Shown piece after piece: positions 1 through 63,674 of a stretch of 63,674 nucleotides of DNA (the stretch's first letter is position 1; every line of letters begins with the position of its first letter). The stretch is taken from the NCBI GenBank assembly GCA_036171915.1, contig JAVHRY010000008.1:1-63674 (forward strand), given 5' to 3'. The translations under genes and the position numbers were made by a program. Source of the stretch: Elusimicrobiales bacterium. GTDB lineage: Bacteria > Elusimicrobiota > Elusimicrobia > Elusimicrobiales > UBA9959. The notes under the pieces are model-generated. The model was not told where the DNA came from and did no database searches. It was given only the letters and a program-made list of their open reading frames with translations.

Positions 1-439
1 TGATGCCGAACGCGCTGCTCAAAAAATCGTTGAAATAACCGGCCCAGCTGATGGCTACCGCCACGTTCCCTATAGCGTATTCTATTATAAGGTCCCAGCC
101 TATTATCCAGGCCACGAGCTCTCCCATGGTGGCGTAGGCGTAAGTGTAGGCGCTGCCGGAGATGGGCACCATGGCGGACAGTTCCGCGTAGCAAAGCGCG
201 GTGAAACCGCATGCTATGGCCGTCAGGATAAAAGAAATAATTAGGGCGGGACCCGCCGGGTAGCCGCTGGAGGCGCCGACCGCGGCTTCGCCCACCATGG
301 CAAAAATGCCGGCCCCGATAATGGCGCCGATGCCTATCATCGTCACATCAAAAGCCCCAAGGACCCTGACAAGCTTATGGCCGCGCTCATGCGAGTCGGC
401 CATTATTTCATCTACGGATTTAACTTGAAAAATCGACAT
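1..439 (-). CDS. APC-family amino acid permease, N-terminal part (gene runs off the left edge)
   Basis: Not in the ORF track because it is truncated. A reverse-strand ATG at 437-439 opens the frame MSIFQVKSVDEIMADSHERGHKLVRVLGAFDVTMIGIGAIIGAGIFAMVGEAA...SGSAYTYAYATMGELVAWIIGWDLIIEY. These are the typical first TM helices and G-rich motif of amino acid/polyamine/organocation permeases. Confidence 0.75.
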   Translation of the reverse strand, partial: MSIFQVKSVDEIMADSHERGHKLVRVLGAFDVTMIGIGAIIGAGIFAMVGEAAVGASSGYPAGPALIISFILTAIACGFTALCYAELSAMVPISGSAYTYAYATMGELVAWIIGWDLIIEYAIGNVAVAISWAGYFNDFLSSAFGI

Positions 440-550
440 CGTTTTCCCTCTTAAGCTCTCGTTCTAAACGGCTTCATCTATATTATTAAAATACTTGGCT
501 GGTATAGAAGAAGTTTTTTGCGCGCTTTTGCGCTTACCCAGTAAGCCGCT

Positions 551-579
551 AAAAAAAGAACCACGCTCTGGCGGGGTTC
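551..579 (-). terminator. Rho-independent terminator of the hydrogenase operon
   Basis: On the minus strand GAACCCCGC-CAGA-GCGTGGTTC (9-bp stem, one mismatch) is followed by TTTTTTT. It lies about 125 nt after the protease stop. Confidence 0.6.
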
Positions 580-705
580 CCCCTGTTAAGCCGGGGCTTA
601 TTACAGGCCCAGGGTGCAGGGAGCGCCGGCGGTGAGGCCGGTGCGGCCCTGCAGGGACTGGTGATAGGCGCCCATCCCGCCGGCACCTGCGTATTTGGAG
701 AAACT

Positions 706-1185
706 TCAGAGGGAATTAAAGTATTCAGCGAGGGCCGCGGCCGAGGCTTCAACTTCGGGGCAGAGCCCTTCGGCATAATCCAGAGAACTCGCCTGCACAC
801 CCACCACCACCAGCTCCGCCCTGGTATCTTCCTTAACTATGGAGAACGTAACGGACAGCGGGAAGCTGTGCGTGGAAATAACGGTTTGCCGGTTTATCTC
901 TTCCAGCGGGATTACGCGCAATTCCCCCGCCGCCCCCTGGAAATGGGCCGCGTCTATAAGGATGATTTTATCGGGCTTCCAGTCTATGGCGGTCTGGGCT
1001 ATGCTCTCCGGCGTGGTACCTGCGTCCATAAGCCGCAGTTCCGGGCGGTTGAACTTCACATGTTCACAAACGTAAGGGCCGACGCCATCGTCGGCCCTTA
1101 GCGTGCTTCCCAGCGTAATTACCAGCGTCCGGCCCTTAGTGGCCAGCGCCGCCTTAACCTCTTCAGTCCACGAATTTGACATCAA
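706..1185 (-). CDS. NiFe-hydrogenase maturation endopeptidase (HycI/HoxW/FrhD-like)
   Basis: 159 aa. It has LGSTLRADDGVGPYV, IILIDAA and ISTHSFPL, the Asp/Asp/His nickel-binding pattern of hydrogenase C-terminal proteases. It overlaps the 3' end of the large-subunit gene. Confidence 0.85.
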   Translation of the reverse strand: MMSNSWTEEVKAALATKGRTLVITLGSTLRADDGVGPYVCEHVKFNRPELRLMDAGTTPESIAQTAIDWKPDKIILIDAAHFQGAAGELRVIPLEEINRQTVISTHSFPLSVTFSIVKEDTRAELVVVGVQASSLDYAEGLCPEVEASAAALAEYFNSL

Positions 1186-2494
1186 GGTAATGCGCCGAGC
1201 ACGAGATGCACGGGTCGTAAGCGCGCACCAGCATTTCCAGCTTCAGGGTGATCTCGGGTTTGGTCTGCGTGAGGATCTCGGGCAGGAACTTGGCGAAGTC
1301 GTGCTCTATGTTGTTCACGTTCTGGTTGGTCGGAATTATGCAGTTGGCCTGCCTGATCGTCCCGTTCCCGTCGGTCACGTAGTTGTGGTGCAGGATGCCG
1401 CGGGGCACCTCCACCGAACCCACGCCGTCGCCGGCGCACACGGGCACGGCGCCCTTTTCGTTCACGCCCACAGTGAGCCGCTGGCTGTAATCCACGCCGT
1501 TCTTCCTGAGGTCCTTGAGGATATCCAGGGCGTGGTAGTAGCAGTGCACTATCTCTATGACCTGCGCCACGGTGTTCATGAAGGGATTATGGCAGACCGG
1601 CTTAAAGCCCAGTTCCTTGGCCAGCGCCTTCGCCTCCGGCCGCAGCTTCTCCGAATTCAGGTTGAAGCGGGCCAGCGCGCCCACGAACACGCTTTCGCGG
1701 GACCACTTGGTGAACTTGGCGGAAGAGCGCGGGTCTATGAACTCGTTCGTCGCCTTCCTGTACTCCTTCTTGCTGACGCGTTTGCCGTCGGTGGAGCCGA
1801 TATCGCCGTTGAGCAGCGGGTATTCGGCGTCGTCCGACACCAGCGCCACGAACTCGGTCTCGCGCCGGAAGTCGGGGAAGGTGAGGGTTTTGGCCAGTTT
1901 CAGCGCCTCGCCCAGGTCCCCGGCCATGCCTTCCAGGATCTTTATCTGCGCGTCTATCTCCTTCTTCGAGGGAAGCTTGGTCCAGCCGCCGACTATAGCG
2001 GTGATAGGGTGGATGTGGCGGCCCACCAGGATGTCGCACACGTCGTTGACGGCCTTCTTAAGGCGCAGCACCTGGCGCACGGTCTGATTGTGCGAAGCGA
2101 TGAGCGGGATGAAGGAGGGCACGCCCAGCACATCGGGAGCGGCCAGCAGGTACGCGTGCAGGATGTGGCTGTCGAGGAATTCGTAATCCAGCAGCAGCTT
2201 GCGGAGCTTCACGGTCTGTTCGGTGGGCACCACGCCCAGCGCGTCTTCCGCCGCCTGGATGGAGGCCAGCGAATGGCCGCAGGAGCAGATGCCGCAGATG
2301 CGGCTGGTGATGTGCTGCGCCTCGAAGATGGAGCGGCCGCGCAGCATCCCCTCGAACAGGCGGGGCGTCTCCACCACGTGGAACTCGCACTTCTCGATCT
2401 TGCCTTCCTTGACGTTCACCACGATGTTGCCGTGGCCTTCCACGCGGGTGACGTACTCCACTTTAATACTGAGATTCTTGTTTTCGGTCGCCAT
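1163..2494 (-). CDS. Group 3b NiFe-hydrogenase large (alpha) subunit
   Basis: 443 aa. N-terminal RICGICSCGHS and C-terminal DPCISCSAH are the paired CxxC NiFe ligands. The operon context with HydB/HydG/HydD-like partners points to group 3b. Confidence 0.9.
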   Translation of the reverse strand: MATENKNLSIKVEYVTRVEGHGNIVVNVKEGKIEKCEFHVVETPRLFEGMLRGRSIFEAQHITSRICGICSCGHSLASIQAAEDALGVVPTEQTVKLRKLLLDYEFLDSHILHAYLLAAPDVLGVPSFIPLIASHNQTVRQVLRLKKAVNDVCDILVGRHIHPITAIVGGWTKLPSKKEIDAQIKILEGMAGDLGEALKLAKTLTFPDFRRETEFVALVSDDAEYPLLNGDIGSTDGKRVSKKEYRKATNEFIDPRSSAKFTKWSRESVFVGALARFNLNSEKLRPEAKALAKELGFKPVCHNPFMNTVAQVIEIVHCYYHALDILKDLRKNGVDYSQRLTVGVNEKGAVPVCAGDGVGSVEVPRGILHHNYVTDGNGTIRQANCIIPTNQNVNNIEHDFAKFLPEILTQTKPEITLKLEMLVRAYDPCISCSAHYLDVKFVD

Positions 2495-3267
2495 TATTTG
2501 TCACCTTCCTTGCACTTGTTGTACATGTCGAACTTGGCTTTGATCAGTTCGGGCTTCAGGTTGTATTTGCCGATCACGTCGTTTGCGTTCTTGGCGGGAT
2601 TCTTCACTTCGCCGCGGCAGCCGTAGCAGATATTACCGTTATTGACGCACCAGGAATTGCAGCCGGCCTTGGTCCACGGCCCCAGGCAGGCCAGGCCGCG
2701 CTCGTACATGCAGACGTTCTCGTTCAGTTTGCACTCGGCGCAGACGGGGTTATCGGGCACGGTGTAGGGGAGGCCCCGCAGCGCGCACTTGAGCACTTCC
2801 ACCAGCTCCGGCGCATAAATAGGGCAGCCGTTGATGGAGTAGTCCACCTTCACCACCTGGTGCACGGCCTTCGTAGCCGTGCTGGCGAACAGCTTATAGT
2901 CTTTGCCGTACACGCTGGCCCGGATCTCGTCCAGCTCGAAGGAGTTCTTCATCCCGTTGACGCCGCCGGTGCAGGCGCAGGCGCCGTAGGCTACCAGCAC
3001 CTTGGCGCGGGCGCGGATCTTCTTAAGACGTTCTTCGGCGTGAGGGTCGCCTATTGAGCCCTCAATGAACACGACGTCGTAGTCGCCTTCCCATTTTTCG
3101 CTGATGGCCTCGCGGAACTCCACCACGTCGACGGCGCCGAGAATGTCCAGCAGCCCTTCGCCGAGGTTGGTTATCTGCAGCTGGCAGCCTTCGCAGGAGG
3201 CGAAGTCAAAGAACGCCACCTTGGGCTTGGCGGCTGTGGGTACGGGTTTGTTTTCCATTGTCATCAT
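2494..3267 (-). CDS. Group 3b NiFe-hydrogenase small (delta) subunit
   Basis: 257 aa. It has FDFASCEGCQLQ and multiple Cys clusters (GACACTGG, CAECKLNENVC, CLGPWTKAGCNSWC) typical of NuoB-like hydrogenase small subunits. Its stop overlaps the large-subunit start. Confidence 0.88.
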   Translation of the reverse strand: MMTMENKPVPTAAKPKVAFFDFASCEGCQLQITNLGEGLLDILGAVDVVEFREAISEKWEGDYDVVFIEGSIGDPHAEERLKKIRARAKVLVAYGACACTGGVNGMKNSFELDEIRASVYGKDYKLFASTATKAVHQVVKVDYSINGCPIYAPELVEVLKCALRGLPYTVPDNPVCAECKLNENVCMYERGLACLGPWTKAGCNSWCVNNGNICYGCRGEVKNPAKNANDVIGKYNLKPELIKAKFDMYNKCKEGDK

Positions 3268-3278
3268 TGTTCTCCGTA

Positions 3279-4115
3279 TTAAAGTTTCTTAGCGGCCTTC
3301 ACCTCTTCGTAGGTGAAGGTGGGGCCGTCCTTGCAGCAGTAGTAGTTCTTGGGGTGGTCTATCTGGCAGTGGCCGCATTTCCCCATACCGCACTTCATGT
3401 GCCGCTCAAGCGAAAGGATGATCTGGCGCTCGGGCAGGTGCTTCTTAAGGAGCTCGGCGATGACGAACTTGTACATGATGGGCGGGCCCACCACCACGCC
3501 GAAGGTCTTCTCCGGGTTGATGGTCACGCCGGGGATCAGGCTGGTGATCAGACCGACGTTCCCCTTCCAGTCGGGAGCCGTGCGGTCCACCGTGCAGGAA
3601 AAGTTCACGTCCAGGCGCTTCTGCCATTCCTTGATCTCGCTGCCGAAAAGCATGTCGGTAGGCGTTTTGCAGCCAAGCAGGATGTCCACCTTGCCGAACT
3701 CGCGGCGGTTATCCATCACGTAATTTATCAGGGACCGGAGCGGCGCTATGCCCAGGCCGCCGGCCACGAACAGCAGGTCGTTGCCGGTCATCAACTTCAC
3801 CGGGAAGGGTTTACCGAACGGCCCGCGGATGCCCAGCCAGTCGCCCTTGCCAAGGGAATGCATATGCTTGGTCATGCGGCCGGCGGCGCGCACGGTCAGC
3901 TCGAAAGAGCCGCGCTTCGTAGGGCTGGAGCACACGGAGACAGGCGCCTCGCCTATGCCGTACAGCTCCACCTGCACGAACTGCCCGGGCTCGTGGTCCA
4001 GGTCGCCGTCCTCGAGCTTTATGTCGAACCACTTTTCGGTGGCCGTCATCTGTTTTGCGTCTATTATCTGCCCCTTGCGGAGTTTCCAGTTGGAGTTTTT
4101 TATTTCCTCGGTCAT
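3279..4115 (-). CDS. Hydrogenase gamma subunit, FAD/NAD(P)-binding with 2Fe-2S (HydG/AsrB-like)
   Basis: 278 aa. It shows a ferredoxin-NADP reductase-like fold (LLFVAGGLGIAPL) and a C-terminal MKCGMGKCGHCQ cluster motif. Confidence 0.85.
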   Translation of the reverse strand: MTEEIKNSNWKLRKGQIIDAKQMTATEKWFDIKLEDGDLDHEPGQFVQVELYGIGEAPVSVCSSPTKRGSFELTVRAAGRMTKHMHSLGKGDWLGIRGPFGKPFPVKLMTGNDLLFVAGGLGIAPLRSLINYVMDNRREFGKVDILLGCKTPTDMLFGSEIKEWQKRLDVNFSCTVDRTAPDWKGNVGLITSLIPGVTINPEKTFGVVVGPPIMYKFVIAELLKKHLPERQIILSLERHMKCGMGKCGHCQIDHPKNYYCCKDGPTFTYEEVKAAKKL

Positions 4116-4123
4116 AAATCTCC

Positions 4124-5158
4124 TTATTTATTTTCGGCGGCCAGGGCCTTCAGGGTGTCCTTAAGGCTGATCTTGGCCATGCAGGTGCGGGTGCAGCGGC
4201 CGCAGCCGGTGCAGAAAGCGCGGTAGAACTTGTCCAGAGGGTATTTGAACTTGCGGTAGTAGCGGTGGCGCTGGCGCTCTGCCCGCTCGTGCCGGAAGTT
4301 CTCGCCGCCGGCCACAGCGGCGAAAGTCTCGAACTGGCAGGAATCCCAGGTGCGGTTGCGCGAACCGGTCTTCATGTCCAGGTTGATGGTGTCGGCCATG
4401 TCGAAGCAGTAGCAGGTGGGGCAGACATTGGTGCAGTTGCCGCAGGAAACGCAGCGCTCGCCCAGGTCCTTCCACACTTTGCTCTCCGCGCCTTTGGCGA
4501 AGATCTCCGGCAGCTTTTTAAGGTCAACGTCTATCTCGTTCCGAAAAGCCTTCTTTTTGGCCTCGCGGACCTTTTCCAGGGCGCTGAAATCGGCTACCAT
4601 GGCCTTGGCCAGGCCCATGCGCTCCACCAGTTCCTCGCCTTTCTGCGTGTTAACGTGGATGATGAACTTCTCGCCCAGGTCGGTGAAGAACAGGTCGTAG
4701 CCGCCGTTGGGGTTATGGTTGCCCACCAGCGCGCAACTGGCGTGGCCGTCGCAATAATCGTTGCATTCCAGCCCGATTATAACTATCTTCTCCTTGCGGC
4801 GCAGGTAGTTGTAATCGCGGGGCCGCTCGGAGAAAACCATGTTCAGGCTTTGTATACCGGCAAGGTCGCAGGTATGCACGCCGAACAGGGCTATTTCCGG
4901 CGCGTCCAGCGAGGCTTTATCCTCGGGCTTGCCTTTGGAAATGTCGAAATCCAGCATCTTCTCGCGCTGGGGCATAAAATATTTCTTAGGAGGGAGTATA
5001 GTAGGGAGATAGGGAAGGGCTATCTCGCCAGCCGTGGTAACTTCCTCAAAAGCGAAGTTATTGTGCCCTTTAGCTACGGGGGCGTAGACTTTCATCAGTT
5101 TTGCCAGGCTCTTTATGAAGCAGTCCAAATTATCTTTCTGCAGTATGTGGTAATTCAC
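4124..5158 (-). CDS. Hydrogenase beta subunit, 4Fe-4S protein (HydB/AsrA-like)
   Basis: 344 aa with CVSCGNCTNVCPTCYC and CTGCGRCTRTC ferredoxin-type motifs. It is the first gene of the four-subunit operon, in the same order as the Pyrococcus sulfhydrogenase hydBGDA. Confidence 0.85.
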   Translation of the reverse strand: MNYHILQKDNLDCFIKSLAKLMKVYAPVAKGHNNFAFEEVTTAGEIALPYLPTILPPKKYFMPQREKMLDFDISKGKPEDKASLDAPEIALFGVHTCDLAGIQSLNMVFSERPRDYNYLRRKEKIVIIGLECNDYCDGHASCALVGNHNPNGGYDLFFTDLGEKFIIHVNTQKGEELVERMGLAKAMVADFSALEKVREAKKKAFRNEIDVDLKKLPEIFAKGAESKVWKDLGERCVSCGNCTNVCPTCYCFDMADTINLDMKTGSRNRTWDSCQFETFAAVAGGENFRHERAERQRHRYYRKFKYPLDKFYRAFCTGCGRCTRTCMAKISLKDTLKALAAENK

Positions 5159-5440
5159 TCTGGTGACCTCCGTTGCCGAACTAACGTTAACCGCATATAC
5201 ATTATATTTAAATTTAGAGCGCCGCCGCGGCGGGTCTTAAAACAATAACGGAAAAAATATAAGATTTTCTAATACATTGCCAACAAGGACGCTGCCCGCC
5301 TCCCCATAAAACTTCCCGCCAGGGACTTAAACCCGGCGCCGGTAAAAAAATAAGAAAAATTAATAAAGCCGAGCTTTCCCTGGAGCACCGCTGCGTGGCA
5401 CGGCCAATTACCCGCGGCAAAATTTGTAGAATATACGAAT

Positions 5441-5848
5441 ATGATGTACAAAGAACTGGTACGGACGCTCATAAACGCCGAGATGCAGGACATTTCCTTA
5501 TATCAAGCCGAAGCTGAAGCCTTCGGCGGCAACCCCGTTAACGGGGAAAAGGCAGCCAGGCTCTTCCTGCGCCTGGCGGACGAAGAGTTAAAACATCTTA
5601 AGGCACTGGGCGAGATCACGAACGAGAATACCGGGTTCCGCCACCGCAATACGGAGCCCCCGCGCTCCATACAGGCGGCGCTCCGGGCGCACACGGACCG
5701 CGAGGCAAGCAGCATAGTAATGTACCGCGCCCTGCTAAAACTTATCAAGAAGCCGGAAGCCTTAGAGACCATAAAAGGCATCATCCTGGGAGAGCGCACC
5801 CACCTGGCCGCGATCCGGGAATTCCAGGCGCAGATCAAAACGGCATGA
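5441..5848 (+). CDS. Ferritin-like/rubrerythrin-domain di-iron protein
   Basis: 135 aa with two ExxH motifs (EELKH, GERTH) in predicted helices. Its stop overlaps the next start (ATGA). Confidence 0.55.
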   Translation: MMYKELVRTLINAEMQDISLYQAEAEAFGGNPVNGEKAARLFLRLADEELKHLKALGEITNENTGFRHRNTEPPRSIQAALRAHTDREASSIVMYRALLKLIKKPEALETIKGIILGERTHLAAIREFQAQIKTA

Positions 5849-6330
5849 AAGAAATAGTACTGTTGCGCCACGGCCGAGCCCTGGGCGCCAGAGAGGCCGG
5901 CGTAGCCTCGGACGCGGAGCGCCCGCTTTCCCCCGCCGGGGAAGAAGAGGTGCGCTCGGCCCTTGAACACCTGCGCGCCTCCGGGTTCAGCCCTGACCGC
6001 ATCATTTCAAGCCCTTTCGCCCGGGCCGAGCGCACCGCCGAACTGGCAACCGTCGTCTTCCCCCTGGCGCTCCGTGAAACCGCCGGCGTTATCAGCGAAG
6101 GCCCCGCGCAGGCTTTGATAGAACTTTTTTCCGACGCGGCTGAAAGCTCCGCGGTACTTGCCGTGGGACACCAGCCCCTTTTGGGCTATGCCGCCGGTTT
6201 CCTGCTCGCTTCCCCCCCGCCGGATCTCTCCACCGCCGGCTTTATCCGCATCAGGCCCGGGGAAGCCGGAGGCGCCGGCACCCTGGTAGAGCTCTATGCC
6301 CCTCCCGGGCGCGAGGGGTCCCCGCGTTGA
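5845..6330 (+). CDS. sixA: Phosphohistidine phosphatase SixA (histidine phosphatase superfamily)
   Basis: 161 aa. It has the N-terminal LLRHGRA (RHG catalytic motif), a short single-domain size and a later VGHQP motif. Confidence 0.8.
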   Translation: MKEIVLLRHGRALGAREAGVASDAERPLSPAGEEEVRSALEHLRASGFSPDRIISSPFARAERTAELATVVFPLALRETAGVISEGPAQALIELFSDAAESSAVLAVGHQPLLGYAAGFLLASPPPDLSTAGFIRIRPGEAGGAGTLVELYAPPGREGSPR

Positions 6331-7469
6331 AGATCTTCTTGCTGGCGGCTCTGCTTTGCGCCTCCCCGGCTTTCGCCAAAGAACACTCTGTTGATATACG
6401 CCTTTATTCCCTGCACAAGCTGGTTTCAATAAACCTGGAGCCCGAAGCCGCAGAGGTGCTGTGCGGCGAGCACAGCCTGAAAGGGCCCGCGCGCGTAACG
6501 GTACGCGGAGCCGCCGTTGTAATGGACGGGGCTTTAAGATCCGGCCCCGTAAAGATCCTTAAAATTTCCGCCCAGGGAGGGGTATGGCTCTCGGGCCCGT
6601 CGCTGCCCCGCCGGCTTTATACGGGGGAGCTCGTGTTTTTCCCGGATAAAAAATCCCTGAAAATAATAGCTTCCGTTCCTCTTGAGACCTACGTGGCGGG
6701 CGTGGTGACCGGCGAGGCCGGCGACCTGTCCCAGCTGGAAGCCTACAAGGCGCAGGCCGTAGCCGCCCGCACTTATACGGTAAAGCTGATGAAGAACCAC
6801 ATTGGAGAAGGCTATAATCTCTGCGACTCCACCCATTGCCAACTTTACTCCGGGCTGGGGGCGATAAGCGCCAAAGCGAAAGAAGCCACCGAAGCCACGC
6901 GTGGGGAGCTGCTCATGTATAAAGGCCGGCCGGCCTCCGCCTTCTACCATTCCGTCTGCGGCGGGTGGACCGAGAACATGGCCAACGTCTGGCCCTTTGA
7001 AAGCAAGCCTTACCTTATCTCGGTGCGGGACGGCCCCCCGGGCCGACCGTACTGTTCAATAGCGCCTGGCTTCAGGTGGAAAACTAAAATTTACTATACT
7101 GGTCTTACCCGCCTGTCCCGCCAGGCCGGCTGGCTCACCAACGACGAAACCGCCAGCGGCATGAGGGTTGCGGCCTGGGGCGCCCCGGGCCGGGCCGCCG
7201 TGATCGAGATCCAGACGCAGCGCCGGTCTGTTAAGATCTCAGCCACTAATTTTTACCACGGAATAGGCCGAAGGGCCGGTTGGCAGGCGGTAAGGAGCTC
7301 CTTCTTCAACATCCTTTCCGGAGGGGATTATGTGATGCTGGACGGCTTAGGCAACGGGCACGGGGTCGGCATGTGCCAGTGGGGCGCGGAAGGCATGGCG
7401 CGGCTTGGTTTTAAATACCGGGACATACTCCGCCATTACTACCCGGGAACGGAGATAGGCTATGACTGA
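6327..7469 (+). CDS. SpoIID/LytB domain protein (peptidoglycan remodelling)
   Basis: 380 aa with a signal peptide. Motifs are AQAVAARTY, CDSTHCQLY, YHSVCGGWTE and GHGVGMCQWGA. The apparent TTG start overlaps the sixA stop. Confidence 0.85.
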   Translation: MKIFLLAALLCASPAFAKEHSVDIRLYSLHKLVSINLEPEAAEVLCGEHSLKGPARVTVRGAAVVMDGALRSGPVKILKISAQGGVWLSGPSLPRRLYTGELVFFPDKKSLKIIASVPLETYVAGVVTGEAGDLSQLEAYKAQAVAARTYTVKLMKNHIGEGYNLCDSTHCQLYSGLGAISAKAKEATEATRGELLMYKGRPASAFYHSVCGGWTENMANVWPFESKPYLISVRDGPPGRPYCSIAPGFRWKTKIYYTGLTRLSRQAGWLTNDETASGMRVAAWGAPGRAAVIEIQTQRRSVKISATNFYHGIGRRAGWQAVRSSFFNILSGGDYVMLDGLGNGHGVGMCQWGAEGMARLGFKYRDILRHYYPGTEIGYD

Positions 7470-8238
7470 AATACAGGCTGCGGTACTAGGGCTGCTGCAG
7501 GGCACCGGGGAGTTCCTCCCCATTTCAAGTTCCGCCCACCTGGCGCTGGCGCCGCGCGTTTTCAACTGGCAGGACCCGGGCCTGGCCTACGACGTTATGC
7601 TGCACCTGGGGACGCTGGCGGCCGTGCTGGCCTACTTCTGGAAAGACTGGATGAAAATTTTTAAAGACGCCTTGGCGGGCCCCGGGCAGAAAGACGGACG
7701 CCTGCTGTGGCTGCTGGCCGCCGGGGCCGTGCCGGCGGGCGTACTGGGCCTGCTGTTCAACCACGCGGCGGAAACCGCCTTCAGGGATCCGCGCTGGATC
7801 GCGTTCAACCTTATCCTCTTCTCCCTGTTCATCTACCTGGCGGACCGGCGCCCCGCGCAGGCGCGCGCGGAAGAGACGTTTTCGCTTAAAGACGCGCTTA
7901 TAATAGGGGCTGCGCAGTCCCTGGCGCTGATGCCGGGGGCGTCGCGCTCCGGCATGACCATTATGGCCGCGCTTTTCCTGGGCTTTAACCGCGGCTCGGC
8001 CGCCAGACTCTCTTTCCTGCTGGGTACCCCCATCATAGCCGGGGCCGCGCTGATGGAAGCCCGCAAGATCGGCGCAGGCGCCGTGGACGCGGCTTTCCTT
8101 ACGGGACTGGCGGTTTCTTTTCTTTCAGGGCTGACGGTAATAGGTATTTTTCTGGCCTGGGTAAAAAAGCATACGCTGGCCCCTTTCCTTATATACAGGG
8201 TTGCGCTGGGAGCAGCTATATTGTGGCTGTTCCGGTAG
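7462..8238 (+). CDS. uppP: Undecaprenyl-diphosphate phosphatase
   Basis: 258 aa polytopic protein with GLLQGTGEFLPISSSAHL and PGASRSG, the BacA/UppP signature motifs. Confidence 0.92.
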   Translation: MTEIQAAVLGLLQGTGEFLPISSSAHLALAPRVFNWQDPGLAYDVMLHLGTLAAVLAYFWKDWMKIFKDALAGPGQKDGRLLWLLAAGAVPAGVLGLLFNHAAETAFRDPRWIAFNLILFSLFIYLADRRPAQARAEETFSLKDALIIGAAQSLALMPGASRSGMTIMAALFLGFNRGSAARLSFLLGTPIIAGAALMEARKIGAGAVDAAFLTGLAVSFLSGLTVIGIFLAWVKKHTLAPFLIYRVALGAAILWLFR

Positions 8239-8306
8239 CCTCCGGAAAGCGGGAACCGGAAACAGTTCCCGAGTAAAAACCGCGGCTGATATTTTCTTTC
8301 CGCGCT

Positions 8307-9620
8307 TTACGTACCGCTTTTGGGGCTTCCCGCTTCACGCTTTACGTCCTTCTCCGCCGGCCCGCCGAGCGGGAAGAAATACGTGATCTTCGCCCCGCCC
8401 CCGGGGAGATTATCAAGCGTCATGGTTCCGCCGTGACGCTGCACTATCTGGCCGCAGACAAAAAGCCCGAGCCCGGTGCCGCCTTTGTCCTTGCGGGTGG
8501 TGCCGAAAGCTTTAACGCCTTCCTTAAGGAGTCCCTCCGGGAAGCCGGGACCGTCGTCCGTTACCTCCACCCGCACCCCCCCGCCGGCGTTCCGCGCGGA
8601 AACGGACACCTTTCCGCCGTCACTCACGAACGAGATGGAATTGGAAATGGAATTAATGAACAACCGTTCAATATGCACGCGGCTCAGGCGCAGCGGCGGC
8701 AGGTCGTCCGGAAAATCAAGCGCGACCGAGGCGCTCTTTTTGCGCGCCGAATATTCCACCAGCAGCACGGCGTTCTCGGCCGGCTCCTTCAAAGAAACCT
8801 CTTCAAAAACATATTCCTGCCCGCGCACTATGCTGAAAGCGTTGGAGATCACGCTCTTGGCGAACTTGGCGGCTTTTACAATGCGCTGGAGGTCCGTCTT
8901 TTCCGGAATTTCATCTTCGCAGGCGATCTCCGCGCTCAGCAGTATAACGGACACGGCATTGCCCATATCGTGCATTACGCCGCTTACAAGCGTCCCCATC
9001 TCCCCGGCGGAAGCTGTCCGCACTATCTGCCCGTCCTTCACCAGGATCTCGCGCGACAGCCGCTCCACTTCGCTGCGCTTGGAAGCCAGGCCGGCCTCCG
9101 CTTTCTTTTTCGACTGGGAGGTAGTGTAAACTACCCCGGCGGAAAACGCCAGCACGGCCATTTTCACGGCCAGCGCCAGCACCTTCGCCAGATCCCCGCC
9201 GCCGAGCGGCCAGGACAGGACCGTTATAGCCAGCACGCACAGGAAAACCACTCCGAAAGCGTCTTTAAAACTGGCCATAAGAGAGGCCGCAAAAACCGGC
9301 AGCAGGTAAAGCACCCAGAAATAAGAATCCCCCCTCCCGGAATAATAAAGCACCCCCGTTATGATCCAGAAGTTCACCAGCAAAATAAGGTCCAGCAGCC
9401 ACATATTTACCGAAGCGCGGCGGCGCAGCAGGTAACTGAAAATAAAATTAGAGCTCAGCAGCATCAGGAAAAAATAAAGTATCCGCGGGTAAACTATCTG
9501 CGTATTATTGCGGTAGAAGTAAGCCAGGGCTATCATGAACACTGAAAAGACAACCTCGTACGAGTTGCGGGAGAAACTGGTTATTTCCCCGCGGTCTAGA
9601 GCTTTAAAATGGTTTTTCAT
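8307..9620 (-). CDS. Membrane sensor histidine kinase (orphan)
   Basis: 437 aa. It has about 6 N-terminal TM helices, an H-box (VMHDMGNAVS) and HATPase_c N/G boxes (INSISNSISF, DDGPGF, GTGLGLFVCGQIV). Confidence 0.85.
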   Translation of the reverse strand: MKNHFKALDRGEITSFSRNSYEVVFSVFMIALAYFYRNNTQIVYPRILYFFLMLLSSNFIFSYLLRRRASVNMWLLDLILLVNFWIITGVLYYSGRGDSYFWVLYLLPVFAASLMASFKDAFGVVFLCVLAITVLSWPLGGGDLAKVLALAVKMAVLAFSAGVVYTTSQSKKKAEAGLASKRSEVERLSREILVKDGQIVRTASAGEMGTLVSGVMHDMGNAVSVILLSAEIACEDEIPEKTDLQRIVKAAKFAKSVISNAFSIVRGQEYVFEEVSLKEPAENAVLLVEYSARKKSASVALDFPDDLPPLRLSRVHIERLFINSISNSISFVSDGGKVSVSARNAGGGVRVEVTDDGPGFPEGLLKEGVKAFGTTRKDKGGTGLGLFVCGQIVQRHGGTMTLDNLPGGGAKITYFFPLGGPAEKDVKREAGSPKSGT

Positions 9621-9773
9621 AATACGATATATAGATTAATACAACTTCTAGCCGCGCAAGGCAAGGGGAACGCAAAACCCGGCGGGAAGCCGGGCCGCCT
9701 CTTTAGCGGGCGCCGCGCTCCCCGGTTGTTTTTACACTTCTGTTGCCCTCCTTATATCTAATATAATTATGTT

Positions 9774-10844
9774 ATGAACGCAATCCCCGCGGCGCCCAAG
9801 CTGCTCAAGTTCGATAAAGCGCAGCTTTTTAATTTTTTCTTCTTCGGCATACTGTTGTTCCTGCTTTACCAGCTGCTGCGCATTCTCGCCCCCTTTACCG
9901 GGGCCATACTGGTCTCCGCCATGCTGGCGCTGATCTTTTTTCCCCTTAACGTGTGGGCCCGCCGCCGCGTTTCGGAGAACCGCAGCGCCGCGGCGGCTTT
10001 TTCCACCGTCACGGCCCTGCTCACGGTAGTGCTGCCCCTTCTTGTTTTCGGCTGGCTGCTGCTGCGCGAATCCATGGTGCTTTATCCCAAAACCAACCAG
10101 TGGCTTACGAACATGTCGCAGAATAATTTGCAGCTCTCTCTTCCGGAACGGTTAAAAGACTACTGGAACCTGGACCTTGCGGATATCGTAACCGGCAACC
10201 TCAAAAGCATCCAGGAGGACATCACCAGATCTGGCACGGTGGTCCTTAAAAACATACTCTTCTTTTTCATAAACCTCGTCGTAGTAATAGTGGCGCTGTT
10301 CGCTCTTTTCAGGGACGGGGAACATTTTCTGCACTGGCTCATAGACATAATCCCGATGGACCACGAATACAAGCGCCGCGTCTCCAACCAGCTCTATACC
10401 ACCACCATGGCGGTAGTGCGGGGCCTGCTGCTCACAGCCGCCATACAGGGGCTTACTGGGGCCGTCGGTTACCGGCTGGCGGGAGTTCCGGCCCCCGCCC
10501 TGTTCGGGGCGCTCACCTGTTTTGCCGCGCTGGTGCCCTTCGTAGGCACCAGCCTGGTCTGGCTGCCTCTTTCCGTAGTGATGTATTTATGGAAAGGTCT
10601 TCACACCGGGCTTTTTGTATTCTTCTGGGGCGCGGCGGTAGTGGGGCTGCTTGACAATGTCCTGCGGCCCATACTTATCGGCAAGGGGGCCAAGCTACCC
10701 GTATTCCTTTTGTTCCTGGGCATCTTCGGGGGACTTAAAGTTTACGGCCCGCTGGGAATTTTTCTGGGGCCGCTGCTTATTTCCTGCGTAACGGTTTTTT
10801 TGCAAATCTACCGCGAAACAAAGAACCTGCCTCACGTCGGGTAG
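9774..10844 (+). CDS. AI-2E family transporter (PerM/UPF0118)
   Basis: 356 aa with about 8 TM helices. The C-terminal LRPILIGKGAKLP...LGIFGGL pattern is typical of the family. Confidence 0.8.
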   Translation: MNAIPAAPKLLKFDKAQLFNFFFFGILLFLLYQLLRILAPFTGAILVSAMLALIFFPLNVWARRRVSENRSAAAAFSTVTALLTVVLPLLVFGWLLLRESMVLYPKTNQWLTNMSQNNLQLSLPERLKDYWNLDLADIVTGNLKSIQEDITRSGTVVLKNILFFFINLVVVIVALFALFRDGEHFLHWLIDIIPMDHEYKRRVSNQLYTTTMAVVRGLLLTAAIQGLTGAVGYRLAGVPAPALFGALTCFAALVPFVGTSLVWLPLSVVMYLWKGLHTGLFVFFWGAAVVGLLDNVLRPILIGKGAKLPVFLLFLGIFGGLKVYGPLGIFLGPLLISCVTVFLQIYRETKNLPHVG

Positions 10845-10856
10845 GCTGCAGGCACG

Positions 10857-10917
10857 GGCCGGAGCGGTAAATATAAAACACGGGCCCTTCCCGTGTTTTA
10901 TATTTACCGCTCCGGCC
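10857..10917. terminator. Bidirectional terminator-like hairpin (28-bp perfect stem)
   Basis: GGCCGGAGCGGTAAATATAAAACACGGG / CCCTT / CCCGTGTTTTATATTTACCGCTCCGGCC lies between convergent genes. Confidence 0.6.
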
Positions 10918-10929
10918 GGCTGTTCCCCG

Positions 10930-11649
10930 CTATCTCCCCTCTTCGAACTGCGGACAAAGTTTCCTTATAGCGCAGCGGGAACAAACGCCCTTGCGGGACA
11001 TGTCCAGCGCGACCATTTTTTCGGCGGTCCCGCGTATCAGCCCCAGCGTAGCCTCCTCTCCCGAAGCGTCGTAGGGAAGGGATACTTTCTTAAGCGACGT
11101 GAGGACATAATAACCGGCCGCCCCCACCTTTAACTTAAGCGCCCTGCCCAGCCCTATGGCGTAGATGGACAACTGCAGGCTACCCGCTACGTCCCAATCG
11201 TTCCTGTCCTCAAAGCCCATTTTATAGTCGAGCAGCTCCACCTGCCCGCCGGGCATGCGGTCCACGCGGTCTATGGTTCCCTTTACCCGCCATTTTTCAA
11301 AAGGAAACTCGAAATGTTTTTCGGAGTAGATCACCTGCGCCGGGTTTTGCTGGAACTGCAGCCACCATTTTTCCAGCACCAGGGCGCCGCGGTTATAGAA
11401 TTCCATGCTCTCCTGCGGCGTGGCGTAACCCTGGTGCAGCCAGGCGTCCTCATAATATGCCAGGAGGTCGCCAAGGTCTCCGGGGCGCGCGTGGAAACCC
11501 GCCAGCGCGCGGTGCACGCTGAGCCCCAGCGAGGAGAAAGGGGTCTGCGGGGCGAACTTCCGCTCGACGTAGATATAGCGGTAAAGGAACGGGCAGTCCA
11601 GGTAGGCGCGTATCTTGCTGTAATTCAATTCAAAAGGGTCAAAGATCAT
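10930..11649 (-). CDS. PD-(D/E)XK nuclease, Cas4/RecB-like with Fe-S cysteines
   Basis: 239 aa. It has an N-terminal Cys (YLDCPFLY), IDRVD...ELLDYK (D...ExK), QLSIYA (QhxxY) and C-terminal CSRCAIRKLC, which is the Cas4/AddB nuclease-domain architecture. No CRISPR or cas genes are nearby. Confidence 0.75.
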   Translation of the reverse strand: MIFDPFELNYSKIRAYLDCPFLYRYIYVERKFAPQTPFSSLGLSVHRALAGFHARPGDLGDLLAYYEDAWLHQGYATPQESMEFYNRGALVLEKWWLQFQQNPAQVIYSEKHFEFPFEKWRVKGTIDRVDRMPGGQVELLDYKMGFEDRNDWDVAGSLQLSIYAIGLGRALKLKVGAAGYYVLTSLKKVSLPYDASGEEATLGLIRGTAEKMVALDMSRKGVCSRCAIRKLCPQFEEGR

Positions 11650-11677
11650 ATAGTCTCGCGCTTCCCCGTAAACGGGT

Positions 11678-12325
11678 TTATGCCTGTTTTTCGGCGGCCG
11701 CCTTCCCGTCCGCCGCTTTAGCCGGGCGGAAAAAATCGACCAGGGAATCCCCGTATCTTTCCTGCCGCACGTGCTCCAGGCCAGCCGGGGCCGTAACCTG
11801 CTCCTTGTTGTGATGCTGCACCACGATAAGCGCCGTCGGGGTGGTGATGCCGGCGGCGGCCAGAAGTTCCAGCGTTTCCATGCTGTAAAATAACGGCAGA
11901 TTTTCCTCCGTGCGGTAGGGCGGCCCCATAAAGACTATGTCATAGCCCTTGTAGTCGGAAAAATGCTCCAGCCATTTAACCCCGGAAAGCACGTCCGCTT
12001 TAAGCGCCTTAGCCTGCTCCGTAAAACCCAGGCTCGCGATATTTCTCTCTATGGTTTTCATGCACAGCCCGTCTTTTTCGATAAAAACCGCCTTGGCGGC
12101 GCCCCGGGACAGCGCCTCCAGCCCTACGGCGCCCGTGCCTGCGTAGAGGTCGAGGAAGACTGCGCCCGTGACGTAAGGGCGCAGGATGTCAAAAAGGGAC
12201 TGCCGTATGCGCGCGGAAATAGGCTTGACGAACTTATCCCGCGGCACAGAAAAAATACTCCGGCCCCTTTTAGTACCCGCTATTATTCTCATCATAAATT
12301 CCCGTTGTGACCGCCGCAACAACAT
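11678..12325 (-). CDS. rsmD: 16S rRNA (guanine966-N2)-methyltransferase RsmD family
   Basis: Motifs are RIIAGTKRGRSI..P....KPISARIRQSLFDIL and LDLYAGTGAVGLEALSRGA. Motif IV reads GPPY rather than DPPF/Y. The true start is probably the internal MMRIIAG near 12292. Confidence 0.75.
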   Translation of the reverse strand: MLLRRSQREFMMRIIAGTKRGRSIFSVPRDKFVKPISARIRQSLFDILRPYVTGAVFLDLYAGTGAVGLEALSRGAAKAVFIEKDGLCMKTIERNIASLGFTEQAKALKADVLSGVKWLEHFSDYKGYDIVFMGPPYRTEENLPLFYSMETLELLAAAGITTPTALIVVQHHNKEQVTAPAGLEHVRQERYGDSLVDFFRPAKAADGKAAAEKQA

Positions 12326-12417
12326 TTAACTTTACCGAAACATTTCCTTAACGGCAAAATTTATATAATGTATTATAGTAAATAGGCGTTAAGGAAATTA
12401 GTAATCACCGGGCACAA

Positions 12418-13743
12418 ATGGAAAATCCAGACATAATTGTCATAGACGATGACCCCATGGTGGGCGAGCTGTCCCGCGACCTTCTGACGGACATCGGCTA
12501 CAAGGTCATGCTGGTACAGGACTCCCTTGAAGCTATTCCCTCCATAAAAACCCATATGCCGCGTCTCATAGTGACCGACATAATGATGCCCGGAATAACC
12601 GGCATGGATATCTGCAAAGCGGTAAAGTCGGACCCTACCCTTAAACACATAAAGATAATCGTAGTTTCCGGCAAGTCCTACGAGGTTGAAAAACAGCGCG
12701 CTTTCCAGTTTGGAGCGGATTTCTTCCTGCAGAAGCCATACAACGTCGAGACTTTTTCACATACGGTAAAAGACATACTGGACGGCGGCCAGGCCCCGCA
12801 GTCCGCCGCCCCGGTGTCAGCCTCCATAATACGCGAGGACGTTACTCCGCAGGCAAGCGACCTTGAAGCCGGGCAGCTGCGCCTTACCGTCTGGGGCTCG
12901 CGCGGCCTGCCCGCCGTAATGCCCAACTCCGCCTCGCGCTACGGGCGCCAGACCTCCTGTGTTTCGATCGAGACAAAAGAGCATCTTTTTATATTTGACG
13001 CCGGCACCGGCATCGTGGAGCTCGGCCGGGAAATTGCCGCCAGCAAGCGCTATTACAAGGACATCTGGATTTGCCTTACGCATTTTCACCTGGACCACAT
13101 ACTCGGTCTGGGCCGTTTCGCCCCCCTCTACGACCCTGATTTCTCTATCCACCTGGTAGGGGCGAATGACCCCGAGAAAAGCCTTAAAGAAGTGGCGCAG
13201 GCGACCTTTTACAGTTCCTTTTCGCTCACCAAACAGCCCCCGAAGGCGAAGATCGACATTTACGAAATACTCGAAGACAATTACGAGCTGCTGCCCGGAG
13301 CAAGGCTGTCTTCCATCTACTCCAACCACCCCACCAGTACGATGGTGTATGTGCTGGAAACGCTGGGGAAGAAAATAGTTTACGCCCCCGACAGCGAGAT
13401 CTGGGGCGACGCCACCGCCTTTCAGGACTACGACGAAAAGTTCGGCGGGTTCGCCCGCGCCGCCGACATCCTGATCCACGACGCGGCCTTCACCGACAAG
13501 GATTACGAAACCCGCAAGCACGAAGGTCATTGCGGTCTGTCGATAGCGGTGGATTTCGCGGCCGAAAAAGCCCAGGCCCGCGACCTTATCCTTTTCCACT
13601 CCTCCCCGGAATATTCCGACGAGGAACTGGACCAGATGCTGGCCGACGCCAAGGCCCGGGTGAAGGCAAAGGGTTTCACCCTTAACTGCCACATGCCCAC
13701 GGAGCGCCAGGCCTTCCTGCTGCAGGGCAGCAAATTACCGTGA
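12418..13743 (+). CDS. Response regulator receiver fused to an MBL-fold metallo-hydrolase domain
   Basis: 441 aa. The N-terminal REC domain has DDDP...TDIMMPG...VSGK. The C-terminal domain has LTHFHLDHILGL (HxHxDH) and downstream His/Asp ligands. Confidence 0.85.
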   Translation: MENPDIIVIDDDPMVGELSRDLLTDIGYKVMLVQDSLEAIPSIKTHMPRLIVTDIMMPGITGMDICKAVKSDPTLKHIKIIVVSGKSYEVEKQRAFQFGADFFLQKPYNVETFSHTVKDILDGGQAPQSAAPVSASIIREDVTPQASDLEAGQLRLTVWGSRGLPAVMPNSASRYGRQTSCVSIETKEHLFIFDAGTGIVELGREIAASKRYYKDIWICLTHFHLDHILGLGRFAPLYDPDFSIHLVGANDPEKSLKEVAQATFYSSFSLTKQPPKAKIDIYEILEDNYELLPGARLSSIYSNHPTSTMVYVLETLGKKIVYAPDSEIWGDATAFQDYDEKFGGFARAADILIHDAAFTDKDYETRKHEGHCGLSIAVDFAAEKAQARDLILFHSSPEYSDEELDQMLADAKARVKAKGFTLNCHMPTERQAFLLQGSKLP

Positions 13744-13791
13744 AGCGTAGAACGGGAAGAGCGGCCAGTTAGCAATAAGAAAGGACCCGAT

Positions 13792-13827
13792 AAAAGAAAG
13801 AGGCCGCTTCAGCGGCCTCTTTCTTTT
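13792..13827. terminator. Bidirectional rho-independent terminator
   Basis: AAAAGAAAGAGGCCGC-TTCA-GCGGCCTCTTTCTTTT is a 16-bp perfect stem with A/T tracts on both sides, between convergent genes. Confidence 0.8.
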
Positions 13828-13864
13828 ACTGCCTCCGTCTTTTCACGCGTCGCGCTTTACGTCC

Positions 13865-14167
13865 TCAGCTGTGCCCCTGCGTCAGGTTCACGGCGCGCTC
13901 CGGAATAACGCCGAAACGCTCTTCATACCGCTTTATATTCTCAAGCAGGGCGGCCAGGAACCGCTTTGTGTGGACGGGGCTTGAAATAACGCGCGCCCTC
14001 AATTTGGCTTTAGGCTGGTTGGGCTGCAGGAAAAGGAAATCGAAAATAAATTCGGTCTCGCTGTGCGTCACTCCGGCGAGGTTGGCGTAGATGCCCTGCG
14101 CGGTCGCCTCGTCCATCTGCACCTCCAGCTGCATTCCCTTGTTGTTTTCGGGTTTATTGTCGCCCAT
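13865..14167 (-). CDS. DUF3467 domain protein
   Basis: 100 aa with the recognisable core GIYANLAGVTHSETEFIFDFLF...AKLRARVISSPVHTKRF. Confidence 0.7.
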   Translation of the reverse strand: MGDNKPENNKGMQLEVQMDEATAQGIYANLAGVTHSETEFIFDFLFLQPNQPKAKLRARVISSPVHTKRFLAALLENIKRYEERFGVIPERAVNLTQGHS

Positions 14168-14236
14168 AGGTCCTCCTTAAAATTTTCGTCCGTTCTCCGG
14201 AGAATATCTAGAGTATAATATATTTAAGGTGCCAAA

Positions 14237-15235
14237 ATGAAAATCATAATTTACCTGGCAGCGGTTTTCTGCCTGTCCTCCTGCGCGGCGGCGCAGACCG
14301 ATCTTAAATGCCCCGAGTTTAAGTCCAAGGTCCGGACGGCTAAAATTTCCCGCATGCAGCCTTTGCGGCGCGGCAAAGAATGGCTTGAAGGAACCCCCGC
14401 AAGCATTACAACCTACGCCTGCGACCTCCATGACATGAAGACGGAGGAGGCGGAATACGACGGGAAGAACCTGGTGCTTAAAAACTCTTTTGTCTACAGG
14501 GAAAAGGAAGAAGCCAGGGAAATTTGCGCGAAGCTGAAATCGGAGCAGAAGCTCACCTCAACCTTCAGCGAGGAGGCCCGCTCTTCGCTGGACGATTTTT
14601 GCCGTAAAAATATTAAAAAAGATTTCAGCGCCGTCCTCGTCTACGACGCCACCCCCTCCGGGGCCGGGGAAACCGGCCGCAAGCCGGTGCGCCAGATCTT
14701 CCGGCTATACAACCCGCGCGGCTTCGTAACGGAAGAACACGCTTTCGATACGATGATGAACCTTGAATCCGTTACCCTTTACGCTTATGACAAGGCGAAC
14801 AACCTTACGGAGACCACGGTAAACGATTTTTACGGCCGCCAGCTTAAACGCGAAACTTTTACCCGGGATAAGACAACCAGCTCAAGGGCGCACGCGGTTT
14901 ACGGGGAGAACAACGAGCTTAAAACCAGGACAATTTACGAGGAGCGCGAAGACGGGAGCCTGCGCCGGGAAGTCCTGACGTTCTACGACTCGGGCGAGCA
15001 GCCTCTTGAGCGGACTGAATTTTATTGCGATGCGAAAGGCCGGCGCCAGAAGGAGCTGGTGTATGACCCTGACGCCTCCGGGCCCAAATACGAATACACT
15101 TACGCCTACACCTGGGACCCGAAAGGCAATTGGGCGCTTGAACGCAAAGCCCGTCTTATCGTCTATAACGGCAACCGCATGGCGGACACCCAGTACGCCC
15201 CTGAAATAACCAAACGCGAGTTCCTGTACTATTAA
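14237..15235 (+). CDS. Hypothetical lipoprotein with YD/RHS-like short repeats
   Basis: 332 aa. It has a signal peptide plus lipobox (AAVFCLSSC). The C-terminal half has repeated xYDxxNNL / YGxxxxL / TFYDSGEQP-type motifs. No confident family assignment is possible. Confidence 0.5.
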   Translation: MKIIIYLAAVFCLSSCAAAQTDLKCPEFKSKVRTAKISRMQPLRRGKEWLEGTPASITTYACDLHDMKTEEAEYDGKNLVLKNSFVYREKEEAREICAKLKSEQKLTSTFSEEARSSLDDFCRKNIKKDFSAVLVYDATPSGAGETGRKPVRQIFRLYNPRGFVTEEHAFDTMMNLESVTLYAYDKANNLTETTVNDFYGRQLKRETFTRDKTTSSRAHAVYGENNELKTRTIYEEREDGSLRREVLTFYDSGEQPLERTEFYCDAKGRRQKELVYDPDASGPKYEYTYAYTWDPKGNWALERKARLIVYNGNRMADTQYAPEITKREFLYY

Positions 15236-15264
15236 AACGCGGCCCCCCGCCGGGCATTACAAAA

Positions 15265-15288
15265 CCGGCCCCGTTTGGACGGGGCCGG
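15265..15288. terminator. Terminator hairpin between convergent genes (serves csp on the minus strand)
   Basis: CCGGCCCCG-TTTGGA-CGGGGCCGG with AAAA upstream, which gives a T-run on the minus strand. Confidence 0.7.
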
Positions 15289-15315
15289 AATTATTTCTAA
15301 AGAAAGATTTTATCT

Positions 15316-15531
15316 TTATTTAGCGGGCTGTATTTTTTTCACGTTTATCGCTTTGGGGCCTTTATCGGAGTTCTCAGTTTCAAACTCCACTTCCTGATTT
15401 TCAGCCAGGGTTTTAAACCCTTCGCCCGTTATAGAAGAATGATGCACGAAGAGGTCTTTAGAACCGTCGTCGGGGATAATAAAACCGAATCCTTTCTTGT
15501 CATTAAACCACTTTACTTTACCTTTTGCCAT
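15316..15531 (-). CDS. Cold-shock protein (CspA family)
   Basis: 71 aa. [18 protein letters not shown] and DLFVHHS are the RNP1/RNP2 motifs. Confidence 0.93.
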
Positions 15532-15692
15532 TTGCTTATTTCCTCTCTTTAATTACTGATGCTACTGGGCCGTTCCCGGCCGTTGTATTTATTATATATC
15601 TTTTTTCGGATAAATAACAAAAATAAAGTTCCGGCCGCCAGGAGCTCTCCGGCCAGGCCCCCTCCGGCGCGGGGCCCGGCTTGCTCCGGACG

Positions 15693-18239
15693 CTACTCCT
15701 CGCTCCACTTTATGAACAGCGGCATAAGCGCGTTTACGGCGTCCGGGTGCTTCCCTATAACCCGCACGGCGAAGTCGTGGCGGCCGCTCTTGTAACAGAG
15801 CAGTTCCCCTTTATAAACGTAAGCGTCGCCCATGCGCACGTCGTGCGCCATGGACACCGAGCGGCCTTCTTTAAAGAGCCCCTCCCGGCCCGCGGTGCCC
15901 ACGTGCAGCTGCACGTCCACGTCCTCCGGCTTAAGGTCGCCCAGCCACACGACCGCGCGCACCGGCACCTTATCCCCGGCGTGAACTTCCATCTCCGGCT
16001 TGAATTGGTCGGTAACTACGCGTACCCGCGGCCAGTTTTCCTCTAACTTTTTGCGCCAGCGCGCCAGTTCCGCCACGCGGGAATTATCGGCGAACTTCAC
16101 GGAGGACCGGTGCGCGTATACATAGAACTTTTCATAATACTCGCGCAGCATGCGGTTGGTATTGAAATGCGGCACAAGCTTCTGCACGCAGGCCTTCATC
16201 ATCTTTATCCAGCCGTGCGGCAGGCCGTCCGCGCCGCGGTCGTAATAAAGGGGGGCTATGACTTTCTTTATAAGGTTATAGATGGACTCCGCCTCCACGT
16301 AATCCCGTTCCTCTTCGCTGTTGTACTCCTCGGTGCCGCCGATGGCCCAGCCCACGTCGGGAGAGTAGCCCTCCATCCACCAGCCGTCCAGCACGGACAG
16401 GTTCATTACGCCGTTCGCGGCCGCCTTCATACCGCTGGTGCCGGAAGCCTCGAGCGGCCTTATGGGGTTGTTCATCCACACGTCCACGCCCTGCACCATA
16501 TAGCGGGCCACGTTCATATTGTAGTCCTCCACGAAGATAATGCGGTTCTTGAAGCGCTTATCCAGCGAAAGCTTCGCCACGGCCTTTATAAACTCCTTAC
16601 CGCTGGTATCGGCCTGGTGCGCCTTTCCGGCGAATACGAACTGCACCGGCAGCTGCTCGCTGGTAACAAGTTCCAGCAGGCGCTCCAGATCCCGCATGAA
16701 CAGCGTAGCGCGCTTGTAGGTGGCGAACCGCCTGGCAAAACCTATGGTCAGGAAATCCGGGTTAAGCACTTCCGCGACCTCGGCCAGCACAGTACGGTCG
16801 GCGGCAAGGCGCATGTGCTGGCGCTTAAGGCGCTCGCGCACAAGGCTGACCAGCTTGACTTTACGCACCATATGCGTGTCCCACATTTCTTTGTCGGGGA
16901 TATCCGCCAGCTTCGCGAAATCGCAGGAGTCCGGAATGTCGTTGCCCCCCCCCGCGAGGTAGCGGCTGTAGAGCTGGTGGTGCTCGTGGCTTATCCAGGA
17001 ACTGGTATGCACGCCGTTGGTTATCCCGTCTATCGGCACTTCATAGCGCGGCAGCCCCGGCCAGAGCATGGCCCACATGTCGCGGGAGACGTCGCGGTGC
17101 AGGAGGCTTACCCCGTTAAGGAAAGCGCACAGCCGCAGCGCCACCACGGTCATGCAGAAGGCCATGGAGGTGTGCTCTTCCTTGCCTATCTCCAGGAACT
17201 CGGGGAAGGTAAGCCCCAGCTCGCGGGAATAACTTTCAAGGTACTTGCGCATCAGCTCAAAATCGAAATGCTCGTTGCCGGCCATCACCGGAGTATGGGT
17301 GGTAAATACCGAAGATGCCCAGACGATCTCGCGGGCTTCGGCGAAAGACAGGCTGCGGCTCCGCATCAGGTGGCGGATACGCTCAAAAAGCAGGAAGGCG
17401 CTGTGCCCCTCGTTGACGTGGAACACGGTGGGAGCCAGCCCCATCGCCTCCAGCGCCCGCGCGCCGCCTATGCCCAGCACTATTTCCTGGCGTATCCGGT
17501 TTTCCCTGTCGCCGCCGTAAAGCTGCTCCGTGATGGTCCGCGCCTGCTGCGAATTTTCCGGCAGGTTGGTGTCCAGGAGGAAAAGAGAAGTCCGGCCCAC
17601 CGGCACCTTCCAGACGCCCACCAGCACTTTCTCTCCTGCCAGGTCCACTTCAACGCGCAGCGGAGCGCCGGCCTGGGTCCTGACTACCTCCACCGGCATG
17701 TTGTACCAGTCGTTCTCGGGGTAGCGCTCCACCTGCCAGTTGTCGCGGTTAAGCACCTGCTGCACGTAACCCTTGCGGTAAAGAAGCCCCACGCTGACTA
17801 TAGGGACGCCCAGGTCGGAAGCCGATTTCTGGTGGTCGCCCGACAGCATACCTAGGCCGCCGGAATAGATGGGGAGACCTTCGCCTATGCCGTATTCCAT
17901 GGAAAAATACGCCACCAGCATGTTTTTATCCTGCGCCCGGGAATTCTTGGCGAACCAGGTATCCTTGTAGGCGATATAGGATTCGTATTTCTGTTTCATC
18001 TCGGCGAGTTTCCCCAGGAAAGCCCCGTCCCTGCTCAGCGCCTCCAGGCGCTCCGGCGCCAGCGTGCCCAGTATCCATTTTGGATTGCGGTGGGAGCGGT
18101 GCCAGAGTTCCTCGTCGATGCTGACGAACATCATTATGGCGTCCCAGTTCCAGGTGAACCACATATTGGTAGAAAGTTCCTCCAGCGCTTTAAGGCTTTC
18201 CGGAAGATTGGGGATGACGTTAAAGGATTTAATTTTCAT
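15693..18239 (-). CDS. glgP: Alpha-glucan phosphorylase (GT35, DUF3417-type)
   Basis: 848 aa. The N-terminal LEELSTNMWFTWN (DUF3417) and the EASGTSGMKAAANG PLP-lysine motif are present. Confidence 0.88.
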   Translation of the reverse strand: MKIKSFNVIPNLPESLKALEELSTNMWFTWNWDAIMMFVSIDEELWHRSHRNPKWILGTLAPERLEALSRDGAFLGKLAEMKQKYESYIAYKDTWFAKNSRAQDKNMLVAYFSMEYGIGEGLPIYSGGLGMLSGDHQKSASDLGVPIVSVGLLYRKGYVQQVLNRDNWQVERYPENDWYNMPVEVVRTQAGAPLRVEVDLAGEKVLVGVWKVPVGRTSLFLLDTNLPENSQQARTITEQLYGGDRENRIRQEIVLGIGGARALEAMGLAPTVFHVNEGHSAFLLFERIRHLMRSRSLSFAEAREIVWASSVFTTHTPVMAGNEHFDFELMRKYLESYSRELGLTFPEFLEIGKEEHTSMAFCMTVVALRLCAFLNGVSLLHRDVSRDMWAMLWPGLPRYEVPIDGITNGVHTSSWISHEHHQLYSRYLAGGGNDIPDSCDFAKLADIPDKEMWDTHMVRKVKLVSLVRERLKRQHMRLAADRTVLAEVAEVLNPDFLTIGFARRFATYKRATLFMRDLERLLELVTSEQLPVQFVFAGKAHQADTSGKEFIKAVAKLSLDKRFKNRIIFVEDYNMNVARYMVQGVDVWMNNPIRPLEASGTSGMKAAANGVMNLSVLDGWWMEGYSPDVGWAIGGTEEYNSEEERDYVEAESIYNLIKKVIAPLYYDRGADGLPHGWIKMMKACVQKLVPHFNTNRMLREYYEKFYVYAHRSSVKFADNSRVAELARWRKKLEENWPRVRVVTDQFKPEMEVHAGDKVPVRAVVWLGDLKPEDVDVQLHVGTAGREGLFKEGRSVSMAHDVRMGDAYVYKGELLCYKSGRHDFAVRVIGKHPDAVNALMPLFIKWSEE

Positions 18240-18434
18240 TTTTTCTCCACCGATATTATCCGCTTATTCTTAAATTCTATTAAATTTATGGCCGCGATAA
18301 AAAATAACCGGGCGCATCATCCCCTCCCGCAAACTCAAAGATCCGCTGCGGACTTGAAGTTTACGCCGGTTTTCGATATAATAATAGGCAGGTCAGTAAA
18401 ATTTGGTCTGGTACCTTTAGCGGTTTTCGGTTTT

Positions 18435-18510
18435 GGGCGTGTAGCTCAGTTGGGAGAGCGCCTCCATGGCATGGAGGAGGTCGCAGGTTCGATCCCTGTC
18501 ACGTCCACCA
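18435..18510 (+). tRNA. tRNA-Ala (anticodon GGC), CCA encoded
   Basis: The cloverleaf was folded by eye. The acceptor GGGCGTG/CACGTCC has the G3:U70 alanine identity pair. The anticodon arm is CCTCC-ATGGCAT-GGAGG, the T-loop is GGTTCGATCC, and the 3' end is ACCA. Confidence 0.9.
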
Positions 18511-18516
18511 AATTTA

Positions 18517-18539
18517 AAAGCCCCGCAAGGGGCTTTTTT
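18517..18539 (+). terminator. Terminator after tRNA-Ala
   Basis: AAAAGCCCC-GCAA-GGGGCTTTTTT. Confidence 0.8.
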
Positions 18540-18737
18540 ATTGCGGACGTGAAACGAGCCATAATTATGGCTCGTGCCAGGGATCGAAAGCCGGAGCTTC
18601 GAGGCCAGCAGGCCGCAGAAGCGAGGCGGGGCCGCGACCCGAGGCGCACGACGGCGCGCCGAGGAGTTGTGGCCGATCCCATCGATATAACCAGCTGCCC
18701 CCCGTGTTTTCCCTTTATATTTGTTAAAATAAACCTC

Positions 18738-19901
18738 ATGCCGAACAGCCTCAACATATTTCACCTCGACGACGGCAAAGAACTGCGCGGCGGCCAGCGC
18801 CAGCTGCTGTATCTTGTCAAAGAGCTCAATAAACTGGGCCACAACAACGTTGTGGTCTGCCGCCAAGGCTCGCCGCTGCAAGCCGCGGCCGCCCGTAAAG
18901 GCTTAAAACACTTCACTCTTCCTTATCTGTTCGAATGGGACCCCGTTTCGGCTCTTAAGCTGCGCGCCGTCCTGAAAGCACTGCCGCCACCGCCCGGAGG
19001 CACGCCGCCCGTGCTGCACTCCCACACATCGCACGCGGCCGCCGTCTCCTGGCTGGCCTCCGCCGGGCTTGACTGCGTGCGCGTAGCGCACCGCCGCGTG
19101 GACTTCATCCCCGGCGCCCTGGCCGCCCGCTTCAAATACAGGCACGCGCACAGCGTGATCGCCATCTCCGAAGCGGTTAAAGAAATACTTTTAAAGGCCG
19201 GAGTTCCCGACGAAAAAGTGGCCGTGGTGAACAGCACGATAGACCTGGACGACACCCCCTGGAAACCGGGAGAATTTGCCGCCTACCGCTCGGCCGCCCG
19301 CCAGGCCCTGGCCGCGGAACTCAATATTCCCGCCGGCGCTTTCTGGGCCGGTTCGCTGATAGCCCTGGTGCCGCACAAAGACCCGGAGAACATGGTGCGC
19401 GCCGCGGCGCTTGTAATAAAAGACGCGCCCGGCACCTTCTTCCTTATAGCCGGGGAAGGCCCGCTGGCGGATAAAACCGCCCGCCTCGCCCATATGCTCA
19501 GGATCCAGGACAATTTCAAGCTGATCGGCTACCGCAGCGACCCCTATAAAATTTTAGCCGCGCTGGATATGTTCGTGCTTTCTTCCCGCGAGGAGGGCAT
19601 GGGCAGCGTGTTGGTCGAGGCCATGAACGCCAGCCTCCCCATAGTTGCCACCAACGCCGGCGGGATCGGCGACGTAATAGAGAACGGCACCAACGGCCTC
19701 ACTGTGGCGCCCCGCGACCACGCGGCCCTTGCCCGCGCCGCGCTCAGCCTTATAAATGACGCCCCGCTGCGCTCGCGCCTGTCCGCCGAAGCCCACCGCC
19801 GCCGCGAGGATTTCTCCTCGCCGCGCATGGCGGCCCTCACTCTTAATTGTTATGAAAAAGCCATTGCGGATTTTAAGCGTAATAGACATCCCGTGGAATA
19901 G
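18738..19901 (+). CDS. Glycosyltransferase family 4
   Basis: The track ORF 18090..19901 runs across the tRNA, so it was trimmed to the ATG at 18738 (MPNSLNIFHLDDGKELRGGQRQLLYLVKELNKLGH). The C-terminal part has the GT1/GT4 EEGMGSVLVEAMN E-x7-E motif. Confidence 0.8.
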   Translation: MPNSLNIFHLDDGKELRGGQRQLLYLVKELNKLGHNNVVVCRQGSPLQAAAARKGLKHFTLPYLFEWDPVSALKLRAVLKALPPPPGGTPPVLHSHTSHAAAVSWLASAGLDCVRVAHRRVDFIPGALAARFKYRHAHSVIAISEAVKEILLKAGVPDEKVAVVNSTIDLDDTPWKPGEFAAYRSAARQALAAELNIPAGAFWAGSLIALVPHKDPENMVRAAALVIKDAPGTFFLIAGEGPLADKTARLAHMLRIQDNFKLIGYRSDPYKILAALDMFVLSSREEGMGSVLVEAMNASLPIVATNAGGIGDVIENGTNGLTVAPRDHAALARAALSLINDAPLRSRLSAEAHRRREDFSSPRMAALTLNCYEKAIADFKRNRHPVE

Positions 19902-20901
19902 CGGGCTGGCGGCTTACGCTTTTGACCAGGCCCTGGCGCTGCGCGCCGGGGGCCACTGCGTGTTTTTCGCCTGCCCGGAAGGCAGCGCGGCCATGGCCCT
20001 CGCCCGCAGTTCCGGCTTTACCTCTTTTCCCGTCCCCGGCCGCAAGCAATACCACCGCCTGCCGCTGGCCCTGCTGCGCCTGCGCTCGATAGCGCGCGAC
20101 AACGGCATAGATATTGCCGCCGCCCACACGGGCCGCGCACAGACCCTCTCCTGCCTGCTGGGCGTGCCTGTGCTGCGCGTAAAGGCCGACGCCCAGAAAC
20201 CTTCGGCGGGTTTCGCCTTCTCCCCCGCAACAAGGACGATAGCGGCCTCGGCCTATATCAAACGGCTTTATATCGAAGCCGGCTTTGACCCGGAGAAAGT
20301 GACGGTAATACGCCAGGGCATAAAGCCCTTTGCCGTTATTCCCCATCACCTTCCGTCCCCTCCCTTAAAAATAGGGCTGCTCGGCCGCCTGGACCCGGTA
20401 AAGGGCCACAAGTGTTTCCTTGAAGCCGCGTCCCTGCTGCTGCGCGCCGGCACAAAGGCGGAATTTCATATAGCCGGCTACGAGGCCAATATAAAATACT
20501 CCGACCTTGAAAACACAGCGGGCAGGCTCGGCATACGCGGCAGCGTGTTCTTCCACGGCAAGGTGGACGGGCCTTACGCTTTCATGGCCGCCTGCGACCT
20601 CGGAGTTATAGCCTCGCTGGGCAGCGAAGCGGTTTCGCGCGCCGCGCTGGAATGGCTGACCTCCGGCAAGCCCCTGGTAGCCTCCTGCGCGGGCAGCCTG
20701 CCCGAATTCGTGGACAGGGAGCTGCTGGTCCCCCCCGGCGATCCCGCCGCGTTGGCGGCGAAGCTCGGGGCCCTGCTGGCGGACCACGTTAAACTTAAGG
20801 AACTCGGCGAGCGGAACCGCGCCAGGGCCGAGCGCGATTTTTCCTACGCCGCCTTCGCAGCCGCCACCTGCGCCGTTTTCGAGCAGGCCGCCGGGAAATA
20901 A
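19852..20901 (+). CDS. Glycosyltransferase family 4
   Basis: Trimmed to MKKPLRILSVIDIPWNSGLAAY (ATG 19852). It has a GT4 two-Rossmann layout. The start is uncertain and overlaps the previous gene by 50 nt. Confidence 0.7.
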   Translation: MKKPLRILSVIDIPWNSGLAAYAFDQALALRAGGHCVFFACPEGSAAMALARSSGFTSFPVPGRKQYHRLPLALLRLRSIARDNGIDIAAAHTGRAQTLSCLLGVPVLRVKADAQKPSAGFAFSPATRTIAASAYIKRLYIEAGFDPEKVTVIRQGIKPFAVIPHHLPSPPLKIGLLGRLDPVKGHKCFLEAASLLLRAGTKAEFHIAGYEANIKYSDLENTAGRLGIRGSVFFHGKVDGPYAFMAACDLGVIASLGSEAVSRAALEWLTSGKPLVASCAGSLPEFVDRELLVPPGDPAALAAKLGALLADHVKLKELGERNRARAERDFSYAAFAAATCAVFEQAAGK

Positions 20902-20903
20902 CT

Positions 20904-21641
20904 ATGCCCGCCCTTTCAATAGCCATGATAGCCAACAACGAGGAAAAGAACCTCGCGCGGGCGCTTGGCAGCGCGGCCTGGGCCGACGAGATAGTTTTTG
21001 TGGACTGCGGTTCAACCGACGGCACCGCCCTGGCCGCCAGGGATTTCAAGGTTAAATATTTCGCCCGGCCCAACAACCGCGCCGTCTACGTGAACAAACA
21101 GTTCGCCGTGGACCAGGCCTCTTCCGACTGGGTCCTGGTCCTGGACGCCGACGAGGAGATATCCCCCGCCCTGCGCGCCGAGATCAGGCGCGCCATAGCC
21201 GCCCCCAACGCCCTCGCGGCCTTCACCCTGCCCCGCCGCAATTTCTATTTCGGCCGCTGGCTCAGGCACGGCGGGAAATACCCCGACACCCAGCTGCGCC
21301 TTTTCCGCCGCGGCTCGGCCCGCTTCCTGCCGCTGCCCGTGCACGAACGCCTGGAGGTAAACGGCGCCGTGGGCGCCCTTAAAGAGCCGCTGCTCCACTA
21401 CCCGTATTCGGACCAAGCCGACATGGCCAGGAAAAGGGATTTCTATTCCGAAATACTCGCCAGCTCCTACGCTTTAAAAGGGCGCAGCCGCCTTTTCATC
21501 ATCTTCCGCCCCTTCAGCCGTTTCCTATCCGCCTATGTGCTGAAGCTGGGCTTCCTGGACGGCGCGGCCGGCCTAAAAACGGCCGTTATGGATTTCAGGA
21601 ACGTAATGGCTTCCGCGCTTCGCTACATAAAGAAAACCTAG
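20904..21641 (+). CDS. Glycosyltransferase family 2 (LPS-core type)
   Basis: 245 aa with LSIAMIANNEEKNL, VFVDCGSTDGT and VLVLDADEE (DxD). Confidence 0.8.
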   Translation: MPALSIAMIANNEEKNLARALGSAAWADEIVFVDCGSTDGTALAARDFKVKYFARPNNRAVYVNKQFAVDQASSDWVLVLDADEEISPALRAEIRRAIAAPNALAAFTLPRRNFYFGRWLRHGGKYPDTQLRLFRRGSARFLPLPVHERLEVNGAVGALKEPLLHYPYSDQADMARKRDFYSEILASSYALKGRSRLFIIFRPFSRFLSAYVLKLGFLDGAAGLKTAVMDFRNVMASALRYIKKT

Positions 21642-21714
21642 TGCCCCAAGGGCCTACCCGCTGGCAGGCCTTTTTCCCCTGCCCGGGGCGCCGGTTTAAG
21701 ACTATAATATAGTT

Positions 21715-22845
21715 ATGGGTCATAAAACTTTAACAACACTTCTGCTGGCCGTGCTCGTGCTGCCGGCTTTTTCCGCCGCCCGGGCCTACGACGAGGAAAC
21801 CGACATCAGGTTTCAAACCAACATCTATCCCATAGTAATTAAACTGCCCGCCGCCCAGAAAACCGGCGCAGTATCCTTCGAGACCGCCTTCAGCGAAGCC
21901 CCCTCCGCCGACTACGACACCGTACTGGTGCAGGGCCTCATGCCGGACCCCTCGGTCAGGCTGGACTTCACCCCCAAGTCGGCTGCCGGCGCCTGCGCGC
22001 AGACGGCCATCCACCGTTTCCTCAACGGCCGCTTCTGGGCTAGGTACCGCTGCCCCGCCGGCCGCCAGCCGGTCCGGCTCAGCGTGGTGAACCTGGGCGT
22101 GAACCGGGACGCCACCCTCACCCTTTACGAAGCCGAACTGCTTAAAGCGGGTTCCATGAGGGAAGAGAAAGAAGTCCTGGTTTCCACATTCGTCTACGTG
22201 CCCGACCCGACGCTCAATCTGCCGGACTCCGCCCCTTTCAAGCTTATCCGCCGCGCCGAGTGGAAAGCCCTGCCCCCCACCGCCAATTACACCCCGCACG
22301 CGCCTTTTTACTTCACGCTGCACCACACCCAGGCCCACTATCCCAGGACCCTGGCGGAATCCATAGCCGAAATGCAGTTCATCCAGGATTTCCACCAGAA
22401 CGGCCGCGGCTGGATCGACATCGCCTACCACTTCCTGATAGACCCGGCGGGCAACATCTTCGAAGGCCGCCCCATAAAAGCCCTGGGGGCGCACGTGCTG
22501 AGCCACAACCCCGGCAACGTCGGCATTTCCATTATGGGCAATTACCACCCGCCCGTGCATGACGTTTTTACCGACAGCACGCGTGATTCCTTCGTGGCTG
22601 TGGGCCGCTATCTTAAGGACACCTATGACGTGAACGTCAGCAGCTTCTACGCCCACCGCGACATCGGCAATACCGACTGCCCCGGCGACGACCTCTACGC
22701 CAAGAAAGGCCTGCTGCGCGACCTCATCTTCACCCCCGGGCCCCAGGTTATACAGGTCCCTCCAACTGCCCCCGCGGCCCCGTCCGATCTCACCCCCACC
22801 CAGAACCGCAGCCTCCAGCGACTCCTCAACAACCTCTCCCGCTAA
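21715..22845 (+). CDS. Secreted N-acetylmuramoyl-L-alanine amidase domain protein (Amidase_2/PGRP)
   Basis: 376 aa with a signal peptide. The C-terminal half has TLHHTQ, IAYHFLIDPAGNIFEGR, GAHVLSHNPGNVGISIMGNY and HRDIGNTDCPG. Confidence 0.8.
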   Translation: MGHKTLTTLLLAVLVLPAFSAARAYDEETDIRFQTNIYPIVIKLPAAQKTGAVSFETAFSEAPSADYDTVLVQGLMPDPSVRLDFTPKSAAGACAQTAIHRFLNGRFWARYRCPAGRQPVRLSVVNLGVNRDATLTLYEAELLKAGSMREEKEVLVSTFVYVPDPTLNLPDSAPFKLIRRAEWKALPPTANYTPHAPFYFTLHHTQAHYPRTLAESIAEMQFIQDFHQNGRGWIDIAYHFLIDPAGNIFEGRPIKALGAHVLSHNPGNVGISIMGNYHPPVHDVFTDSTRDSFVAVGRYLKDTYDVNVSSFYAHRDIGNTDCPGDDLYAKKGLLRDLIFTPGPQVIQVPPTAPAAPSDLTPTQNRSLQRLLNNLSR

Positions 22846-22857
22846 AATCTATCGTGG

Positions 22858-22880
22858 CTATCGAGGTTGAGCCTCAATAG
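22858..22880. repeat. REP copy (form A, one mismatch)
   Basis: CTATCGAGGTTGAGCCTCAATAG against the consensus CTATTGAGGTTGAGCCTCAATAG. A partial half-site GAGCCTCAAT follows at 22884-22893. Confidence 0.8.
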
Positions 22881-22896
22881 CCAGAGCCTCAATGAC

Positions 22897-22923
22897 AAAA
22901 AACGCCCTGAGAAGGGCGTTTTT
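22897..22923. terminator. Bidirectional terminator between the amidase gene and lysA
   Basis: AAAAAACGCCC-TGAGAA-GGGCGTTTTT. Confidence 0.8.
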
Positions 22924-22944
22924 AGTTTCCGTAGGCCGGGTCTC

Positions 22945-22966
22945 CTATTGAGGCTCAACCTCAATA
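22945..22966. repeat. REP copy (form B, inverted orientation)
   Basis: CTATTGAGGCTCAACCTCAATA is the reverse complement of the form at 22858. Together they form an inverted doublet around the terminator. Confidence 0.85.
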
Positions 22967-22970
22967 CTGG

Positions 22971-24188
22971 TTAGAGTTCGGAGGCGGTAAGGTCCTGGTA
23001 GGTTTCGCGGCGGCGGATCAGACGCCAGGAGCTGGGGCCGGTGATGAGGGCTTCGGCGGCGCGGGGACGGGAATTGTACTGCGAACTCATCGAGAAGCCG
23101 TAAGCCCCGGCCGAATAAATGACCAGCAGCTGGCCTATGGCAGGCTCAGAAAGGCTAACATCCTGGGCCAGGAAATCACCGCTCTCGCAGACCGGGCCCA
23201 CTATGTCGTAAACCTTGCGTTCTCCGCGCCCCGGGGCAACAAGGGCCACGGGGTGTTTGGCACCGTAAAGAGCCGGCCTGACCAGGTCGTTCATGGCCGC
23301 GTCCACCACTATAAAATTCTTATGCCCGCCGCGCTTGCGGTAGATAACCTTTGTAAGCAGCAGCCCCGAGGGCGCGGCGATGGACCGGCCAGGCTCAAGT
23401 ATAAGCTTAAGCCCGGTACCCTGGAACACCCCGGCCACGGCTTTGGCCAGCGGTGCCAGCGCGGGCATTTCCCCGCCTTCTTTAACACCCCAGCCGCCGC
23501 CTGCGTCGGCGTACTTTAGGTTCACGCCGCGCGAAGCCAGCCTGAGAATAAAAGCCGCAAGCCGCCCGGCCGCCAGGGCGTAAGGCACGGCTGAATAAAC
23601 CTGGGACCCTATATGAAAATGCGCGCCCACCGGTTCCAGGTGTTCGGATTCAGCCGCGTACTTGTAGATCTTCTCGGCTTCCTCAAAAGAAACGCCGAAT
23701 TTGCTGCCCAGCTTGCCGGTGGTGATGAACTTATGCGTGTGCGGGTCCACGTCGGGGTTTATCCGGAGCGAGAGCGGCGCCCGCACCTTTAGCCGCGCAG
23801 CCTCGCGCTCCAGCGCCTGCACTTCCTCAAAAGATTCCGCGTTGATGAACAGCACGCCCGACATAAGCGCGTAAGCCAGTTCTTCCGAAGTCTTCCCCAC
23901 GCCGGAAAAAATTATCCGGGCCGGTCTGAAGCCGGCCTTCAGCGCGCGGTACAACTCCCCCCCGCTCACCACGTCCGCGCCAAAGCCCTCGGCCGCGGCC
24001 AACGCGCACAGCGCCCCGCTGGAGTTGGCCTTCATGGCGTAGCAGAACAGCGGGTCCAGCGCGCGGAAGGCTTTCTTATATGAAGTTATCTGCTTAAGGA
24101 AGGCGGCCTTCGAATAAACGTAAACGGGCGTACCCGCCTTGGCGGCGATCTCTTTAAGTACGGAAGGCTTGAAGTATCTGGAGAGCAT
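22971..24188 (-). CDS. lysA: Diaminopimelate decarboxylase
   Basis: 405 aa with YAMKANS (PLP lysine), HIGSQ, GGGWG and CESGD motifs. Confidence 0.92.
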   Translation of the reverse strand: MLSRYFKPSVLKEIAAKAGTPVYVYSKAAFLKQITSYKKAFRALDPLFCYAMKANSSGALCALAAAEGFGADVVSGGELYRALKAGFRPARIIFSGVGKTSEELAYALMSGVLFINAESFEEVQALEREAARLKVRAPLSLRINPDVDPHTHKFITTGKLGSKFGVSFEEAEKIYKYAAESEHLEPVGAHFHIGSQVYSAVPYALAAGRLAAFILRLASRGVNLKYADAGGGWGVKEGGEMPALAPLAKAVAGVFQGTGLKLILEPGRSIAAPSGLLLTKVIYRKRGGHKNFIVVDAAMNDLVRPALYGAKHPVALVAPGRGERKVYDIVGPVCESGDFLAQDVSLSEPAIGQLLVIYSAGAYGFSMSSQYNSRPRAAEALITGPSSWRLIRRRETYQDLTASEL

Positions 24189-24360
24189 AGTTTTATAATA
24201 TAAAAATTTCCTTAGTAATTAACATCACACTCACCCGGCTGGCTTGCCGGGTTAGCAAAACCGCCATGAGGCCGAGGCTTGCGCAGCGCCGAGGCCGAAT
24301 GCCGAGCGAGGCCACGGGGTGGCCGAGCGCGTTTTGCGTTCCGACAAGCCGGCCGGGCAT

Positions 24361-24386
24361 AAAAATAGCGGGGGATTTCCCCCCGC
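24361..24386 (-). terminator. Terminator after tRNA-Leu
   Basis: Minus strand GCGGGGG-GAAAT-CCCCCGC followed by TATTTTT. Confidence 0.7.
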
Positions 24387-24409
24387 CTGGTGTCGTCTGA
24401 AAAATAAAT

Positions 24410-24491
24410 TGCTCGGGGGGGGAATCGAACCCCCACGCCGTTAGGCACACGCCCCTCAAACGTGCGTGTCTACCAGTTCCACCACCCGAGC
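24410..24491 (-). tRNA. tRNA-Leu (anticodon GAG), CCA not encoded
   Basis: Minus-strand sequence GCTCGGGTGGTGGAACTGGTAGACACGCACGTTTGAGGGGCGTGTGCCTAACGGCGTGGGGGTTCGATTCCCCCCCCGAGCA. It has a class II long variable arm, anticodon loop TTGAGGG and T-loop GGTTCGATTCC. Confidence 0.88.
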
Positions 24492-24575
24492 ATAAATCGT
24501 ATTTTGACCGAAACATCTTTAAAAGAACGTGTGTATATTTTACCAAATTCCGGGCATAAATTGTAAAATATAGAC

Positions 24576-26099
24576 GTGATTTACATCCTCGACCTTCTGA
24601 TAGCCCTCTTCCTGATCCTGCTTAACGGCGCCTTCGTTATAGTGGAGTTCTCCCTGGTTAAAGTGCGCTACACCCGCCTGGAAGAGCTGGCCGCGCGGGG
24701 CTTGAAGTCCGCCAAGCTGGCGAAGAATCAGGTAAAGCACATAGATTCCTACCTCTCTTCCATCCAACTGGGCATCACCATGGCGAGCCTCGGCCTGGGC
24801 TGGATCGGCGAGCCCGCCCTTGCCGCCATCCTGGCGCCGGCGCTAAGCTGGTTCTCCGTCGCGCCAGGGTCCCCCCTCGCGCACACCATCTCCTTCACCG
24901 CGGCCTTCGCCCTAATCACAGGCTTTCACGTAATAGTGGGAGAGCAGACCCCCAAGTACATGGCGCTCCTGATGCCGGAAAAATTCGCGCTGTACTCGGC
25001 CATCCCGCTCGAGATCTTCTACCGCGCCACCTACCTGCCGATGCTCTTCATCAACAAGAGCGCCAACTTCGTGCTGCACCTCTTCCGCCTGAAGCCTTCT
25101 GAAAGCGAAGCGTTGCATTCAGACGAGGAACTGCGCATGATCCTGGGCCAGTCGCAGGAGCACGGCAAGATCTCCCTCGGCCGCCTCATGATGTTCGAAC
25201 ACCTGTTCGACTTCGGCAAAACCCGCGTAAAAGAAGTAATGACCCCGCGCGCCGCCATCTCCATCCTTAACGCGGCCGCCCCGTGGGAAGAGAACCTGAA
25301 GATCGTGAAAGAAAAGCAGTTCTCGCGCTACCCGCTGGCCGCCCCCAACGGGGCCATAAGCGGCTACATCCACTTCAAAGACCTCACGGTAGCTATGCTC
25401 ACCCGCGGCGCAGCCCCCGCCGTGCCAGACCTGGCCGCGGTAAAGCGTCCGCTGCTCGAAATACAGGAAGAAATGTCGGTGGAGCGCGCGCTGCGCGACT
25501 TCCAGGACAAGCGCGTGCAGCTGGCGCTGGTGAAGAACGCCAAAGGCGAAGCCACAGGACTACTGACCATGGAAGACGTAATAGAAGAGCTTACCGGCGA
25601 GATCCGCGACGAATTCGAACAGCCCCCCAAGCTGCTGCTCAGCCACCTTATAGTAAAAGGCGCCTGCGAAATGGAGATGAAAGAGCCTGGCCGCTTCGAG
25701 GCCATCCAGGAGCTGCTGGGAAAACTCCACGCCTGCTCCCCCTCCTTCGACAAGGACGAGGCACTCAAAGCCATCGTAAAGCGCGAGACCAACTTCTCCA
25801 CCGCCCTCGGCCATCAGACCGCTTTTCCCCACGCCCGCCTGGCCTCGCTGTCCAGACCACTGCTGGCCGTGGGCAAAAGCAAGGACGGGGTTTATTTCCC
25901 CACGCCGGACAACCAGCCGGTGAAGCTCATTTTCCTCATCCTCACACCCTTCAACGAGCCCACGCTCCAGCTGAGTATCCTCTCGCAGCTATCCGGGCTT
26001 ATCTCCAACGTAACCCTGCGCAAGCGCCTGTTCACGGCCAAAACCCACGAAAACCTGATAGACATAGTCAACACTTTTGAAAATAAAGTAATGAAGTAG
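24576..26099 (+). CDS. CNNM/DUF21 transporter with CBS pair and a C-terminal PTS EIIA-type-2 domain
   Basis: 507 aa with a GTG start. The N-terminal DUF21 TM domain (LLNGAFVIVEFSLVKVR) is followed by a CBS pair. The last ~150 aa carry AFPHARL...VKLIFLILTP, typical of PtsN-like EIIA, in place of the usual CorC_HlyC domain. Confidence 0.75.
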   Translation: MIYILDLLIALFLILLNGAFVIVEFSLVKVRYTRLEELAARGLKSAKLAKNQVKHIDSYLSSIQLGITMASLGLGWIGEPALAAILAPALSWFSVAPGSPLAHTISFTAAFALITGFHVIVGEQTPKYMALLMPEKFALYSAIPLEIFYRATYLPMLFINKSANFVLHLFRLKPSESEALHSDEELRMILGQSQEHGKISLGRLMMFEHLFDFGKTRVKEVMTPRAAISILNAAAPWEENLKIVKEKQFSRYPLAAPNGAISGYIHFKDLTVAMLTRGAAPAVPDLAAVKRPLLEIQEEMSVERALRDFQDKRVQLALVKNAKGEATGLLTMEDVIEELTGEIRDEFEQPPKLLLSHLIVKGACEMEMKEPGRFEAIQELLGKLHACSPSFDKDEALKAIVKRETNFSTALGHQTAFPHARLASLSRPLLAVGKSKDGVYFPTPDNQPVKLIFLILTPFNEPTLQLSILSQLSGLISNVTLRKRLFTAKTHENLIDIVNTFENKVMK

Positions 26100-26115
26100 G
26101 CGTACGGAGAACAAT

Positions 26116-26151
26116 AAAAAAGCCCTGTGGAGAAAACCACAGGGCTTTTTT
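26116..26151. terminator. Bidirectional terminator
   Basis: AAAAAAGCCCTGTGG-AGAAAA-CCACAGGGCTTTTTT between convergent genes. Confidence 0.85.
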
Positions 26152-26187
26152 AACGGGCTGATTTCCAGCTAAACCGCGGCAAGCTGC

Positions 26188-26556
26188 TTATTTTTTTACC
26201 GGCGCTGTTTTAACCGGCGCCGGGGCTCCGGCAGGGGCGGCCGCGGGAGCGCCGCCGGCAGGCTGGCCGGGCTGGGCGGGAGCGGCCTGCTGCTGCAGGG
26301 GATACTGCTGCACCACCGAGTTGAACCGCCGGTTGGAACCGAACACCGTCAGCAGCAACGAGGTTATGGCGAACAGCCCGGCCGCGATGGCGGTGAATTT
26401 CTTTATAAATGAGGTGCCGCTGGCGGCGTTAAAGAGGGAATCCCCCCCGCCGCCGAACATGGAGAGCGCCGAGCCCTTGCTGGTCTGGAAGACCACTATT
26501 ACTATTATTATCACTAACGCCAGCACCACGTGGGATATCAGTATCAGGTTGTACAT
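26188..26556 (-). CDS. secG: Preprotein translocase subunit SecG (with Pro/Ala/Gln-rich tail)
   Basis: 122 aa with two TM helices and the loop QTSKGSALSMFGGGGDSLF typical of SecG. The C-terminal ~45 aa are low complexity. Confidence 0.85.
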   Translation of the reverse strand: MYNLILISHVVLALVIIIVIVVFQTSKGSALSMFGGGGDSLFNAASGTSFIKKFTAIAAGLFAITSLLLTVFGSNRRFNSVVQQYPLQQQAAPAQPGQPAGGAPAAAPAGAPAPVKTAPVKK

Positions 26557-26644
26557 TTATTAAGTCCTCCGGGTAATTTAGTAAATCGTGAACCGGAAAC
26601 CGTAAATAGTTAAGACGCCGACGCTATTTACTATTGCCGGCCGC

Positions 26645-27874
26645 CTATTTACGCTCCTGCTTCTGCGACAGCGCCACCAGCCCGGGCAGCTGCTTGCCCT
26701 CCACGAACTCAAGGCTGGCGCCGCCGCCGGTAGAGCAGTGTGAAATATTTTCCGGTTTGACCTTGGCGGTTTTAAGCACGCTCAGGGTATCGCCGCCGCC
26801 CAGAATGGTGGTGGCGCCGCCGCGGGTAGCCTGCGCCATGGCGTTGGCCACGGTTATGCTGCCGCTCGCAAAAGCCGGAGTTTCAAAAATCCCCACGGGG
26901 CCGTTCCAGAAAATAGTCTTGGATGCCTTTATCTTGTCCGCGAACAGCAGCTCCGTGCGGGGGCCGATGTCCACGCCTATCCAGCCGTCCGGCACGGCCA
27001 TGGCCTGGGTTATCTCCACCTTGGCGTCGGGTTTTATTTCCTTCACCACGCGGTGGTCCGCCGGCAGCAGCAGCTCCACGTTCTTGCGGTGCGCTTTTAA
27101 AATTATATCCTTGGCTTCCTCCACCTTGTCGGCCTCCAGCAGAGAGTTGCCGATATTAGTGTTCTGCGCCGCCAGGAAAGTATAAGCCATGCCGCCGCCT
27201 ATGATCAGGGTATCAACCTTCTCGATCAGGCTGTACAGCACGGAAAGCTTGTCGGCCACCTTGGCGCCGCCGATAATGGCCAGGAAAGGCCGCACCGGGT
27301 TCACCATAGCGCGGTCCAGGTACTCAAGCTCCTTCTGCACCAGGAAGCCGATGGCCCCCGGCAGGAACTTGCAGATGGCCGCGGTGCTGCCGTGCGCGCG
27401 GTGCAGCGCGCCGAAGGCCTCCTGCACGAAGAACTCGCCGTGCCTGGCCAGCAGTTTCGCGAAAACTTCGTCGTTCTTCTCTTCCTCGGCGTGGTAGCGC
27501 AGATTCTCAAGCAGCACTATCTCGCCTTTCTTGGCGGCGGCCACCACCTTGTCGGCTTCGGGGCCCACGCAGTCCGGGGCGAAATGCACTTTTACGCCGG
27601 CCAGCTTTTCGAGGTGGGCAGCCACGGGTTTAAGGGTATATTTGGGGTCCACCTTGCCCTTGGGGCGGCCAAGGTGCGCCATCAGCACGACCCTGCAGTT
27701 GGCGTCCAGTAAAAATTTAACGGTTTTGAGGGTTTCACGGATGCGGGTGTCGTCCACTATCACGCCGTCCTTGATGGGCACATTGTAGTCCACGCGGACC
27801 AGCACGTTCTTATCTTTAAGGTGCGCGTCCTGCACTTTGGCCAGCTTTAAAACGGTTTTAATATCGGCGGGCAT
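26645..27874 (-). CDS. pgk: Phosphoglycerate kinase
   Basis: 409 aa with VRVDYNVP, MAHLGRPKG, AIIGGAKVADK and STGGGASLEF. Confidence 0.95.
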   Translation of the reverse strand: MPADIKTVLKLAKVQDAHLKDKNVLVRVDYNVPIKDGVIVDDTRIRETLKTVKFLLDANCRVVLMAHLGRPKGKVDPKYTLKPVAAHLEKLAGVKVHFAPDCVGPEADKVVAAAKKGEIVLLENLRYHAEEEKNDEVFAKLLARHGEFFVQEAFGALHRAHGSTAAICKFLPGAIGFLVQKELEYLDRAMVNPVRPFLAIIGGAKVADKLSVLYSLIEKVDTLIIGGGMAYTFLAAQNTNIGNSLLEADKVEEAKDIILKAHRKNVELLLPADHRVVKEIKPDAKVEITQAMAVPDGWIGVDIGPRTELLFADKIKASKTIFWNGPVGIFETPAFASGSITVANAMAQATRGGATTILGGGDTLSVLKTAKVKPENISHCSTGGGASLEFVEGKQLPGLVALSQKQERK

Positions 27875-27985
27875 AGTTATTCACCTCACTACGAATCTGT
27901 TTATCCTCTGCAAGCTTTAGGCCATAAGCCATAGGTTTCTAAGGGTTTTCCTTATAGCCTATGGCTTACGGCTTATGGCCTATGT

Positions 27986-29296
27986 CTATTTCTTTAGCAG
28001 CTTCTGCACTATCGCTTTAAGGGCGGGCTTGCGCTCTTTCAGCTGGTAGGTAACGCGCACGGACGGCTTGTTGAAGTTAAGGTGCTTCGCAAGGTCTATG
28101 GGCGTACCAACTATCACCACGTCGGCGGGGACGGCGTTTATGGTCTTCTTCAGTTCCGCCATCTGCGCGTCGCCGTAACCCATGGCGGGCAGAATGTCGG
28201 TAATCTGCTTGAAGTTCTCGTATACTTTTTTGATGGTGCCTACGGCGTAAGGGCGGGGATCCACGATTTTCGCGGCCTTGTACTTCCTCGCGGCCACGTG
28301 GCCGGCGCCGAAGTTCATTTCGCCGTGGGTAAGCGTGGGGCCGTCCTCTACAACCAGCACCTTCTTCCCCTTCACGCTGCCGTCTATGGTGACCGGGCTT
28401 TCGGCCTCTATAATGATGGCCTTGGGGTTCATCTTCTTGATGTTCTCTTTCACCAGTTTCACCTGGGCGGCGGAAGCGGTATCAACCTTGTTGATCACGA
28501 TCACGTCGGCCATGCGCAGGTTCACCGCGCCGGGGTGGTAGCTGGCTTCGTTGCCGGCCCGGAGCGGGTCGGTCACCACTATCTGGAGGTCGGGCTTGTA
28601 GAAGGACATGTCGTTGTTGCCGCCGTCCCACAGGATGACGTCCGCTTCCTTCTCGGCGCGCCTTAATATTTCGCCGTAGTCCACGCCGGAGTAGATGATA
28701 TGCCCGGCGGCTATGTGCGGCTCATACTCTTCCATCTCTTCGATGGTGCACTTGTGCTTCTTTAAGTCCTCAAGGTTGCCGTAGCGCTGCCAGGTCTGCT
28801 TCACCAGGTCGCCGTAGGGCATAGGGTGGCGGATGGCCACCACTTTCTTGCCCATGGATTTAAGGATGTCAGCTATGTAGCGCGTGGTCTGGCTCTTGCC
28901 GCAACCGGTGCGCACGGCGCACACGGAGATCACGGGCTTCTTCGACTTGATATAGGTATGTTCGCCGGAGAGCAGCTTGAAGTCCGCGCCGCAGGCCAGC
29001 ACCAGGGAGGCCTTCGCCATGATGGTCTGAAAAGACACGTCGGAGTAGGCGAACTCCACTTCGTCCACCCTAAGCTTCTTGATCAGCCCGGGGAGCTCTT
29101 TCTCTTCATATATCTTTATGCCCTTCGGGTACAGCTTGCCGGCGAGTTCTTTGGGGTACTTGCGGCCCGCTATGTTGGGAATCTGGTAGGCGGTGAACGC
29201 TACCACTTCATAAGCCGGGTTATTGCGGTAATACACGTTGAAGTTGTGGAAGTCGCGGCCGGCGGCTCCCATTATCAGCACTCGTTTCTTGGACAT
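27986..29296 (-). CDS. Cyclic 2,3-diphosphoglycerate synthetase-like P-loop protein (predicted-GTPase family)
   Basis: The track ORF was trimmed to the ATG at 29296, which is preceded by AGGAGAA; the longer frame would overlap gap. The protein starts MSKKRVLIMGAAGRDFHNFNVYY and has a P-loop RTGCGKSQTT. Its size of ~436 aa matches the cDPGS-like family. Confidence 0.65.
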   Translation of the reverse strand: MSKKRVLIMGAAGRDFHNFNVYYRNNPAYEVVAFTAYQIPNIAGRKYPKELAGKLYPKGIKIYEEKELPGLIKKLRVDEVEFAYSDVSFQTIMAKASLVLACGADFKLLSGEHTYIKSKKPVISVCAVRTGCGKSQTTRYIADILKSMGKKVVAIRHPMPYGDLVKQTWQRYGNLEDLKKHKCTIEEMEEYEPHIAAGHIIYSGVDYGEILRRAEKEADVILWDGGNNDMSFYKPDLQIVVTDPLRAGNEASYHPGAVNLRMADVIVINKVDTASAAQVKLVKENIKKMNPKAIIIEAESPVTIDGSVKGKKVLVVEDGPTLTHGEMNFGAGHVAARKYKAAKIVDPRPYAVGTIKKVYENFKQITDILPAMGYGDAQMAELKKTINAVPADVVIVGTPIDLAKHLNFNKPSVRVTYQLKERKPALKAIVQKLLKK

Positions 29297-29382
29297 TGTT
29301 GTTCTCCTGTCGCAAACACGCACAAAACCGGGCGTCTTAGGGTCCCCGCCGTGGCGCGGACCCGACACCCGGGTAAAATCAC

Positions 29383-30438
<1,056 letters not shown>

Positions 30439-30694
30439 TTATGTGTCTCCTTTAGTTAGTTCCACAAAGCCGTTCAGCCGCATAATAATTGTACCAAATT
30501 TGTATTTCCGGTTTTCCTTTTCCCTGGTTAAGGCGTCCTTAGTCCACGGCTTGCCCCTTCCACGCTTTTATAGCCGCCAGGCGTTTAAGCACGCTACTGC
30601 GCGCCGTCGCGCTTTTGATGCCCGCAGCCAACCGGCGGGCGCGGAAAGCCGACACATAAGGACAGTCCACCAGCGCTTTTTCCGGTTCCGCCAG

Positions 30695-30726
30695 AAAAAA
30701 CCGCCCTTAAAGAGCGGTTTTTTATA
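30695..30726 (-). terminator. Probable terminator of the UXS/GT39/GT2 operon
   Basis: Minus strand AAAAAACCGCTC-TTTAA-GGGCGGTTTTTT. The stem is weak. Confidence 0.5.
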
Positions 30727-30747
30727 TTTCCATCTCCTGGCATCCCT

Positions 30748-31692
30748 CTATTTCAGCGTCCTGCGGAAGTAGTCCACGGTCTTCACCAAACCTTCGTTAA
30801 GTTTTATCTTCGGTTCCCAGCCCAGTTTTTCTTTGGCCAGGCGGATGTCGGGCTGGCGCTGGCGCGGGTCGTCCTGAGGCAGCGGCTTATAAACCAGCTT
30901 GCTCCGGCTCTCCGGGATAAGCGCCAGCACCTTTTCGGCCAGCTGCTTTATAGTGAACTCTTCCGGGTTGCCGACGTTTACCGGCCCGGTGAAAGCGGAG
31001 GTATTGTTCATCATCGCCAGCATGCCCGCCAGCAGATCGTCCACGTACTGGAAACTGCGCGTCTGGCTGCCGTCTCCGTAAATAGTTATATCCTCGTTGC
31101 GCAGGGCCTGTACTATGAAATTGCTCACCACCCTCCCGTCGTTGGGGTGCATGTTGGGACCATAGGTGTTAAAGATGCGGATAACGCGGATCTGCACGCC
31201 ATGCTGCCGGTAATAATCAAAGCACAGCGTCTCGGCGCAGCGCTTGCCCTCGTCGTAGCAGGCGCGCGGGCCTATGGTATTCACCCGGCCCCAGTAACCC
31301 TCCGGCTGCGGGTGCACGTCGGGGTCGCCGTACACCTCGCTGGTGGAAGCCTGCAGGATAACGGCCTTGGTGCGGCGGGCCAGGCCCAACATGTTTATCA
31401 TGCCGTTCACCGAAGTCTTGGTGGTATGCACCGGGTTGAACTGGTAATGGTTGGGCGAGGCCGGGCAGGCCAGGTTATAGATCTGGTCCACCTCCACGGT
31501 AAGCGCGGAGCAGATGTCGTGGCGGATAAATTCGAATTTCCTGTTATCCAGCAGGTCCAGCACATTATCCTTGGTCCCGGTGAACAGGCTGTCGGCGCAG
31601 AGCACGTCGTGGCCGTCGGCCACCAGCCTGCGGCATAAATGGGACCCGATAAACCCCGCCCCGCCGGTAACAAGTATTTTTAGCTTAGTCAT
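30748..31692 (-). CDS. UDP-glucuronate decarboxylase (UDP-xylose synthase-type SDR)
   Basis: 314 aa with [28 protein letters not shown] and [11 protein letters not shown], a UXS/ArnA-C-terminal-like extended SDR. Confidence 0.85.
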
Positions 31693-31759
31693 TGTTTCTC
31701 CCTGAAAAACCGCCGCCAGTAAAATTCTAAAGAAGCCGGCTCCTTTTCGAGGCGCGTTT

Positions 31760-33229
31760 TCACTGGTCCAGCAGCTGGAACAGCACCCAGTTATCCGCCG
31801 AAGCGAATTCCTTTACGCGCCGCGCGGGGATTTCCCGCTGCAGGCCGGCGTAATCGGCCGGGGCCGCTATCACCAACACCCTGCCGCCCTCCGCCTTCTG
31901 GCCGGCGAGTTCGCCCGGAGACAGTACCTGGGAGTCCAGCGGCCGGCCGCTGTAAAAAGTCAGCCCCTGGTTGAAAATATAAACAAGCCCCTTGAATAGA
32001 ACCACGCGGTCCTTCGGCGCGGCCACGCGCTCCACGCAGCGGTAAAGCGAGATATATTCGCTGGGGCCCTTGGGCGCGGGCATGGGCAGCAGCACGGTCA
32101 AAAGCGTAATACAGGCAAAACACAGGCAAGCCAGGTGCTGGAACCACGGGTAAACCGCGGCTTTTATTAACCTGTCCAGCGCGGCCGCCGCGAAGATAGC
32201 GGCAGGCACCAGGGCCGGCACCAAATAGCGCACGCCGAACACGCTGCTTACCGAAAGCGCGGCCATTATCACCCAGAACCACAGCAGCAGCAGTATGCCC
32301 CCTTCCCTTTCGGCGGGGTCGCGCAGCCGGGCCGCGCTAAGCCACATTCCGTAAAAGGCCGGCGCGCTCCAGTAGAATATCCTGAACATTTCTTTTAACG
32401 GCCGGTAGAAAGGGTTGGTATAGCCCGGCAGGCCGCCGGCCGTCAGCGGCCCTATGCCGCACTGCGAATCAAGAAATTCCCGCCCGTGCGCCAGGTACTG
32501 CGGCACCGCCCAGGCGGCTATCAGCGCCAGGGCCCCAGCCAGCGCGGCCAGGAAATACGGGCTGAAAAGCTTTTTCCACCGCCCCGTAAGCACAAGAAAA
32601 ACAGGAATTATGGCCAGCGCGTACATCCCCTGCAAAGCTTTAAAATAATACCCCAGCGCCAGGGAAAGGCCGTACAGCAGGAAATACCTGTCGTCCCCGC
32701 GGACGGCCCGCAAGGCGGCGTAAACGCTGAGCGTAAGCACGCAGGCGGCGGGCATGTCCATCATTACGCGCTGCGTATAGCGCAGAAAGAACAGGCTGGT
32801 GGACAGCACGAACACCGCCAGGAAGGCGCGCCGGGCGCCATAGATAAGCTTCACCGTTTTGTGCACCAGCAGGAAGGTAAGGAAGCCGCACACGGCCGCC
32901 GGGAACTTGGCCCAGTACTCGCTAACCGAAAAAAGTTTGAACGCCGCCGCCTCCAGCCAGAAGTAGAGCGGCGGTTTAAGCCAGCTTACCAGCCGGCCCT
33001 CGTGCATGGTGAACCAGTCGCCGGTCTGCAGTATGGAAACGCCCATGCAGGCGTGGGTAAGGTCGTCGAGCTGGGGCAGCACGTAGGCCCCGAGGTTGGC
33101 AAAACACAGCACCAGCAGGCAGAACAACCAGGCGGCGGCCAGTTGAGCCTCCCTTGAAGCGCGCGGGAACACGGCGTCGCCGTCCACGAAGGGTCTTAAA
33201 ATATCCGTGGCCCGTTTAATAATCGTCAT
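31760..33229 (-). CDS. ArnT/PMT-like polyprenyl-phosphate-sugar-dependent glycosyltransferase (GT39/GT83)
   Basis: 489 aa with about 11 TM helices. The first periplasmic loop has LDDLTHA...[22 protein letters not shown], resembling the DE/DD + KPPL motif of ArnT/PMT_2 proteins. Confidence 0.75.
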
Positions 33230-33957
33230 TTTTTCAGCAGTTCGTAGGTAAGCAGGCCGGATGTGTGCAGCAGGTACCTGAACAGCTCCTTAACGGTAAG
33301 CAGGCCGTAAGTGAGGCTGCGCTTGAAATTTATAGACGAGGCGTCAGCAAAATACTTGGTCTGCACCGGCACGTCGCCCAGCCGGAAGCCGGCGCTGGCG
33401 CACTCCACCAAAAACTGCGTGTCAAAAACAAAATCGTCGGAGTTCTTCTCCCAGGCTATAGTCTCAAGCACCTTGCGCGAATAGGCCCGCATGCCGCTGT
33501 GCCACTCCCCCAGGTTCTCGCCGGTTACAAGGTTGCTCACAAAAGTAAGGCCGCGGTTGGAAAGGTATTTGTAGAAAGGCATGCCGCCGTTCAGGGCCTC
33601 GCGGCGGGTGCGTATGCGGTTGCCCAGCACCACGTCGCAAACGTCGTTCTCGATAAGGCCAATAATGACGGGGATGATTTTGGGATTATACTGGTAATCC
33701 GGGTGCACCATTACAACTATCTCCGCGCCGTTTTCCAGGGCGTGGCGGTAGCAGGTCTTCTGGTTGCCGCCGTAGCCGGTGTTCTTTTCGTGCTGTATCA
33801 CCTTTATTCCCAGGCCGCGCGCCACTTGCGCGGTGTTATCCGAGGAGGCGTCGTCCACCAGCAGCAGGTCTTCCCGGTATTTTTCCGGTATGTCGGCCAC
33901 GGTCTGCGCAAGGGTCTTTTCGGCGTTATAGGCCGGCAGTACGATTATAGTCTTCAT
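33226..33957 (-). CDS. Glycosyltransferase family 2 (polyprenyl-phosphate sugar synthase-like, soluble)
   Basis: 243 aa with IVLPAYNAEKTL, LLVDDASSDNT and VHPDYQY. It overlaps the GT39 gene start by 4 nt. Confidence 0.75.
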   Translation of the reverse strand: MKTIIVLPAYNAEKTLAQTVADIPEKYREDLLLVDDASSDNTAQVARGLGIKVIQHEKNTGYGGNQKTCYRHALENGAEIVVMVHPDYQYNPKIIPVIIGLIENDVCDVVLGNRIRTRREALNGGMPFYKYLSNRGLTFVSNLVTGENLGEWHSGMRAYSRKVLETIAWEKNSDDFVFDTQFLVECASAGFRLGDVPVQTKYFADASSINFKRSLTYGLLTVKELFRYLLHTSGLLTYELLKK

Positions 33958-34119
33958 ACGTGAATTTTAACATTTTTTAATACCTCCCCCGCAGTAGACT
34001 CCCCCGCCGTAGAGGCCGCACCTCAATTCCCCGGGGTTTGGCCGCCTCCCCTTCCCAATCCCAATCCCCTTCCCCTTCTTAAAAAGCCACGGGACAATTG
34101 TTGTATAATTTACTTCCCT

Positions 34120-35325
34120 ATGACGACGGAAAACAAAGCCGACACGCTGCTCGGTTTCGGCCTGCTGGTCTTCGCGGCCTCGTGTATTCTCTCTATCACC
34201 GGGGCGGAATTTTCTCTGGCGCTTATGCTGGCCGCCATCATCTGGAAAGCCGCCTCCTCCCGCCGGGGGCTGGCGCAGGCGGCCGCGGAATTCCACGCCA
34301 ACGCGCTGGTATTTCCCCTTGCGCTTTACCTGCTGTCCTATATTTTTTCGTCCATCTTCTCCATGGACTCCGCGCATAGTTTTACGCGCCTTTTTACCGA
34401 GGCCATAAAAGCCTCTTCCGCGCTGCTGCTCTTCTCCGCCGTCTCGCGCAAAGGCCCGGAGAAAGCAGCCTTCTGGTTCACCACAGGGGCCGCCGCGGCG
34501 GCTTTAATGGGCGTGGCGCAGTTCGCCGCCAGCCTGCTGCACCAGGCCGGCGGCCTGGTGCGCGCGCACGGCACAACCCACCCCGTTACCTACGCAGAAG
34601 TAATGGCCCTGGCCATGCTGCTGCCGTTGCTGCTGGCCCAGACCACCCAGGGCCGCCTGCGCAAATTTTACGCGGCTGCGTTTTTAACGATAGGGGCGGG
34701 GTTCGCCTGCAGTCTTTCAAGAGGCCCGGCCATCGGCCTTTTATTCAGCCTGGCCATTATCTTCTCCGCGCGCCGCGACGTGCGCAAGCTGATCTTAACC
34801 GGCCTGGCTTTAGTTTTTATTATCTTCGCCGGCTCAGCCGCCCTGAGCGAAAGCTACCGCGCAAGAATAACTTCCATGGCCGGCTCCCCCCGTCAGGACT
34901 ATACGGCCAACGTGCGGCTGACAATGTGGAAAGCCGGCGCCGCCATAGCACGGGACTACCCTCTTACCGGCACGGGCACTTACGCCCTGCACAAGGTCTT
35001 TAACTACTACCACCACCTGCCCGTAGACGGGAAAATAGACTTCTCCGACGTGCACAACCTTTACATACAGCGAACCGCGGACTCCGGCATCCCCGGCCTG
35101 CTGGCCCTCCTGTTCCTGTTCGCCATGCTGCTGCGCGGCGCGTATTTAAATTTCCGCAAGACGGCGGGCCCGCTGGCTTTGTGGGGGTTGGCCGGCTTTG
35201 CGGGCTTTATGGTAATGATGGTAACCGACTCTTCGTTCGACTTACCCCGCACTTCTTTTCTTATTTACTTCATGTATGCCCTCTCCTGCCTCCCGGTAAA
35301 GCCGCAGATCCCCTTACCGGATTAG
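34120..35325 (+). CDS. O-antigen ligase family (Wzy_C domain) membrane protein
   Basis: 401 aa polytopic protein with SLSRGPAIGL and a large loop containing HNLYIQRTADSGIPGL, typical of WaaL/Wzy_C. Confidence 0.8.
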   Translation: MTTENKADTLLGFGLLVFAASCILSITGAEFSLALMLAAIIWKAASSRRGLAQAAAEFHANALVFPLALYLLSYIFSSIFSMDSAHSFTRLFTEAIKASSALLLFSAVSRKGPEKAAFWFTTGAAAAALMGVAQFAASLLHQAGGLVRAHGTTHPVTYAEVMALAMLLPLLLAQTTQGRLRKFYAAAFLTIGAGFACSLSRGPAIGLLFSLAIIFSARRDVRKLILTGLALVFIIFAGSAALSESYRARITSMAGSPRQDYTANVRLTMWKAGAAIARDYPLTGTGTYALHKVFNYYHHLPVDGKIDFSDVHNLYIQRTADSGIPGLLALLFLFAMLLRGAYLNFRKTAGPLALWGLAGFAGFMVMMVTDSSFDLPRTSFLIYFMYALSCLPVKPQIPLPD

Positions 35326-35476
35326 CAGTCTGCTGAAAAAGCCCTTTTCGGTTGCTTTCGGCCTGCGGCTTCGTTGCTCGTCGTTTACAGGCCCAACGGG
35401 CCTGCCCGCTTCTCGCGCCTTGCCTGGGCTTGAAATCGCCTCAAAATATTACCGAGGGGGCTTTTTCAGCAGACTG
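35326..35476. repeat. 151-bp element bounded by perfect 19-bp terminal inverted repeats (MITE-like or structured RNA)
   Basis: CAGTCTGCTGAAAAAGCCC (35326-35344) is the exact reverse complement of GGGCTTTTTCAGCAGACTG (35458-35476). TTAG is present on both outer flanks (35322-35325 and 35477-35480). Confidence 0.6.
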
Positions 35477-35808
35477 TTAGTGCGTCCATATAGATTCACC
35501 GGGCGAAGCGGCACAGCCTCCACTATGGGAATCTTTGCCGGTATGCCGTATACGGCTGCGCTGGAAGAAAAAACCAGGGTCTTTACTGCTGCCCCGCGCA
35601 TAGCATTGAGAAGATTAAGGGTATGTACAACATTATTGCGGTAATACTTGGCCGGATCCGCAACAGATCCGCCTACCGCGGTATATGCTGCAAAATTATC
35701 GAACACAATAGTTTTCAGGCCGCTTTCAGAAAGCAGTTTATTGGTTTGGGAGCCAATGTAGCCAGCCCCCCCGACGATGAGAAGATACTGTTTTAGCCAA
35801 TAGCGCAA
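35449..35808 (-). pseudogene. Decayed UDP-glucose 4-epimerase (galE) remnant
   Basis: It has a TTG-only start. LLIVGGAGYIGS...VFDNF jumps directly to AAYTAVGGSVADPAKYYRNNVVHTLNLLNAM...VFSSSAAVYG...NLYGRT and then ends. Relative to E. coli GalE it lacks ~45 internal aa and the whole C-terminal half. The frame terminates inside the right TIR of the adjacent element, and the segment is visibly lower in GC. Confidence 0.7.
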
Positions 35809-35813
35809 AAACC

Positions 35814-36743
35814 TTAAAAGTTTATGCGTTCTTTCTCTATTACCAGCGGGCGTTTGAGGGTCTGGGTGTAGATGGCGCCGATATATTCGCCTATGACGCC
35901 CAGGAAGATAAGCTGCACCGAGGAAAAGAAGAACAGGCCGATCACCACGGGCGCTATTCCCAGTGAAAAATTATTCCAGAAGACTAGTTTGTAGATAAAA
36001 TATCCTGCCGCCACCGCCAGGTTGACAGTGGCCAGCAGGGCGCCGGAAAAAATAGCCAGGCGCAGCGGCACCTTGGAATGGTTAATTATCCCCAGCATGC
36101 CCACATCGTAGAGCCGGTAAAAATTAGCCGTGGTCAGGCCGCGTTGGCGCGCCGGCTGGAAATATTCCACCTGGGCGGCCTCGAAGCCCAGTTCCGAGAC
36201 AAGGCCTCGGAAAAACGGGTAGGGCTCATCAAGCTTGCGCAGCTGGTCCATTACTTCGCGGTCATAAAGGCCGAACCCCGTGCTGTTCTTGATTATATTA
36301 ACGTCGGCCAGCCCATCCACCAGGTGGTAGTAAAGTCTGCGCAGCGCGAACATGGAGGCGGACTCGCCGCTGTTGGTTTTTATGCCCAGCACCACTTTAC
36401 TCCCTTCCTCCCAGCGGCGCAGGAAGTCGGCTATAAGTTCGGGGGGGTCCTGCAGGTCGGCCACCAGCAGGATGACGGCGTCCCCGCAAGCCTGGGTCAT
36501 GCCGTAAAAAGGCGAACGGATCCAGCCGAAGTTGCGGGTGTTTATTATTACCTTAACGCCGGCGTCGGCGGCGGCCAGCCGCCTGAGCACGCCCTGGGTG
36601 CCGTCGGTGGAGGCGTTGTCGATAAACAAATGTTCATAATCGTAAGAGCCCAGCTGCCTGAAGACCTCCTTTACCTTTAGATAAAGGGCTTCCACGTTGG
36701 CCTCTTCGTTATAGCAGGGCGTAACAATGCTTATTTTTTTCAT
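35814..36743 (-). CDS. GT2 polyprenyl-phosphate glycosyltransferase (GtrB/ArnC-like, two C-terminal TM helices)
   Basis: 309 aa with ISIVTPCYNEEANV, FIDNASTDGT and LLVADLQDPPE, plus two C-terminal hydrophobic helices. Confidence 0.8.
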   Translation of the reverse strand: MKKISIVTPCYNEEANVEALYLKVKEVFRQLGSYDYEHLFIDNASTDGTQGVLRRLAAADAGVKVIINTRNFGWIRSPFYGMTQACGDAVILLVADLQDPPELIADFLRRWEEGSKVVLGIKTNSGESASMFALRRLYYHLVDGLADVNIIKNSTGFGLYDREVMDQLRKLDEPYPFFRGLVSELGFEAAQVEYFQPARQRGLTTANFYRLYDVGMLGIINHSKVPLRLAIFSGALLATVNLAVAAGYFIYKLVFWNNFSLGIAPVVIGLFFFSSVQLIFLGVIGEYIGAIYTQTLKRPLVIEKERINF

Positions 36744-36778
36744 ACGGGCGTCCTTTGCCGCTGCAGCCGCGCTAAAAG

Positions 36779-37834
36779 CTAAACCTTAAAACTTAATACC
36801 GTCCGCGTAAAACCTTCCTTTATCCCCACCACGGGGTTCCAGCCCAAGGCCCTTGCCCGGGAAGAATCCAGGCAAATGCGTTTGATGGGGCTCTGAATGT
36901 ATGCCAGCCGGCTTTTTGCTTTTACGAACTTTACCGCTATTTTCTTATCCGGGAACAGGTTTACAAGCGTGTCAGCCAGCCCCGCTATGCTTACGCAGGC
37001 CCTGTCGTTACAGACGTTATAGGCTTTCCCTTTCTCCCCTTTCAACATTACAAGGAACAGCCCCAGCACCGCGTCGGCGACGTAGCAGAAAGACCGCTCG
37101 GCCGCGCCGTCGCTGGTCAGTTCTATGTCGTGCCCGGTAACCACGTCCCGGACAAAATCGGCAAAGACGCGCCCGTCGTTAAAATCAAGGCCGGGGCCGT
37201 AAGTGTGGGCCAGCCTGGCTATAGCTGCCGGCACGCCGTATTGGTGATGCCAGGCCACGCACATAGTTTCACCGGCGCGTTTGCCTTCGGCGTAGCAGGA
37301 GCGCACGTCTACCGTATCCAGCCAGCCGTAATCGTTTTCTTTGGTGGGAACTTTCTCAGCCGGGACAATGCCGTAGACCTCGCCGCCGCTTACGAACAGG
37401 AAACCTTTGCATTTGCCGGCCCTGGCAAGTTCCAGCAGGTTGAAAGTGCCCACGACATTGGGCGAGATAGTGCCCGCCGGGTCGGTGCCGTAATACTTGG
37501 GGCTGGCCTGGCTTGCGGCATGGATAATATAGTCCACGGGCGCGGTTATCTTTAACGGGGCCGTAACATCCTGCACCACCAGCTCAAAGTCCGCCCTTTC
37601 CAGGAATTCAGAGAATTTGACCCCGGCTTTTTCCCGGTTTCTTACCAGCGCTATAACACGGCACTCACGCCCTTTAAGCCGGGTTTCGTTCAGCGCCAGC
37701 AGCGTGGTTGTAAGGTAGTACGGTATCATGCCGCCGGCCCCGGTTACCAGCACGGTGGCGCCGGCGAACGCCTGCCACAAGTCCCCGCCGGCCTCCATTA
37801 TCTTTTCTATATCTTCTTTAACGATGTGGTTCAT
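36779..37834 (-). CDS. NAD-dependent epimerase/dehydratase/reductase (extended SDR)
   Basis: 351 aa with VLVTGAGGMIPYYL, IIHAASQASP and YAEGKRAGE (YxxxK). Confidence 0.75.
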   Translation of the reverse strand: MNHIVKEDIEKIMEAGGDLWQAFAGATVLVTGAGGMIPYYLTTTLLALNETRLKGRECRVIALVRNREKAGVKFSEFLERADFELVVQDVTAPLKITAPVDYIIHAASQASPKYYGTDPAGTISPNVVGTFNLLELARAGKCKGFLFVSGGEVYGIVPAEKVPTKENDYGWLDTVDVRSCYAEGKRAGETMCVAWHHQYGVPAAIARLAHTYGPGLDFNDGRVFADFVRDVVTGHDIELTSDGAAERSFCYVADAVLGLFLVMLKGEKGKAYNVCNDRACVSIAGLADTLVNLFPDKKIAVKFVKAKSRLAYIQSPIKRICLDSSRARALGWNPVVGIKEGFTRTVLSFKV

Positions 37835-37837
37835 TAT

Positions 37838-38809
37838 TTACTTCTTTAGGTACCCGGCTATTTCCGCTTTGCGGCTTCCGTGCACGAAAAAGAAATTGGT
37901 GCACATAACGGTATCGTCCATTATTTTCATGGGCAGCAGTTTATCCTTCTCAATGGCGTAGCAGGCGTAGCCGAGCGGCGCCAGCAGGGCGATAATATCG
38001 TTAGGATGATAATTGAATTTTGCCGCCCACTTGCGGAGCATTTCCACGAACAGGATGGGCCGGTATTTTTTTATGGTTTCAAGGCCGCCTTTTATAACCA
38101 GCAGCTCCGCGCCTTCCACGTCGCACTTTATAAAATCGAGGCCCCGCACGCCGTTTTCGCGCACAAAGTCGTCCAGCCTTTCGCTTTTAACCGAAACCGC
38201 GACGGCGTCTTCGGTCTCCCGGATATTGCGCATGGAGGTGGCGCCCAGTTCTTTTTTGTTCAGGTAAAAAGTGTTGACAGCTTTTTTATCGCTCAGCGCG
38301 ATCTTGTGCAGGGAAATATTATCAAAGCCGTTCAGCGCCAGGTTCTGTTCCAGAATTGCCGCGGTGTACGGGATGGGTTCGAACACGTGTATCTTGCCGC
38401 CGGGGATCTTGCGGGCGATATTCATTGCTATCCAGCCCGTGTTGCCGCCAATGTCGAAAACGGTGTCCCCGGCGCGCACCAGGCCGAGTATCAGCTCCAT
38501 TTCTTCCGGCTCATAGTCGCCCACGGCCAGCATACGGAGCGGGATGTTGGAGACGTCTTCAAAGACCAGGACGTGCTTTACCCCGAATCTTTTGCCCACG
38601 CCGCAGACGCCGGCCCCGGTAATGCGCAGCTCCGCCAGTTCGGTCCCTTTTATCAGCTCCGAGTACTGCCGGAGCACGCCGTTTTTGGCCAGCATGGTTT
38701 GGAAGTATTCGTGTTTAGGCAGCTTGCCTTCAAGGTAGGCTTTTTTAAGTTCCACTACGGTCAGGTCTTTTGATTCCATAATATTTATCCGTTCACGGCT
38801 TTGTGCCAC
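37838..38809 (-). CDS. FkbM-family SAM-dependent methyltransferase
   Basis: 323 aa with VFDIGGNTGWIAMNIA, VFEPIP, IALSD and IKCDVEGAE. Confidence 0.8.
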   Translation of the reverse strand: MAQSRERINIMESKDLTVVELKKAYLEGKLPKHEYFQTMLAKNGVLRQYSELIKGTELAELRITGAGVCGVGKRFGVKHVLVFEDVSNIPLRMLAVGDYEPEEMELILGLVRAGDTVFDIGGNTGWIAMNIARKIPGGKIHVFEPIPYTAAILEQNLALNGFDNISLHKIALSDKKAVNTFYLNKKELGATSMRNIRETEDAVAVSVKSERLDDFVRENGVRGLDFIKCDVEGAELLVIKGGLETIKKYRPILFVEMLRKWAAKFNYHPNDIIALLAPLGYACYAIEKDKLLPMKIMDDTVMCTNFFFVHGSRKAEIAGYLKK

Positions 38810-39843
38810 AAGAGCGTTTTTTTTATAGCCTCGTCTATGCCAACCTTTATTTTAAGGCCTAGCTCGCTTTGGGACGCTTTCACATCCGGGACGAACCGGG
38901 AGCGGTGCTGCTGCTTATGATCCTTTGAGGCCAGCACAATTTCCGGCTGCGGGGTAAAGTTGGCTGCTATTTTATCGGCAAGCTCTTTCAGCGTTACGCC
39001 GCAAGGGCTGCCCACATTATAAATGCGCCCCGATTCCCCCGCCGCCAGTATCCGCAGCAGCCAGAAGGCCAGGTCGCTGGGGTACATATAACTGCGGACG
39101 GTCTTTTCATCGCCCAGTATGTTTATGGGGCCGCCTCTTAGGGCGTCGTTGATGAAATTATTAACGGCCCAGGGTTTATCCAGCAGTTGGTAGGGGCCGA
39201 TAAAGGCGAAGGGCCGGGCCGTAACCACCGGCATCTTGAACTGGTTGCGGTGCGCGGCGCACAGCGTTTCAGAAAAGCGTTTGGCCTCAGCGTAAACGGA
39301 CATTATGGACGAGCAGTCCGGACCGCCGGAATAGCTTTCCGGCATAGCCTCGAGAGCAAGCGGCTGGGGCCCGTAAACAAGGCCGGAACTGATATTCAGT
39401 AATTTCTTCAGCCCGCTTATGCGCGAGGCCGCGGCCAGCACGGACTCGGTGCCCTTTGAAACCACGTCCATAACGCGCAAAGGGTCGGAAGAATGCAGCC
39501 GGTTGTCCGGGTTTGCCGCGGCGTGGATAACGTGGGTAACGTCTTCGTCTATCTCCAGTATATTCCGCACGTCCTTATCAATCAAAAAAACGTCCCCGCG
39601 CCCGGCCAGGTGCGGCGCCCCTGCTTTAAACTGCGAGGCGTGCCTGGCTAAGAGCTGCATCTTGATCTGGTACCCGTACTGGTCGTTAAGGAAAGCCAGC
39701 GTCTCAACCAGCCAGCTGCCGACAAAGCCGGTACCGCCGGTGATCAGGATCTTGCCGCCTTTCAGCGGGGAAAGCAGGTTATTATCGTCCTTAAGGACTT
39801 CTTCCACGTCGTTTTTTATCTTGCTTATGGCTGTGGGGTTCAT
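38785..39843 (-). CDS. NAD-dependent epimerase/dehydratase/reductase (extended SDR)
   Basis: 352 aa with ILITGGTGFVGSWL, VIHAAANPD and YAEAKRFSE (YxxxK). Confidence 0.75.
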   Translation of the reverse strand: MNPTAISKIKNDVEEVLKDDNNLLSPLKGGKILITGGTGFVGSWLVETLAFLNDQYGYQIKMQLLARHASQFKAGAPHLAGRGDVFLIDKDVRNILEIDEDVTHVIHAAANPDNRLHSSDPLRVMDVVSKGTESVLAAASRISGLKKLLNISSGLVYGPQPLALEAMPESYSGGPDCSSIMSVYAEAKRFSETLCAAHRNQFKMPVVTARPFAFIGPYQLLDKPWAVNNFINDALRGGPINILGDEKTVRSYMYPSDLAFWLLRILAAGESGRIYNVGSPCGVTLKELADKIAANFTPQPEIVLASKDHKQQHRSRFVPDVKASQSELGLKIKVGIDEAIKKTLLWHKAVNG

Positions 39844-40853
39844 TTGGGTTCCTTCTTACCGGAAAGCTGTATGGCCACTTCCACTATCAGGTCTTCCTGG
39901 CCGGCTACTACCCGCCTTTTGCCCAGCTCGAAAAATATATCCCTGGGGTCCACGCCGTATTCCCTGGCCACCCGCTCCACGTGTTTGGCGAAACCGGAGA
40001 ACACCCCGGCCAGGCCGCTCACGATACTGACGGGCTTGGGGAACGGCAGCACCTTCATCAGCTCTTTTTCGGCGATGTCGCTGGCGTCCAGGATATGGTA
40101 CAGGTCCACGCCGGTGGAATAGCCCATCTTTTCGAAAACGCCTATAAGCAGTTCTATGGGCGTATTGCCGGCCCCCGCGCCGAAGCCGCGGGCGGAGCCG
40201 TCTATAATTGCGGCGCCGGCTTCGGCCGCGGCCACCGAATTAGCTACGGCAAGCCCCAGGTTGTTGTGCGCGTGAAAACCGACGGGGATATTAAGCGCCT
40301 TTACCAGCGCGCCCACTTTGTCGGTTACGTCCTGCTGCAGGTAAGCGCCGGCGGAATCCATAAGGATAACGCCCTGGGCTCCATACACCTCCATTTTAAG
40401 GGCTTCCTCGACCAGGGTTTCCTTGGGCACCATGTGCGACATCATCAGCACGCCGTATACATCTTTGCCTCTTGAGCGGGCATAGGAGATATGCCGCTCG
40501 GTAAGGTCAGCCTCGGTACAGTGGGAAGCCACGCGCACAACGTCCGCCCCGGCGTCGATGGCGGGCTTAAGGTCTTTGTTTATGGTGGCGAAACCGGGAA
40601 TAATAAAGACGCCAAGCTTTGATCTATGAATGCTCTCCCGGGCCACCTTAAGCATTTCCATGTCCGGCAGCAGGCTTTCCCCCACCTGCAGGGAAGAAGC
40701 GCCCAGGCCGTTGCCATGGCCGACTTCAATTACGGGGACGCCGGCCTTGTCGGCCGCGGCGGCGTACGCGCGCACCTGCGCGGCGCTAAGCTGGTGGGCT
40801 ACGGCGTGCGAGCCGTCCCTTAAAGTTACGTCGTGGATAATTAGTTTATGCAT
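39840..40853 (-). CDS. 4-hydroxy-2-oxovalerate aldolase-like (DmpG/MhpE/BphI family, DRE-TIM)
   Basis: 337 aa with IIHDVTLRDGSHA, GFHAHNNLGLAVANS and a C-terminal DmpG communication-domain-like segment. Confidence 0.85.
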   Translation of the reverse strand: MHKLIIHDVTLRDGSHAVAHQLSAAQVRAYAAAADKAGVPVIEVGHGNGLGASSLQVGESLLPDMEMLKVARESIHRSKLGVFIIPGFATINKDLKPAIDAGADVVRVASHCTEADLTERHISYARSRGKDVYGVLMMSHMVPKETLVEEALKMEVYGAQGVILMDSAGAYLQQDVTDKVGALVKALNIPVGFHAHNNLGLAVANSVAAAEAGAAIIDGSARGFGAGAGNTPIELLIGVFEKMGYSTGVDLYHILDASDIAEKELMKVLPFPKPVSIVSGLAGVFSGFAKHVERVAREYGVDPRDIFFELGKRRVVAGQEDLIVEVAIQLSGKKEPK

Positions 40854-40859
40854 GCTTCC

Positions 40860-41750
40860 TCAGATTACCCCGTTGAGCTTCTTCGCGTATTGCTCGGCCA
40901 TGGCTATGGCGGCGCAGTTTATGATGTCGAGGTTGCCGGCATAGCTGGGGAGATAATCCCCCAGCCCCTGCACCCGCACCATCATCAGTATCGTATTGTT
41001 CTCCAGGGTAGGTTCGACCACAAGCTTATAACCGGGAACGTAAGCGTGTATTACAGCGACTATTTCCTTTATCCTTTCAACAAGTTCCGGCATATCGGGA
41101 TTTAAAACCCTGGCGCGCACGGTGGTCTGCATATTTATGCAGGGCTGGGCGGGGTTCAGCACCAGCACGGCCTTGGTCCGTTTGGCGCCGGAAAATTTCT
41201 TAAGGCCGCGCTCCGTAGTCTCCACGTATTCGTCCAGGTTGGCCCTGGTAGCTGGCCCGGCGCTGCGCGAAGAAATGGTGGAGACGGCCTCTATGTACTC
41301 CACGTCCTTATGAACCTGCCCCAGCACATAGGCGAGCGGGATTGAGGCCTGCCCGCCGCAGGTGATCATGTTAACGTTCTTAAGGTTAAGACAGTCCTTA
41401 AGGTTTACTCCGGGCACGCACATGCCGCCCACCTGGGCCGGGGTAAGGTCTATGGCTATTTTTCCCAGCTTTGCCAGGATGGGCGCGTGTATTTTATGGC
41501 TGCCGGCGGAGGTGGCGTCAAAGACCAGGTCGCAGCAGGAGGGGTCCTGAACTATGGCGTCTATGCTCCGGTCGGAGATCTTAACGCCCAGGCTTAAGGC
41601 CTTGGCCATGCCTTTGGACTGCAGGTTCCTGCCGATAAAAAGCGAACACTCCAGCCAGGGAGAGCGCATTATCTTGACCATCAGGTCGGTGCCGATAAGC
41701 CCGCTGCCCAGTATGGCCGTCTTTATTTTCTTCCGGTTTTCATCTTTCAT
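40860..41750 (-). CDS. Acetaldehyde dehydrogenase (acetylating), DmpF/MhpF-like
   Basis: 296 aa with AILGSGLIGTDLMVK and the catalytic-Cys motif NMITCGGQASIP. Confidence 0.85.
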   Translation of the reverse strand: MKDENRKKIKTAILGSGLIGTDLMVKIMRSPWLECSLFIGRNLQSKGMAKALSLGVKISDRSIDAIVQDPSCCDLVFDATSAGSHKIHAPILAKLGKIAIDLTPAQVGGMCVPGVNLKDCLNLKNVNMITCGGQASIPLAYVLGQVHKDVEYIEAVSTISSRSAGPATRANLDEYVETTERGLKKFSGAKRTKAVLVLNPAQPCINMQTTVRARVLNPDMPELVERIKEIVAVIHAYVPGYKLVVEPTLENNTILMMVRVQGLGDYLPSYAGNLDIINCAAIAMAEQYAKKLNGVI

Positions 41751-43588
41751 TTTTTTCCAGCCCCGGCGCTTTCACCGGCCGCGCACTCGGCCAGGTACTC
41801 TTCCCTCGGGAGGAACGGGAACATGTCGTCGTAAGACATGGAGGCCATTTTACCGTTCTCCAGCTTCTTTGAGGCCACGCGCGGTATCAGCAGCTGCAGC
41901 GGCGGGTTAATGACCTCGCAGATAACCGGGCCGCGCATGGCGCGCAGTTGTTTCAGCTTCGCGGCAAGTTCCGTTCCTTTGGCTATCCGCAGGTACCGGA
42001 TACCATAAGCCCCGGCTATCTTTTTAAGGTCCGGGAAGCTTACGCCCGTGGCGGCGCTTTCCCCCATCAGCCGGCCGCCGCAGAAATTTTTCTGCGTGTG
42101 GCGGATAAGCAGGTAGCCGGAATTATTGGAAATTATGAACTTTACCGGCAGCTTGTTGTGCACCACGGTCTGGAATTCCTGCAGGTTCATCTGCAGGGAG
42201 CCGTCGCCGGTAATGCAGTAGACGTCCCGGCCTTTTGCCGCGGCCGCCACGCCGGTGGAGGCGGGGCTGTAGCCCATGGTGGACAGGCCGCCGGTGATGA
42301 TATGACGCTGCCCGAATTTAACCTTGAAAGCCTGGGCGTGCACGTGGAAGCAGGACCCAGTATCCACCAGGAAGATGTCTTTGTTTGACGCCGTGTCCGA
42401 GAGTACCCGGGTGAAGTGGTAGGAGTTGATGCCGTTTTTTTCTTTTGCATATTCCGGCAGATCTACCGGGTATTTGTCCTTCCAGCCCCGGGTAACCTTA
42501 AGCCACTCGGTGTTCTCGGGCATTTTAGACGGCAGCCGCTTTATGAGCTCCCGCAGAAATTGCGCGGCGTCGGCCATTATGGGGATATCCGGCTCCACGG
42601 AAGGCTTTGTAAGTTCGGTCTCGTCTATATCCACCATTATCTTAACGGCTTTAGGAGCGAAACCCTGGTAATCGTAACCCACCAGGCCTACGCCCAGCCG
42701 GCAGCCTATGGTTAAGAGCAGGTCGCAGTGCTGGGTGACGAAGTTGGCGGGTCTGTCACCGTAAGTGCCCGGGTGCCCGACGAACAAAGGGTGGTCGAAA
42801 CCTATAAGGTCCAGGCCCAGGCGGGAAGTTAGAACCGGGATGCCTGCCTTTTCGGCGAACCTATGCAGCAGGCTTACGGCCCCCGAAAGGCGGACGCCCG
42901 CGCCGGCGAGTATGCAGGGGCGCCGGCTTTTCAGCAGGGCGGCAATTACGGCCCTCATCTGGCTCTCCGCTATATAGGGCTCCCCCACTTCCGAGGCGTA
43001 AGGAGAAAAGCCTTTGTATTCGGCGGGATCGAACTTCATGTCCTGCACATCGATGGGGCATTCAAGGTAGACCGGCCCCACGCGGCCGGACTTCGCCATG
43101 TATACGCACTTTTCCACTTCGTAGCGGACTTTGGCGATATCGTCCAGCATAACGGCGTACTTGGTGAAATGCTTGAAGATAGGCAGGGTGTCAAAGCCCT
43201 GCAAAGGGAACTGGCGTACCCCTTTCACTTTAGCCAGGGCGGCCTTGGACTGCCCGCCGACTATGATACACGGCGAAGAATCCACGTAAGCGCCCACCGC
43301 CCCGGTAATGGTATTCAGGACGCCGGGACCGGCGGTAACGTAAGCCACCCCCAGTTTGCCCGTATAACGGCCATAAGCCTCGGCGGCCATGGTGGCGGCC
43401 TGCTCGTGATGGCAGCAGATATATTTTATTTTTTTATTACGGAACAAGGCGTCCGTAAGGTGCATTATCATGCCGCCGGTAATGACAAAAACGTGCCCGC
43501 AGCCGGCCTCGTACATCTGTTGGGTTATATAATCGGCTACGGATATTGTCATATTATGCCTCTTAACCGCCTGTCGTTCAGTTTCCAC
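41747..43588 (-). CDS. Thiamine-diphosphate-dependent enzyme, acetolactate-synthase-large-subunit/YerE-like
   Basis: 613 aa. The N-terminal Pyr domain (ITGGMIMHLTDAL, HEQAATMAAEAY) and the C-terminal ThDP motif GDGSLQMN...ISNN are present. Confidence 0.85.
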   Translation of the reverse strand: METERQAVKRHNMTISVADYITQQMYEAGCGHVFVITGGMIMHLTDALFRNKKIKYICCHHEQAATMAAEAYGRYTGKLGVAYVTAGPGVLNTITGAVGAYVDSSPCIIVGGQSKAALAKVKGVRQFPLQGFDTLPIFKHFTKYAVMLDDIAKVRYEVEKCVYMAKSGRVGPVYLECPIDVQDMKFDPAEYKGFSPYASEVGEPYIAESQMRAVIAALLKSRRPCILAGAGVRLSGAVSLLHRFAEKAGIPVLTSRLGLDLIGFDHPLFVGHPGTYGDRPANFVTQHCDLLLTIGCRLGVGLVGYDYQGFAPKAVKIMVDIDETELTKPSVEPDIPIMADAAQFLRELIKRLPSKMPENTEWLKVTRGWKDKYPVDLPEYAKEKNGINSYHFTRVLSDTASNKDIFLVDTGSCFHVHAQAFKVKFGQRHIITGGLSTMGYSPASTGVAAAAKGRDVYCITGDGSLQMNLQEFQTVVHNKLPVKFIISNNSGYLLIRHTQKNFCGGRLMGESAATGVSFPDLKKIAGAYGIRYLRIAKGTELAAKLKQLRAMRGPVICEVINPPLQLLIPRVASKKLENGKMASMSYDDMFPFLPREEYLAECAAGESAGAGKK

Positions 43589-44906
43589 AAAAAACCGCGA
43601 AGGTCTTCGCTATATACTTCAGCATTTTCCCGGTCAGGCCGGGGTAAACGCCTATCCAGAAAGTCCGGTCAAGGATGGTGTCCGTATTCTCAAGTTTCCC
43701 GGCGACGCGATAGCCTTTCCCGGTTTTACGCATTTCGTCGAAGCAGGGGTGTTTTATCAGGTTGCCGGCGAACAGCATGCGGGTCTGGATCTTGTTCTTT
43801 TCCAGGTGGGCCACAAGTTGGCCGCGCGTGAAACCGGCGTCCTCTTTTACGGTGATCAGGAAGCCGAACCAGCTGGGCTCCGCGCCGGGAGTGGGCGCGG
43901 GCAGGATAAGCTGTTTAGCGTATGGCTGCAGGGCTTGGCGCAGGTAGGCCCAGTTCTTCCTGCGGGCCTCCACAAAGGCCGGGAACTTCTTAAGCTGGGC
44001 CAGGCCCACGGCGGCCTGCATTTCGGTGGCCTTAAGGTTGTAGCCGAAGTGGGAATAGACGTATTTGTGGTCGTAGCCAGGCGGCAGCGCGCCGTACTGG
44101 CGGATAAACCGGTTATGGCAGGTATTGTCCGTGCCGGAAGCGCACCAGCAGTCCCGGCCCCAGTCGCGGAAAGATTCTATAAGGCGTTTCAGCAGCGGGT
44201 CGTTAGTGTAAACGGCGCCGCCCTCGCCCATGGTCATGTGGTGCGGCGGGTAGAAGCTGGAAGTGCCGATGTCGCCATAGCTGCCGGTGAACTTGCCGGC
44301 ATAGCGGGAGCCGAGCGCGTCGCAGTTGTCCTCAACAAGCCAAAGGTCGTGCTTAACGCAGAAGGCTTTTACGGCTTTTATATTGAAAGGATTCCCCAGT
44401 GTGTGGGCCAGCATTACGGCTTTTGTCTTGTTAGAAAGGGCCTTTTCAAGCATGGCGCAGTTGATGTTATAGGAAGGCAGTTCCACATCCACGAACACCG
44501 GCACCGCGCCATACTGTATGATGGGCGTGACGGTAGTGGGGAAGCCCGCGGCCACGGTTATAACCTCGTCGCCGGGCTTTATCCGCCGCTTGCCCAGCTT
44601 GGGCGAGGTGAGGGCCATAAAAGCCACAAGGTTAGCGGAGGAACCGGAATTCACAAGTGAGACATACTTTACGCCGAGATAGGCCCCGAACTGTTTCTCG
44701 AATTCAGCGCAATAGCGCCCAGACGTAAGCCAGAAGTCCAGCGCGGAATCGGTAAGGTTTATCATCTCCTTATCGTCGTAAACGCGCCCGCCGTAATTAA
44801 TAAAGGTTTCCCCGGGCCTGAAAGCCGGCTTCCGGTGGAACTTCTTATAGTAAGCGGTTACCTTCTTGAAGATTTCGCGGCGGGCTTTAAGTTCTGGTTC
44901 GGTCAT
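43578..44906 (-). CDS. rfbH: CDP-6-deoxy-4-keto-hexose 3-dehydrase (E1; RfbH/DdhC/AscC)
   Basis: 442 aa, DegT-fold. SFYPPHHMTMGEGG has His in place of the Schiff-base Lys. The CxCx7C motif DCWCASGTDNTC is the E1-type 2Fe-2S site. Confidence 0.88.
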   Translation of the reverse strand: MTEPELKARREIFKKVTAYYKKFHRKPAFRPGETFINYGGRVYDDKEMINLTDSALDFWLTSGRYCAEFEKQFGAYLGVKYVSLVNSGSSANLVAFMALTSPKLGKRRIKPGDEVITVAAGFPTTVTPIIQYGAVPVFVDVELPSYNINCAMLEKALSNKTKAVMLAHTLGNPFNIKAVKAFCVKHDLWLVEDNCDALGSRYAGKFTGSYGDIGTSSFYPPHHMTMGEGGAVYTNDPLLKRLIESFRDWGRDCWCASGTDNTCHNRFIRQYGALPPGYDHKYVYSHFGYNLKATEMQAAVGLAQLKKFPAFVEARRKNWAYLRQALQPYAKQLILPAPTPGAEPSWFGFLITVKEDAGFTRGQLVAHLEKNKIQTRMLFAGNLIKHPCFDEMRKTGKGYRVAGKLENTDTILDRTFWIGVYPGLTGKMLKYIAKTFAVFCGN

Positions 44907-44931
44907 ATTTAAATAAGGTTGAGGCTCCAGG

Positions 44932-46032
44932 TCACTTACCGGTGGTATACTCCATTATCTGTTTTAGACATACGGCGTGCATATCTTCTTTAGCGGAGTA
45001 AGCGCGGGTCCAATCGATAATTTTATCGATGGCGGTGCCTATGTGCCAGCGGGGCCGCCAGGCGAGTTCCCGGCGGGCTTTGGCGGAATCCAGCTTAAGG
45101 TAGTGGGCCTCGTGCGGATGGCGGCCTTTGTCTATTACGTAACCGGGGGCCTCGGGCCAGGCGGAGAACATGCGCTTAACTATCCATTTCACGTCTTTGG
45201 CGTCGCCGGCGTCCGGGCCGAAGTTCCAGGCCTGGCCGTACTTTGCGCCATGGGTGTAAAGCTTTTCCGCCAGCAGCAGATAGCCGCTGAGCGGTTCCAG
45301 CACGTGCTGCCAGGGGCGGATGGCGCGCGGGTTGCGGATAAGGACCTTTTTCCCCTTAAGGGCGGCGAGGATCAGGTCCGGGATAAGGCGGTCGGCCGCC
45401 CAGTCCCCGCCGCCTACGACATTCCCTGCACGCGCCGTAGCCAGGGCTACGCCGTGCTTTTTATAATCCGCGGGGTTAAAGAAAGAATTGCGGTAAGCGG
45501 AAGTTACCAGTTCCGAGCAGCCCTTGCTGGAAGAATAGGGATCGTAACCGCCCATAGGTTCGTCCTCGCGGAAGGCCCGGGCATGCTCTTTGTTCTCGTA
45601 GCATTTGTCCGTGGTAACATTCACCACGGCCTTTACCGAAGGGCAGGCCCGCACGGCCTCCAGCAGGTTCACCACGCCCATTACGTTGGTTGCGTAGGTG
45701 TCGGCCGGGTTGCGGTAGGATTCCCTCACCAGCGGCTGGGCGGCCATGTGTATTACTATCTGGGGCTTGGCGGCCAGTAAAACTTTTTTTAATTTGGCGG
45801 CGTCGCGTATGTCGCCGATATGGGATTTTATCCTTTTATCAAGGCGGCCCAGTTCGAAAAGGCTGGGCTTTGTCGGGGGCTTAAGGGCGTAGCCTGTAAC
45901 TTTAGCGCCGAGCGCGTCCAGCCAGATGGAAAGCCAGGCGCCTTTAAAGCCGGTGTGCCCGGTGAGGAAGACTCTTTTACCCTTCCAGGAATTTATTCCC
46001 ATATTTTCCAGGGAGCTTTGCCGGTCTGCCAC
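44932..46032 (-). CDS. rfbG: CDP-glucose 4,6-dehydratase
   Basis: 366 aa with WKGKRVFLTGHTGFKGAWLSIWL and YSSSKGCSE (YxxxK). The start may be the internal Met at 46002. Confidence 0.9.
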   Translation of the reverse strand: MADRQSSLENMGINSWKGKRVFLTGHTGFKGAWLSIWLDALGAKVTGYALKPPTKPSLFELGRLDKRIKSHIGDIRDAAKLKKVLLAAKPQIVIHMAAQPLVRESYRNPADTYATNVMGVVNLLEAVRACPSVKAVVNVTTDKCYENKEHARAFREDEPMGGYDPYSSSKGCSELVTSAYRNSFFNPADYKKHGVALATARAGNVVGGGDWAADRLIPDLILAALKGKKVLIRNPRAIRPWQHVLEPLSGYLLLAEKLYTHGAKYGQAWNFGPDAGDAKDVKWIVKRMFSAWPEAPGYVIDKGRHPHEAHYLKLDSAKARRELAWRPRWHIGTAIDKIIDWTRAYSAKEDMHAVCLKQIMEYTTGK

Positions 46033-46769
46033 AGGTTTTCAAGTTCGGTCTTGTCGCGCAGGGTGTCCATGCATTTCCAGAAGCCGGTGTGCTTATAAGC
46101 GGCAAGTTTGTCCCGGGCGGCTAATGCCTCCAGCGGGCCACGCTCCCAGATAGTGGAGTCGCCGTCTTTAATGTAATTAAAAATTCCAGGCTGAAGGACG
46201 AAGAACCCGCCGTTTATCCAGGCGCCGTCGCCCCGCGGCTTCTCCTTAAAAGACCGGATAGCGCCGCTGGCCTTCATTTCTATGGCGCCGAAGCGCCCCA
46301 GGTTCTGTACAGCCGTCATGGTAGCCAACCCCCCGCTCTTTCTATGAAAAGCGGCAAGCTTCTTAATGTCCACGTCGGCCACGCCGTCGCCGTAGGTAAG
46401 CATGAAAGGATTTTTACCGATATATTCCTGCACGCGCTTTATGCGGCCCCCGGTCATAGTATTAAGCCCGGTATCCACCAGGGTCACCTTCCAAGGTTCC
46501 GCTTTTTTATGGTGCACTTCCATCTTGTTGTTCTTCATGTCTATGGTAACGTCGGCCTGGTGCAGAAAGTAGTTAAAAAAATATTCCTTTATCAGGTAGC
46601 CCTTGTAGCCCAGGCAGATCACAAAATCTTTAAAGCCGTAATGCGAGTAGCCCTTCATGATGTGCCAGAGCAGGGGCCTTTCCCCTATCTCGGCCATGGG
46701 TTTGGGTTTCAGGTAGGTTTCTTCGCTAAGCCGCGTTCCCCTACCACCGGCAAGTATTACCACTTTCAT
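45993..46769 (-). CDS. rfbF: Glucose-1-phosphate cytidylyltransferase
   Basis: 258 aa with VVILAGGRGTRLSEET..KPKPMAEIGERPLLWHIMK. Confidence 0.92.
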   Translation of the reverse strand: MKVVILAGGRGTRLSEETYLKPKPMAEIGERPLLWHIMKGYSHYGFKDFVICLGYKGYLIKEYFFNYFLHQADVTIDMKNNKMEVHHKKAEPWKVTLVDTGLNTMTGGRIKRVQEYIGKNPFMLTYGDGVADVDIKKLAAFHRKSGGLATMTAVQNLGRFGAIEMKASGAIRSFKEKPRGDGAWINGGFFVLQPGIFNYIKDGDSTIWERGPLEALAARDKLAAYKHTGFWKCMDTLRDKTELENLWQTGKAPWKIWE

Positions 46770-46836
46770 ATTCGGGCTCCTTAGAAGCGCATAAAAATTG
46801 CCGCCGCGGGCAAAACCGCCGCCCCGGCCCGGCGCG

Positions 46837-46986
46837 CTAAATTTTATCAGCCGGCACGTTTACCGCGCGGCCGTTTTTCCAAATGGCAAGCGGGCGGCCG
46901 GTTTTTTTATGGTCAGCTACTACCTTGCGCACGGCCACCTTCATAGCCACTTCGGCCTTATCCTGCATTGACAGTCTTTTTTTCAT
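46837..46986 (-). CDS. 49-aa ORF translationally coupled to the zeta-like kinase (possible antitoxin or partner)
   Basis: Below the track cutoff and translated by hand: MKKRLSMQDKAEVAMKVAVRKVVADHKKTGRPLAIWKNGRAVNVPADKI. Its ATG overlaps the upstream TGA stop as ATGA. Confidence 0.5.
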   Translation of the reverse strand: MKKRLSMQDKAEVAMKVAVRKVVADHKKTGRPLAIWKNGRAVNVPADKI

Positions 46987-47561
46987 AGTTGTTTTTTACC
47001 GGTGATCCCGGAGTAAATTCCGTCATTTTCAATAATAACGCTGCCATTGGCGCCTTTAGCCGCCAGCACGGGGGTAACCCCCGAATTGTCAAAAAGCATC
47101 CAGCTGTGCGTAAAAGGCTGGTAGACGTTAAAGAAATTATCGATAGACCTGCCGAAGCGGCGCGTAACGTCCACGGCGGGGACATTGTGGCCGCCGTCGG
47201 CCACCCGGTTCTTTACGCGGAGCAGGGAAAGCTCGGAGCAGGGGACCCAGAGAAAAAAGATATGGACGCCATACCCCTCCTCCTCCAGCCTGCGGAACAG
47301 CCTTAAATGCGTCTTCCCCGACAAAGTAGTTTCAAAGCCGAAATCGGCCCCGCTTTTTGAAAATTCGTGGATGCGGCTAAGCACCAGCCTGCCGGCCTTT
47401 ATGGCGGCGGAGCGCGGGGCGAAAGGGGACAGGCCCTGGGCTATCAGGTCGGCGTTCACGAAGTTGGGGCATTTAGCGTAGTTAGGCAGGAACTCCCGGG
47501 CGAAGGTGGTTTTACCCGAGCCGTTAGGCCCCGCCACCACGTAAACGTTCTTGTTCGCCAT
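46983..47561 (-). CDS. Zeta-toxin-family P-loop kinase
   Basis: 192 aa with Walker A VVAGPNGSGKTT, FVNADLI and FETTLSG, and a size and layout like zeta/PezT-type nucleotide-sugar kinases. Its ATG overlaps the manC stop (TAATG). Confidence 0.7.
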   Translation of the reverse strand: MANKNVYVVAGPNGSGKTTFAREFLPNYAKCPNFVNADLIAQGLSPFAPRSAAIKAGRLVLSRIHEFSKSGADFGFETTLSGKTHLRLFRRLEEEGYGVHIFFLWVPCSELSLLRVKNRVADGGHNVPAVDVTRRFGRSIDNFFNVYQPFTHSWMLFDNSGVTPVLAAKGANGSVIIENDGIYSGITGKKQL

Positions 47562-48970
47562 TATTTATTCTTCCGGCCGTAGATGTCGGTAAAGCGCACG
47601 ATGTCGTCTTCGCCCACGTATTCTCCGTTCTGCACTTCTATCATTTCAAGCGCCACCTTGCCGGGGTTTTCAAGGCGGTGGCCCATGGATTTGGGCACAT
47701 AGGTACTTTCGTTCTCGTGTACCAGGGAGGTGGTTTTGCCGATAGTCACCCTGGCCGCGCCTTTTATTATTATCCAGTGCTCGCTGCGGTGGTAATGCAG
47801 TTGGTGGCTTAGTTTCTGGCCGGGCTTTACCACGATGCGCTTTATTTTATAGCGGGAGCCCTCCTCCAGCACGGTGTAGCTGCCCCAGGGGCGGTAGGTG
47901 GTCAGGTGCTCCACCACCTCTTTGCGCTTGCGCTCCTTCAGCAGGTCCACAATTTCTTTAACGCGCTGCGCCTGGCCGCGCCGAACTACCAGCAGGGCGT
48001 CGGCGGTGTCTATAATTATCAGGTCTTTAAGCCCGATAGCGGAGATAAGGCGTTTTTCGCCCAGCATTATGGTGTTTTTTGTGTCCAGGGCAAGGATATC
48101 GCCCACTTTAACGTTGCCTTCGGAGTCCGGCTTTATAACTTCGGGCAGGGAATCCCAGGAGCCCACGTCGCTCCAAAGTATATCTATGGGCAGCACCGCG
48201 GCATTTTTGGATTTTTCCATTACCGCGTAGTCGATGGAAATGGACGGCATGTTCTTAAAATCCGCCGTCATCCTGGCCAGCGTCTGCGGCATTTTGCGGC
48301 TTATCCCGGGGGCGTGGGCTTTAAATTCGGCCAGCATCGCGGCTATAGTGAAAGAGAACATGCCGGAGTTCCAGTAATACCTGCCGTCGGCCACATATTT
48401 TTGCGCCGTCTTCAGGTCCGGTTTCTCGGCGAATTTAGCCACCGCGTAAACGCCGCCGGTTCCCATTGTGCTTTTCAACGCGCCGCCGCGCTTTATATAC
48501 CCGTAACCGGTTTCCGGGCGGGCGGGCTTTATGCCGAAGGTAACTATATTGCCGGCTTTGGCGGCGGCCTCGGCCTGGCGGGCGTATTTCGCGAACTTTT
48601 CCACCGGCTGCAGGATATGGTCCGAGGGGCAGATAAGAATAACCTCGTCTTTGCGGCACTTTAATTTTTCCCGGCAGTATTTGATAACCAGCGCTATGGC
48701 GGGGGCGGTATTGCGGCCTACCGGCTCAAGGATTATATTGTCTTCTATCCTGCAGGAAACGGAGCGCAGGTCTTCCTGCACATGGAAGCGGTAATCCTCG
48801 TTGGTTATGACAAAAATATCCTTAAGCGGCAGCACCGCGGCCAGGCGTTCCACCGTTTGGGCTAGCAGGGACTTGCCGCCGTTTAGCTTTATGAACTGTT
48901 TGGGCAGGCCGTAGCGGGAAACGGGCCACAGCCGCGTCCCGGAACCGCCCGCTAAAATTACAGCTTTCAT
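47561..48970 (-). CDS. manC: Mannose-1-phosphate guanylyltransferase / mannose-6-phosphate isomerase (type II PMI)
   Basis: 469 aa with ILAGGSGTRLWPVSR and a C-terminal cupin with GQKLSHQLHYHRSEHWIII. Confidence 0.92.
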   Translation of the reverse strand: MKAVILAGGSGTRLWPVSRYGLPKQFIKLNGGKSLLAQTVERLAAVLPLKDIFVITNEDYRFHVQEDLRSVSCRIEDNIILEPVGRNTAPAIALVIKYCREKLKCRKDEVILICPSDHILQPVEKFAKYARQAEAAAKAGNIVTFGIKPARPETGYGYIKRGGALKSTMGTGGVYAVAKFAEKPDLKTAQKYVADGRYYWNSGMFSFTIAAMLAEFKAHAPGISRKMPQTLARMTADFKNMPSISIDYAVMEKSKNAAVLPIDILWSDVGSWDSLPEVIKPDSEGNVKVGDILALDTKNTIMLGEKRLISAIGLKDLIIIDTADALLVVRRGQAQRVKEIVDLLKERKRKEVVEHLTTYRPWGSYTVLEEGSRYKIKRIVVKPGQKLSHQLHYHRSEHWIIIKGAARVTIGKTTSLVHENESTYVPKSMGHRLENPGKVALEMIEVQNGEYVGEDDIVRFTDIYGRKNK

Positions 48971-49986
48971 TTTTTCACCTCAAGGCGTTTCAGGTCCGCT
49001 TCCACCATCAGTGCTACCAGGTCCTTGAATTTTGTTTTGGGCTCCCAGCCAAGTTTGGCTTTGGCTTTGGCGGCGTCGCCTACCAGCAGGTCCACTTCTA
49101 CCGGACGGTAGAATTCTTTAGAGACTTCCACCAGGGTTCTTCCGGTGGCCTTGTCTACGCCCGTTTCCGCCAGGCCCTTGCCCTGCCAGGCCAGGTTAAA
49201 ACCAGCTGCGGAAAAAGCCGTCCCTATAAATTCGCGCACGGTATGGGTTTCTCCCGTGGCCAGTATATAGTCGTCGGCCACGGGCTGCTGCAGCATCAGC
49301 CATATACCTTCCACGTATTCCGCGGCATAGCCCCAGTCCCGGCGCGCTTCCAGGTCGCCTACCTGCACTTTCTCCTGCAGGCCTTTTTTAATGCGCGCGG
49401 CGGCCAGCGCAATTTTCCGGGTTATAAATTCCTCTCCCCTTAAGGGACTTTCGTGGTTGAACATTATGCCGCAGCTGGCGTGCAGGCCGTAGGCCTCGCG
49501 GTAGTTTACGGTTATCCAATGGGCGTAAAGTTTTGAAACCCCGTAAGGGCTTTTGGGATGGAAAGGGTTGGTTTCGTTCTGCTGCGCGGAGCCGGTGCTG
49601 CCGAAAAGCTCGGTGGTAGAAGCCTGGTAGAACCTGGCGGCGGGGCGCACCTTGCGTACGGCCTCCAGCAGGCGGGTAACGCCCACGGCGTTTATTTCGG
49701 CGGTAAGTATGGGCTGGTCAAAGGACAGCTGCACAAAACTTTGCGCGGCGAAATTATAGATCTCGTCCGGCTGTACTTTTTCCAGCACGTCCATTATATT
49801 GGTAAGTTCCAGGATGTCCAGGTAGATATCTTTTACGCGGGTTTCCAAGCCCAGTTCCCGCAGGCGCCAAAGGCCGGAGTCCCCGCTGCGGTCGGCGCCG
49901 TACACTTCGTAGCCCTTGGCCAGCAGCAGCCGGCTTAAGTAGGCCCCGTCCTGCCCGCGGTTGCCGGTGATCAAAGCTTTTTTCAT
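48967..49986 (-). CDS. gmd: GDP-mannose 4,6-dehydratase, short-form paralogue
   Basis: 339 aa, closely resembling short-form GMDs such as the Pseudomonas aeruginosa enzyme ([47 protein letters not shown]). The N-terminal reads ITGNRGQDG. Confidence 0.8.
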   Translation of the reverse strand: MKKALITGNRGQDGAYLSRLLLAKGYEVYGADRSGDSGLWRLRELGLETRVKDIYLDILELTNIMDVLEKVQPDEIYNFAAQSFVQLSFDQPILTAEINAVGVTRLLEAVRKVRPAARFYQASTTELFGSTGSAQQNETNPFHPKSPYGVSKLYAHWITVNYREAYGLHASCGIMFNHESPLRGEEFITRKIALAAARIKKGLQEKVQVGDLEARRDWGYAAEYVEGIWLMLQQPVADDYILATGETHTVREFIGTAFSAAGFNLAWQGKGLAETGVDKATGRTLVEVSKEFYRPVEVDLLVGDAAKAKAKLGWEPKTKFKDLVALMVEADLKRLEVKK

Positions 49987-51114
49987 TTAGCAGTTCTTAA
50001 GGCCGGCATAGCCGCTTTTTTTTATCAGCTGCTCGCTGAGGGCCAGCCTAAGGTCGCCGGCGGCCATCTCGGAAACAAGCTGCGCAAAAGAGATCTCCGG
50101 CTTCCAGCCCAGCACCCGGCGGCTCTTTGCGGGGTTGCCCAGCAGGGTTTCCACCTCGGCCGGGCGGTAGAATTCGGGCGCTACGCGCACTATTACGTCG
50201 CCTTTTTTTAGTTTAACGCGGTCGGCAAGGCCGGACAGAGGCTTTATGGCTTTAACATAGCCTGTTTCCTTAAGGCCTTTCCCCCGCCAGGCTACGGTTA
50301 CGCCCAGTTCGGCGGCCGCAAGCTCCACGAATTTGCGCACGGCATACTGGCGGCCGGTGGCTATTACAAAATCCTCGGCCTTTTTCTGCTGGAGGATAAG
50401 CCACATGGCGCGCACATAATCTTTGGCGTGGCCCCAGTCGCGCAGCGAGTTGAGATTGCCCAGATAAAGGCAGTTCTGCGCGCCCAGCAGTATGCGGCCC
50501 AGGGCGCGGGTTATTTTGCGCGTGACGAACTCAGCGCCGCGGCGGGGACTTTCGTGGTTAAAAAGGATGCCGTTGGAGGCGAAGATATTGTAAGACTCGC
50601 GGTAGTTTACGGTTATCCAGTAGGCGTACATCTTTGCCGCGCCGTAGGGGCTTCGCGGGTAGAAAGGGGTGGTTTCGCTCTGCGGTATCTCGACCACCTT
50701 GCCAAACAGCTCCGAGGTGGAAGCCTGGTAAATACGGGCTTTTTTCTCCAGACCTAGCAGGCGCACGGCTTCCAGCAGACGCATGGTGCCGAGGCCGTCG
50801 CAGTCGGCGGTGTATTCCGGCTCTTCAAAGCTTACGGCCACGTGACTCTGGGCGGCCAGGTTGTAGATCTCCAGCGGTTTTATTTCGGCTACCAGGCGGG
50901 TAAGGTTGGTGGAGTCCGTCATATCGCCGTAATGCAGTTTAAGGCGGGGCTCCTTTAAAAGGTGGCTGATGCGCGCGGTATTAACGGAAGCGGAGCGGCG
51001 GCGCAGGCCGTGCACTTCGTAGCCCTTGGCAAGGAGCAATTCGGAAAGATACGAACCGTCCTGCCCGGTTATTCCGGTTATTAAAGCTTTTTTCATAATA
51101 CCCCTGGCCGACAT
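49987..51114 (-). CDS. gmd: GDP-mannose 4,6-dehydratase, long-form
   Basis: 375 aa with [46 protein letters not shown] and NHESPRRG. The probable start is the MKKALITG Met. Confidence 0.92.
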
Positions 51115-51177
51115 CGGGATAAACGAACCCTTATAATATAGATATTATAGCAAAGGAAAAAGAGGTTGGGGAATGAA

Positions 51178-51211
51178 GCTCAGCCTCGGGAGATTGAGGC
51201 TGAGCCTCTTA
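51178..51211. repeat. Degenerate REP-like inverted doublet
   Basis: GCTCAGCCTC (51178-87) is the reverse complement of GAGGCTGAGC (51196-205). ATTGAGGCTGAGCCTCTTA resembles the REP core ATTGAGGTTGAGCCTCAATA. Confidence 0.45.
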
Positions 51212-51267
51212 GACCATAGAGAAGGATAAAACGGCAGGGATAGGGCTGCCGGGGACCTGTTACTTCT

Positions 51268-52068
51268 TTATAATTTCATGCGCATGCCGTCTTTGGCGGC
51301 GGTGGTTTTGGGGAAGGTTTTGCGGGCCAGGGCCGCGCCGGCGGCGCGGGCGGCCATGCCGGGGTAGCGGTCGGCGGAGAAGTGCGTCATAACCAGGCGT
51401 TTGGCGCCGGACTCCGCGGCCAGGCGGGCGGAGGTTTCCGGGTTGAAATGCGGCCAGCCGGGGTTGGTCTCGCCGGGGCGGTGGGAGCATTCGGTTATAA
51501 GCAGGTCCGCGTTTTTAGCCAGGGTTATGGCGTTGCGGCAGAAGCCGGTGTCGGTGCAGTAGGTTATAATCTTTCCGTCCAGCTCCAGGCGGAAGCCCAG
51601 CACGGGGTCCGCGTGCTCCAGCGGCAGGGTGGCAACCTTGAACGGCAGCCTGGCTGTTTCCGCCGGCAGCTCCAGCACCTTTACCGGGTAAGGCAGTTTG
51701 TTCAGCGGCACGGTGAAGGGCTTGTTTACGAAAGTCTTAAGGGTGCGGCGCGCGCCGGCGCCGGCGGCTATGGTTACGTGTTTGAAGCGCTTGAACTTCA
51801 CCAGGATATGCAGGCCGGCTATGTGGTCTATGTGGAAATGGCTGAGCAAAATGAACACGGGCTTTGCCCCGTCGCAATACTGGTCCAGCTTGTGAATGCC
51901 GTTGCCGGCGTCGAGCACAATGTCGTACTTGCTGGTTTTTATCAGCGTGCAGATAGCGCTGCCGGTGGCGTGCGTGTCGAACCAGCCGTTGGTGCCGAGG
52001 AAAATCACCTCTGGTAGTTTTTGCTTATCCATTTGCGGTAGGCTCCGGTCTTTACGTTCTTTACCCAT
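51268..52068 (-). CDS. MBL-fold metallo-hydrolase
   Basis: 266 aa with [13 protein letters not shown] (HxHxDH). The likely start is the internal Met near 52032. Confidence 0.75.
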
Positions 52069-53084
52069 TCGGGGTTGGCCAGGTACCAGTCCACGGTAAG
52101 GCCCAGGCCCTGGGCGAAGCGCACGGTGGGCTGCCAGCCGAGTTCCTTCTTTATCTTCGAGAAATCAATGGCGTAGCGGCGGTCGTGGCCGGCGCGGTCC
52201 TTAACGTAGGTGATCAGGTCCGTGTATTTTTTCCCGGCGAGGGCCTTGTTGAAGCGCGCGGGGATGGCGCGGTCGAGCGCCTTGCAGATGCCCGTTACCA
52301 CGGCGATGTTCTGCATCTCGCAGTTGCCGCCCACGTTGTAGGTTTCCCCCTCCCGGCCCTTGTTCATTATGCGCCAGATGGCGGCGCAGTGGTCCTCAAC
52401 GTACAGCCAGTCGCGCACCTGCAGCCCGTCGCCATACACGGGCAGGGGCTTGCCTTCGAGCGCGTTCAGGATGGCGAGAGGGATAAGTTTTTCCGGGAAG
52501 TGGTAAGGGCCGTAATTATTGGAGCAGTTGGAGATGGTAACGGGTAGGCCGTAAGTGTGGTGGTAGGCGCGCACCAGGTGGTCCGAAGAGGCCTTGGACG
52601 CCGAGTAGGGGCTGCGGGGATCGTAGGGGGTGGTCTCTTTGAACTTGCCGGTCCTGCCCAGGGCGCCGTAAACCTCGTCGGTGCTTACGTGGTGGAAGCG
52701 CACGTCCTTGCGGCCGGCCCAGGCCGTGCGCGCGGCCTCCAGCAGGCTGAACGTACCGTTGATGTTGGTCTCTATAAAATCCCTGGGGCCGAAGATGGAG
52801 CGGTCCACGTGGGACTCGGCGGCGAAATGCGCCACGGCGTTGATGTTGTGCTTCTTCATAAGCGCCAGCACGGCGGGGTAATGGCAGACGTCGCCTTTCA
52901 CGAAAACGTAGCGGCCTTTATATTTCTTCTGGATGTCGGCCAGGTTCTCAGGGTTGCCGGCGTAGGTGAGCTTGTCCAGGTTCACTATTTTCCCTTTAAA
53001 GCCGGTATGTTCGAAAACAAAATGTATAAAATTGGAGCCGATAAACCCGGCCCCGCCGGTAACAAGGATGGTCTCTTTTTTCAT
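52005..53084 (-). CDS. rfbB: dTDP-glucose 4,6-dehydratase
   Basis: 359 aa with [25 protein letters not shown] and [11 protein letters not shown]. Confidence 0.93.
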
Positions 53085-53920
53085 TTATTTTCCCCGATAA
53101 ATTTCCGCACCGACTCTTCCCACGACGGTATTTTAATTCCCAGCTCGTTAGAAATTGCCTGGTTGCTCATGGCGGAAAAACCCGGCCGGCGGGCGGCAAG
53201 CTTGAAATCCGCCATGCGCGCCGGCTCTATCTCTTTTTGTATGCCGAATTCGCCAAGCGCGAACCTGGCCCAGTCCAAGCGCGAACAAAAGCCGCCGCTG
53301 GTCAGGTGCCAGGTGCCGGTGAGGCCGCGGTTTAAAGCTTCCATGGCGGCCGTTACCACGTCGTCGGTACAGGTAGGGACTGAGATCTCGTCGGCGCTTA
53401 CGCGCAGCGCCCCGGGTTTGGCCGCCCAGCCTTTGAGCTTATTCATGAAGTTCTGCCCGCCCCTGCCGTAAAGCCAGCTCAAGCGCAGCACCAGGCTGTC
53501 CGGCACTTCCCGGGCGTAGGTTTCGCCTTTTAGCTTGGACTGGCCGTAAATATTCAGCGGGTTGGGTTTGTCGGCCTCGGTATAAGGGGCCCCCTTGGCG
53601 CCGTCAAAAACATAATCCGTGCTGAAGTGCACAAAAAAAGATTCAAGGCGGCGCAGCGCCAGCGCCAGGTTGCGCGGGCCGTAGGCGTTTACCGCGTAGG
53701 CTTTGGCGCTGTCCGTTTCGGCCTTGTCCACCAGGTTATAGGCCGCGCAGTTTATTATCAACCCCGGGTGGTAGGGCATCACCGCGTCCATCACGGCGTC
53801 CGCGTCGGTTATATCCAGCGTGTCCAGGTCCGCGGCGGCGTAATCCCAGCCGTTCTTTTCAAAATATGCCGCGAAAGCGGCGCCGAGCTGGCCTTTTGAG
53901 CCTACAATAAGCGCGCGCAT
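53081..53920 (-). CDS. rfbD: dTDP-4-dehydrorhamnose reductase
   Basis: 279 aa with [22 protein letters not shown] and YGQSKLKGE. Confidence 0.9.
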
Positions 53921-54462
53921 TAAAGTTTTGCGTCCTTAAGGCGCGGGTGCAGGCTGTCTTTGGCGGAAAGCACCGGGTCGTCTATTCCCCACTCCACTCC
54001 GATGTCGGGGTCGTTCCAGATAATTCCGGCGTCGGCGCCGGGGTTATATTCACAGGTGCACTTGTACATTATTTCGGCCGTCCCGCTGAGCACAATAAAG
54101 CCGTGCGCGAAGCCCGCAGGGAGATAGAGCATCTGGGCGTTGATGTTGCTCAGTTCAACCGCCGCCCAGCGGCCGAACGTGGCCGAGCCCCTGCGTATGT
54201 CCACGGCCACGTCCAGGATGGCGCCCGCCGTGCAGCGCACCAGTTTTCCCTGGGCGTACGGCGCGCGCTGGTAATGCAGGCCGCGCAGCACGCCTTTACC
54301 GGACCTGGAATGGTTGTCCTGCACAAAGTTCTCTTTAATGCCGGCGGCGGCAAATTCGCTTTTTTTATAACTCTCAACGAAGAAGCCGCGCGCGTCGGGG
54401 AAGACGCGCGGGCTCACCAGCACCAGGCCGGCCGGTTCCATATTTTTAAATTCAAATGACAT
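53920..54462 (-). CDS. rfbC: dTDP-4-dehydrorhamnose 3,5-epimerase
   Basis: 180 aa with DARGFF.ESY, LRGLHYQ, GKLVRC and YKCTCEY. All RmlC catalytic positions (His, Lys, Tyr) are present. Confidence 0.92.
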   Translation of the reverse strand: MSFEFKNMEPAGLVLVSPRVFPDARGFFVESYKKSEFAAAGIKENFVQDNHSRSGKGVLRGLHYQRAPYAQGKLVRCTAGAILDVAVDIRRGSATFGRWAAVELSNINAQMLYLPAGFAHGFIVLSGTAEIMYKCTCEYNPGADAGIIWNDPDIGVEWGIDDPVLSAKDSLHPRLKDAKL

Positions 54463-54473
54463 AAATTCTTTTC

Positions 54474-55352
54474 CTATTCTCCGTCGGCGATCTTTTTAAG
54501 GTACTGCCCGTAGTTGTTCTTGCTCAGGCCTTCGGCGAAAGCCAGCAGCCGGGCCTTCTTTATCCAGCCCAGGTTGTAGGCGATCTCTTCTATGCAGGCT
54601 ATCTTAAGGCCCTGGCGGCGCTCCACGGTGGCTATAAATTCCCCCGCCTCGAGCAGGCTCTCAAAAGTGCCGGTATCCAGCCAGGCATAGCCGCGGCCCA
54701 GCAGCTCTACTTTCAGCGCGCCGCGCTTCAGGTAGACCCTGTTCACGTCCGTAATTTCAAGCTCGCCGCGGGCGCTGGGTTTTATGGCCCGGGCGGTCTT
54801 CACCACGTCGTTGGGGTAAAAATACAGGCCCGTAACCGCGTATTTGGATTTAGGCCTGGCGGGCTTTTCCTCAATGGACAGCGCTTTGCCCCGGGCGTCA
54901 AAATCCACCACGCCGTAGCGCTCGGGATCGTTAACGTAATAGCCGAACACAGTGGCGGCCTTTGCTTTCGCCGCCGCGGCCACCGCCTTGTGAAAAGCCT
55001 CCGGCAGGCCGTGGCCGTAGAAGATATTATCCCCCAGCACCAAAGCTACGTCCTCACCGCCTATAAAATCGGCCCCTATAAGGAACGCCTGCGCTATCCC
55101 TTCGGGCCTGGGCTGCTCTTTATACGAAATTTCAAGTCCCCAGGCCTGGCCATTGCCGAATATCTCCCGGAAATGGGGAAGGTCCTTAGGGGTTGAGATT
55201 ATCAGTATCTCCCGTATGCCAGCCAGCATTAAAGCCGAAAGCGGGTAATACACCATGGGCTTGTCGTAAACAGGCAGCAGTTGTTTGCAGACCACGCTGG
55301 TCAGCGGATAAAGCCGCGTTCCCGCCCCCCCCGCAAGTATAATTCCTTTCAT
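54474..55352 (-). CDS. rfbA: Glucose-1-phosphate thymidylyltransferase
   Basis: 292 aa with [24 protein letters not shown] and EITDVN. Confidence 0.95.
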
Positions 55353-55361
55353 ATTTCTCCT

Positions 55362-55384
55362 CTATTGAGGTTGAGCCTCAATAG
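55362..55384. repeat. REP copy (form A, perfect) in the rfbC2-rfbA intercistronic gap
   Basis: CTATTGAGGTTGAGCCTCAATAG, a 9-bp stem with a 5-nt loop. Confidence 0.9.
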
Positions 55385-55391
55385 ACCAGTT

Positions 55392-55937
55392 TTATCCTTT
55401 GACTTTTTCTTTTAAGAACGGCAGGGCGCTGTCCTTGGGGGACAGGATGGGGTGCTTAACCGGCCATTTTATACCGAGCGCGGGGTCGTTCCAGCGCAGG
55501 CCGGCCTCATAAGCGGGCGCGTACTCTTTTGAACATTTATAGATAACCTCGGAGCCGTCGGTAAGGGCCACGAAGCCGTGCGCGAAACCGGCCGGCACAT
55601 AGAGCATAAGGCCGTTGGCGTCGGAAAGTTCAAGGCCGAAACTTTTACGGAAAGAGCCCGAACCGGGCCGCATATCGACCGCGGCCTCAAAGATACTGCC
55701 GCGCCCGCAGCGCACCAGCCTGGCCTGGGCGTAGGGCGCCCGCTGGTAGCGCAGGCCGCGCAGCACGCCCCGGCGGGAAATGGAACGGTTTTCCTGCACA
55801 AAGACGTCTTTTATGCCCGCCTTGCGGAACTCGGAGGCTTTATAATTCTCAGAGTAGCTGCCGCGCTCGTCGGCACCCACTTCCGGCTCAATTATCGTCA
55901 GCCCCGGTATTTTAGTTCTAGTGAAGGTGAATTTCAT
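55392..55937 (-). CDS. RmlC-like cupin paralogue lacking the catalytic His and Lys
   Basis: 181 aa that aligns residue-for-residue with RmlC, but reads LRGLRYQ (His63 to Arg) and ARLVRC (Lys73 to Arg). The codon at 55749-55751 was verified as CGC. Confidence 0.8.
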   Translation of the reverse strand: MKFTFTRTKIPGLTIIEPEVGADERGSYSENYKASEFRKAGIKDVFVQENRSISRRGVLRGLRYQRAPYAQARLVRCGRGSIFEAAVDMRPGSGSFRKSFGLELSDANGLMLYVPAGFAHGFVALTDGSEVIYKCSKEYAPAYEAGLRWNDPALGIKWPVKHPILSPKDSALPFLKEKVKG

Positions 55938-55947
55938 AAAGTCCCGG

Positions 55948-56877
55948 CTATTTGTTCAAAAGCACGATATCGGTGCGCTGCTGGGCGTAAGTATCTTCAA
56001 AGCCCTCATAAGAAAGCAGGTTCTCTCCGGACATAAGCCCCGCCTTCAGGAAGTTTTTTACCAGCTCCGCCTGCAGGTCGGCCAGTTCCTTGGTCTGCGC
56101 GTAGACGTTCACTTTAAGCGGCATGTTGTAATAACGGCGTTTGATCAGGTCCGCGGTGGCGGAGAGCAGCGGTTCGCCTTTTTCCGTGTCTATGGCGCGG
56201 GCGGATTTATTGGGGCCGAAGAGGGAGGCGGAATCCAGGCTTATGGCCAGGCTCGCGCCCTTCTGGTAGACGATGGCGGTGAACTTCACCATCTCGCCGA
56301 TAGTCGTTTTAGGCGAGCCGTATTCGTCCACGAACACGTAAACCGGGGCGTAGCTGTGCCCGGCGCGCACCCATTCGCGCTGGTCGTTCTCGCCGCTCCA
56401 GTTGATACTTGCCGGCGGCAGGCCGCTGCCGCTGTATTTATGGAAGACCTTGCCTTCCTCGTCGGTGATGGAGAGGGTCCACTGCAGGTCCTTGGAATTC
56501 TTCTCGTTATAAACGCGGTTGATGGTCTCCTGGAATTTGCGCCTGGGGTAGAAGGTTATTACCGTGCGGTCGCTGAACGAAGTGCGCCAGGGCTTTATAA
56601 TGCGGGAGGTCAGGAGTTTTTCCGGGTGGTTGCGGGAAAAACTGACAAAGTCTCCCGACTCGAACAGGAACATGTCCTTGTCCGCCTCCAGGGATTTGGC
56701 GATGCTTTCAAACTGGTCGGCCTTTACTTTAAGCGGGGGTTTTTTCGTGCGGAGTTCCTCGGATGACGCTGATTTTATAACCACTTCTTCGGGGACTTCG
56801 GAGTAAGTGGGCGTGGAAATTTCCTGGGCGCCGGCCGGGGCCGCGAGCAGGAAAAACGCAGTTAATATTTTAATCAT
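55948..56877 (-). CDS. Hypothetical secreted protein, last gene of the Ton-like operon
   Basis: 309 aa with the signal peptide MIKILTAFFLLAAPAGAQE. No recognisable motif was found. Confidence 0.5.
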   Translation of the reverse strand: MIKILTAFFLLAAPAGAQEISTPTYSEVPEEVVIKSASSEELRTKKPPLKVKADQFESIAKSLEADKDMFLFESGDFVSFSRNHPEKLLTSRIIKPWRTSFSDRTVITFYPRRKFQETINRVYNEKNSKDLQWTLSITDEEGKVFHKYSGSGLPPASINWSGENDQREWVRAGHSYAPVYVFVDEYGSPKTTIGEMVKFTAIVYQKGASLAISLDSASLFGPNKSARAIDTEKGEPLLSATADLIKRRYYNMPLKVNVYAQTKELADLQAELVKNFLKAGLMSGENLLSYEGFEDTYAQQRTDIVLLNK

Positions 56878-56886
56878 AGAGTTGTC

Positions 56887-57975
56887 CTATTCCGACACGA
56901 ACCTGAAAGTGATTATACCCCACTGTTTTGAGACGGACCCTGAAAGGGGTTCAAAAGACCAGCGTTTGATGGAGTCCACGGCCAGGCGGTCAAGCGCGCC
57001 GTAGCCCGAAGTTTTTTCTACGACGGCGTTGTCCAGCACGCGCCCCGAATTGTCCACGAAGAATTTTACGGAGACGGCGGCTTCAAGTATGCCGCGGGTC
57101 TTAGCCCAGTCCGGGAACGGCGGGGCGTAGTAGCGCAGCACCTTGCGTTTGGAAAGCGGGCCGGTTATCTCCAGGCGCGGCATTTCCTGGGAGTCGGCCT
57201 GGCGCAGGGACTCGTTATGGCGCAGGGAAAGGGTTTCGGCGGAGATAGTGGGCGGCTGGCGGGCGGCTATCTGCACTCCGGAGTCGCGGGCCTCGGCAAG
57301 GCGCTGCGGCGCAGCGGCCGCTACGGCCGAAGCCCGGGCGGTAACCACGCCGCCCTGCCTTTCGGAAAGGGCCTGCGGGGCCGAGGCGGCGCGGCGGGCG
57401 TTGTCCACTGCCAGGTTAAGTTCCTGCATATTCTGCGGGCGCACGGCGGGTCCGCCGGCGTCCTCGAATTTAAGCCCCTGCGGCAGGGCGGCTTTCTTAT
57501 AGCCGACCTCTTCCAGTTCTATGCGCGGCGCCATGGCCTGGGCGGAGCGCCCGGCCTTGATGTCGAGGCCCGCGTCCTTTATGCCGCCGTCCACGCGGCG
57601 GCCTGCGTCCATTTCCAGTTTCTGCGCGGCGCTCACGCGGCCGCTGCGCTCGGCCAGGCTCTTGGGCAGGTCCAGCGCGGGGCGCCGGCGGTCGGGGGGC
57701 TTAATGTCTATCTGCGGAATCTTGGGCATTTCCGGAGCCGTGATCTTTGGGATAGCCGGCAGGGCCAGCTTCAGGAAATCCATGGTTTTATTCTTCGGCG
57801 GGACTTTGACCTGCGCCTCTTTTTCCTGCATTATAAGGTCGACGTTGGAGAGCACGATGTTGCTGGTCTCGGGGGCCAGCAGCACGAAATAAATATATAA
57901 AAACGCCAGCAGGGCGTGAAAAGACGCCGAGGCTACTACGGAATAGGTTACTGTTTTAGAATTTCCCTGGTACAT
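56887..57975 (-). CDS. TonB-family energy transducer
   Basis: 362 aa with an N-terminal TM helix and a long Pro/Ala/charged linker. The C-terminal TonB_C domain reads PPFPDWAKTRGILEAAVSVKFFVDNSGRV...GYGALDRLAVDSIKRWSFEP. Confidence 0.8.
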   Translation of the reverse strand: MYQGNSKTVTYSVVASASFHALLAFLYIYFVLLAPETSNIVLSNVDLIMQEKEAQVKVPPKNKTMDFLKLALPAIPKITAPEMPKIPQIDIKPPDRRRPALDLPKSLAERSGRVSAAQKLEMDAGRRVDGGIKDAGLDIKAGRSAQAMAPRIELEEVGYKKAALPQGLKFEDAGGPAVRPQNMQELNLAVDNARRAASAPQALSERQGGVVTARASAVAAAAPQRLAEARDSGVQIAARQPPTISAETLSLRHNESLRQADSQEMPRLEITGPLSKRKVLRYYAPPFPDWAKTRGILEAAVSVKFFVDNSGRVLDNAVVEKTSGYGALDRLAVDSIKRWSFEPLSGSVSKQWGIITFRFVSE

Positions 57976-58393
57976 GCTGCTTTTTATTCTTCTGCTCCGT
58001 GGCTATAGTTATCCCCGTGGCGCCGGCTTCCTTGGCGCGCTGCATGGCGTCGGTAAGCACACCGTAGGGCGCCTCTTCGTCGGCCTTTATCACCACCAGC
58101 CGGGCGGCTCCCGACTTTAAAATTTTGTCTATCCCTTCAAGGAACGCTGGCTCGTCGTTGAAAAGCTGTTCGTTCACGGCGTACTTAGAACCGGCGGAGA
58201 TGGTGAGTGTTATCTTGTCTTTTTCCTCCCCTTCCTGCGTTTTTGCCGCGGGCAGGTTCACCTTAAGCGCCGGGTCGCTCAAGAGCGGGGCCGTAACCAT
58301 GAAAATTATAACCAGCACCAGGCACACGTCCACCAGCGGCGCCACGTTGATGCCGGTCATCAGGTCTTCGTTGTTCTCGGTCTTAAAAGCCAT
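57956..58393 (-). CDS. ExbD/TolR biopolymer transport protein
   Basis: 145 aa with INVAPLVDVCLVLVIIFMV. Confidence 0.88.
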   Translation of the reverse strand: MAFKTENNEDLMTGINVAPLVDVCLVLVIIFMVTAPLLSDPALKVNLPAAKTQEGEEKDKITLTISAGSKYAVNEQLFNDEPAFLEGIDKILKSGAARLVVIKADEEAPYGVLTDAMQRAKEAGATGITIATEQKNKKQHVPGKF

Positions 58394-58394
58394 A

Positions 58395-58796
58395 TCAGTT
58401 CTTCATCAGCGCCATCTTGAGCGCCCCGGCCTGCTTGGCCTCGTCGAGCAGGGTTACCACCTGCCCCACACGGTTCTCGGTATCCGCCTTAACTATCACG
58501 AACTTATCTTCGCTCTTAAGCAACGCCTTGGCCACTTCGGCGGGATAATTCCCGGGCGTTATCTCGCTCCCGTTCAGGGTCAGCTTGCCATCTTTGTCCA
58601 GGCGCACCTGCACGCTTTCTGAAAGCGACACCTTGCCCACCTGGGCGCTGGCCTTGGACTGCAGCACCTTTATGCCGGCGGTAAGGGCGAAGGGGGCCAC
58701 AGCCATGAAGATGATAACGAGCACGAGCGATACGTCCACCAGCGGCGTGAGGTTTATGTCCGTTATCGGTTCTTCGTTATTGGAAGATGCGCCCAT
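58395..58796 (-). CDS. ExbD/TolR biopolymer transport protein (second copy)
   Basis: 133 aa with INLTPLVDVSLVLVIIFM. Confidence 0.88.
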   Translation of the reverse strand: MGASSNNEEPITDINLTPLVDVSLVLVIIFMAVAPFALTAGIKVLQSKASAQVGKVSLSESVQVRLDKDGKLTLNGSEITPGNYPAEVAKALLKSEDKFVIVKADTENRVGQVVTLLDEAKQAGALKMALMKN

Positions 58797-58818
58797 AGCT
58801 GTTGTTCAAAAGAGGCGG

Positions 58819-59436
58819 TTACTTTGTCTCCAGCATTATGAGCAGGCGGGCGGAGAATATCTCCAGTTCGCTGGAGATTACCTTGGTCTTGCGCATAAAA
58901 TAATTATAGATGATCACGGCGGGGATGGCCACGGCCAGGCCACCGGCGGTCGCCACCAGAGCTTCGGCTATACCCTTGGCCACCACGGTAGGGCCGCCGG
59001 TTCCGGAGAGCGCCAGGTCGCGGAAAGCCTTAATGATGCCCACCACGGTGCCGAACAGGCCGATGAACGGTGCGATGTTGCCCATAGTGCCCAGCACGCC
59101 CAGGTTGCGCTCCAGGCTCAGGCGCTCTTCCTGGCGCTTGGTGGCCAACAGCTCTTCCAGGTCCCGGCGGCTCATATGGCGGTTCTGCAGTGCGTAGTGG
59201 AAAAGGCGGGAAACCGGGGAGTCGCCTTTGGCTGTGTACTTGAGGGCGTCTTCTATTTTCCCCTCTTTAAGCATGCCGCTTACGTGGGAGAGGAAGTCGT
59301 CTATTTTCTTCTGGCGGGCTTTCCGGAAGAAAAACCAGCGCTCGAAGGCGAAGGTGAAGGATAAAAGCGAGCAGAACAGGAGAATGACCAGAGTAAAACT
59401 ATCCTTGAACACCGCGAGGTAATTTATGTTTTCCAT
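58819..59436 (-). CDS. MotA/TolQ/ExbB proton channel protein
   Basis: 205 aa with LGTMGNIAPFIGLFGTVVGII and ALVATAGGLAVAIPAVIIYN. Confidence 0.9.
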   Translation of the reverse strand: MENINYLAVFKDSFTLVILLFCSLLSFTFAFERWFFFRKARQKKIDDFLSHVSGMLKEGKIEDALKYTAKGDSPVSRLFHYALQNRHMSRRDLEELLATKRQEERLSLERNLGVLGTMGNIAPFIGLFGTVVGIIKAFRDLALSGTGGPTVVAKGIAEALVATAGGLAVAIPAVIIYNYFMRKTKVISSELEIFSARLLIMLETK

Positions 59437-59472
59437 TATATCTCCGTGATTTTATGTATCGGGAACCGAACT

Positions 59473-62400
59473 TTACCGGGGAGTTTCCCCGGTCCCTTCC
59501 ATGCCGGGGAGGGCCTGCACTTTAGCCTTGTTAACGCCGGGAGTGGCCTCGGCCTTTACCGCCTTCTTTGTCCGGCCGGCCTTCGTTTTGGCGGGCGCGG
59601 CTTGCTTTACCGGGGCGGGTTCCTGCCCGGGGTCGGCGGCCTCTTCAGGCGCGGCGTCCTGCGCCTCCGGGGCCCGGGCCGCGGGGGCGGCTTTCTCGGA
59701 ACGGTGCTTGGCGGGGGCGGCTTTCCCCATATTATTAAGCAGGGATCTTGCCCTTTCGGCCGCGGCGAGGGCCACTTCCGGCTTGCCGGAGTTGCGGGCT
59801 ATATCTTCGTACGCCTTGGCGGCTTCCTGGTAATTTTTCTCCGCCTCATAGATCTCTCCCAGCTTAACCAGGCCTTGCAGGCGCCAGGCGCTGCCGGCCG
59901 GCTTCTTCTGGCTCAGGCGTTCCCAGTAGTCGCGGGCCTCGTCGGGCTGGCGGTTGTCGTAATTCATTTCGCCCATATAATACATGGCTTCCAGACCGTC
60001 TTCCTTGCCCGCGGCCTCGCCATAGATCTGCGTAAGGGTTTTGAGCGCTCCGGCAAGATCCCCGCGGGTCTTCTGTATGTTAAAGATCTCCCACAGCGCG
60101 CCCAGCGCGTCGTCGGTCTTGCCGGTAAGGTCGTAATACTTGCGGTAGGTTTCCTCGGCCTTGTCGGTGTCGCCGATGTTCTTGTAACAGAGCGCCAGGT
60201 TGAAGAGGGCGGGCTTTATATACTCGCTCGCCGGGTAAAGCTCGGAGAGCTTTGCATAGGCGCGTGCGGCCTCTTCGTGCTTTTTCTGGTTATAATAAGC
60301 GTTGCCCAGGCGGAACAGCGCCACCGGATGTTCCTTGGCGTCTACGTAGTTACGCGCGAAACGTTCGAACACCGCTGCTGAATTTTCCATGTCGCCGGTC
60401 TGGAAATAAGCCTCGCCCAGGTAGAACTGCGCGTCCTTTATGGCGGGGTGGTCTATGTAGTCCACGCTGAACTTCTTGAGGTTCTCCACCGCGCCGGCGA
60501 AATCCTTCTTTTCGAACAGGCGGCGGCCCAGGCGGAACAGGGCCTCGCCGGAGATCTTATCCACCGGCTGGCGCGCGATAAGGGCGCCGAACCAGGCTTT
60601 AAAATCCATGGGCAAGTTGCGGTCGAACACGGCCTCGGCCAGGTCGAAAGCGTCGGACGCCTCGGGTGCTTCGGGGTAATTCGAGACGGTGGTCCGGGCC
60701 TGGTCAAGCGCGCCGGAATCCTGCTTCAGGTTGTAACTTATCTGTGCGCGGCGCAGCCAGGCCAGCGGCAGCTTGTCGCTCTTGGGGTAGTGGCTTATTA
60801 TGCCATCGTAGGCGCCGGCTGACTCGGAGTATTTCTGCGCGCGGAACCACGTGTCGGCTATCTGGAAGTCGGCGAGCTCGGTTTCGGGAGCCGCCGGGTA
60901 ACCGCGCGACAGGCGGCTCCAGGTTTCCACGGCCTGGCTGTAGTAGCGCAGGCGGTAAAGGGCCAGGCCCGCGCGGTAAAGCGCCGTGGGAGCGTAGGAA
61001 TTCTTGGGCTGTTCGGCCGCGAACGCTTCGTACATCTGGTAGGCCTTCTCAAACTCCTTGCGGTTAAAATTTCCGTCGGCCAGAGCCATGGCGTCGGCGC
61101 CCGCGGGCTGCTCGGAGTCGGCAAACTGAAGTTTCAGGGTCTTGAGTTTCTCACGGGCCCGGGTGGCGCCTTCGGTATCCCCGGCCAGCGCCAGGCACCA
61201 TACCAGGCCGTCCTGCGCGTACATGGCCGACACGTCGTTGGGGTAGATGCGGGCGATGGTGGTGTAGATATTTAGCGCGTCGTCGGTTAGGTTTATGGAC
61301 ATGTAGGCTTCGGCCACGTAGAGCAGGCTGAGCGCCCGCCACTTAGAACCCTCCGGCGGCAGGTGCTTAAAAATGAACTGGTAGGAGGTGAGTATGCTGT
61401 TGAAATTGCCGCGGTCGTATTCCGCGCGCAGGATCATGAACAGCGCCTGCTCGGCCACTTCGCTCGACGGGGCCAGGTCAACCGCGTTCTGGAAAGAGCG
61501 CAGTGCTTCGTCCGTTTTCTTAAGTTCCAGCAGCGCGGAGCCCTTAAGGTAATAGGCGTTCTTGGCCAGCGCGTGCGTAGGGTAAAGTATCAGGAATTTG
61601 TCCAGCGCGTGCGCGCACTGCAGGTAGTCCCCCAGCAGGTACTGGCACCAGGCCAGTTTATAGTTGCTGGCCGGGGCCACGGAAGAGCCGCCGTAGCCGG
61701 TGGTAACCTTGGTGTAGGCGAAGAGCGCGTCGCGCGTCTGCTTATTCTCCAGGTAGGTTTCGGCTATGAAGAACTGGGCGTAAGGGGCGAAGAAGTCGCG
61801 CGGGTTTTTGTCGATCACGCTTTGAAAATTGGAGCGGGCGCTGGGGTAGTCCTTCTTATTGAACTGGGAGGCGCCTATACGGAACATGGCGGCGCTGCGC
61901 AGTTTTGAACCGGGATATTTCTTTATAAAATCCTGGTATTTGGAGATGGCGCCGTCGAAATCGTTGGCGTGGAAGAAAGAGTCGGCGGACAGGAACTCGG
62001 CTTCTTCCTTGAAGTCCGCGTCCGGGAAATCTTTAAGGAGCTTTTCGAACACGGAGGCCGCCATGTAGGGTTTCCCCTCGTAGAGGTAGGCCTTGCCCAG
62101 GAAGAAGCGGGCTTCGGGCGTAGAGAGCTGCAGGAAGAGCTTCTGCGCTGCCGGGTAGTTCTTGCGGTTCAGCTCTATAACACCTTTGGCGAACACCACC
62201 GCGGGCTCGCGCGAGTACGGCAGGAAAGTTTCCTCCAGGCGGAACAAGGCGGCCTGCGCCTCCTGGTAACGGGCAAGAGCGATATTCGCGTAAACAGCGC
62301 CCAGCAGGCTTTCCGGCACTATGTAGCTTTTGGCGTACTTGCCTTCCACCTTCAGAAATTCTTTAAGGGCGCGGTCATAGTCGCCCATGTTGTAGTAGGC

Positions 62401-62826
62401 CTCGCCGATGCGGTGCTGCGAGGAAGCTTCAAGCCCGCTCTTAGAGTAGTCGTTTATGACCGCGGAGTAGGCTTCTGCCGCAGCGTTAAGTTCCGTCAGG
62501 GCGGCTGGATTGGCCCCGGACAGCACGCGGTCGTCCGAAGACATCTTTGAAATTTTTTCCTGGCGCAGCAGGCCCAGGCCTTTTGCCATATACGCTTCAC
62601 CCTGCATAAAACGGGCGTCCGGAGCGCGGGGACTTTTAGAGTATTCTTTTATATATTTTTGAAAGGCGTCAACCACCGCGGCGCGGTCGGTGGCGCTTTC
62701 GTAAAGAACGGCCAGGTTGCGGAACGCGGCCTCGTCTTCGCTCAACTGCGAGAGCTGCAGCTGCGCGCGGACGGGCAAAGCTAAACAAAAAATGAACGCG
62801 GAACATAACCCTAAATTTTTTTTCAA
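59473..62826 (-). CDS. Large secreted tetratricopeptide-repeat protein
   Basis: 1117 aa with a signal peptide. It has more than 20 recurring A..Y..G.YY....Y..A...F TPR-like units and a Pro/Ala/Lys-rich C-terminal tail. Confidence 0.8.
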   Translation of the reverse strand: MKKNLGLCSAFIFCLALPVRAQLQLSQLSEDEAAFRNLAVLYESATDRAAVVDAFQKYIKEYSKSPRAPDARFMQGEAYMAKGLGLLRQEKISKMSSDDRVLSGANPAALTELNAAAEAYSAVINDYSKSGLEASSQHRIGEAYYNMGDYDRALKEFLKVEGKYAKSYIVPESLLGAVYANIALARYQEAQAALFRLEETFLPYSREPAVVFAKGVIELNRKNYPAAQKLFLQLSTPEARFFLGKAYLYEGKPYMAASVFEKLLKDFPDADFKEEAEFLSADSFFHANDFDGAISKYQDFIKKYPGSKLRSAAMFRIGASQFNKKDYPSARSNFQSVIDKNPRDFFAPYAQFFIAETYLENKQTRDALFAYTKVTTGYGGSSVAPASNYKLAWCQYLLGDYLQCAHALDKFLILYPTHALAKNAYYLKGSALLELKKTDEALRSFQNAVDLAPSSEVAEQALFMILRAEYDRGNFNSILTSYQFIFKHLPPEGSKWRALSLLYVAEAYMSINLTDDALNIYTTIARIYPNDVSAMYAQDGLVWCLALAGDTEGATRAREKLKTLKLQFADSEQPAGADAMALADGNFNRKEFEKAYQMYEAFAAEQPKNSYAPTALYRAGLALYRLRYYSQAVETWSRLSRGYPAAPETELADFQIADTWFRAQKYSESAGAYDGIISHYPKSDKLPLAWLRRAQISYNLKQDSGALDQARTTVSNYPEAPEASDAFDLAEAVFDRNLPMDFKAWFGALIARQPVDKISGEALFRLGRRLFEKKDFAGAVENLKKFSVDYIDHPAIKDAQFYLGEAYFQTGDMENSAAVFERFARNYVDAKEHPVALFRLGNAYYNQKKHEEAARAYAKLSELYPASEYIKPALFNLALCYKNIGDTDKAEETYRKYYDLTGKTDDALGALWEIFNIQKTRGDLAGALKTLTQIYGEAAGKEDGLEAMYYMGEMNYDNRQPDEARDYWERLSQKKPAGSAWRLQGLVKLGEIYEAEKNYQEAAKAYEDIARNSGKPEVALAAAERARSLLNNMGKAAPAKHRSEKAAPAARAPEAQDAAPEEAADPGQEPAPVKQAAPAKTKAGRTKKAVKAEATPGVNKAKVQALPGMEGTGETPR

Positions 62827-62896
62827 GCTGTCACCTCGAACCGCCGGCAGGCATCCCGAACTAGTACCCTCCGTCTATATGATTTTATCATTATAT

Positions 62897-62938
62897 ATAT
62901 TGAGGCTCAACCTCACTATTGAGGTTGAGCCTCAATAG
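62897..62938. repeat. Head-to-head REP doublet at the 3' end of the RAYT gene
   Basis: ATATTGAGGCTCAACCTCA (form B, truncated) is directly abutted by CTATTGAGGTTGAGCCTCAATAG (form A). The latter encodes the last 8 codons and stop of the RAYT ORF. Confidence 0.9.
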
Positions 62939-63611
62939 AACGTTTTTTCTGGTTTTCCAGGTATTTGGCCATGCTGGCAAGAAAACCACCTCCGTCGGTA
63001 AAAAAGTCATCAAGAATATGGCTGGTTATCACTGATGGAAAGTTAGACAGCCCGGCACAGTCCCGAAAGCTGCTCCATCTGTACGACTTCAGGAATGCCA
63101 TTTCCAGTCCTACCGACTTAAAAGGTGCGCCAAGTTTGAGAGGATTGGCATGAATATAGAACGGAATTCCTTCGAAATGATTTTCCTCCTTGATCATTAT
63201 CGCTTTAAACCGGCCTTGGAACAGCGCACCGGAGCGTTTAAATTTTGTGTTAAAATACATTGTATACGCTGTCCCAAGTTTATGCATGAAGGCTGTAATT
63301 CCACCCTCAACTCTTTGTGTAAGGAGCAGATGGTAGTGGTTTGGCATAAGGACAAAAGCAAGAATATCCACAAGTTTTTTATTCCCGCCAGCACAGGAAC
63401 AAGACAACCCTCCCCGATCTGAATCCACATATGTTGATAAATTGCGGGCGAATAAATATCCAGCGTTAAGTACCGGTTCCATGCTATTCATATCGTGCAA
63501 GTCTTGAATAAAACGATATCTATCGCAATCGGTAGAAAAGACATCCCGTTTATCAGTTCCCCGGTTGTAGATATGGTAAACCTGCCCCTCCGCGAAGTTA
63601 ATTTTCCTCAT
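62916..63611 (-). mobile_element. REP-associated tyrosine transposase (RAYT; IS200/IS605 Y1 transposase-like)
   Basis: 231 aa with IYNRG, HUH motif LMPNHYHLLL, RSGALFQGRFK and the catalytic-Tyr helix YIHANPLK. It is flanked on both sides by the same palindromic repeat and is visibly more AT-rich than its neighbours. Confidence 0.85.
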
Positions 63612-63619
63612 AATTCCCC

Positions 63620-63641
63620 CTATTGAGGTTGAGCCTCAATA
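63620..63641. repeat. REP copy (form A) 8 nt upstream of the RAYT start codon
   Basis: CTATTGAGGTTGAGCCTCAATA. Confidence 0.9.
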
Positions 63642-63674
63642 AATAACATAGCAGACGAACCCGACAACGTACTG

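What the first reader, a model, noticed from the sequence alone, without database searches (positions are those of the whole stretch)
39840..46769. CDP-3,6-dideoxyhexose genes fused in one operon to a ThDP enzyme and a DmpF/DmpG-like pair: candidate pathway for a C-branched or chain-extended sugar
Seen in sequence: rfbF, rfbG and an E1-type 3-dehydrase are followed, with overlapping or near-abutting stops and starts, by three further genes. The E1 hallmarks are His replacing the PLP Lys in SFYPPHHMTMGEGG and a CxCx7C 2Fe-2S motif. The three downstream genes are an acetolactate-synthase-like ThDP enzyme (GDGS...NN), an acylating acetaldehyde dehydrogenase (catalytic Cys in ITCGGQASIP) and a 4-hydroxy-2-oxovalerate aldolase (DVTLRDGSHA). 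Established: in Yersinia pseudotuberculosis the ThDP flavoenzyme YerE adds a pyruvate-derived two-carbon branch to CDP-3,6-dideoxy-4-ketohexose to make yersiniose. DmpFG normally act in aromatic meta-cleavage, but no hydratase, dioxygenase or hydrolase of that pathway is present here. Inference: DmpF/G may run in the synthetic direction (acetyl-CoA to acetaldehyde, plus pyruvate to 4-hydroxy-2-oxovalerate). That would supply an unusual 2-oxoacid donor to the ThDP enzyme and give a longer hydroxyalkyl branch than yersiniose. Alternatively they may supply pyruvate or acetaldehyde locally. No E3 (AscD/RfbI-type) reductase partner for E1 is encoded in the window.
Basis: partly seen in the sequence, partly recalled or inferred. 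Interest (0 to 1): 0.72.

Follow-up and report, generated by a model that had tools for sequence, protein, structure and literature searches.

The report
Erwiniose-type branched-sugar gene cluster

Summary
On the minus strand, rfbF, rfbG and rfbH(E1) are followed by a ThDP enzyme, an acylating acetaldehyde dehydrogenase and a 4-hydroxy-2-oxovalerate aldolase. Every quoted motif is present, and no E3 is encoded in the window.

The operon continues beyond the given coordinates: SDR reductase, FkbM methyltransferase, second SDR, then a GT2 ending at 35814.

The pair would run "backwards" to make 4-hydroxy-2-oxopentanoate as donor for the ThDP enzyme. This is the published erwiniose pathway (ErwE/F/I/J; Steitz et al. 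2022, PMC9306805).

- The ThDP enzyme fails every AHAS equivalog cutoff. Its best solved relative is the YerE-like enzyme JanthE.
- The ThDP–dehydrogenase–aldolase module recurs in 74 of 80 related genome loci, bacterial and archaeal.
- Of 36 aldolase-anchored metagenome loci, 35 carry a ThDP gene.

Not found in the papers I could read: these sugar-linked aldolases carry Phe at BphI Tyr290 and Phe/His at Leu87. Those positions, when engineered, switch BphI from (4S) to (4R). ErwE uses the (4R) acid.

ErwE's own sequence could not be retrieved. The FkbM/SDR2 tailoring steps are unresolved.

Verdict: new member of a known kind, moderate interest.

The parts
45993..46769 (-). rfbF/ddhA: glucose-1-phosphate cytidylyltransferase (258 aa), which makes CDP-glucose
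   Evidence: TIGR02623 equivalog, 428 bits against a cutoff of 300. Pfam NTP_transferase.
44932..46002 (-). rfbG/ddhB: CDP-glucose 4,6-dehydratase (356 aa as called; the ORF extends to 46032)
   Evidence: TIGR02622 equivalog, 502 bits against a cutoff of 278. The gene call comes from identical public contigs.
43578..44906 (-). rfbH/ddhC (E1): PMP- and 2Fe-2S-dependent CDP-6-deoxy-L-threo-D-glycero-4-hexulose 3-dehydrase (442 aa)
   Evidence: NF011936 RfbH, 732 bits against a cutoff of 423. His222 replaces the Schiff-base Lys within SFYPPHH. Cys195, 253, 255 and 263 are invariant in 60 homologues.
41747..43552 (-). YerE-like ThDP carboligase (601 aa). Predicted to decarboxylate 4-hydroxy-2-oxopentanoate and add the C4 acyl unit to C-4 of the CDP-4-keto sugar.
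   Evidence: It has three TPP_enzyme domains. It falls below every AHAS cutoff. Its best solved relative is JanthE 8rph at 400 bits and 35.7% identity, against PpYerE at 229 bits and E. coli IlvB at 228 bits. Glu50 and GDGS…NN are present. It is adjacent to the dehydrogenase and aldolase in 74 of 80 related loci.
40860..41750 (-). ErwJ/DmpF-like acylating acetaldehyde dehydrogenase (296 aa). Predicted to reduce acetyl-CoA to acetaldehyde.
   Evidence: TIGR03215, 377 bits against a cutoff of 282. Cys131 is conserved in 75 of 76 sequences. PDB relatives are 7z3s, HsaG 4jn6_B and DmpF 1nvm_B. It overlaps the ThDP stop codon by 4 nt.
39840..40853 (-). ErwI/DmpG-like class II pyruvate aldolase (337 aa). 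Predicted to make (4R)-4-hydroxy-2-oxopentanoate from pyruvate and acetaldehyde.
   Evidence: TIGR03217, 405 bits against a cutoff of 286, and the DmpG_comm domain is retained. Catalytic and metal residues R12, D13, H16, H194 and H196 are conserved. F285 sits at the DmpG Tyr291 / BphI Tyr290 position, and F83 at the Leu88 / Leu87 position. It falls in a clade separate from catabolic DmpG and HsaF.
38785..39843 (-). SDR1: extended short-chain dehydrogenase (352 aa). Candidate ErwF/YerF-type reductase of the side-chain C-1' ketone.
   Evidence: Pfam Epimerase, 125 bits. It lies immediately downstream of the aldolase in 47 of 80 genome loci and 34 of 36 metagenome loci. PDB hits were uninformative.
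37838..38779 (-). FkbM-family SAM methyltransferase (313 aa as called). Predicted tailoring step, probably O-methylation.
   Evidence: TIGR01444, 108 bits, and Pfam Methyltransf_21. It co-occurs with SDR2 inside the module in 9 of 80 genome loci and in several metagenome loci.
36779..37834 (-). SDR2: second extended SDR (351 aa, 28% identical to SDR1). Acts as a second reductase or an epimerase; role unresolved.
   Evidence: Pfam Epimerase, 141 bits. In Paenibacillus loci L025 and L042 it is the only SDR in the module.
35814..36743 (-). GT2 glycosyltransferase of the PgfS/ArnC (polyprenyl-phosphate sugar synthase) type (309 aa). Possible transfer of the finished sugar to a lipid carrier.
   Evidence: Pfam Glycos_transf_2. 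NCBIfam PgfS scores 190 bits and ArnC 107 bits, both below their cutoffs. A homologue of at least 48% identity follows the module in 17 of 80 genome loci and in about 14 metagenome loci.

Best explanation
This is an erwiniose-type pathway for an acyl-branched CDP-3,6-dideoxyhexose, set in the surface-glycan island of an uncultured groundwater Elusimicrobiota bacterium.

Proposed steps:
1. RfbF, RfbG and the E1 dehydrase convert glucose-1-phosphate to CDP-4-keto-3,6-dideoxy-D-glucose. E1 would draw electrons from a reductase encoded elsewhere.
2. The DmpF-like dehydrogenase runs in reverse, reducing acetyl-CoA to acetaldehyde with NADH. The acetaldehyde passes to the DmpG-like aldolase with which it probably still forms a complex.
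3. The aldolase condenses acetaldehyde with pyruvate to give (4R)-4-hydroxy-2-oxopentanoate.
4. The YerE-like ThDP enzyme decarboxylates this acid. It then adds the resulting 3-hydroxybutanoyl carbanion to the C-4 ketone of the CDP-sugar, creating a tertiary alcohol.
5. SDR1 reduces the side-chain ketone to give a 4-C-(1,3-dihydroxybutyl) branch, the erwiniose skeleton.
6. FkbM and SDR2 then tailor the sugar by methylation plus a further reduction or epimerisation.
7. The PgfS/ArnC-like GT2 passes it on for incorporation into the glycan.

Shown here: gene identities, motifs, the conserved linkage, the residue signature, and the published biochemistry of ErwE and BphI. Inferred: every catalytic step for these particular proteins, the direction of the dehydrogenase/aldolase pair, the (4R) stereochemistry, and all tailoring and transfer steps.
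For: **Gene identities.** Family models and motifs for all ten genes.

**Published precedent.**
- The P. atrosepticum cluster has the same components: a ThDP enzyme ErwE, a reductase ErwF, an acetaldehyde dehydrogenase ErwJ and a BphI-like aldolase ErwI, next to the CDP-deoxy-keto-sugar genes.
- ErwE used 4-hydroxy-2-oxopentanoate with a ketone acceptor, rejected pyruvate, and selected the (R) enantiomer.

**The ThDP enzyme is not an AHAS.**
- It scores 355 bits against the 538-bit cutoff of TIGR00118, and falls below all other AHAS models.
- Its best solved relative is JanthE, a YerE-like ketone-accepting carboligase, at 400 bits. PpYerE and AHAS score 228-231 bits.

**ThDP-anchored linkage.**
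- 74 of 80 genome loci, from many bacterial phyla and from archaea, have the dehydrogenase and aldolase within 6 kb of the ThDP gene.
- Among loci of at least 20 kb, 46 of 47 have the pair and 40 of 47 have rfbH.

**Aldolase-anchored linkage.** Of 36 metagenome loci with at least 3 kb on both sides, 35 have a ThDP-family gene, 35 the dehydrogenase, 34 an SDR1-like gene and 23 rfbH.

**Stereochemical signature.**
- All 77 aldolases in the genome set, and 78 of 79 scorable sequences in the metagenome alignment, have Phe at the BphI Tyr290 position.
- At the Leu87 position they have Phe or His (73 of 77, and all 79 scorable).
- DmpG, HsaF and 8ih7 have Leu and Tyr at these positions.
- In BphI, Y290F abolishes (4S) control, and L87W/Y290F and L87N/Y290F are (4R)-specific.
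- The Phe-type aldolases form a clade apart from the catabolic Leu/Tyr type.

**Aldehyde size.** The BphI Leu89 position, which limits aldehyde length, is Ile here. That fits a short aldehyde.
Against: - No enzyme of this window has been assayed.
- ErwE's own sequence could not be retrieved, so orthology to ErwE is untested. The window enzyme is only 35.7% identical to JanthE and 31% to PpYerE.
- JanthE, the nearest characterised relative, is promiscuous and also accepts pyruvate. Context alone therefore does not fix the donor.
- No E3 reductase is present in the window, and only 1 of 160 related loci has one. Formation of the 3,6-dideoxy-4-keto acceptor depends on an unidentified electron donor.
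- The (4R) prediction transfers mutagenesis results from BphI, which is a homologue rather than this enzyme. The solved catabolic relatives are 44-47% identical to the window aldolase.
- The roles of FkbM, SDR2 and the GT2 are guesses.
- No transcript data exist; the public runs found were labelled DNA.
Confidence: 0.75

Rival explanations
1. Yersiniose-type C2 branch. The ThDP enzyme uses pyruvate as YerE does. The dehydrogenase/aldolase pair only balances local pools of pyruvate, acetaldehyde and acetyl-CoA, or acts on the side chain after branching.
For: YerE uses pyruvate. JanthE, the closest solved relative, accepts pyruvate among many donors. The window enzyme has not been tested.
Against: - A pyruvate-using enzyme has no need for a dedicated aldolase/dehydrogenase pair, yet the pair is adjacent in 74 of 80 and 35 of 36 related loci.
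- ErwE, from the same gene context, rejected pyruvate, and Steitz et al. explicitly tested and discarded the 'aldolase after branching' order.
- The aldolase carries a conserved signature predicting the (4R) acid that ErwE selects.
Confidence: 0.1
2. Same logic but a different aldehyde. The dehydrogenase reduces propionyl-CoA or another short acyl-CoA, so the aldolase makes 4-hydroxy-2-oxohexanoate and the branch is C5 or longer.
For: Catabolic homologues handle both acetaldehyde and propionaldehyde. ErwE converted 4-hydroxy-2-oxohexanoate even better than the pentanoate, 76% against 49%. Several distinct ThDP lineages pair with this aldolase type.
Against: - The position that limits aldehyde length in BphI (Leu89) is the equally bulky Ile in 64 of 77 sugar-linked aldolases.
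- Acetyl-CoA is the abundant substrate.
- The only natural product tied to this gene set, erwiniose, has a C4 branch.
Confidence: 0.1
3. Coincidental neighbours. The ThDP gene is an acetolactate synthase and the pair is a remnant of an aromatic meta-cleavage pathway, unrelated to the CDP-sugar genes.
For: Public annotations call the ThDP homologues 'acetolactate synthase'. The dehydrogenase and aldolase pass the NCBIfam equivalog cutoffs built on catabolic enzymes.
Against: - The ThDP enzyme falls below all AHAS cutoffs.
- Pfam scans of the window found no AHAS small subunit and no ilv genes.
- The same scans found no hydratase, dioxygenase or hydrolase of the meta-cleavage pathway.
- Start and stop codons overlap within the operon.
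- Linkage is conserved across phyla.
- The aldolase clade and residue signature are distinct from the catabolic type.
Confidence: 0.02

Closest known systems
Erwiniose biosynthetic gene cluster of Pectobacterium atrosepticum SCRI1043 (ErwE, ErwF, ErwJ, ErwI plus CDP-deoxy-keto-sugar genes; Steitz et al. 2022, PMC9306805)
   Same: It has the same component set: genes for CDP-4-keto-3,6-dideoxyglucose, a YerE-like ThDP carboligase, a BphJ/DmpF-like acetaldehyde dehydrogenase, a BphI/DmpG-like pyruvate aldolase and an NAD(P)H reductase, all in one surface-polysaccharide cluster. It has the same predicted logic, with aldolase-made 4-hydroxy-2-oxopentanoate as the ThDP donor.
   Different: - The gene order here is ThDP-dehydrogenase-aldolase-SDR. 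The accession numbering suggests E-F-J-I in Pectobacterium.
- This cluster has an extra FkbM methyltransferase, a second SDR and a PgfS/ArnC-like GT2.
- The host is an uncultured Elusimicrobiota bacterium.
- Sequence identity to ErwE/F/I/J could not be measured. P. atrosepticum was not among the 80 best genome loci, all of at least 47% identity, so ErwE is probably a different ThDP lineage.
YerE/YerF yersiniose A pathway of Yersinia pseudotuberculosis, and the homologue PpYerE (PDB 5ahk)
   Same: The acceptor sugar is the same, and so is the chemistry: ThDP-dependent acyl-anion addition to the C-4 ketone followed by side-chain reduction.
   Different: YerE uses pyruvate and gives a C2 branch. 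It has no aldolase/dehydrogenase pair. The window enzyme is only 31% identical to PpYerE, at 229 bits, which is no closer than E. coli IlvB at 228 bits.
JanthE from Janthinobacterium sp. HH01 (PDB 8rph/8rpi/8rpj)
   Same: It is the closest solved structure, at 400 bits and 35.7% identity. It is a YerE-like enzyme that accepts ketones and 4-hydroxy-2-oxovalerate. JanthE-type genes occupy the same position, between rfbH and the dehydrogenase/aldolase pair, in 27 metagenome loci.
   Different: JanthE has a CDG motif in place of GDG, whereas the window enzyme has the canonical GDGS. It belongs to a separate lineage, about 35% identical.
Catabolic aldolase-dehydrogenase complexes DmpFG (1nvm), BphIJ and HsaFG (4jn6)
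   Same: They share the fold and catalytic residues, including Arg/Asp/His, two metal-binding His and the dehydrogenase Cys. They share the communication domain and the adjacent gene pair. Identity to the aldolases is 44-47%.
   Different: - The window pair has no meta-cleavage or steroid-degradation neighbours.
- The predicted direction is synthetic.
- The stereochemistry-determining Tyr290 and Leu87 are replaced by Phe and Phe/His.
- The window aldolase sits in a separate clade.
Caryophyllose (MMAR_2331/2332), gastriose (MyGE/MygI) and R. palustris CGA009 branched-sugar clusters
   Same: They follow the same 'aldolase makes a hydroxylated 2-oxo acid, YerE-like enzyme attaches it' scheme. The R. 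palustris cluster also carries a SAM methyltransferase.
   Different: Those use a different aldolase family (citrate-lyase/HpcH-like) and longer C6-C7 donors. They have no acetaldehyde dehydrogenase.

Membership tests
Erwiniose-type acyl-branched-sugar cluster (Steitz et al. 2022) | Genes for CDP-4-keto-3,6-dideoxyglucose (cytidylyltransferase, 4,6-dehydratase, E1 3-dehydrase) in the cluster | tested here: met
   All three pass their NCBIfam equivalog cutoffs. The E1 His and Cys hallmarks are present and invariant. E3 is absent.
Erwiniose-type acyl-branched-sugar cluster (Steitz et al. 2022) | YerE-like (non-AHAS) ThDP carboligase adjacent to the sugar genes | tested here: met
   It falls below all AHAS cutoffs. 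The best PDB hit is JanthE at 400 bits, against about 230 bits for AHAS. It starts 25 nt downstream of rfbH.
Erwiniose-type acyl-branched-sugar cluster (Steitz et al. 2022) | BphI/BphJ-like aldolase and acylating acetaldehyde dehydrogenase next to the ThDP gene | tested here: met
   TIGR03217 scores 405 bits and TIGR03215 scores 377 bits. The dehydrogenase overlaps the ThDP stop by 4 nt. The pair is conserved in 74 of 80 loci.
Erwiniose-type acyl-branched-sugar cluster (Steitz et al. 2022) | NAD(P)H-dependent side-chain reductase (ErwF/YerF-like) in the cluster | tested here: inconclusive
   Two extended SDRs are present. SDR1 follows the aldolase in most related loci. Neither orthology to ErwF nor the substrate could be tested.
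Erwiniose-type acyl-branched-sugar cluster (Steitz et al. 2022) | Sequence orthology of the ThDP enzyme to ErwE (WP_011093010) | not testable with these tools
   No available collection returned the ErwE sequence. P. atrosepticum is absent from the 80 best genome loci, and the paper's supplement is not held.
Erwiniose-type acyl-branched-sugar cluster (Steitz et al. 2022) | ThDP enzyme uses 4-hydroxy-2-oxopentanoate and not pyruvate; the product is a C4-branched 3,6-dideoxyhexose | not testable with these tools
   This needs enzyme assays and sugar analysis. The only indirect support is the (4R)-type aldolase signature.
Biosynthetic acetolactate synthase large subunit (IlvB/IlvI/IlvG) | Score at or above the curated equivalog cutoff | tested here: not met
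   TIGR00118 scores 355 bits against a cutoff of 538. All PRK AHAS models score 230-327 bits against cutoffs of 738-1084.
Biosynthetic acetolactate synthase large subunit (IlvB/IlvI/IlvG) | Partner small regulatory subunit or ilv gene context | tested here: not met
   Pfam scans found no ACT-domain small subunit and no ilvC or ilvD anywhere in the window.
Catabolic DmpFG/BphIJ meta-cleavage module | Protein-family membership of the aldolase and dehydrogenase | tested here: met
   Both pass their NCBIfam cutoffs. The aldolase is 44-47% identical to the solved catabolic aldolases.
Catabolic DmpFG/BphIJ meta-cleavage module | Neighbouring hydratase, dioxygenase or hydrolase genes of a meta-cleavage or steroid pathway | tested here: not met
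   None were found in the window. The neighbours in 160 related loci are ThDP, rfb and SDR genes.
Catabolic DmpFG/BphIJ meta-cleavage module | (4S)-determining residues Tyr290 and Leu87 (BphI numbering) | tested here: not met
   The window has F285 and F83. All 77 genome-set aldolases have Phe at the Tyr position, while DmpG, HsaF and 8ih7 have Tyr and Leu.
Yersiniose (YerE/YerF) pathway | ThDP enzyme acts with pyruvate alone, with no dedicated 2-oxo-acid-forming aldolase in the cluster | tested here: not met
   A conserved aldolase/dehydrogenase pair is present. Identity to PpYerE is only 31%.

The most novel reading that the evidence does not exclude
The cluster makes a sugar not yet described: an O-methylated, and perhaps epimerised, 4-C-(1,3-dihydroxybutyl)-3,6-dideoxyhexose. 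It is handed to a polyprenyl-phosphate carrier by a CDP-sugar-using PgfS/ArnC-type GT2. Its aldolase belongs to a large, naturally (4R)-selective subfamily of class II pyruvate aldolases. Evolution would have reached this with the same two-residue switch that engineers introduced into BphI. The subfamily serves at least four different ThDP carboligase lineages in bacteria and archaea, JanthE's among them, mostly without a cluster-encoded E3.
Probability: 0.35. Interest if true: 0.55.

Novelty: new member of a known kind. Interest (0 to 1): 0.35.

Why it matters
- **For the finding as stated:** little is new, because the predicted pathway was published in 2022. The value is a correct annotation. 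The genes that public sources label 'acetolactate synthase' and '4-hydroxy-2-oxovalerate aldolase / acetaldehyde dehydrogenase' here are sugar-branching enzymes.
- **Distribution:** this module is very widespread. It occurs in Elusimicrobiota, Omnitrophota, cyanobacteria, Paenibacillus, Desulfobacterota and Patescibacteria, and in methanogen and other archaeal genomes, two of them assembled chromosomes. C4-branched dideoxyhexoses may therefore be a common but chemically undetected feature of environmental cell surfaces.
- **Biocatalysis:** the conserved Phe/(Phe or His) signature gives a testable sequence marker for natural (4R)-selective pyruvate aldolases. It also offers a rationale for pairing them with ThDP carboligases that form tertiary alcohols.
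- **JanthE:** the data suggest the physiological substrates of JanthE, a characterised biocatalyst whose natural role is reported as unknown.

Tried and rejected
- **ErwE sequence.** I could not obtain ErwE, ErwF, ErwI or ErwJ. P. atrosepticum was not among the 80 genome loci returned, the paper's supplement is not held, and Krug 2024 and Lanza 2024 are not held. I left the third large homology search unused because the chance of surfacing ErwE in a top-120 list was low.
- **Promoters and terminators.** A scan of 35-48 kb gave counts at chance level: 9 promoter-like sites against 7.0±2.9 expected, and 19 terminator-like sites against 18.6±4.7. No operon boundary could be drawn from it. The only sizeable gap is the 213 nt upstream of rfbF, and it holds a small ORF.
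- **SDR function.** PDB searches for SDR1 and SDR2 returned only generic nucleotide-sugar SDRs such as UDP-glucuronate decarboxylase, so no function could be assigned.
- **Link to nearby glycan genes.** I tested whether the GT-C (PMT_2), Wzy_C or the kinase-like gene travel with the module. None has a homologue in the 160 related loci, so I dropped them from the system.
- **E3 candidate.** I considered the PyrK-like FAD/NAD/2Fe-2S protein at 3279-4115 as a substitute E3. I rejected it as cluster-linked because it sits in a NiFe-hydrogenase operon 36 kb away and has the iron-sulfur domain at the C-terminus.
- **RNA elements.** The Rfam scan found only a tRNA.
- **The 136-aa ORF at 33967-34377.** It overlaps the Wzy_C gene and has no Pfam hit, so I treated it as spurious.
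- **Transcription.** No RNA sequencing runs hold this sequence.

Full report
**1. What is there**

The region lies on the minus strand of a large surface-glycan island (about 30.7-56 kb). The island also encodes:
- dTDP-rhamnose genes (rmlA, rmlC, rmlD, rmlB, 52005-55352, plus a second rmlC-like gene);
- GDP-mannose-derived sugar genes (manC and two GDP-mannose-dehydratase-family genes, 47561-51114);
- glycosyltransferases, a Wzy_C-domain (O-antigen ligase/polymerase family) protein and a GT-C enzyme.

RfbF, RfbG and RfbH all pass their NCBIfam equivalog cutoffs (428, 502 and 732 bits). So do the acylating acetaldehyde dehydrogenase (377 bits) and the 4-hydroxy-2-oxovalerate aldolase (405 bits). 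The ThDP protein has the three canonical TPP_enzyme domains.

The E1 hallmarks are His222 in place of the PLP lysine, and Cys195, 253, 255 and 263. They are invariant in 60 homologues from related clusters.

Identical public contigs carry the same gene calls. They show that the ThDP gene starts at the ATG at 43552 (601 aa, not 613) and rfbG at 46002.

The genes abut or overlap: there are 4-nt overlaps at ThDP/dehydrogenase and at aldolase/SDR1. The functional unit is therefore about 35814-46769.

**2. Source organism**

- The sequence occurs in groundwater metagenomes, and the runs found were labelled DNA, with no RNA run holding the sequence.
- The window's phosphoglycerate kinase is 90-91% identical to proteins of Elusimicrobiales MAGs.
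- TonB/ExbBD genes indicate a diderm envelope.

**3.

A full-text search for 'erwiniose' led to Steitz et al. 2022 (PMC9306805).

- In Pectobacterium atrosepticum, a ThDP enzyme (ErwE) and a reductase (ErwF) sit beside a BphJ-like acetaldehyde dehydrogenase (ErwJ) and a BphI-like pyruvate aldolase (ErwI). The genes for CDP-4-keto-3,6-dideoxyglucose are in the same cluster.
ErwJ supplies acetaldehyde from acetyl-CoA. ErwI condenses it with pyruvate to 4-hydroxy-2-oxopentanoate. ErwE attaches the decarboxylated acid to the keto sugar. ErwF reduces the side chain.

A 2025 review treats 'YerE-like' enzymes as an established subclass. It cites an in-silico survey that identified more than 200 such enzymes by gene-cluster similarity.

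**4.

*(a) Is the ThDP enzyme a true acetolactate synthase?* No.
- It falls below every AHAS model cutoff, for example 355 bits against 538 for TIGR00118.
- Against solved structures, the best match by far is JanthE (8rph, 400 bits, 35.7% identity). JanthE is a characterised YerE-like enzyme that accepts ketones and 4-hydroxy-2-oxovalerate.
- PpYerE (229 bits) and E. coli IlvB (228 bits) tie well below it.
- The window has no AHAS small subunit and no ilv genes.

*(b) Is the aldolase/dehydrogenase pair catabolic in relatives?* No.
- A scan of one genome per species with a ThDP alignment returned 80 loci. They come from Elusimicrobiota, Omnitrophota, Fibrobacterota, Nitrospirota, cyanobacteria, Paenibacillus, Desulfobacterota, Patescibacteria and others. 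They also include archaeal genomes, among them two assembled chromosomes (Methanoregulaceae and Methanomassiliicoccales).
- In 74 of the 80 loci, the dehydrogenase and aldolase lie within 6 kb of the ThDP gene. Among loci of at least 20 kb, the figures are 46 of 47 for the pair and 40 of 47 for rfbH.
- The reverse test anchored on the aldolase in metagenomes. Of 36 loci with at least 3 kb on each side, 35 had a ThDP-family gene, 35 the dehydrogenase, 34 an SDR1-like gene and 23 rfbH.

**5. Additional observation: a stereochemical signature in the aldolase**

I aligned the window aldolase with DmpG (1nvm), HsaF (4jn6) and 8ih7.
- The catalytic Arg, Asp and His and both metal-binding histidines are conserved.
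- DmpG Tyr291 (BphI Tyr290) is Phe285 in the window protein. DmpG Leu88 (BphI Leu87) is Phe83.

| Position (BphI numbering) | 77 aldolases, genome set | Metagenome alignment | Solved catabolic enzymes |
|---|---|---|---|
| Tyr290 | Phe in 77/77 | Phe in 78 of 79 scorable | Tyr |
| Leu87 | His 43, Phe 30 | His 63, Phe 16 | Leu |

These are the two residues that flank C4 of the substrate in BphI. Wild-type BphI is strictly (4S). Y290F loses stereocontrol. L87W/Y290F and L87N/Y290F are (4R)-specific (PMC3962088).

The sugar-linked aldolases thus carry naturally what looks like both engineered solutions: a bulky aromatic or a polar residue at position 87, plus Phe at 290. This predicts a (4R) product, the enantiomer ErwE selects and the configuration found in erwiniose.

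Among cluster representatives at 50% identity, the Phe-type and the Leu/Tyr-type overlap in overall identity to the window (about 40-56% against 37-47%). They nevertheless separate into different clades in a neighbour-joining tree, built without bootstrap support.

I found no mention of this signature in the papers held. That is a limited library, so I do not claim priority.

The residue that limits aldehyde length in BphI (Leu89) is Ile here, which fits acetaldehyde.

**6. Diversity of the ThDP partner**

The same aldolase/dehydrogenase/SDR1 block pairs with at least four ThDP lineages:

| Lineage | Identity to the window enzyme | Notes |
|---|---|---|
| A | at least 56% | the window type; order ThDP-dehydrogenase-aldolase-SDR1 |
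| B | 45-55% | order dehydrogenase-aldolase-ThDP |
| C | 34-37% | JanthE-type: median 66% identity to JanthE, with its unusual CDG motif; 27 loci |
| D | 35-42% | small group of six loci with GDG |

ErwE's lineage could not be determined. P. atrosepticum did not appear among the 80 best loci, all of at least 47% identity.

**7. E3**

- No AscD-type reductase is present in the window, by motif scans and Pfam.
- Among 160 related loci, only one (L159, directly upstream of rfbF) encodes a protein with the CX4CX2CX30C ferredoxin motif plus FNR motifs.
- E1 in these organisms presumably relies on a reductase encoded elsewhere. From memory rather than from anything tested here, E1 can be reduced in vitro by other reductase systems.

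**8. Tailoring and transfer**

- SDR1 is the conserved partner downstream of the aldolase, and is the best candidate for the ErwF/YerF-type side-chain ketoreductase.
- FkbM and SDR2 travel together as an optional pair (9 of 80 genome loci, plus several metagenome loci). In two Paenibacillus loci SDR2 is the only SDR in the module, so it too may be a ketoreductase.
- Their exact reactions cannot be inferred. PDB comparisons were uninformative.
- A PgfS/ArnC-like GT2 follows the module here and in about 31 of 160 loci. This hints at transfer of the sugar to a polyprenyl phosphate, but both NCBIfam matches fall below their cutoffs.
- The nearby GT-C, Wzy_C and kinase-like genes are not conserved with the module.

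**9. Verdict**

The system is a new member of a published kind, the erwiniose-type acyl-branched sugar pathway. It sits in an uncultured Elusimicrobiota bacterium and has additional methyltransferase and SDR tailoring genes.

The core mechanism rests on homology, conserved linkage and the biochemistry of ErwE and BphI, not on any assay of these proteins. Confidence in the C4-branch model is about 0.75.

Three things give it moderate interest beyond the already-known core: the breadth of distribution, the natural (4R)-type aldolase signature, and the genomic context of JanthE-type enzymes.

Noticed in passing
L115, L118, L119, L125-L131, L150, L159 and others (27 metagenome loci): JanthE-type ThDP enzymes sit between rfbH and the dehydrogenase/aldolase/SDR1 block. 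They carry the CDG motif and have a median 66% identity to PDB 8rph. The literature says JanthE's physiological substrates are unknown. This context suggests CDP-4-keto-3,6-dideoxyhexose plus 4-hydroxy-2-oxopentanoate.
   Followed up: partly
L159:29-1042 (+): This is the only AscD-type E3 found in 160 related loci. It has an N-terminal CX4CX2CX30C ferredoxin motif plus RxYS and GxGxxP, and lies directly upstream of rfbF. Cluster-encoded E3 is therefore the exception in this family of clusters.
   Followed up: partly
L014 (OY970061.1, Methanoregulaceae chromosome), L052 (OY968769.1, Methanomassiliicoccales chromosome), L001/L002 (Altiarchaeales/Altiarchaeia), L076 (Methanoperedens): The ThDP-dehydrogenase-aldolase-SDR1 module, with rfbF and rfbH nearby, occurs in archaeal genomes, two of them assembled chromosomes, at 63-69% identity to the window ThDP enzyme. 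This implies inter-domain transfer of the branched-sugar pathway.
   Followed up: no
window 1163-5158 (-): A four-gene NiFe hydrogenase operon: large subunit, small subunit, a PyrK-like FAD/NAD/2Fe-2S subunit (3279-4115) and a 4Fe-4S subunit. The layout resembles group 3 (sulfhydrogenase-like) hydrogenases. It holds the only FNR-family flavoprotein in the window.
   Followed up: no
window 46983-47561 (-) and 46838-46986 (-): A zeta-toxin/AAA_33-like P-loop kinase gene is wedged between manC and rfbF. It is followed by a 49-aa ORF whose ATG overlaps the kinase gene's stop codon, and that ORF has no Pfam match. This may be a toxin-antitoxin-like pair or a sugar-nucleotide kinase. It is not conserved with the module in relatives.
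   Followed up: partly
window 35449-35808 (-): A 119-aa fragment of an SDR (Pfam Epimerase positions 70-145 only) lies at the end of the operon, converging on the plus-strand Wzy_C gene (34120-35325). One public contig of the same sequence (L081) also ends here. It looks like a truncated gene at a recombination or strain-variable junction.
   Followed up: no
window 53920-54462 (-) and 55392-55937 (-): Two dTDP-4-dehydrorhamnose 3,5-epimerase (RmlC) paralogues flank rmlA. An MBL-fold gene (51268-52068) overlaps the end of rmlB by 64 nt.
   Followed up: no
P0275, P0283, P0284, P0291 and about 70 more representatives: A large group of roughly 660-710-aa proteins contains a DmpG-like aldolase domain with RDY instead of RDH. 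They carry Phe and His at the two stereochemistry positions. They form a third subfamily of unknown role, 33-40% identical to the window aldolase.
   Followed up: no
window 62916-63611 (-); 18435-18510 (+); 24409-24492 (-): An IS200-like Y1 transposase sits near the right end of the window. tRNA-Ala(GGC) and tRNA-Leu(GAG) genes lie in the left half.
   Followed up: no

Follow-up and report, generated by a model that had tools for sequence, protein, structure and literature searches.

The window, i.e. the whole stretch of DNA that was analysed (63,674 nt), is contig C8 of a draft genome of 2.26 Mb (144 contigs, 58.5% GC, 89% complete), named G000 here. According to the source names of homologues and the sequencing runs, G000 is a groundwater Elusimicrobia bacterium. 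A gene for a RAYT-like transposase lies at positions 62916-63611, close to the contig end. It is bracketed by copies of a perfect palindrome of 23 nt (REP, consensus CTATTGAGG-YTSAR-CCTCAATAG), which recurs elsewhere in the window. The features were as follows.

62916..63611, minus strand: RAYT-like Y1/HUH transposase gene, 231 aa (Pfam, alignment and fold match)
63330-63338, minus strand: HUH residues H92 and H94 (motif PNHYHLLL)
63156-63158, minus strand: catalytic tyrosine Y152 (motif YIHANP)
62897..62919, minus strand: degenerate inverted REP, forming a REPIN-like doublet with 62916-62938
62916..62938, plus strand: REP at the 3' end of the gene, encoding the last codons (IEAQPQ) and the TAG stop
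63612..63619, minus strand: putative ribosome-binding stretch rich in G, reading GGGGGAATT-ATG in the coding strand (similar GGGGG before the ATG in orthologues)
63620..63642, plus strand: REP in the 5' leader, flanked by the putative -10 box and the ribosome-binding site (RBS), with 8 nt separating it from the ATG of the gene
63647..63674, minus strand: 5' part of an operator-like palindrome and extended -10-like box, AACCCGACA-N6-TGTCGGGTT-CGTCTGCTATGTT, cut by the contig end
55362..55384, plus strand: solo REP between an rfbC-like and an rfbA-like gene, abutting the RBS of the latter
22858..22880, plus strand: REP, left arm of a REPIN-like inverted pair that encloses a terminator between convergent genes
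22945..22967, minus strand: REP, right arm of the same pair, enclosing the same terminator
51176..51208, no strand assigned: diverged REP doublet, GAAGCTCAGCCTC ... GAGGCTGAGCCTC, in intergenic DNA

The window was scanned with a degenerate 23-mer pattern, for which 100 shuffles gave an expectation of zero matches. The pattern was found at 22858, 22945, 55362, 62897 (with three mismatches), 62916 and 63620. An earlier sequence-only reading had listed the recurrences at 22858, 22945 and 55362 and the copy 8 nt upstream of the ATG, and these were confirmed. The diverged version that it placed near 51193 corresponds to the doublet at 51176-51208. The copy at 62916 was also correctly placed over the 3' end of the gene, whose final seven codons and TAG stop it contributes. 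The neighbouring copy at 62897 had been described as inverted and truncated. It is inverted; it is also complete, although degenerate, and has 4 nt in common with the copy at 62916.

The transposase gene and its product

The HUH (PNHYHLLL) and Tyr (YIHANP) motifs attributed to the ORF were recovered in the protein of 231 residues, together with an N-terminal YHIYNRG motif, FQGRF and an RWSS tail. The protein passed the Pfam model PF01797 (Y1_Tnp) with 33.6 bits (E=4.7e-8, gathering cut-off 23). In an alignment with 26 homologues, residues H92, H94, Y152, H154 and N156 were invariant, as were PNHYH and YIHANP, which is the Y---NP signature of class 2. The NCBIfam equivalog model NF047646 (REP_Tyr_transpos) gave 46.8 bits, below its cut-off of 80. 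With the same model, TIRYT-type paralogues of the genus scored 62-76 bits and homologues from Patescibacteria 41-42 bits.

A structural model was obtained with AlphaFold (AF2) from the 26 homologues (pLDDT 80.8, pTM 0.80). Its best PDB match in Foldseek was 4er8_A, the E. coli TnpAREP in complex with a REP hairpin (E=3.4e-8), and the transposases of ISDra2 and IS608 ranked after it. A search of the PDB with the single sequence gave no match, and a profile search gave ISDra2 (E=0.14) and 4ER8 (E=0.91), neither of them significant. The protein carries an additional motif at its N-terminus and two insertion loops. In the model, its C-terminal tail is helical and of unassigned type, and residues 56-75 form a disordered loop. 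No C-terminal domain of the Bac_DnaA_C, HTH_23 or HTH_28 kind was matched in Pfam at E<=1. The alignment and the model thus show a predicted Y1 fold with its catalytic residues. The HUH and Tyr residues align with Y1 profiles and the predicted fold is closest to TnpAREP, as expected for a RAYT.

The genome contains one copy of the gene, since tblastn gave a single full-length match. Unitig depth in four metagenomes was 14 for the gene and 15 for its flanks. The view that the gene is not an ordinary IS was therefore upheld: it has a single copy and no IS200-type multiplicity. Two Y1 paralogues with 27-30% identity are present in G000, on contigs C95 and C106. The gene had also been described as richer in AT than its surroundings, which is correct (43.6% vs 57.8% GC in the flanks). 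Its GC3 is 0.44, against 0.77 for the adjacent TPR gene.

Distribution of the hairpin

In the window, all REP copies lie outside ORFs of at least 100 aa, except for the overlap with the 3' end of the transposase gene, in agreement with the intergenic location first proposed. Folded as ssDNA, a single copy gives 9 bp (-7.1 kcal/mol) and the doublet 62897/62916 an 18-bp hairpin (-20.5 kcal/mol). The feet of the G000 hairpins are CTAT...ATAG and differ among homologues. Neither a 5' GT[AG]G nor a CGTC tag is present at the foot. The extended locus gave no match in Rfam. The surroundings of the REPs and of the cassette were inspected for a conserved target sequence or target duplication, and no common flank was seen.

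The 13-nt core GAGGYTSARCCTC was counted in the whole G000 draft. It has 18 copies at 11 intergenic loci, vs 0-1 in shuffled genomes, and seven of these 11 loci carry REPIN-like inverted doublets. Outside C8, cores are located on six other contigs (C36, C55, C65, C98, C106 and C128). The contig with the gene represents 2.8% of the genome and holds 7 of the 18 cores; when the three cores at the gene are removed, 4 of 15 are still on C8 (p=0.0007). A similar local excess was found in the related genome G015, and a weaker one in G024. Solo hairpins are about ten-fold commoner than the gene, and regular inverted doublets and arrays with an 18-nt period occur.

The genus was surveyed in 37 genomes, G000 included, and 24 genomes of other genera were added to make a comparison set of 61 genomes. 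Orthologues of the transposase with 56-62% identity were detected in 4 of the 36 congeners, and a fifth congener has a fragment at a contig end. The four orthologues all have hairpins on both sides, including the position in the 5' leader. The hairpin beside the gene is the identical 23-mer in G024 and a close variant in G015; in G035 and G010 it has the loop CTTCG/CGAAG. The two loop types were counted in the 61 genomes, with these results for the bearers of the gene:

G000: YTSAR 18, CTTCG 0
G015: YTSAR 21, CTTCG 1
G024: YTSAR 20, CTTCG 7
G010: YTSAR 10, CTTCG 30
G035: YTSAR 12, CTTCG 17

The loop type adjoining the gene was the commonest type of its genome in five cases out of five. At least 10 cores were present in all six RAYT-bearing genomes vs 10 of the 31 genomes without the gene (Fisher p=0.003), and genomes outside the genus had 0-1 core each. 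The 10 congeners with at least 10 cores and no detected orthologue (for example G021, with 30 cores) may have lost the gene or may be incomplete MAGs. The junction between rfbC and rfbA, where the solo copy at 55362 is located, is filled by a REP of the species' own type in five species (G000, G015, G020, G010 and G006). It is empty in G017 (TAA-ttacagcgtagaggagaact-ATG) and in a dozen others. No REP-less or new-insertion alleles were detected at 55362 or at the gene among contigs of four groundwater runs, in which rare variants are hidden by assembly.

A wider survey covered 74 GTDB loci with both flanks, mostly from Patescibacteria, whose proteins have 36-48% identity. The upstream and downstream flanks had a word of at least 11 nt in common in 58 of the 74 loci, vs 2 of 61 displaced control windows. 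A 23-nt palindrome precedes the start in 61 loci, its centre at a median distance of 36 nt. These palindromes follow a common design, in which a variable foot of 5 nt adjoins an inner stem of 4 nt around a centre of 5 nt. The inner stem is GAGG in 23 cases and GAAG in 13; GGAG, AAGG and others make up the rest. Because pairing was the criterion by which the palindromes were chosen, their apparent 'covariation' is not an independent statistic. In some Patescibacteria MAGs the gene is present twice, each copy with its own hairpin.

Hairpins also occur in frame within the gene. In two Patescibacteria loci there are four copies each: before the start, near aa 60, near aa 158 and after the stop. 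Of 120 homologues, 90 contain peptides encoded by REPs (EVEP, EAQP, RGSTS etc.), which lie either in two loops, at fixed positions, or C-terminally; 28 of the 120 carry them at the C-terminus. The first of the in-frame positions corresponds to the disordered loop of the model, residues 56-75. No relic of an internal hairpin was recognizable in the G000 gene, which has kept the C-terminal REP only. The survey as a whole shows a distinct branch of the enzyme with its own 23-nt hairpin, conserved from GC-rich Elusimicrobia to AT-rich Patescibacteria.

The cassette and its insertion site

A unitig of 1959 nt from the same samples was used to extend C8 past the contig end. Read from its outer side, it contains the stop of a class II aminoacyl-tRNA synthetase (aaRS) gene, 12 nt, and CTATCGAGGCTCAACCTCGATAG with a degenerate copy. 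These are followed by AACCCGACAGTACGTTGTCGGGTT-CGTCTGCTATGTT, the REP at 63620 and GGGGGAATT-ATG. The complete cassette is thus ordered as aaRS stop, REP doublet, operator-like palindrome with extended -10 box, REP, RBS, gene, REP doublet and promoter of the TPR gene. The contig breaks inside the operator-like palindrome, and a palindrome at this place probably explains the assembly break.

The segment 63647-63674 is the putative promoter of the transposase gene. A scan with the sigma-70 consensus did not call a promoter there because there is no match to a -35 box, and the assignment is therefore based on the TGCTATRCT box, which stands at a fixed position in front of about nine genes. The location of the 63620 hairpin between the TGCTATGTT box and the RBS suggests that the gene may be autoregulated.

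The motif CCGACA-N6-TGTCGG-N6-CTGCT was searched in the comparison set. It has 3-25 copies in 34 of 36 genomes of the genus and none in the 24 genomes of other genera; a control with the reversed pattern gave none. In G000 it precedes the RAYT-like gene, a second Y1 gene, genes for RecQ and RadC, two unknowns, and RhuM-like, YhcG-like and IS91-like genes. Across the genus, at least 24 sites are located about 200 nt upstream of matches to Y1 paralogues. The CCGACA-N6-TGTCGG motif may be the operator-promoter of an accessory-gene regulon. Two other identities were considered for the operator-like palindrome. An SOS box was dropped, as the 89%-complete genome yielded neither a LexA DNA-binding domain nor an S24 peptidase domain, and a CGTC-tagged REP was rejected, CGTC not being conserved among the copies.

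The junction between the aaRS and TPR genes was compared in 14 congeners, in which the TPR gene is 54-83% identical. Its states were:

Empty (0-103 nt): G034, G032, G002, G012, G013, G009, G005
RAYT cassette: G000, G015 (RAYT 57% identical vs TPR 80%)
Other Y1 paralogue flanked by GGGGACAGGCTAC repeats (GGGGWSAS terminal inverted repeats, TIRs): G017, G022, G023
HigBA-like pair: G016, G018

The orthologues of G024, G035 and G010 are located in other genomic contexts, and the GC content of each of the five orthologues is 9-18 points lower than that of its flanks. Judged from the patchy states of the junction and from the 57% vs 80% identity, the cassette is therefore an accessory insertion in a hot spot and not an anciently domesticated host gene. 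It was probably acquired horizontally. This accounts for the AT-richness of the gene, which had been called unusual for a domesticated RAYT: the AT-richness stands and the ancient domestication does not.

Interpretation and relation to known systems

We consider it likely that the locus is a REPtron-type unit, i.e. a single-copy Y1 (HUH) transposase of RAYT/TnpAREP type paired with a hairpin that is cognate to it. The comparison of genomes at sequence level showed bracketing of the gene by the hairpin, its intergenic dispersal, the conserved arrangement, the tracking of the gene by hairpin variants, and filled and empty sites. The initial REP/RAYT reading was also supported by the presence of the 23-mer beyond the window, with the palindrome on six other contigs. 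Judged by its homologues, TnpAREP of E. coli and TnpA of IS608, the protein would bind the hairpin in ssDNA, for example at a replication fork. Cleavage would take place close to the hairpin foot, with a 5'-phosphotyrosine link formed by Y152 and the metal held by H92 and H94. Rejoining of the strands would then copy or move single hairpins and doublets.

A more elaborate reading makes the system an intermediate between an IS and a domesticated REP/RAYT pair. The hairpins would be both ends of a mobile unit and solo elements, and the fixed copies would be selected binding or nicking sites that limit the unit's own gene. The gene would belong to a LexA-independent regulon with one operator-promoter common to other Y1 transposases, RecQ, RadC and toxin-antitoxin genes. 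This combination is doubtful. If it were true, the whole promoter-gene unit could enter new genomes and hot spots. The hairpin would occupy fixed places (5' leader, two surface loops and stop codon) in hundreds of lineages of Patescibacteria, Elusimicrobia and other phyla.

Alternatively, the cassette could be an autonomous IS200-like or TIRtron-like element that moves as a whole, its hairpins being the ends and the scattered hairpins and doublets being footprints or products of abortive end-joining. Its patchy presence (5-6 of 37 congeners), the GC3 of 0.44 next to a neighbour at 0.77 and the identity of 57% at a junction common to G000 and G015, with 80% for the neighbouring gene, are in line with such mobility. 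So are the equally close species in which this junction has no insert or contains a TIRYT cassette or a toxin-antitoxin pair, the other contexts in G024, G035 and G010, and the two copies with their own hairpins in some Patescibacteria MAGs. IS608 likewise has similar hairpins at both ends. However, there is one gene copy per genome in the genus, tnpB is absent, and the protein has the Y---NP motif instead of the Y---Q of IS200 transposases (PMC6006769 Table 1). The roughly ten-fold excess of solo hairpins, the inverted doublets and the arrays with an 18-nt period look like independent propagation. As the sole explanation, autonomous movement is improbable. It overlaps with the REPtron-type reading and is compatible with it, as the same chemistry and the hot-spot data fit mobility of the whole cassette.

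It is hardly credible that the palindromes serve the host in regulation or structure (as terminators, mRNA stabilisers or a transcription-factor operator) and lie near a transposase by accident: copies are found at gene 3' ends, around a terminator (22858/22945) and directly before an RBS (55362, 63620), and one past the contig end was called terminator-like on the opposite strand, but the gene is bracketed in five Elusimicrobia species, the flanks share a hairpin in 58 of 74 distant loci from other phyla, the loop variant tracks the gene, in-frame copies inside a gene make no sense for terminators, most copies are missing a T-run and Rfam gave zero matches.

Interpreted as a REPtron-type unit, the locus was compared with described systems. 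In REPtrons, TnpAREP/RAYT genes are flanked by cognate REPs or REPINs, as for E. coli YafM/RayT (PDB 4ER8) and in Pseudomonas and Stenotrophomonas (PMC3333891, PMC3479197, PMC3116915). The Elusimicrobia locus resembles them in several respects: the Y1 HUH enzyme is single-copy, the short palindrome on both of its sides is also scattered between genes, inverted doublets of the REPIN kind occur and the hairpin variant is gene-specific. A REPtron enzyme is also its best structural match. It differs from them in that the REPs have CTAT...ATAG feet without the 5' GT[AG]G tag, and in the number of cores (18 in G000 vs hundreds in classical systems). On the protein side, the differences are the additional N-terminal motif, the two insertion loops, the helical C-terminal tail and a score below the NCBIfam cut-off. 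The cassette is accessory and AT-rich and not stably vertical, unlike Bertels groups 2 and 3, in which RAYTs show long-term vertical inheritance.

At the level of motifs, compared by inspection and not with subclass HMMs, the protein resembles TnpAY1 subclass 2.1 (Bertels group 1, TIRYT): it has NH[YF]H, FQ or WQ, Y[IV]H[LA]NP, an 'SS' tail and a length of about 230-240 aa, where the signature of the subclass has Y[IV]HLNP and about 238 aa (PMC6006769 Table 1). The patchy taxonomic distribution is also alike. No REP-like sequences were reported for this subclass (Quentin et al. 2018, PMC6006769), in a sampling that included neither Elusimicrobia nor Patescibacteria. The inverted repeats of TIRYTs are GGGGWSAS (Di Nocera et al. 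2013, PMC3733652), and a true cassette of this type with GGGGACAGGCTAC repeats is present at the same junction behind the same promoter motif in G017, G022 and G023. In contrast, the G000 gene is flanked by self-complementary 23-mers of a dispersed family; the true GGGGACAG repeats flank a different paralogue in those three genomes. The G000 protein has no detected Bac_DnaA_C or HTH tail and is only about 30% identical to the TIRYT paralogues.

Subclass 2.4 (Bertels group 4) has in-frame REPs with GTAG feet in tnpAREP, between HuH and Y (PMC6006769). The homologues studied here similarly carry their own hairpin in an unbroken ORF, and 'double-foot' palindromes are similar to CTAT...ATAG. The insertions in these homologues, however, precede HUH (near aa 60) and follow Y (near aa 158), and the G000 copy keeps the C-terminal hairpin only. 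The IS200/IS605 family (IS608, ISDra2) shares with the locus the Y1 fold and hairpins placed subterminally on either side of the gene, and its ssDNA mechanism served as a model for the proposed chemistry. It differs in that the G000 gene is single copy with Y---NP instead of Y---Q, no tnpB and hairpins that also occur alone elsewhere. Insertion sequences of this family (subclass 1.1) have several near-identical copies per genome and often tnpB; the neighbours of the G000 gene are an aaRS and a TPR gene.

In the literature that was searched, none of six core sequences was found in a relevant context, nor any account of REPs in Elusimicrobia or Patescibacteria. The hairpin and the enzyme branch are thus undescribed; the REP/RAYT partnership itself is known. 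The genus is informative through its filled and empty orthologous sites and its gene-following loop variants, and through a hot spot at which Y1 cassettes of the REP type and of the TIR type take each other's place behind a common promoter. It offers a natural system for the choice of a hairpin by a Y1 enzyme, for the movement of whole units vs the spread of hairpins and for host control. With so short a palindrome and so small an enzyme, the central claim is open to work with oligonucleotides and one purified protein. Work on REP/RAYT systems has so far dealt almost wholly with Proteobacteria and GTAG-tagged REPs. The subclass that the protein resembles was reported to be REP-free; the enzyme branch described here has a hairpin of its own.

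Insertions at the aaRS-TPR junction and other Y1 genes

The intergenic junction between the aaRS and TPR genes that flank the RAYT cassette (the RAYT-like Y1/HUH transposase gene with its REP hairpins) is an insertion hot spot. It lies beyond the window end, on the 1959-nt unitig L087 from the same samples, and was compared at the loci L093-L107. Every insert sits directly upstream of the TPR gene's conserved TATATAATTTGATAAAAT box. The junction was found in the following states:

Nothing inserted: 7 congeners
RAYT cassette: 2 genomes
TIRYT-type Y1 gene with GGGGACAGGCTAC repeats on either side: 3 genomes
HigBA-like pair: 2 genomes

The draft genome G000, to which the window belongs, carries two further Y1 paralogues. 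The second (C106:18150-19000) has terminal inverted repeats AATAGGGACAGACACCTATT on both sides and is a classical TIRtron. The third (C95) is preceded by the operator-promoter motif described below, with no obvious repeats. Homologues of the RAYT protein were found at L114, L120, L121, L125, L128, L151 and L152, in MAGs labelled Nitrospiraceae, Spirochaetia, Planctomycetia, Gastranaerophilales, Omnitrophota and even Nanoarchaeota. Either horizontal spread is wide or Patescibacteria contigs were mis-binned.

An operator-like motif and the assembly breaks

The motif AACCCGACA-N6-TGTCGGGTT-N5-CTGCTATRCTATTT, a palindrome with an extended -10-like box, is present in 9 copies in G000:

Window 63647-63674, continuing on L087:1173-1216: palindrome and extended -10-like box, upstream of the RAYT gene
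Further contigs with the motif: C3, C25, C69, C84, C95 and C128

The downstream genes are the RAYT gene, another Y1 transposase, RecQ, RadC, RhuM-like, YhcG-like and IS91-like genes. The motif is genus-specific: it was detected in 34 of 36 congeners (3-25 copies each) and had no occurrence outside the genus. A search of G000 for LexA found none.

The loop of this palindrome is where the contig ends (window 63660-63674), and every REP is a break point for unitigs. Short-read assemblies are fragmented by these repeats, and RAYT genes may be missed in MAGs as a result; of the six RAYT loci found in the genus, three were at contig ends.

REPs at an orthologous site, in pairs and in arrays

At the rfbC-rfbA junction (window 55352-55394; L027-L045), a REP is present in five species, each with the loop type (YTSAR or CTTCG) of its host genome. 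In the congeners G010 and G006 the last part of the rfbC reading frame consists of the REP. These REPs point to either one site targeted repeatedly or old copies converted in place.

A strong bidirectional terminator hairpin (AAAAACGCCCTGAGAAGGGCGTTTTT, window 22881-22944) lies exactly between the arms of the inverted REP pair at 22858 and 22945. The pair may therefore have been inserted around a terminator, or selected beside one.

In the congener G015 (C76:10334-10400), four hairpin cores are arranged in tandem with an 18-nt period and alternating loop variants, an array resembling BIME clusters.
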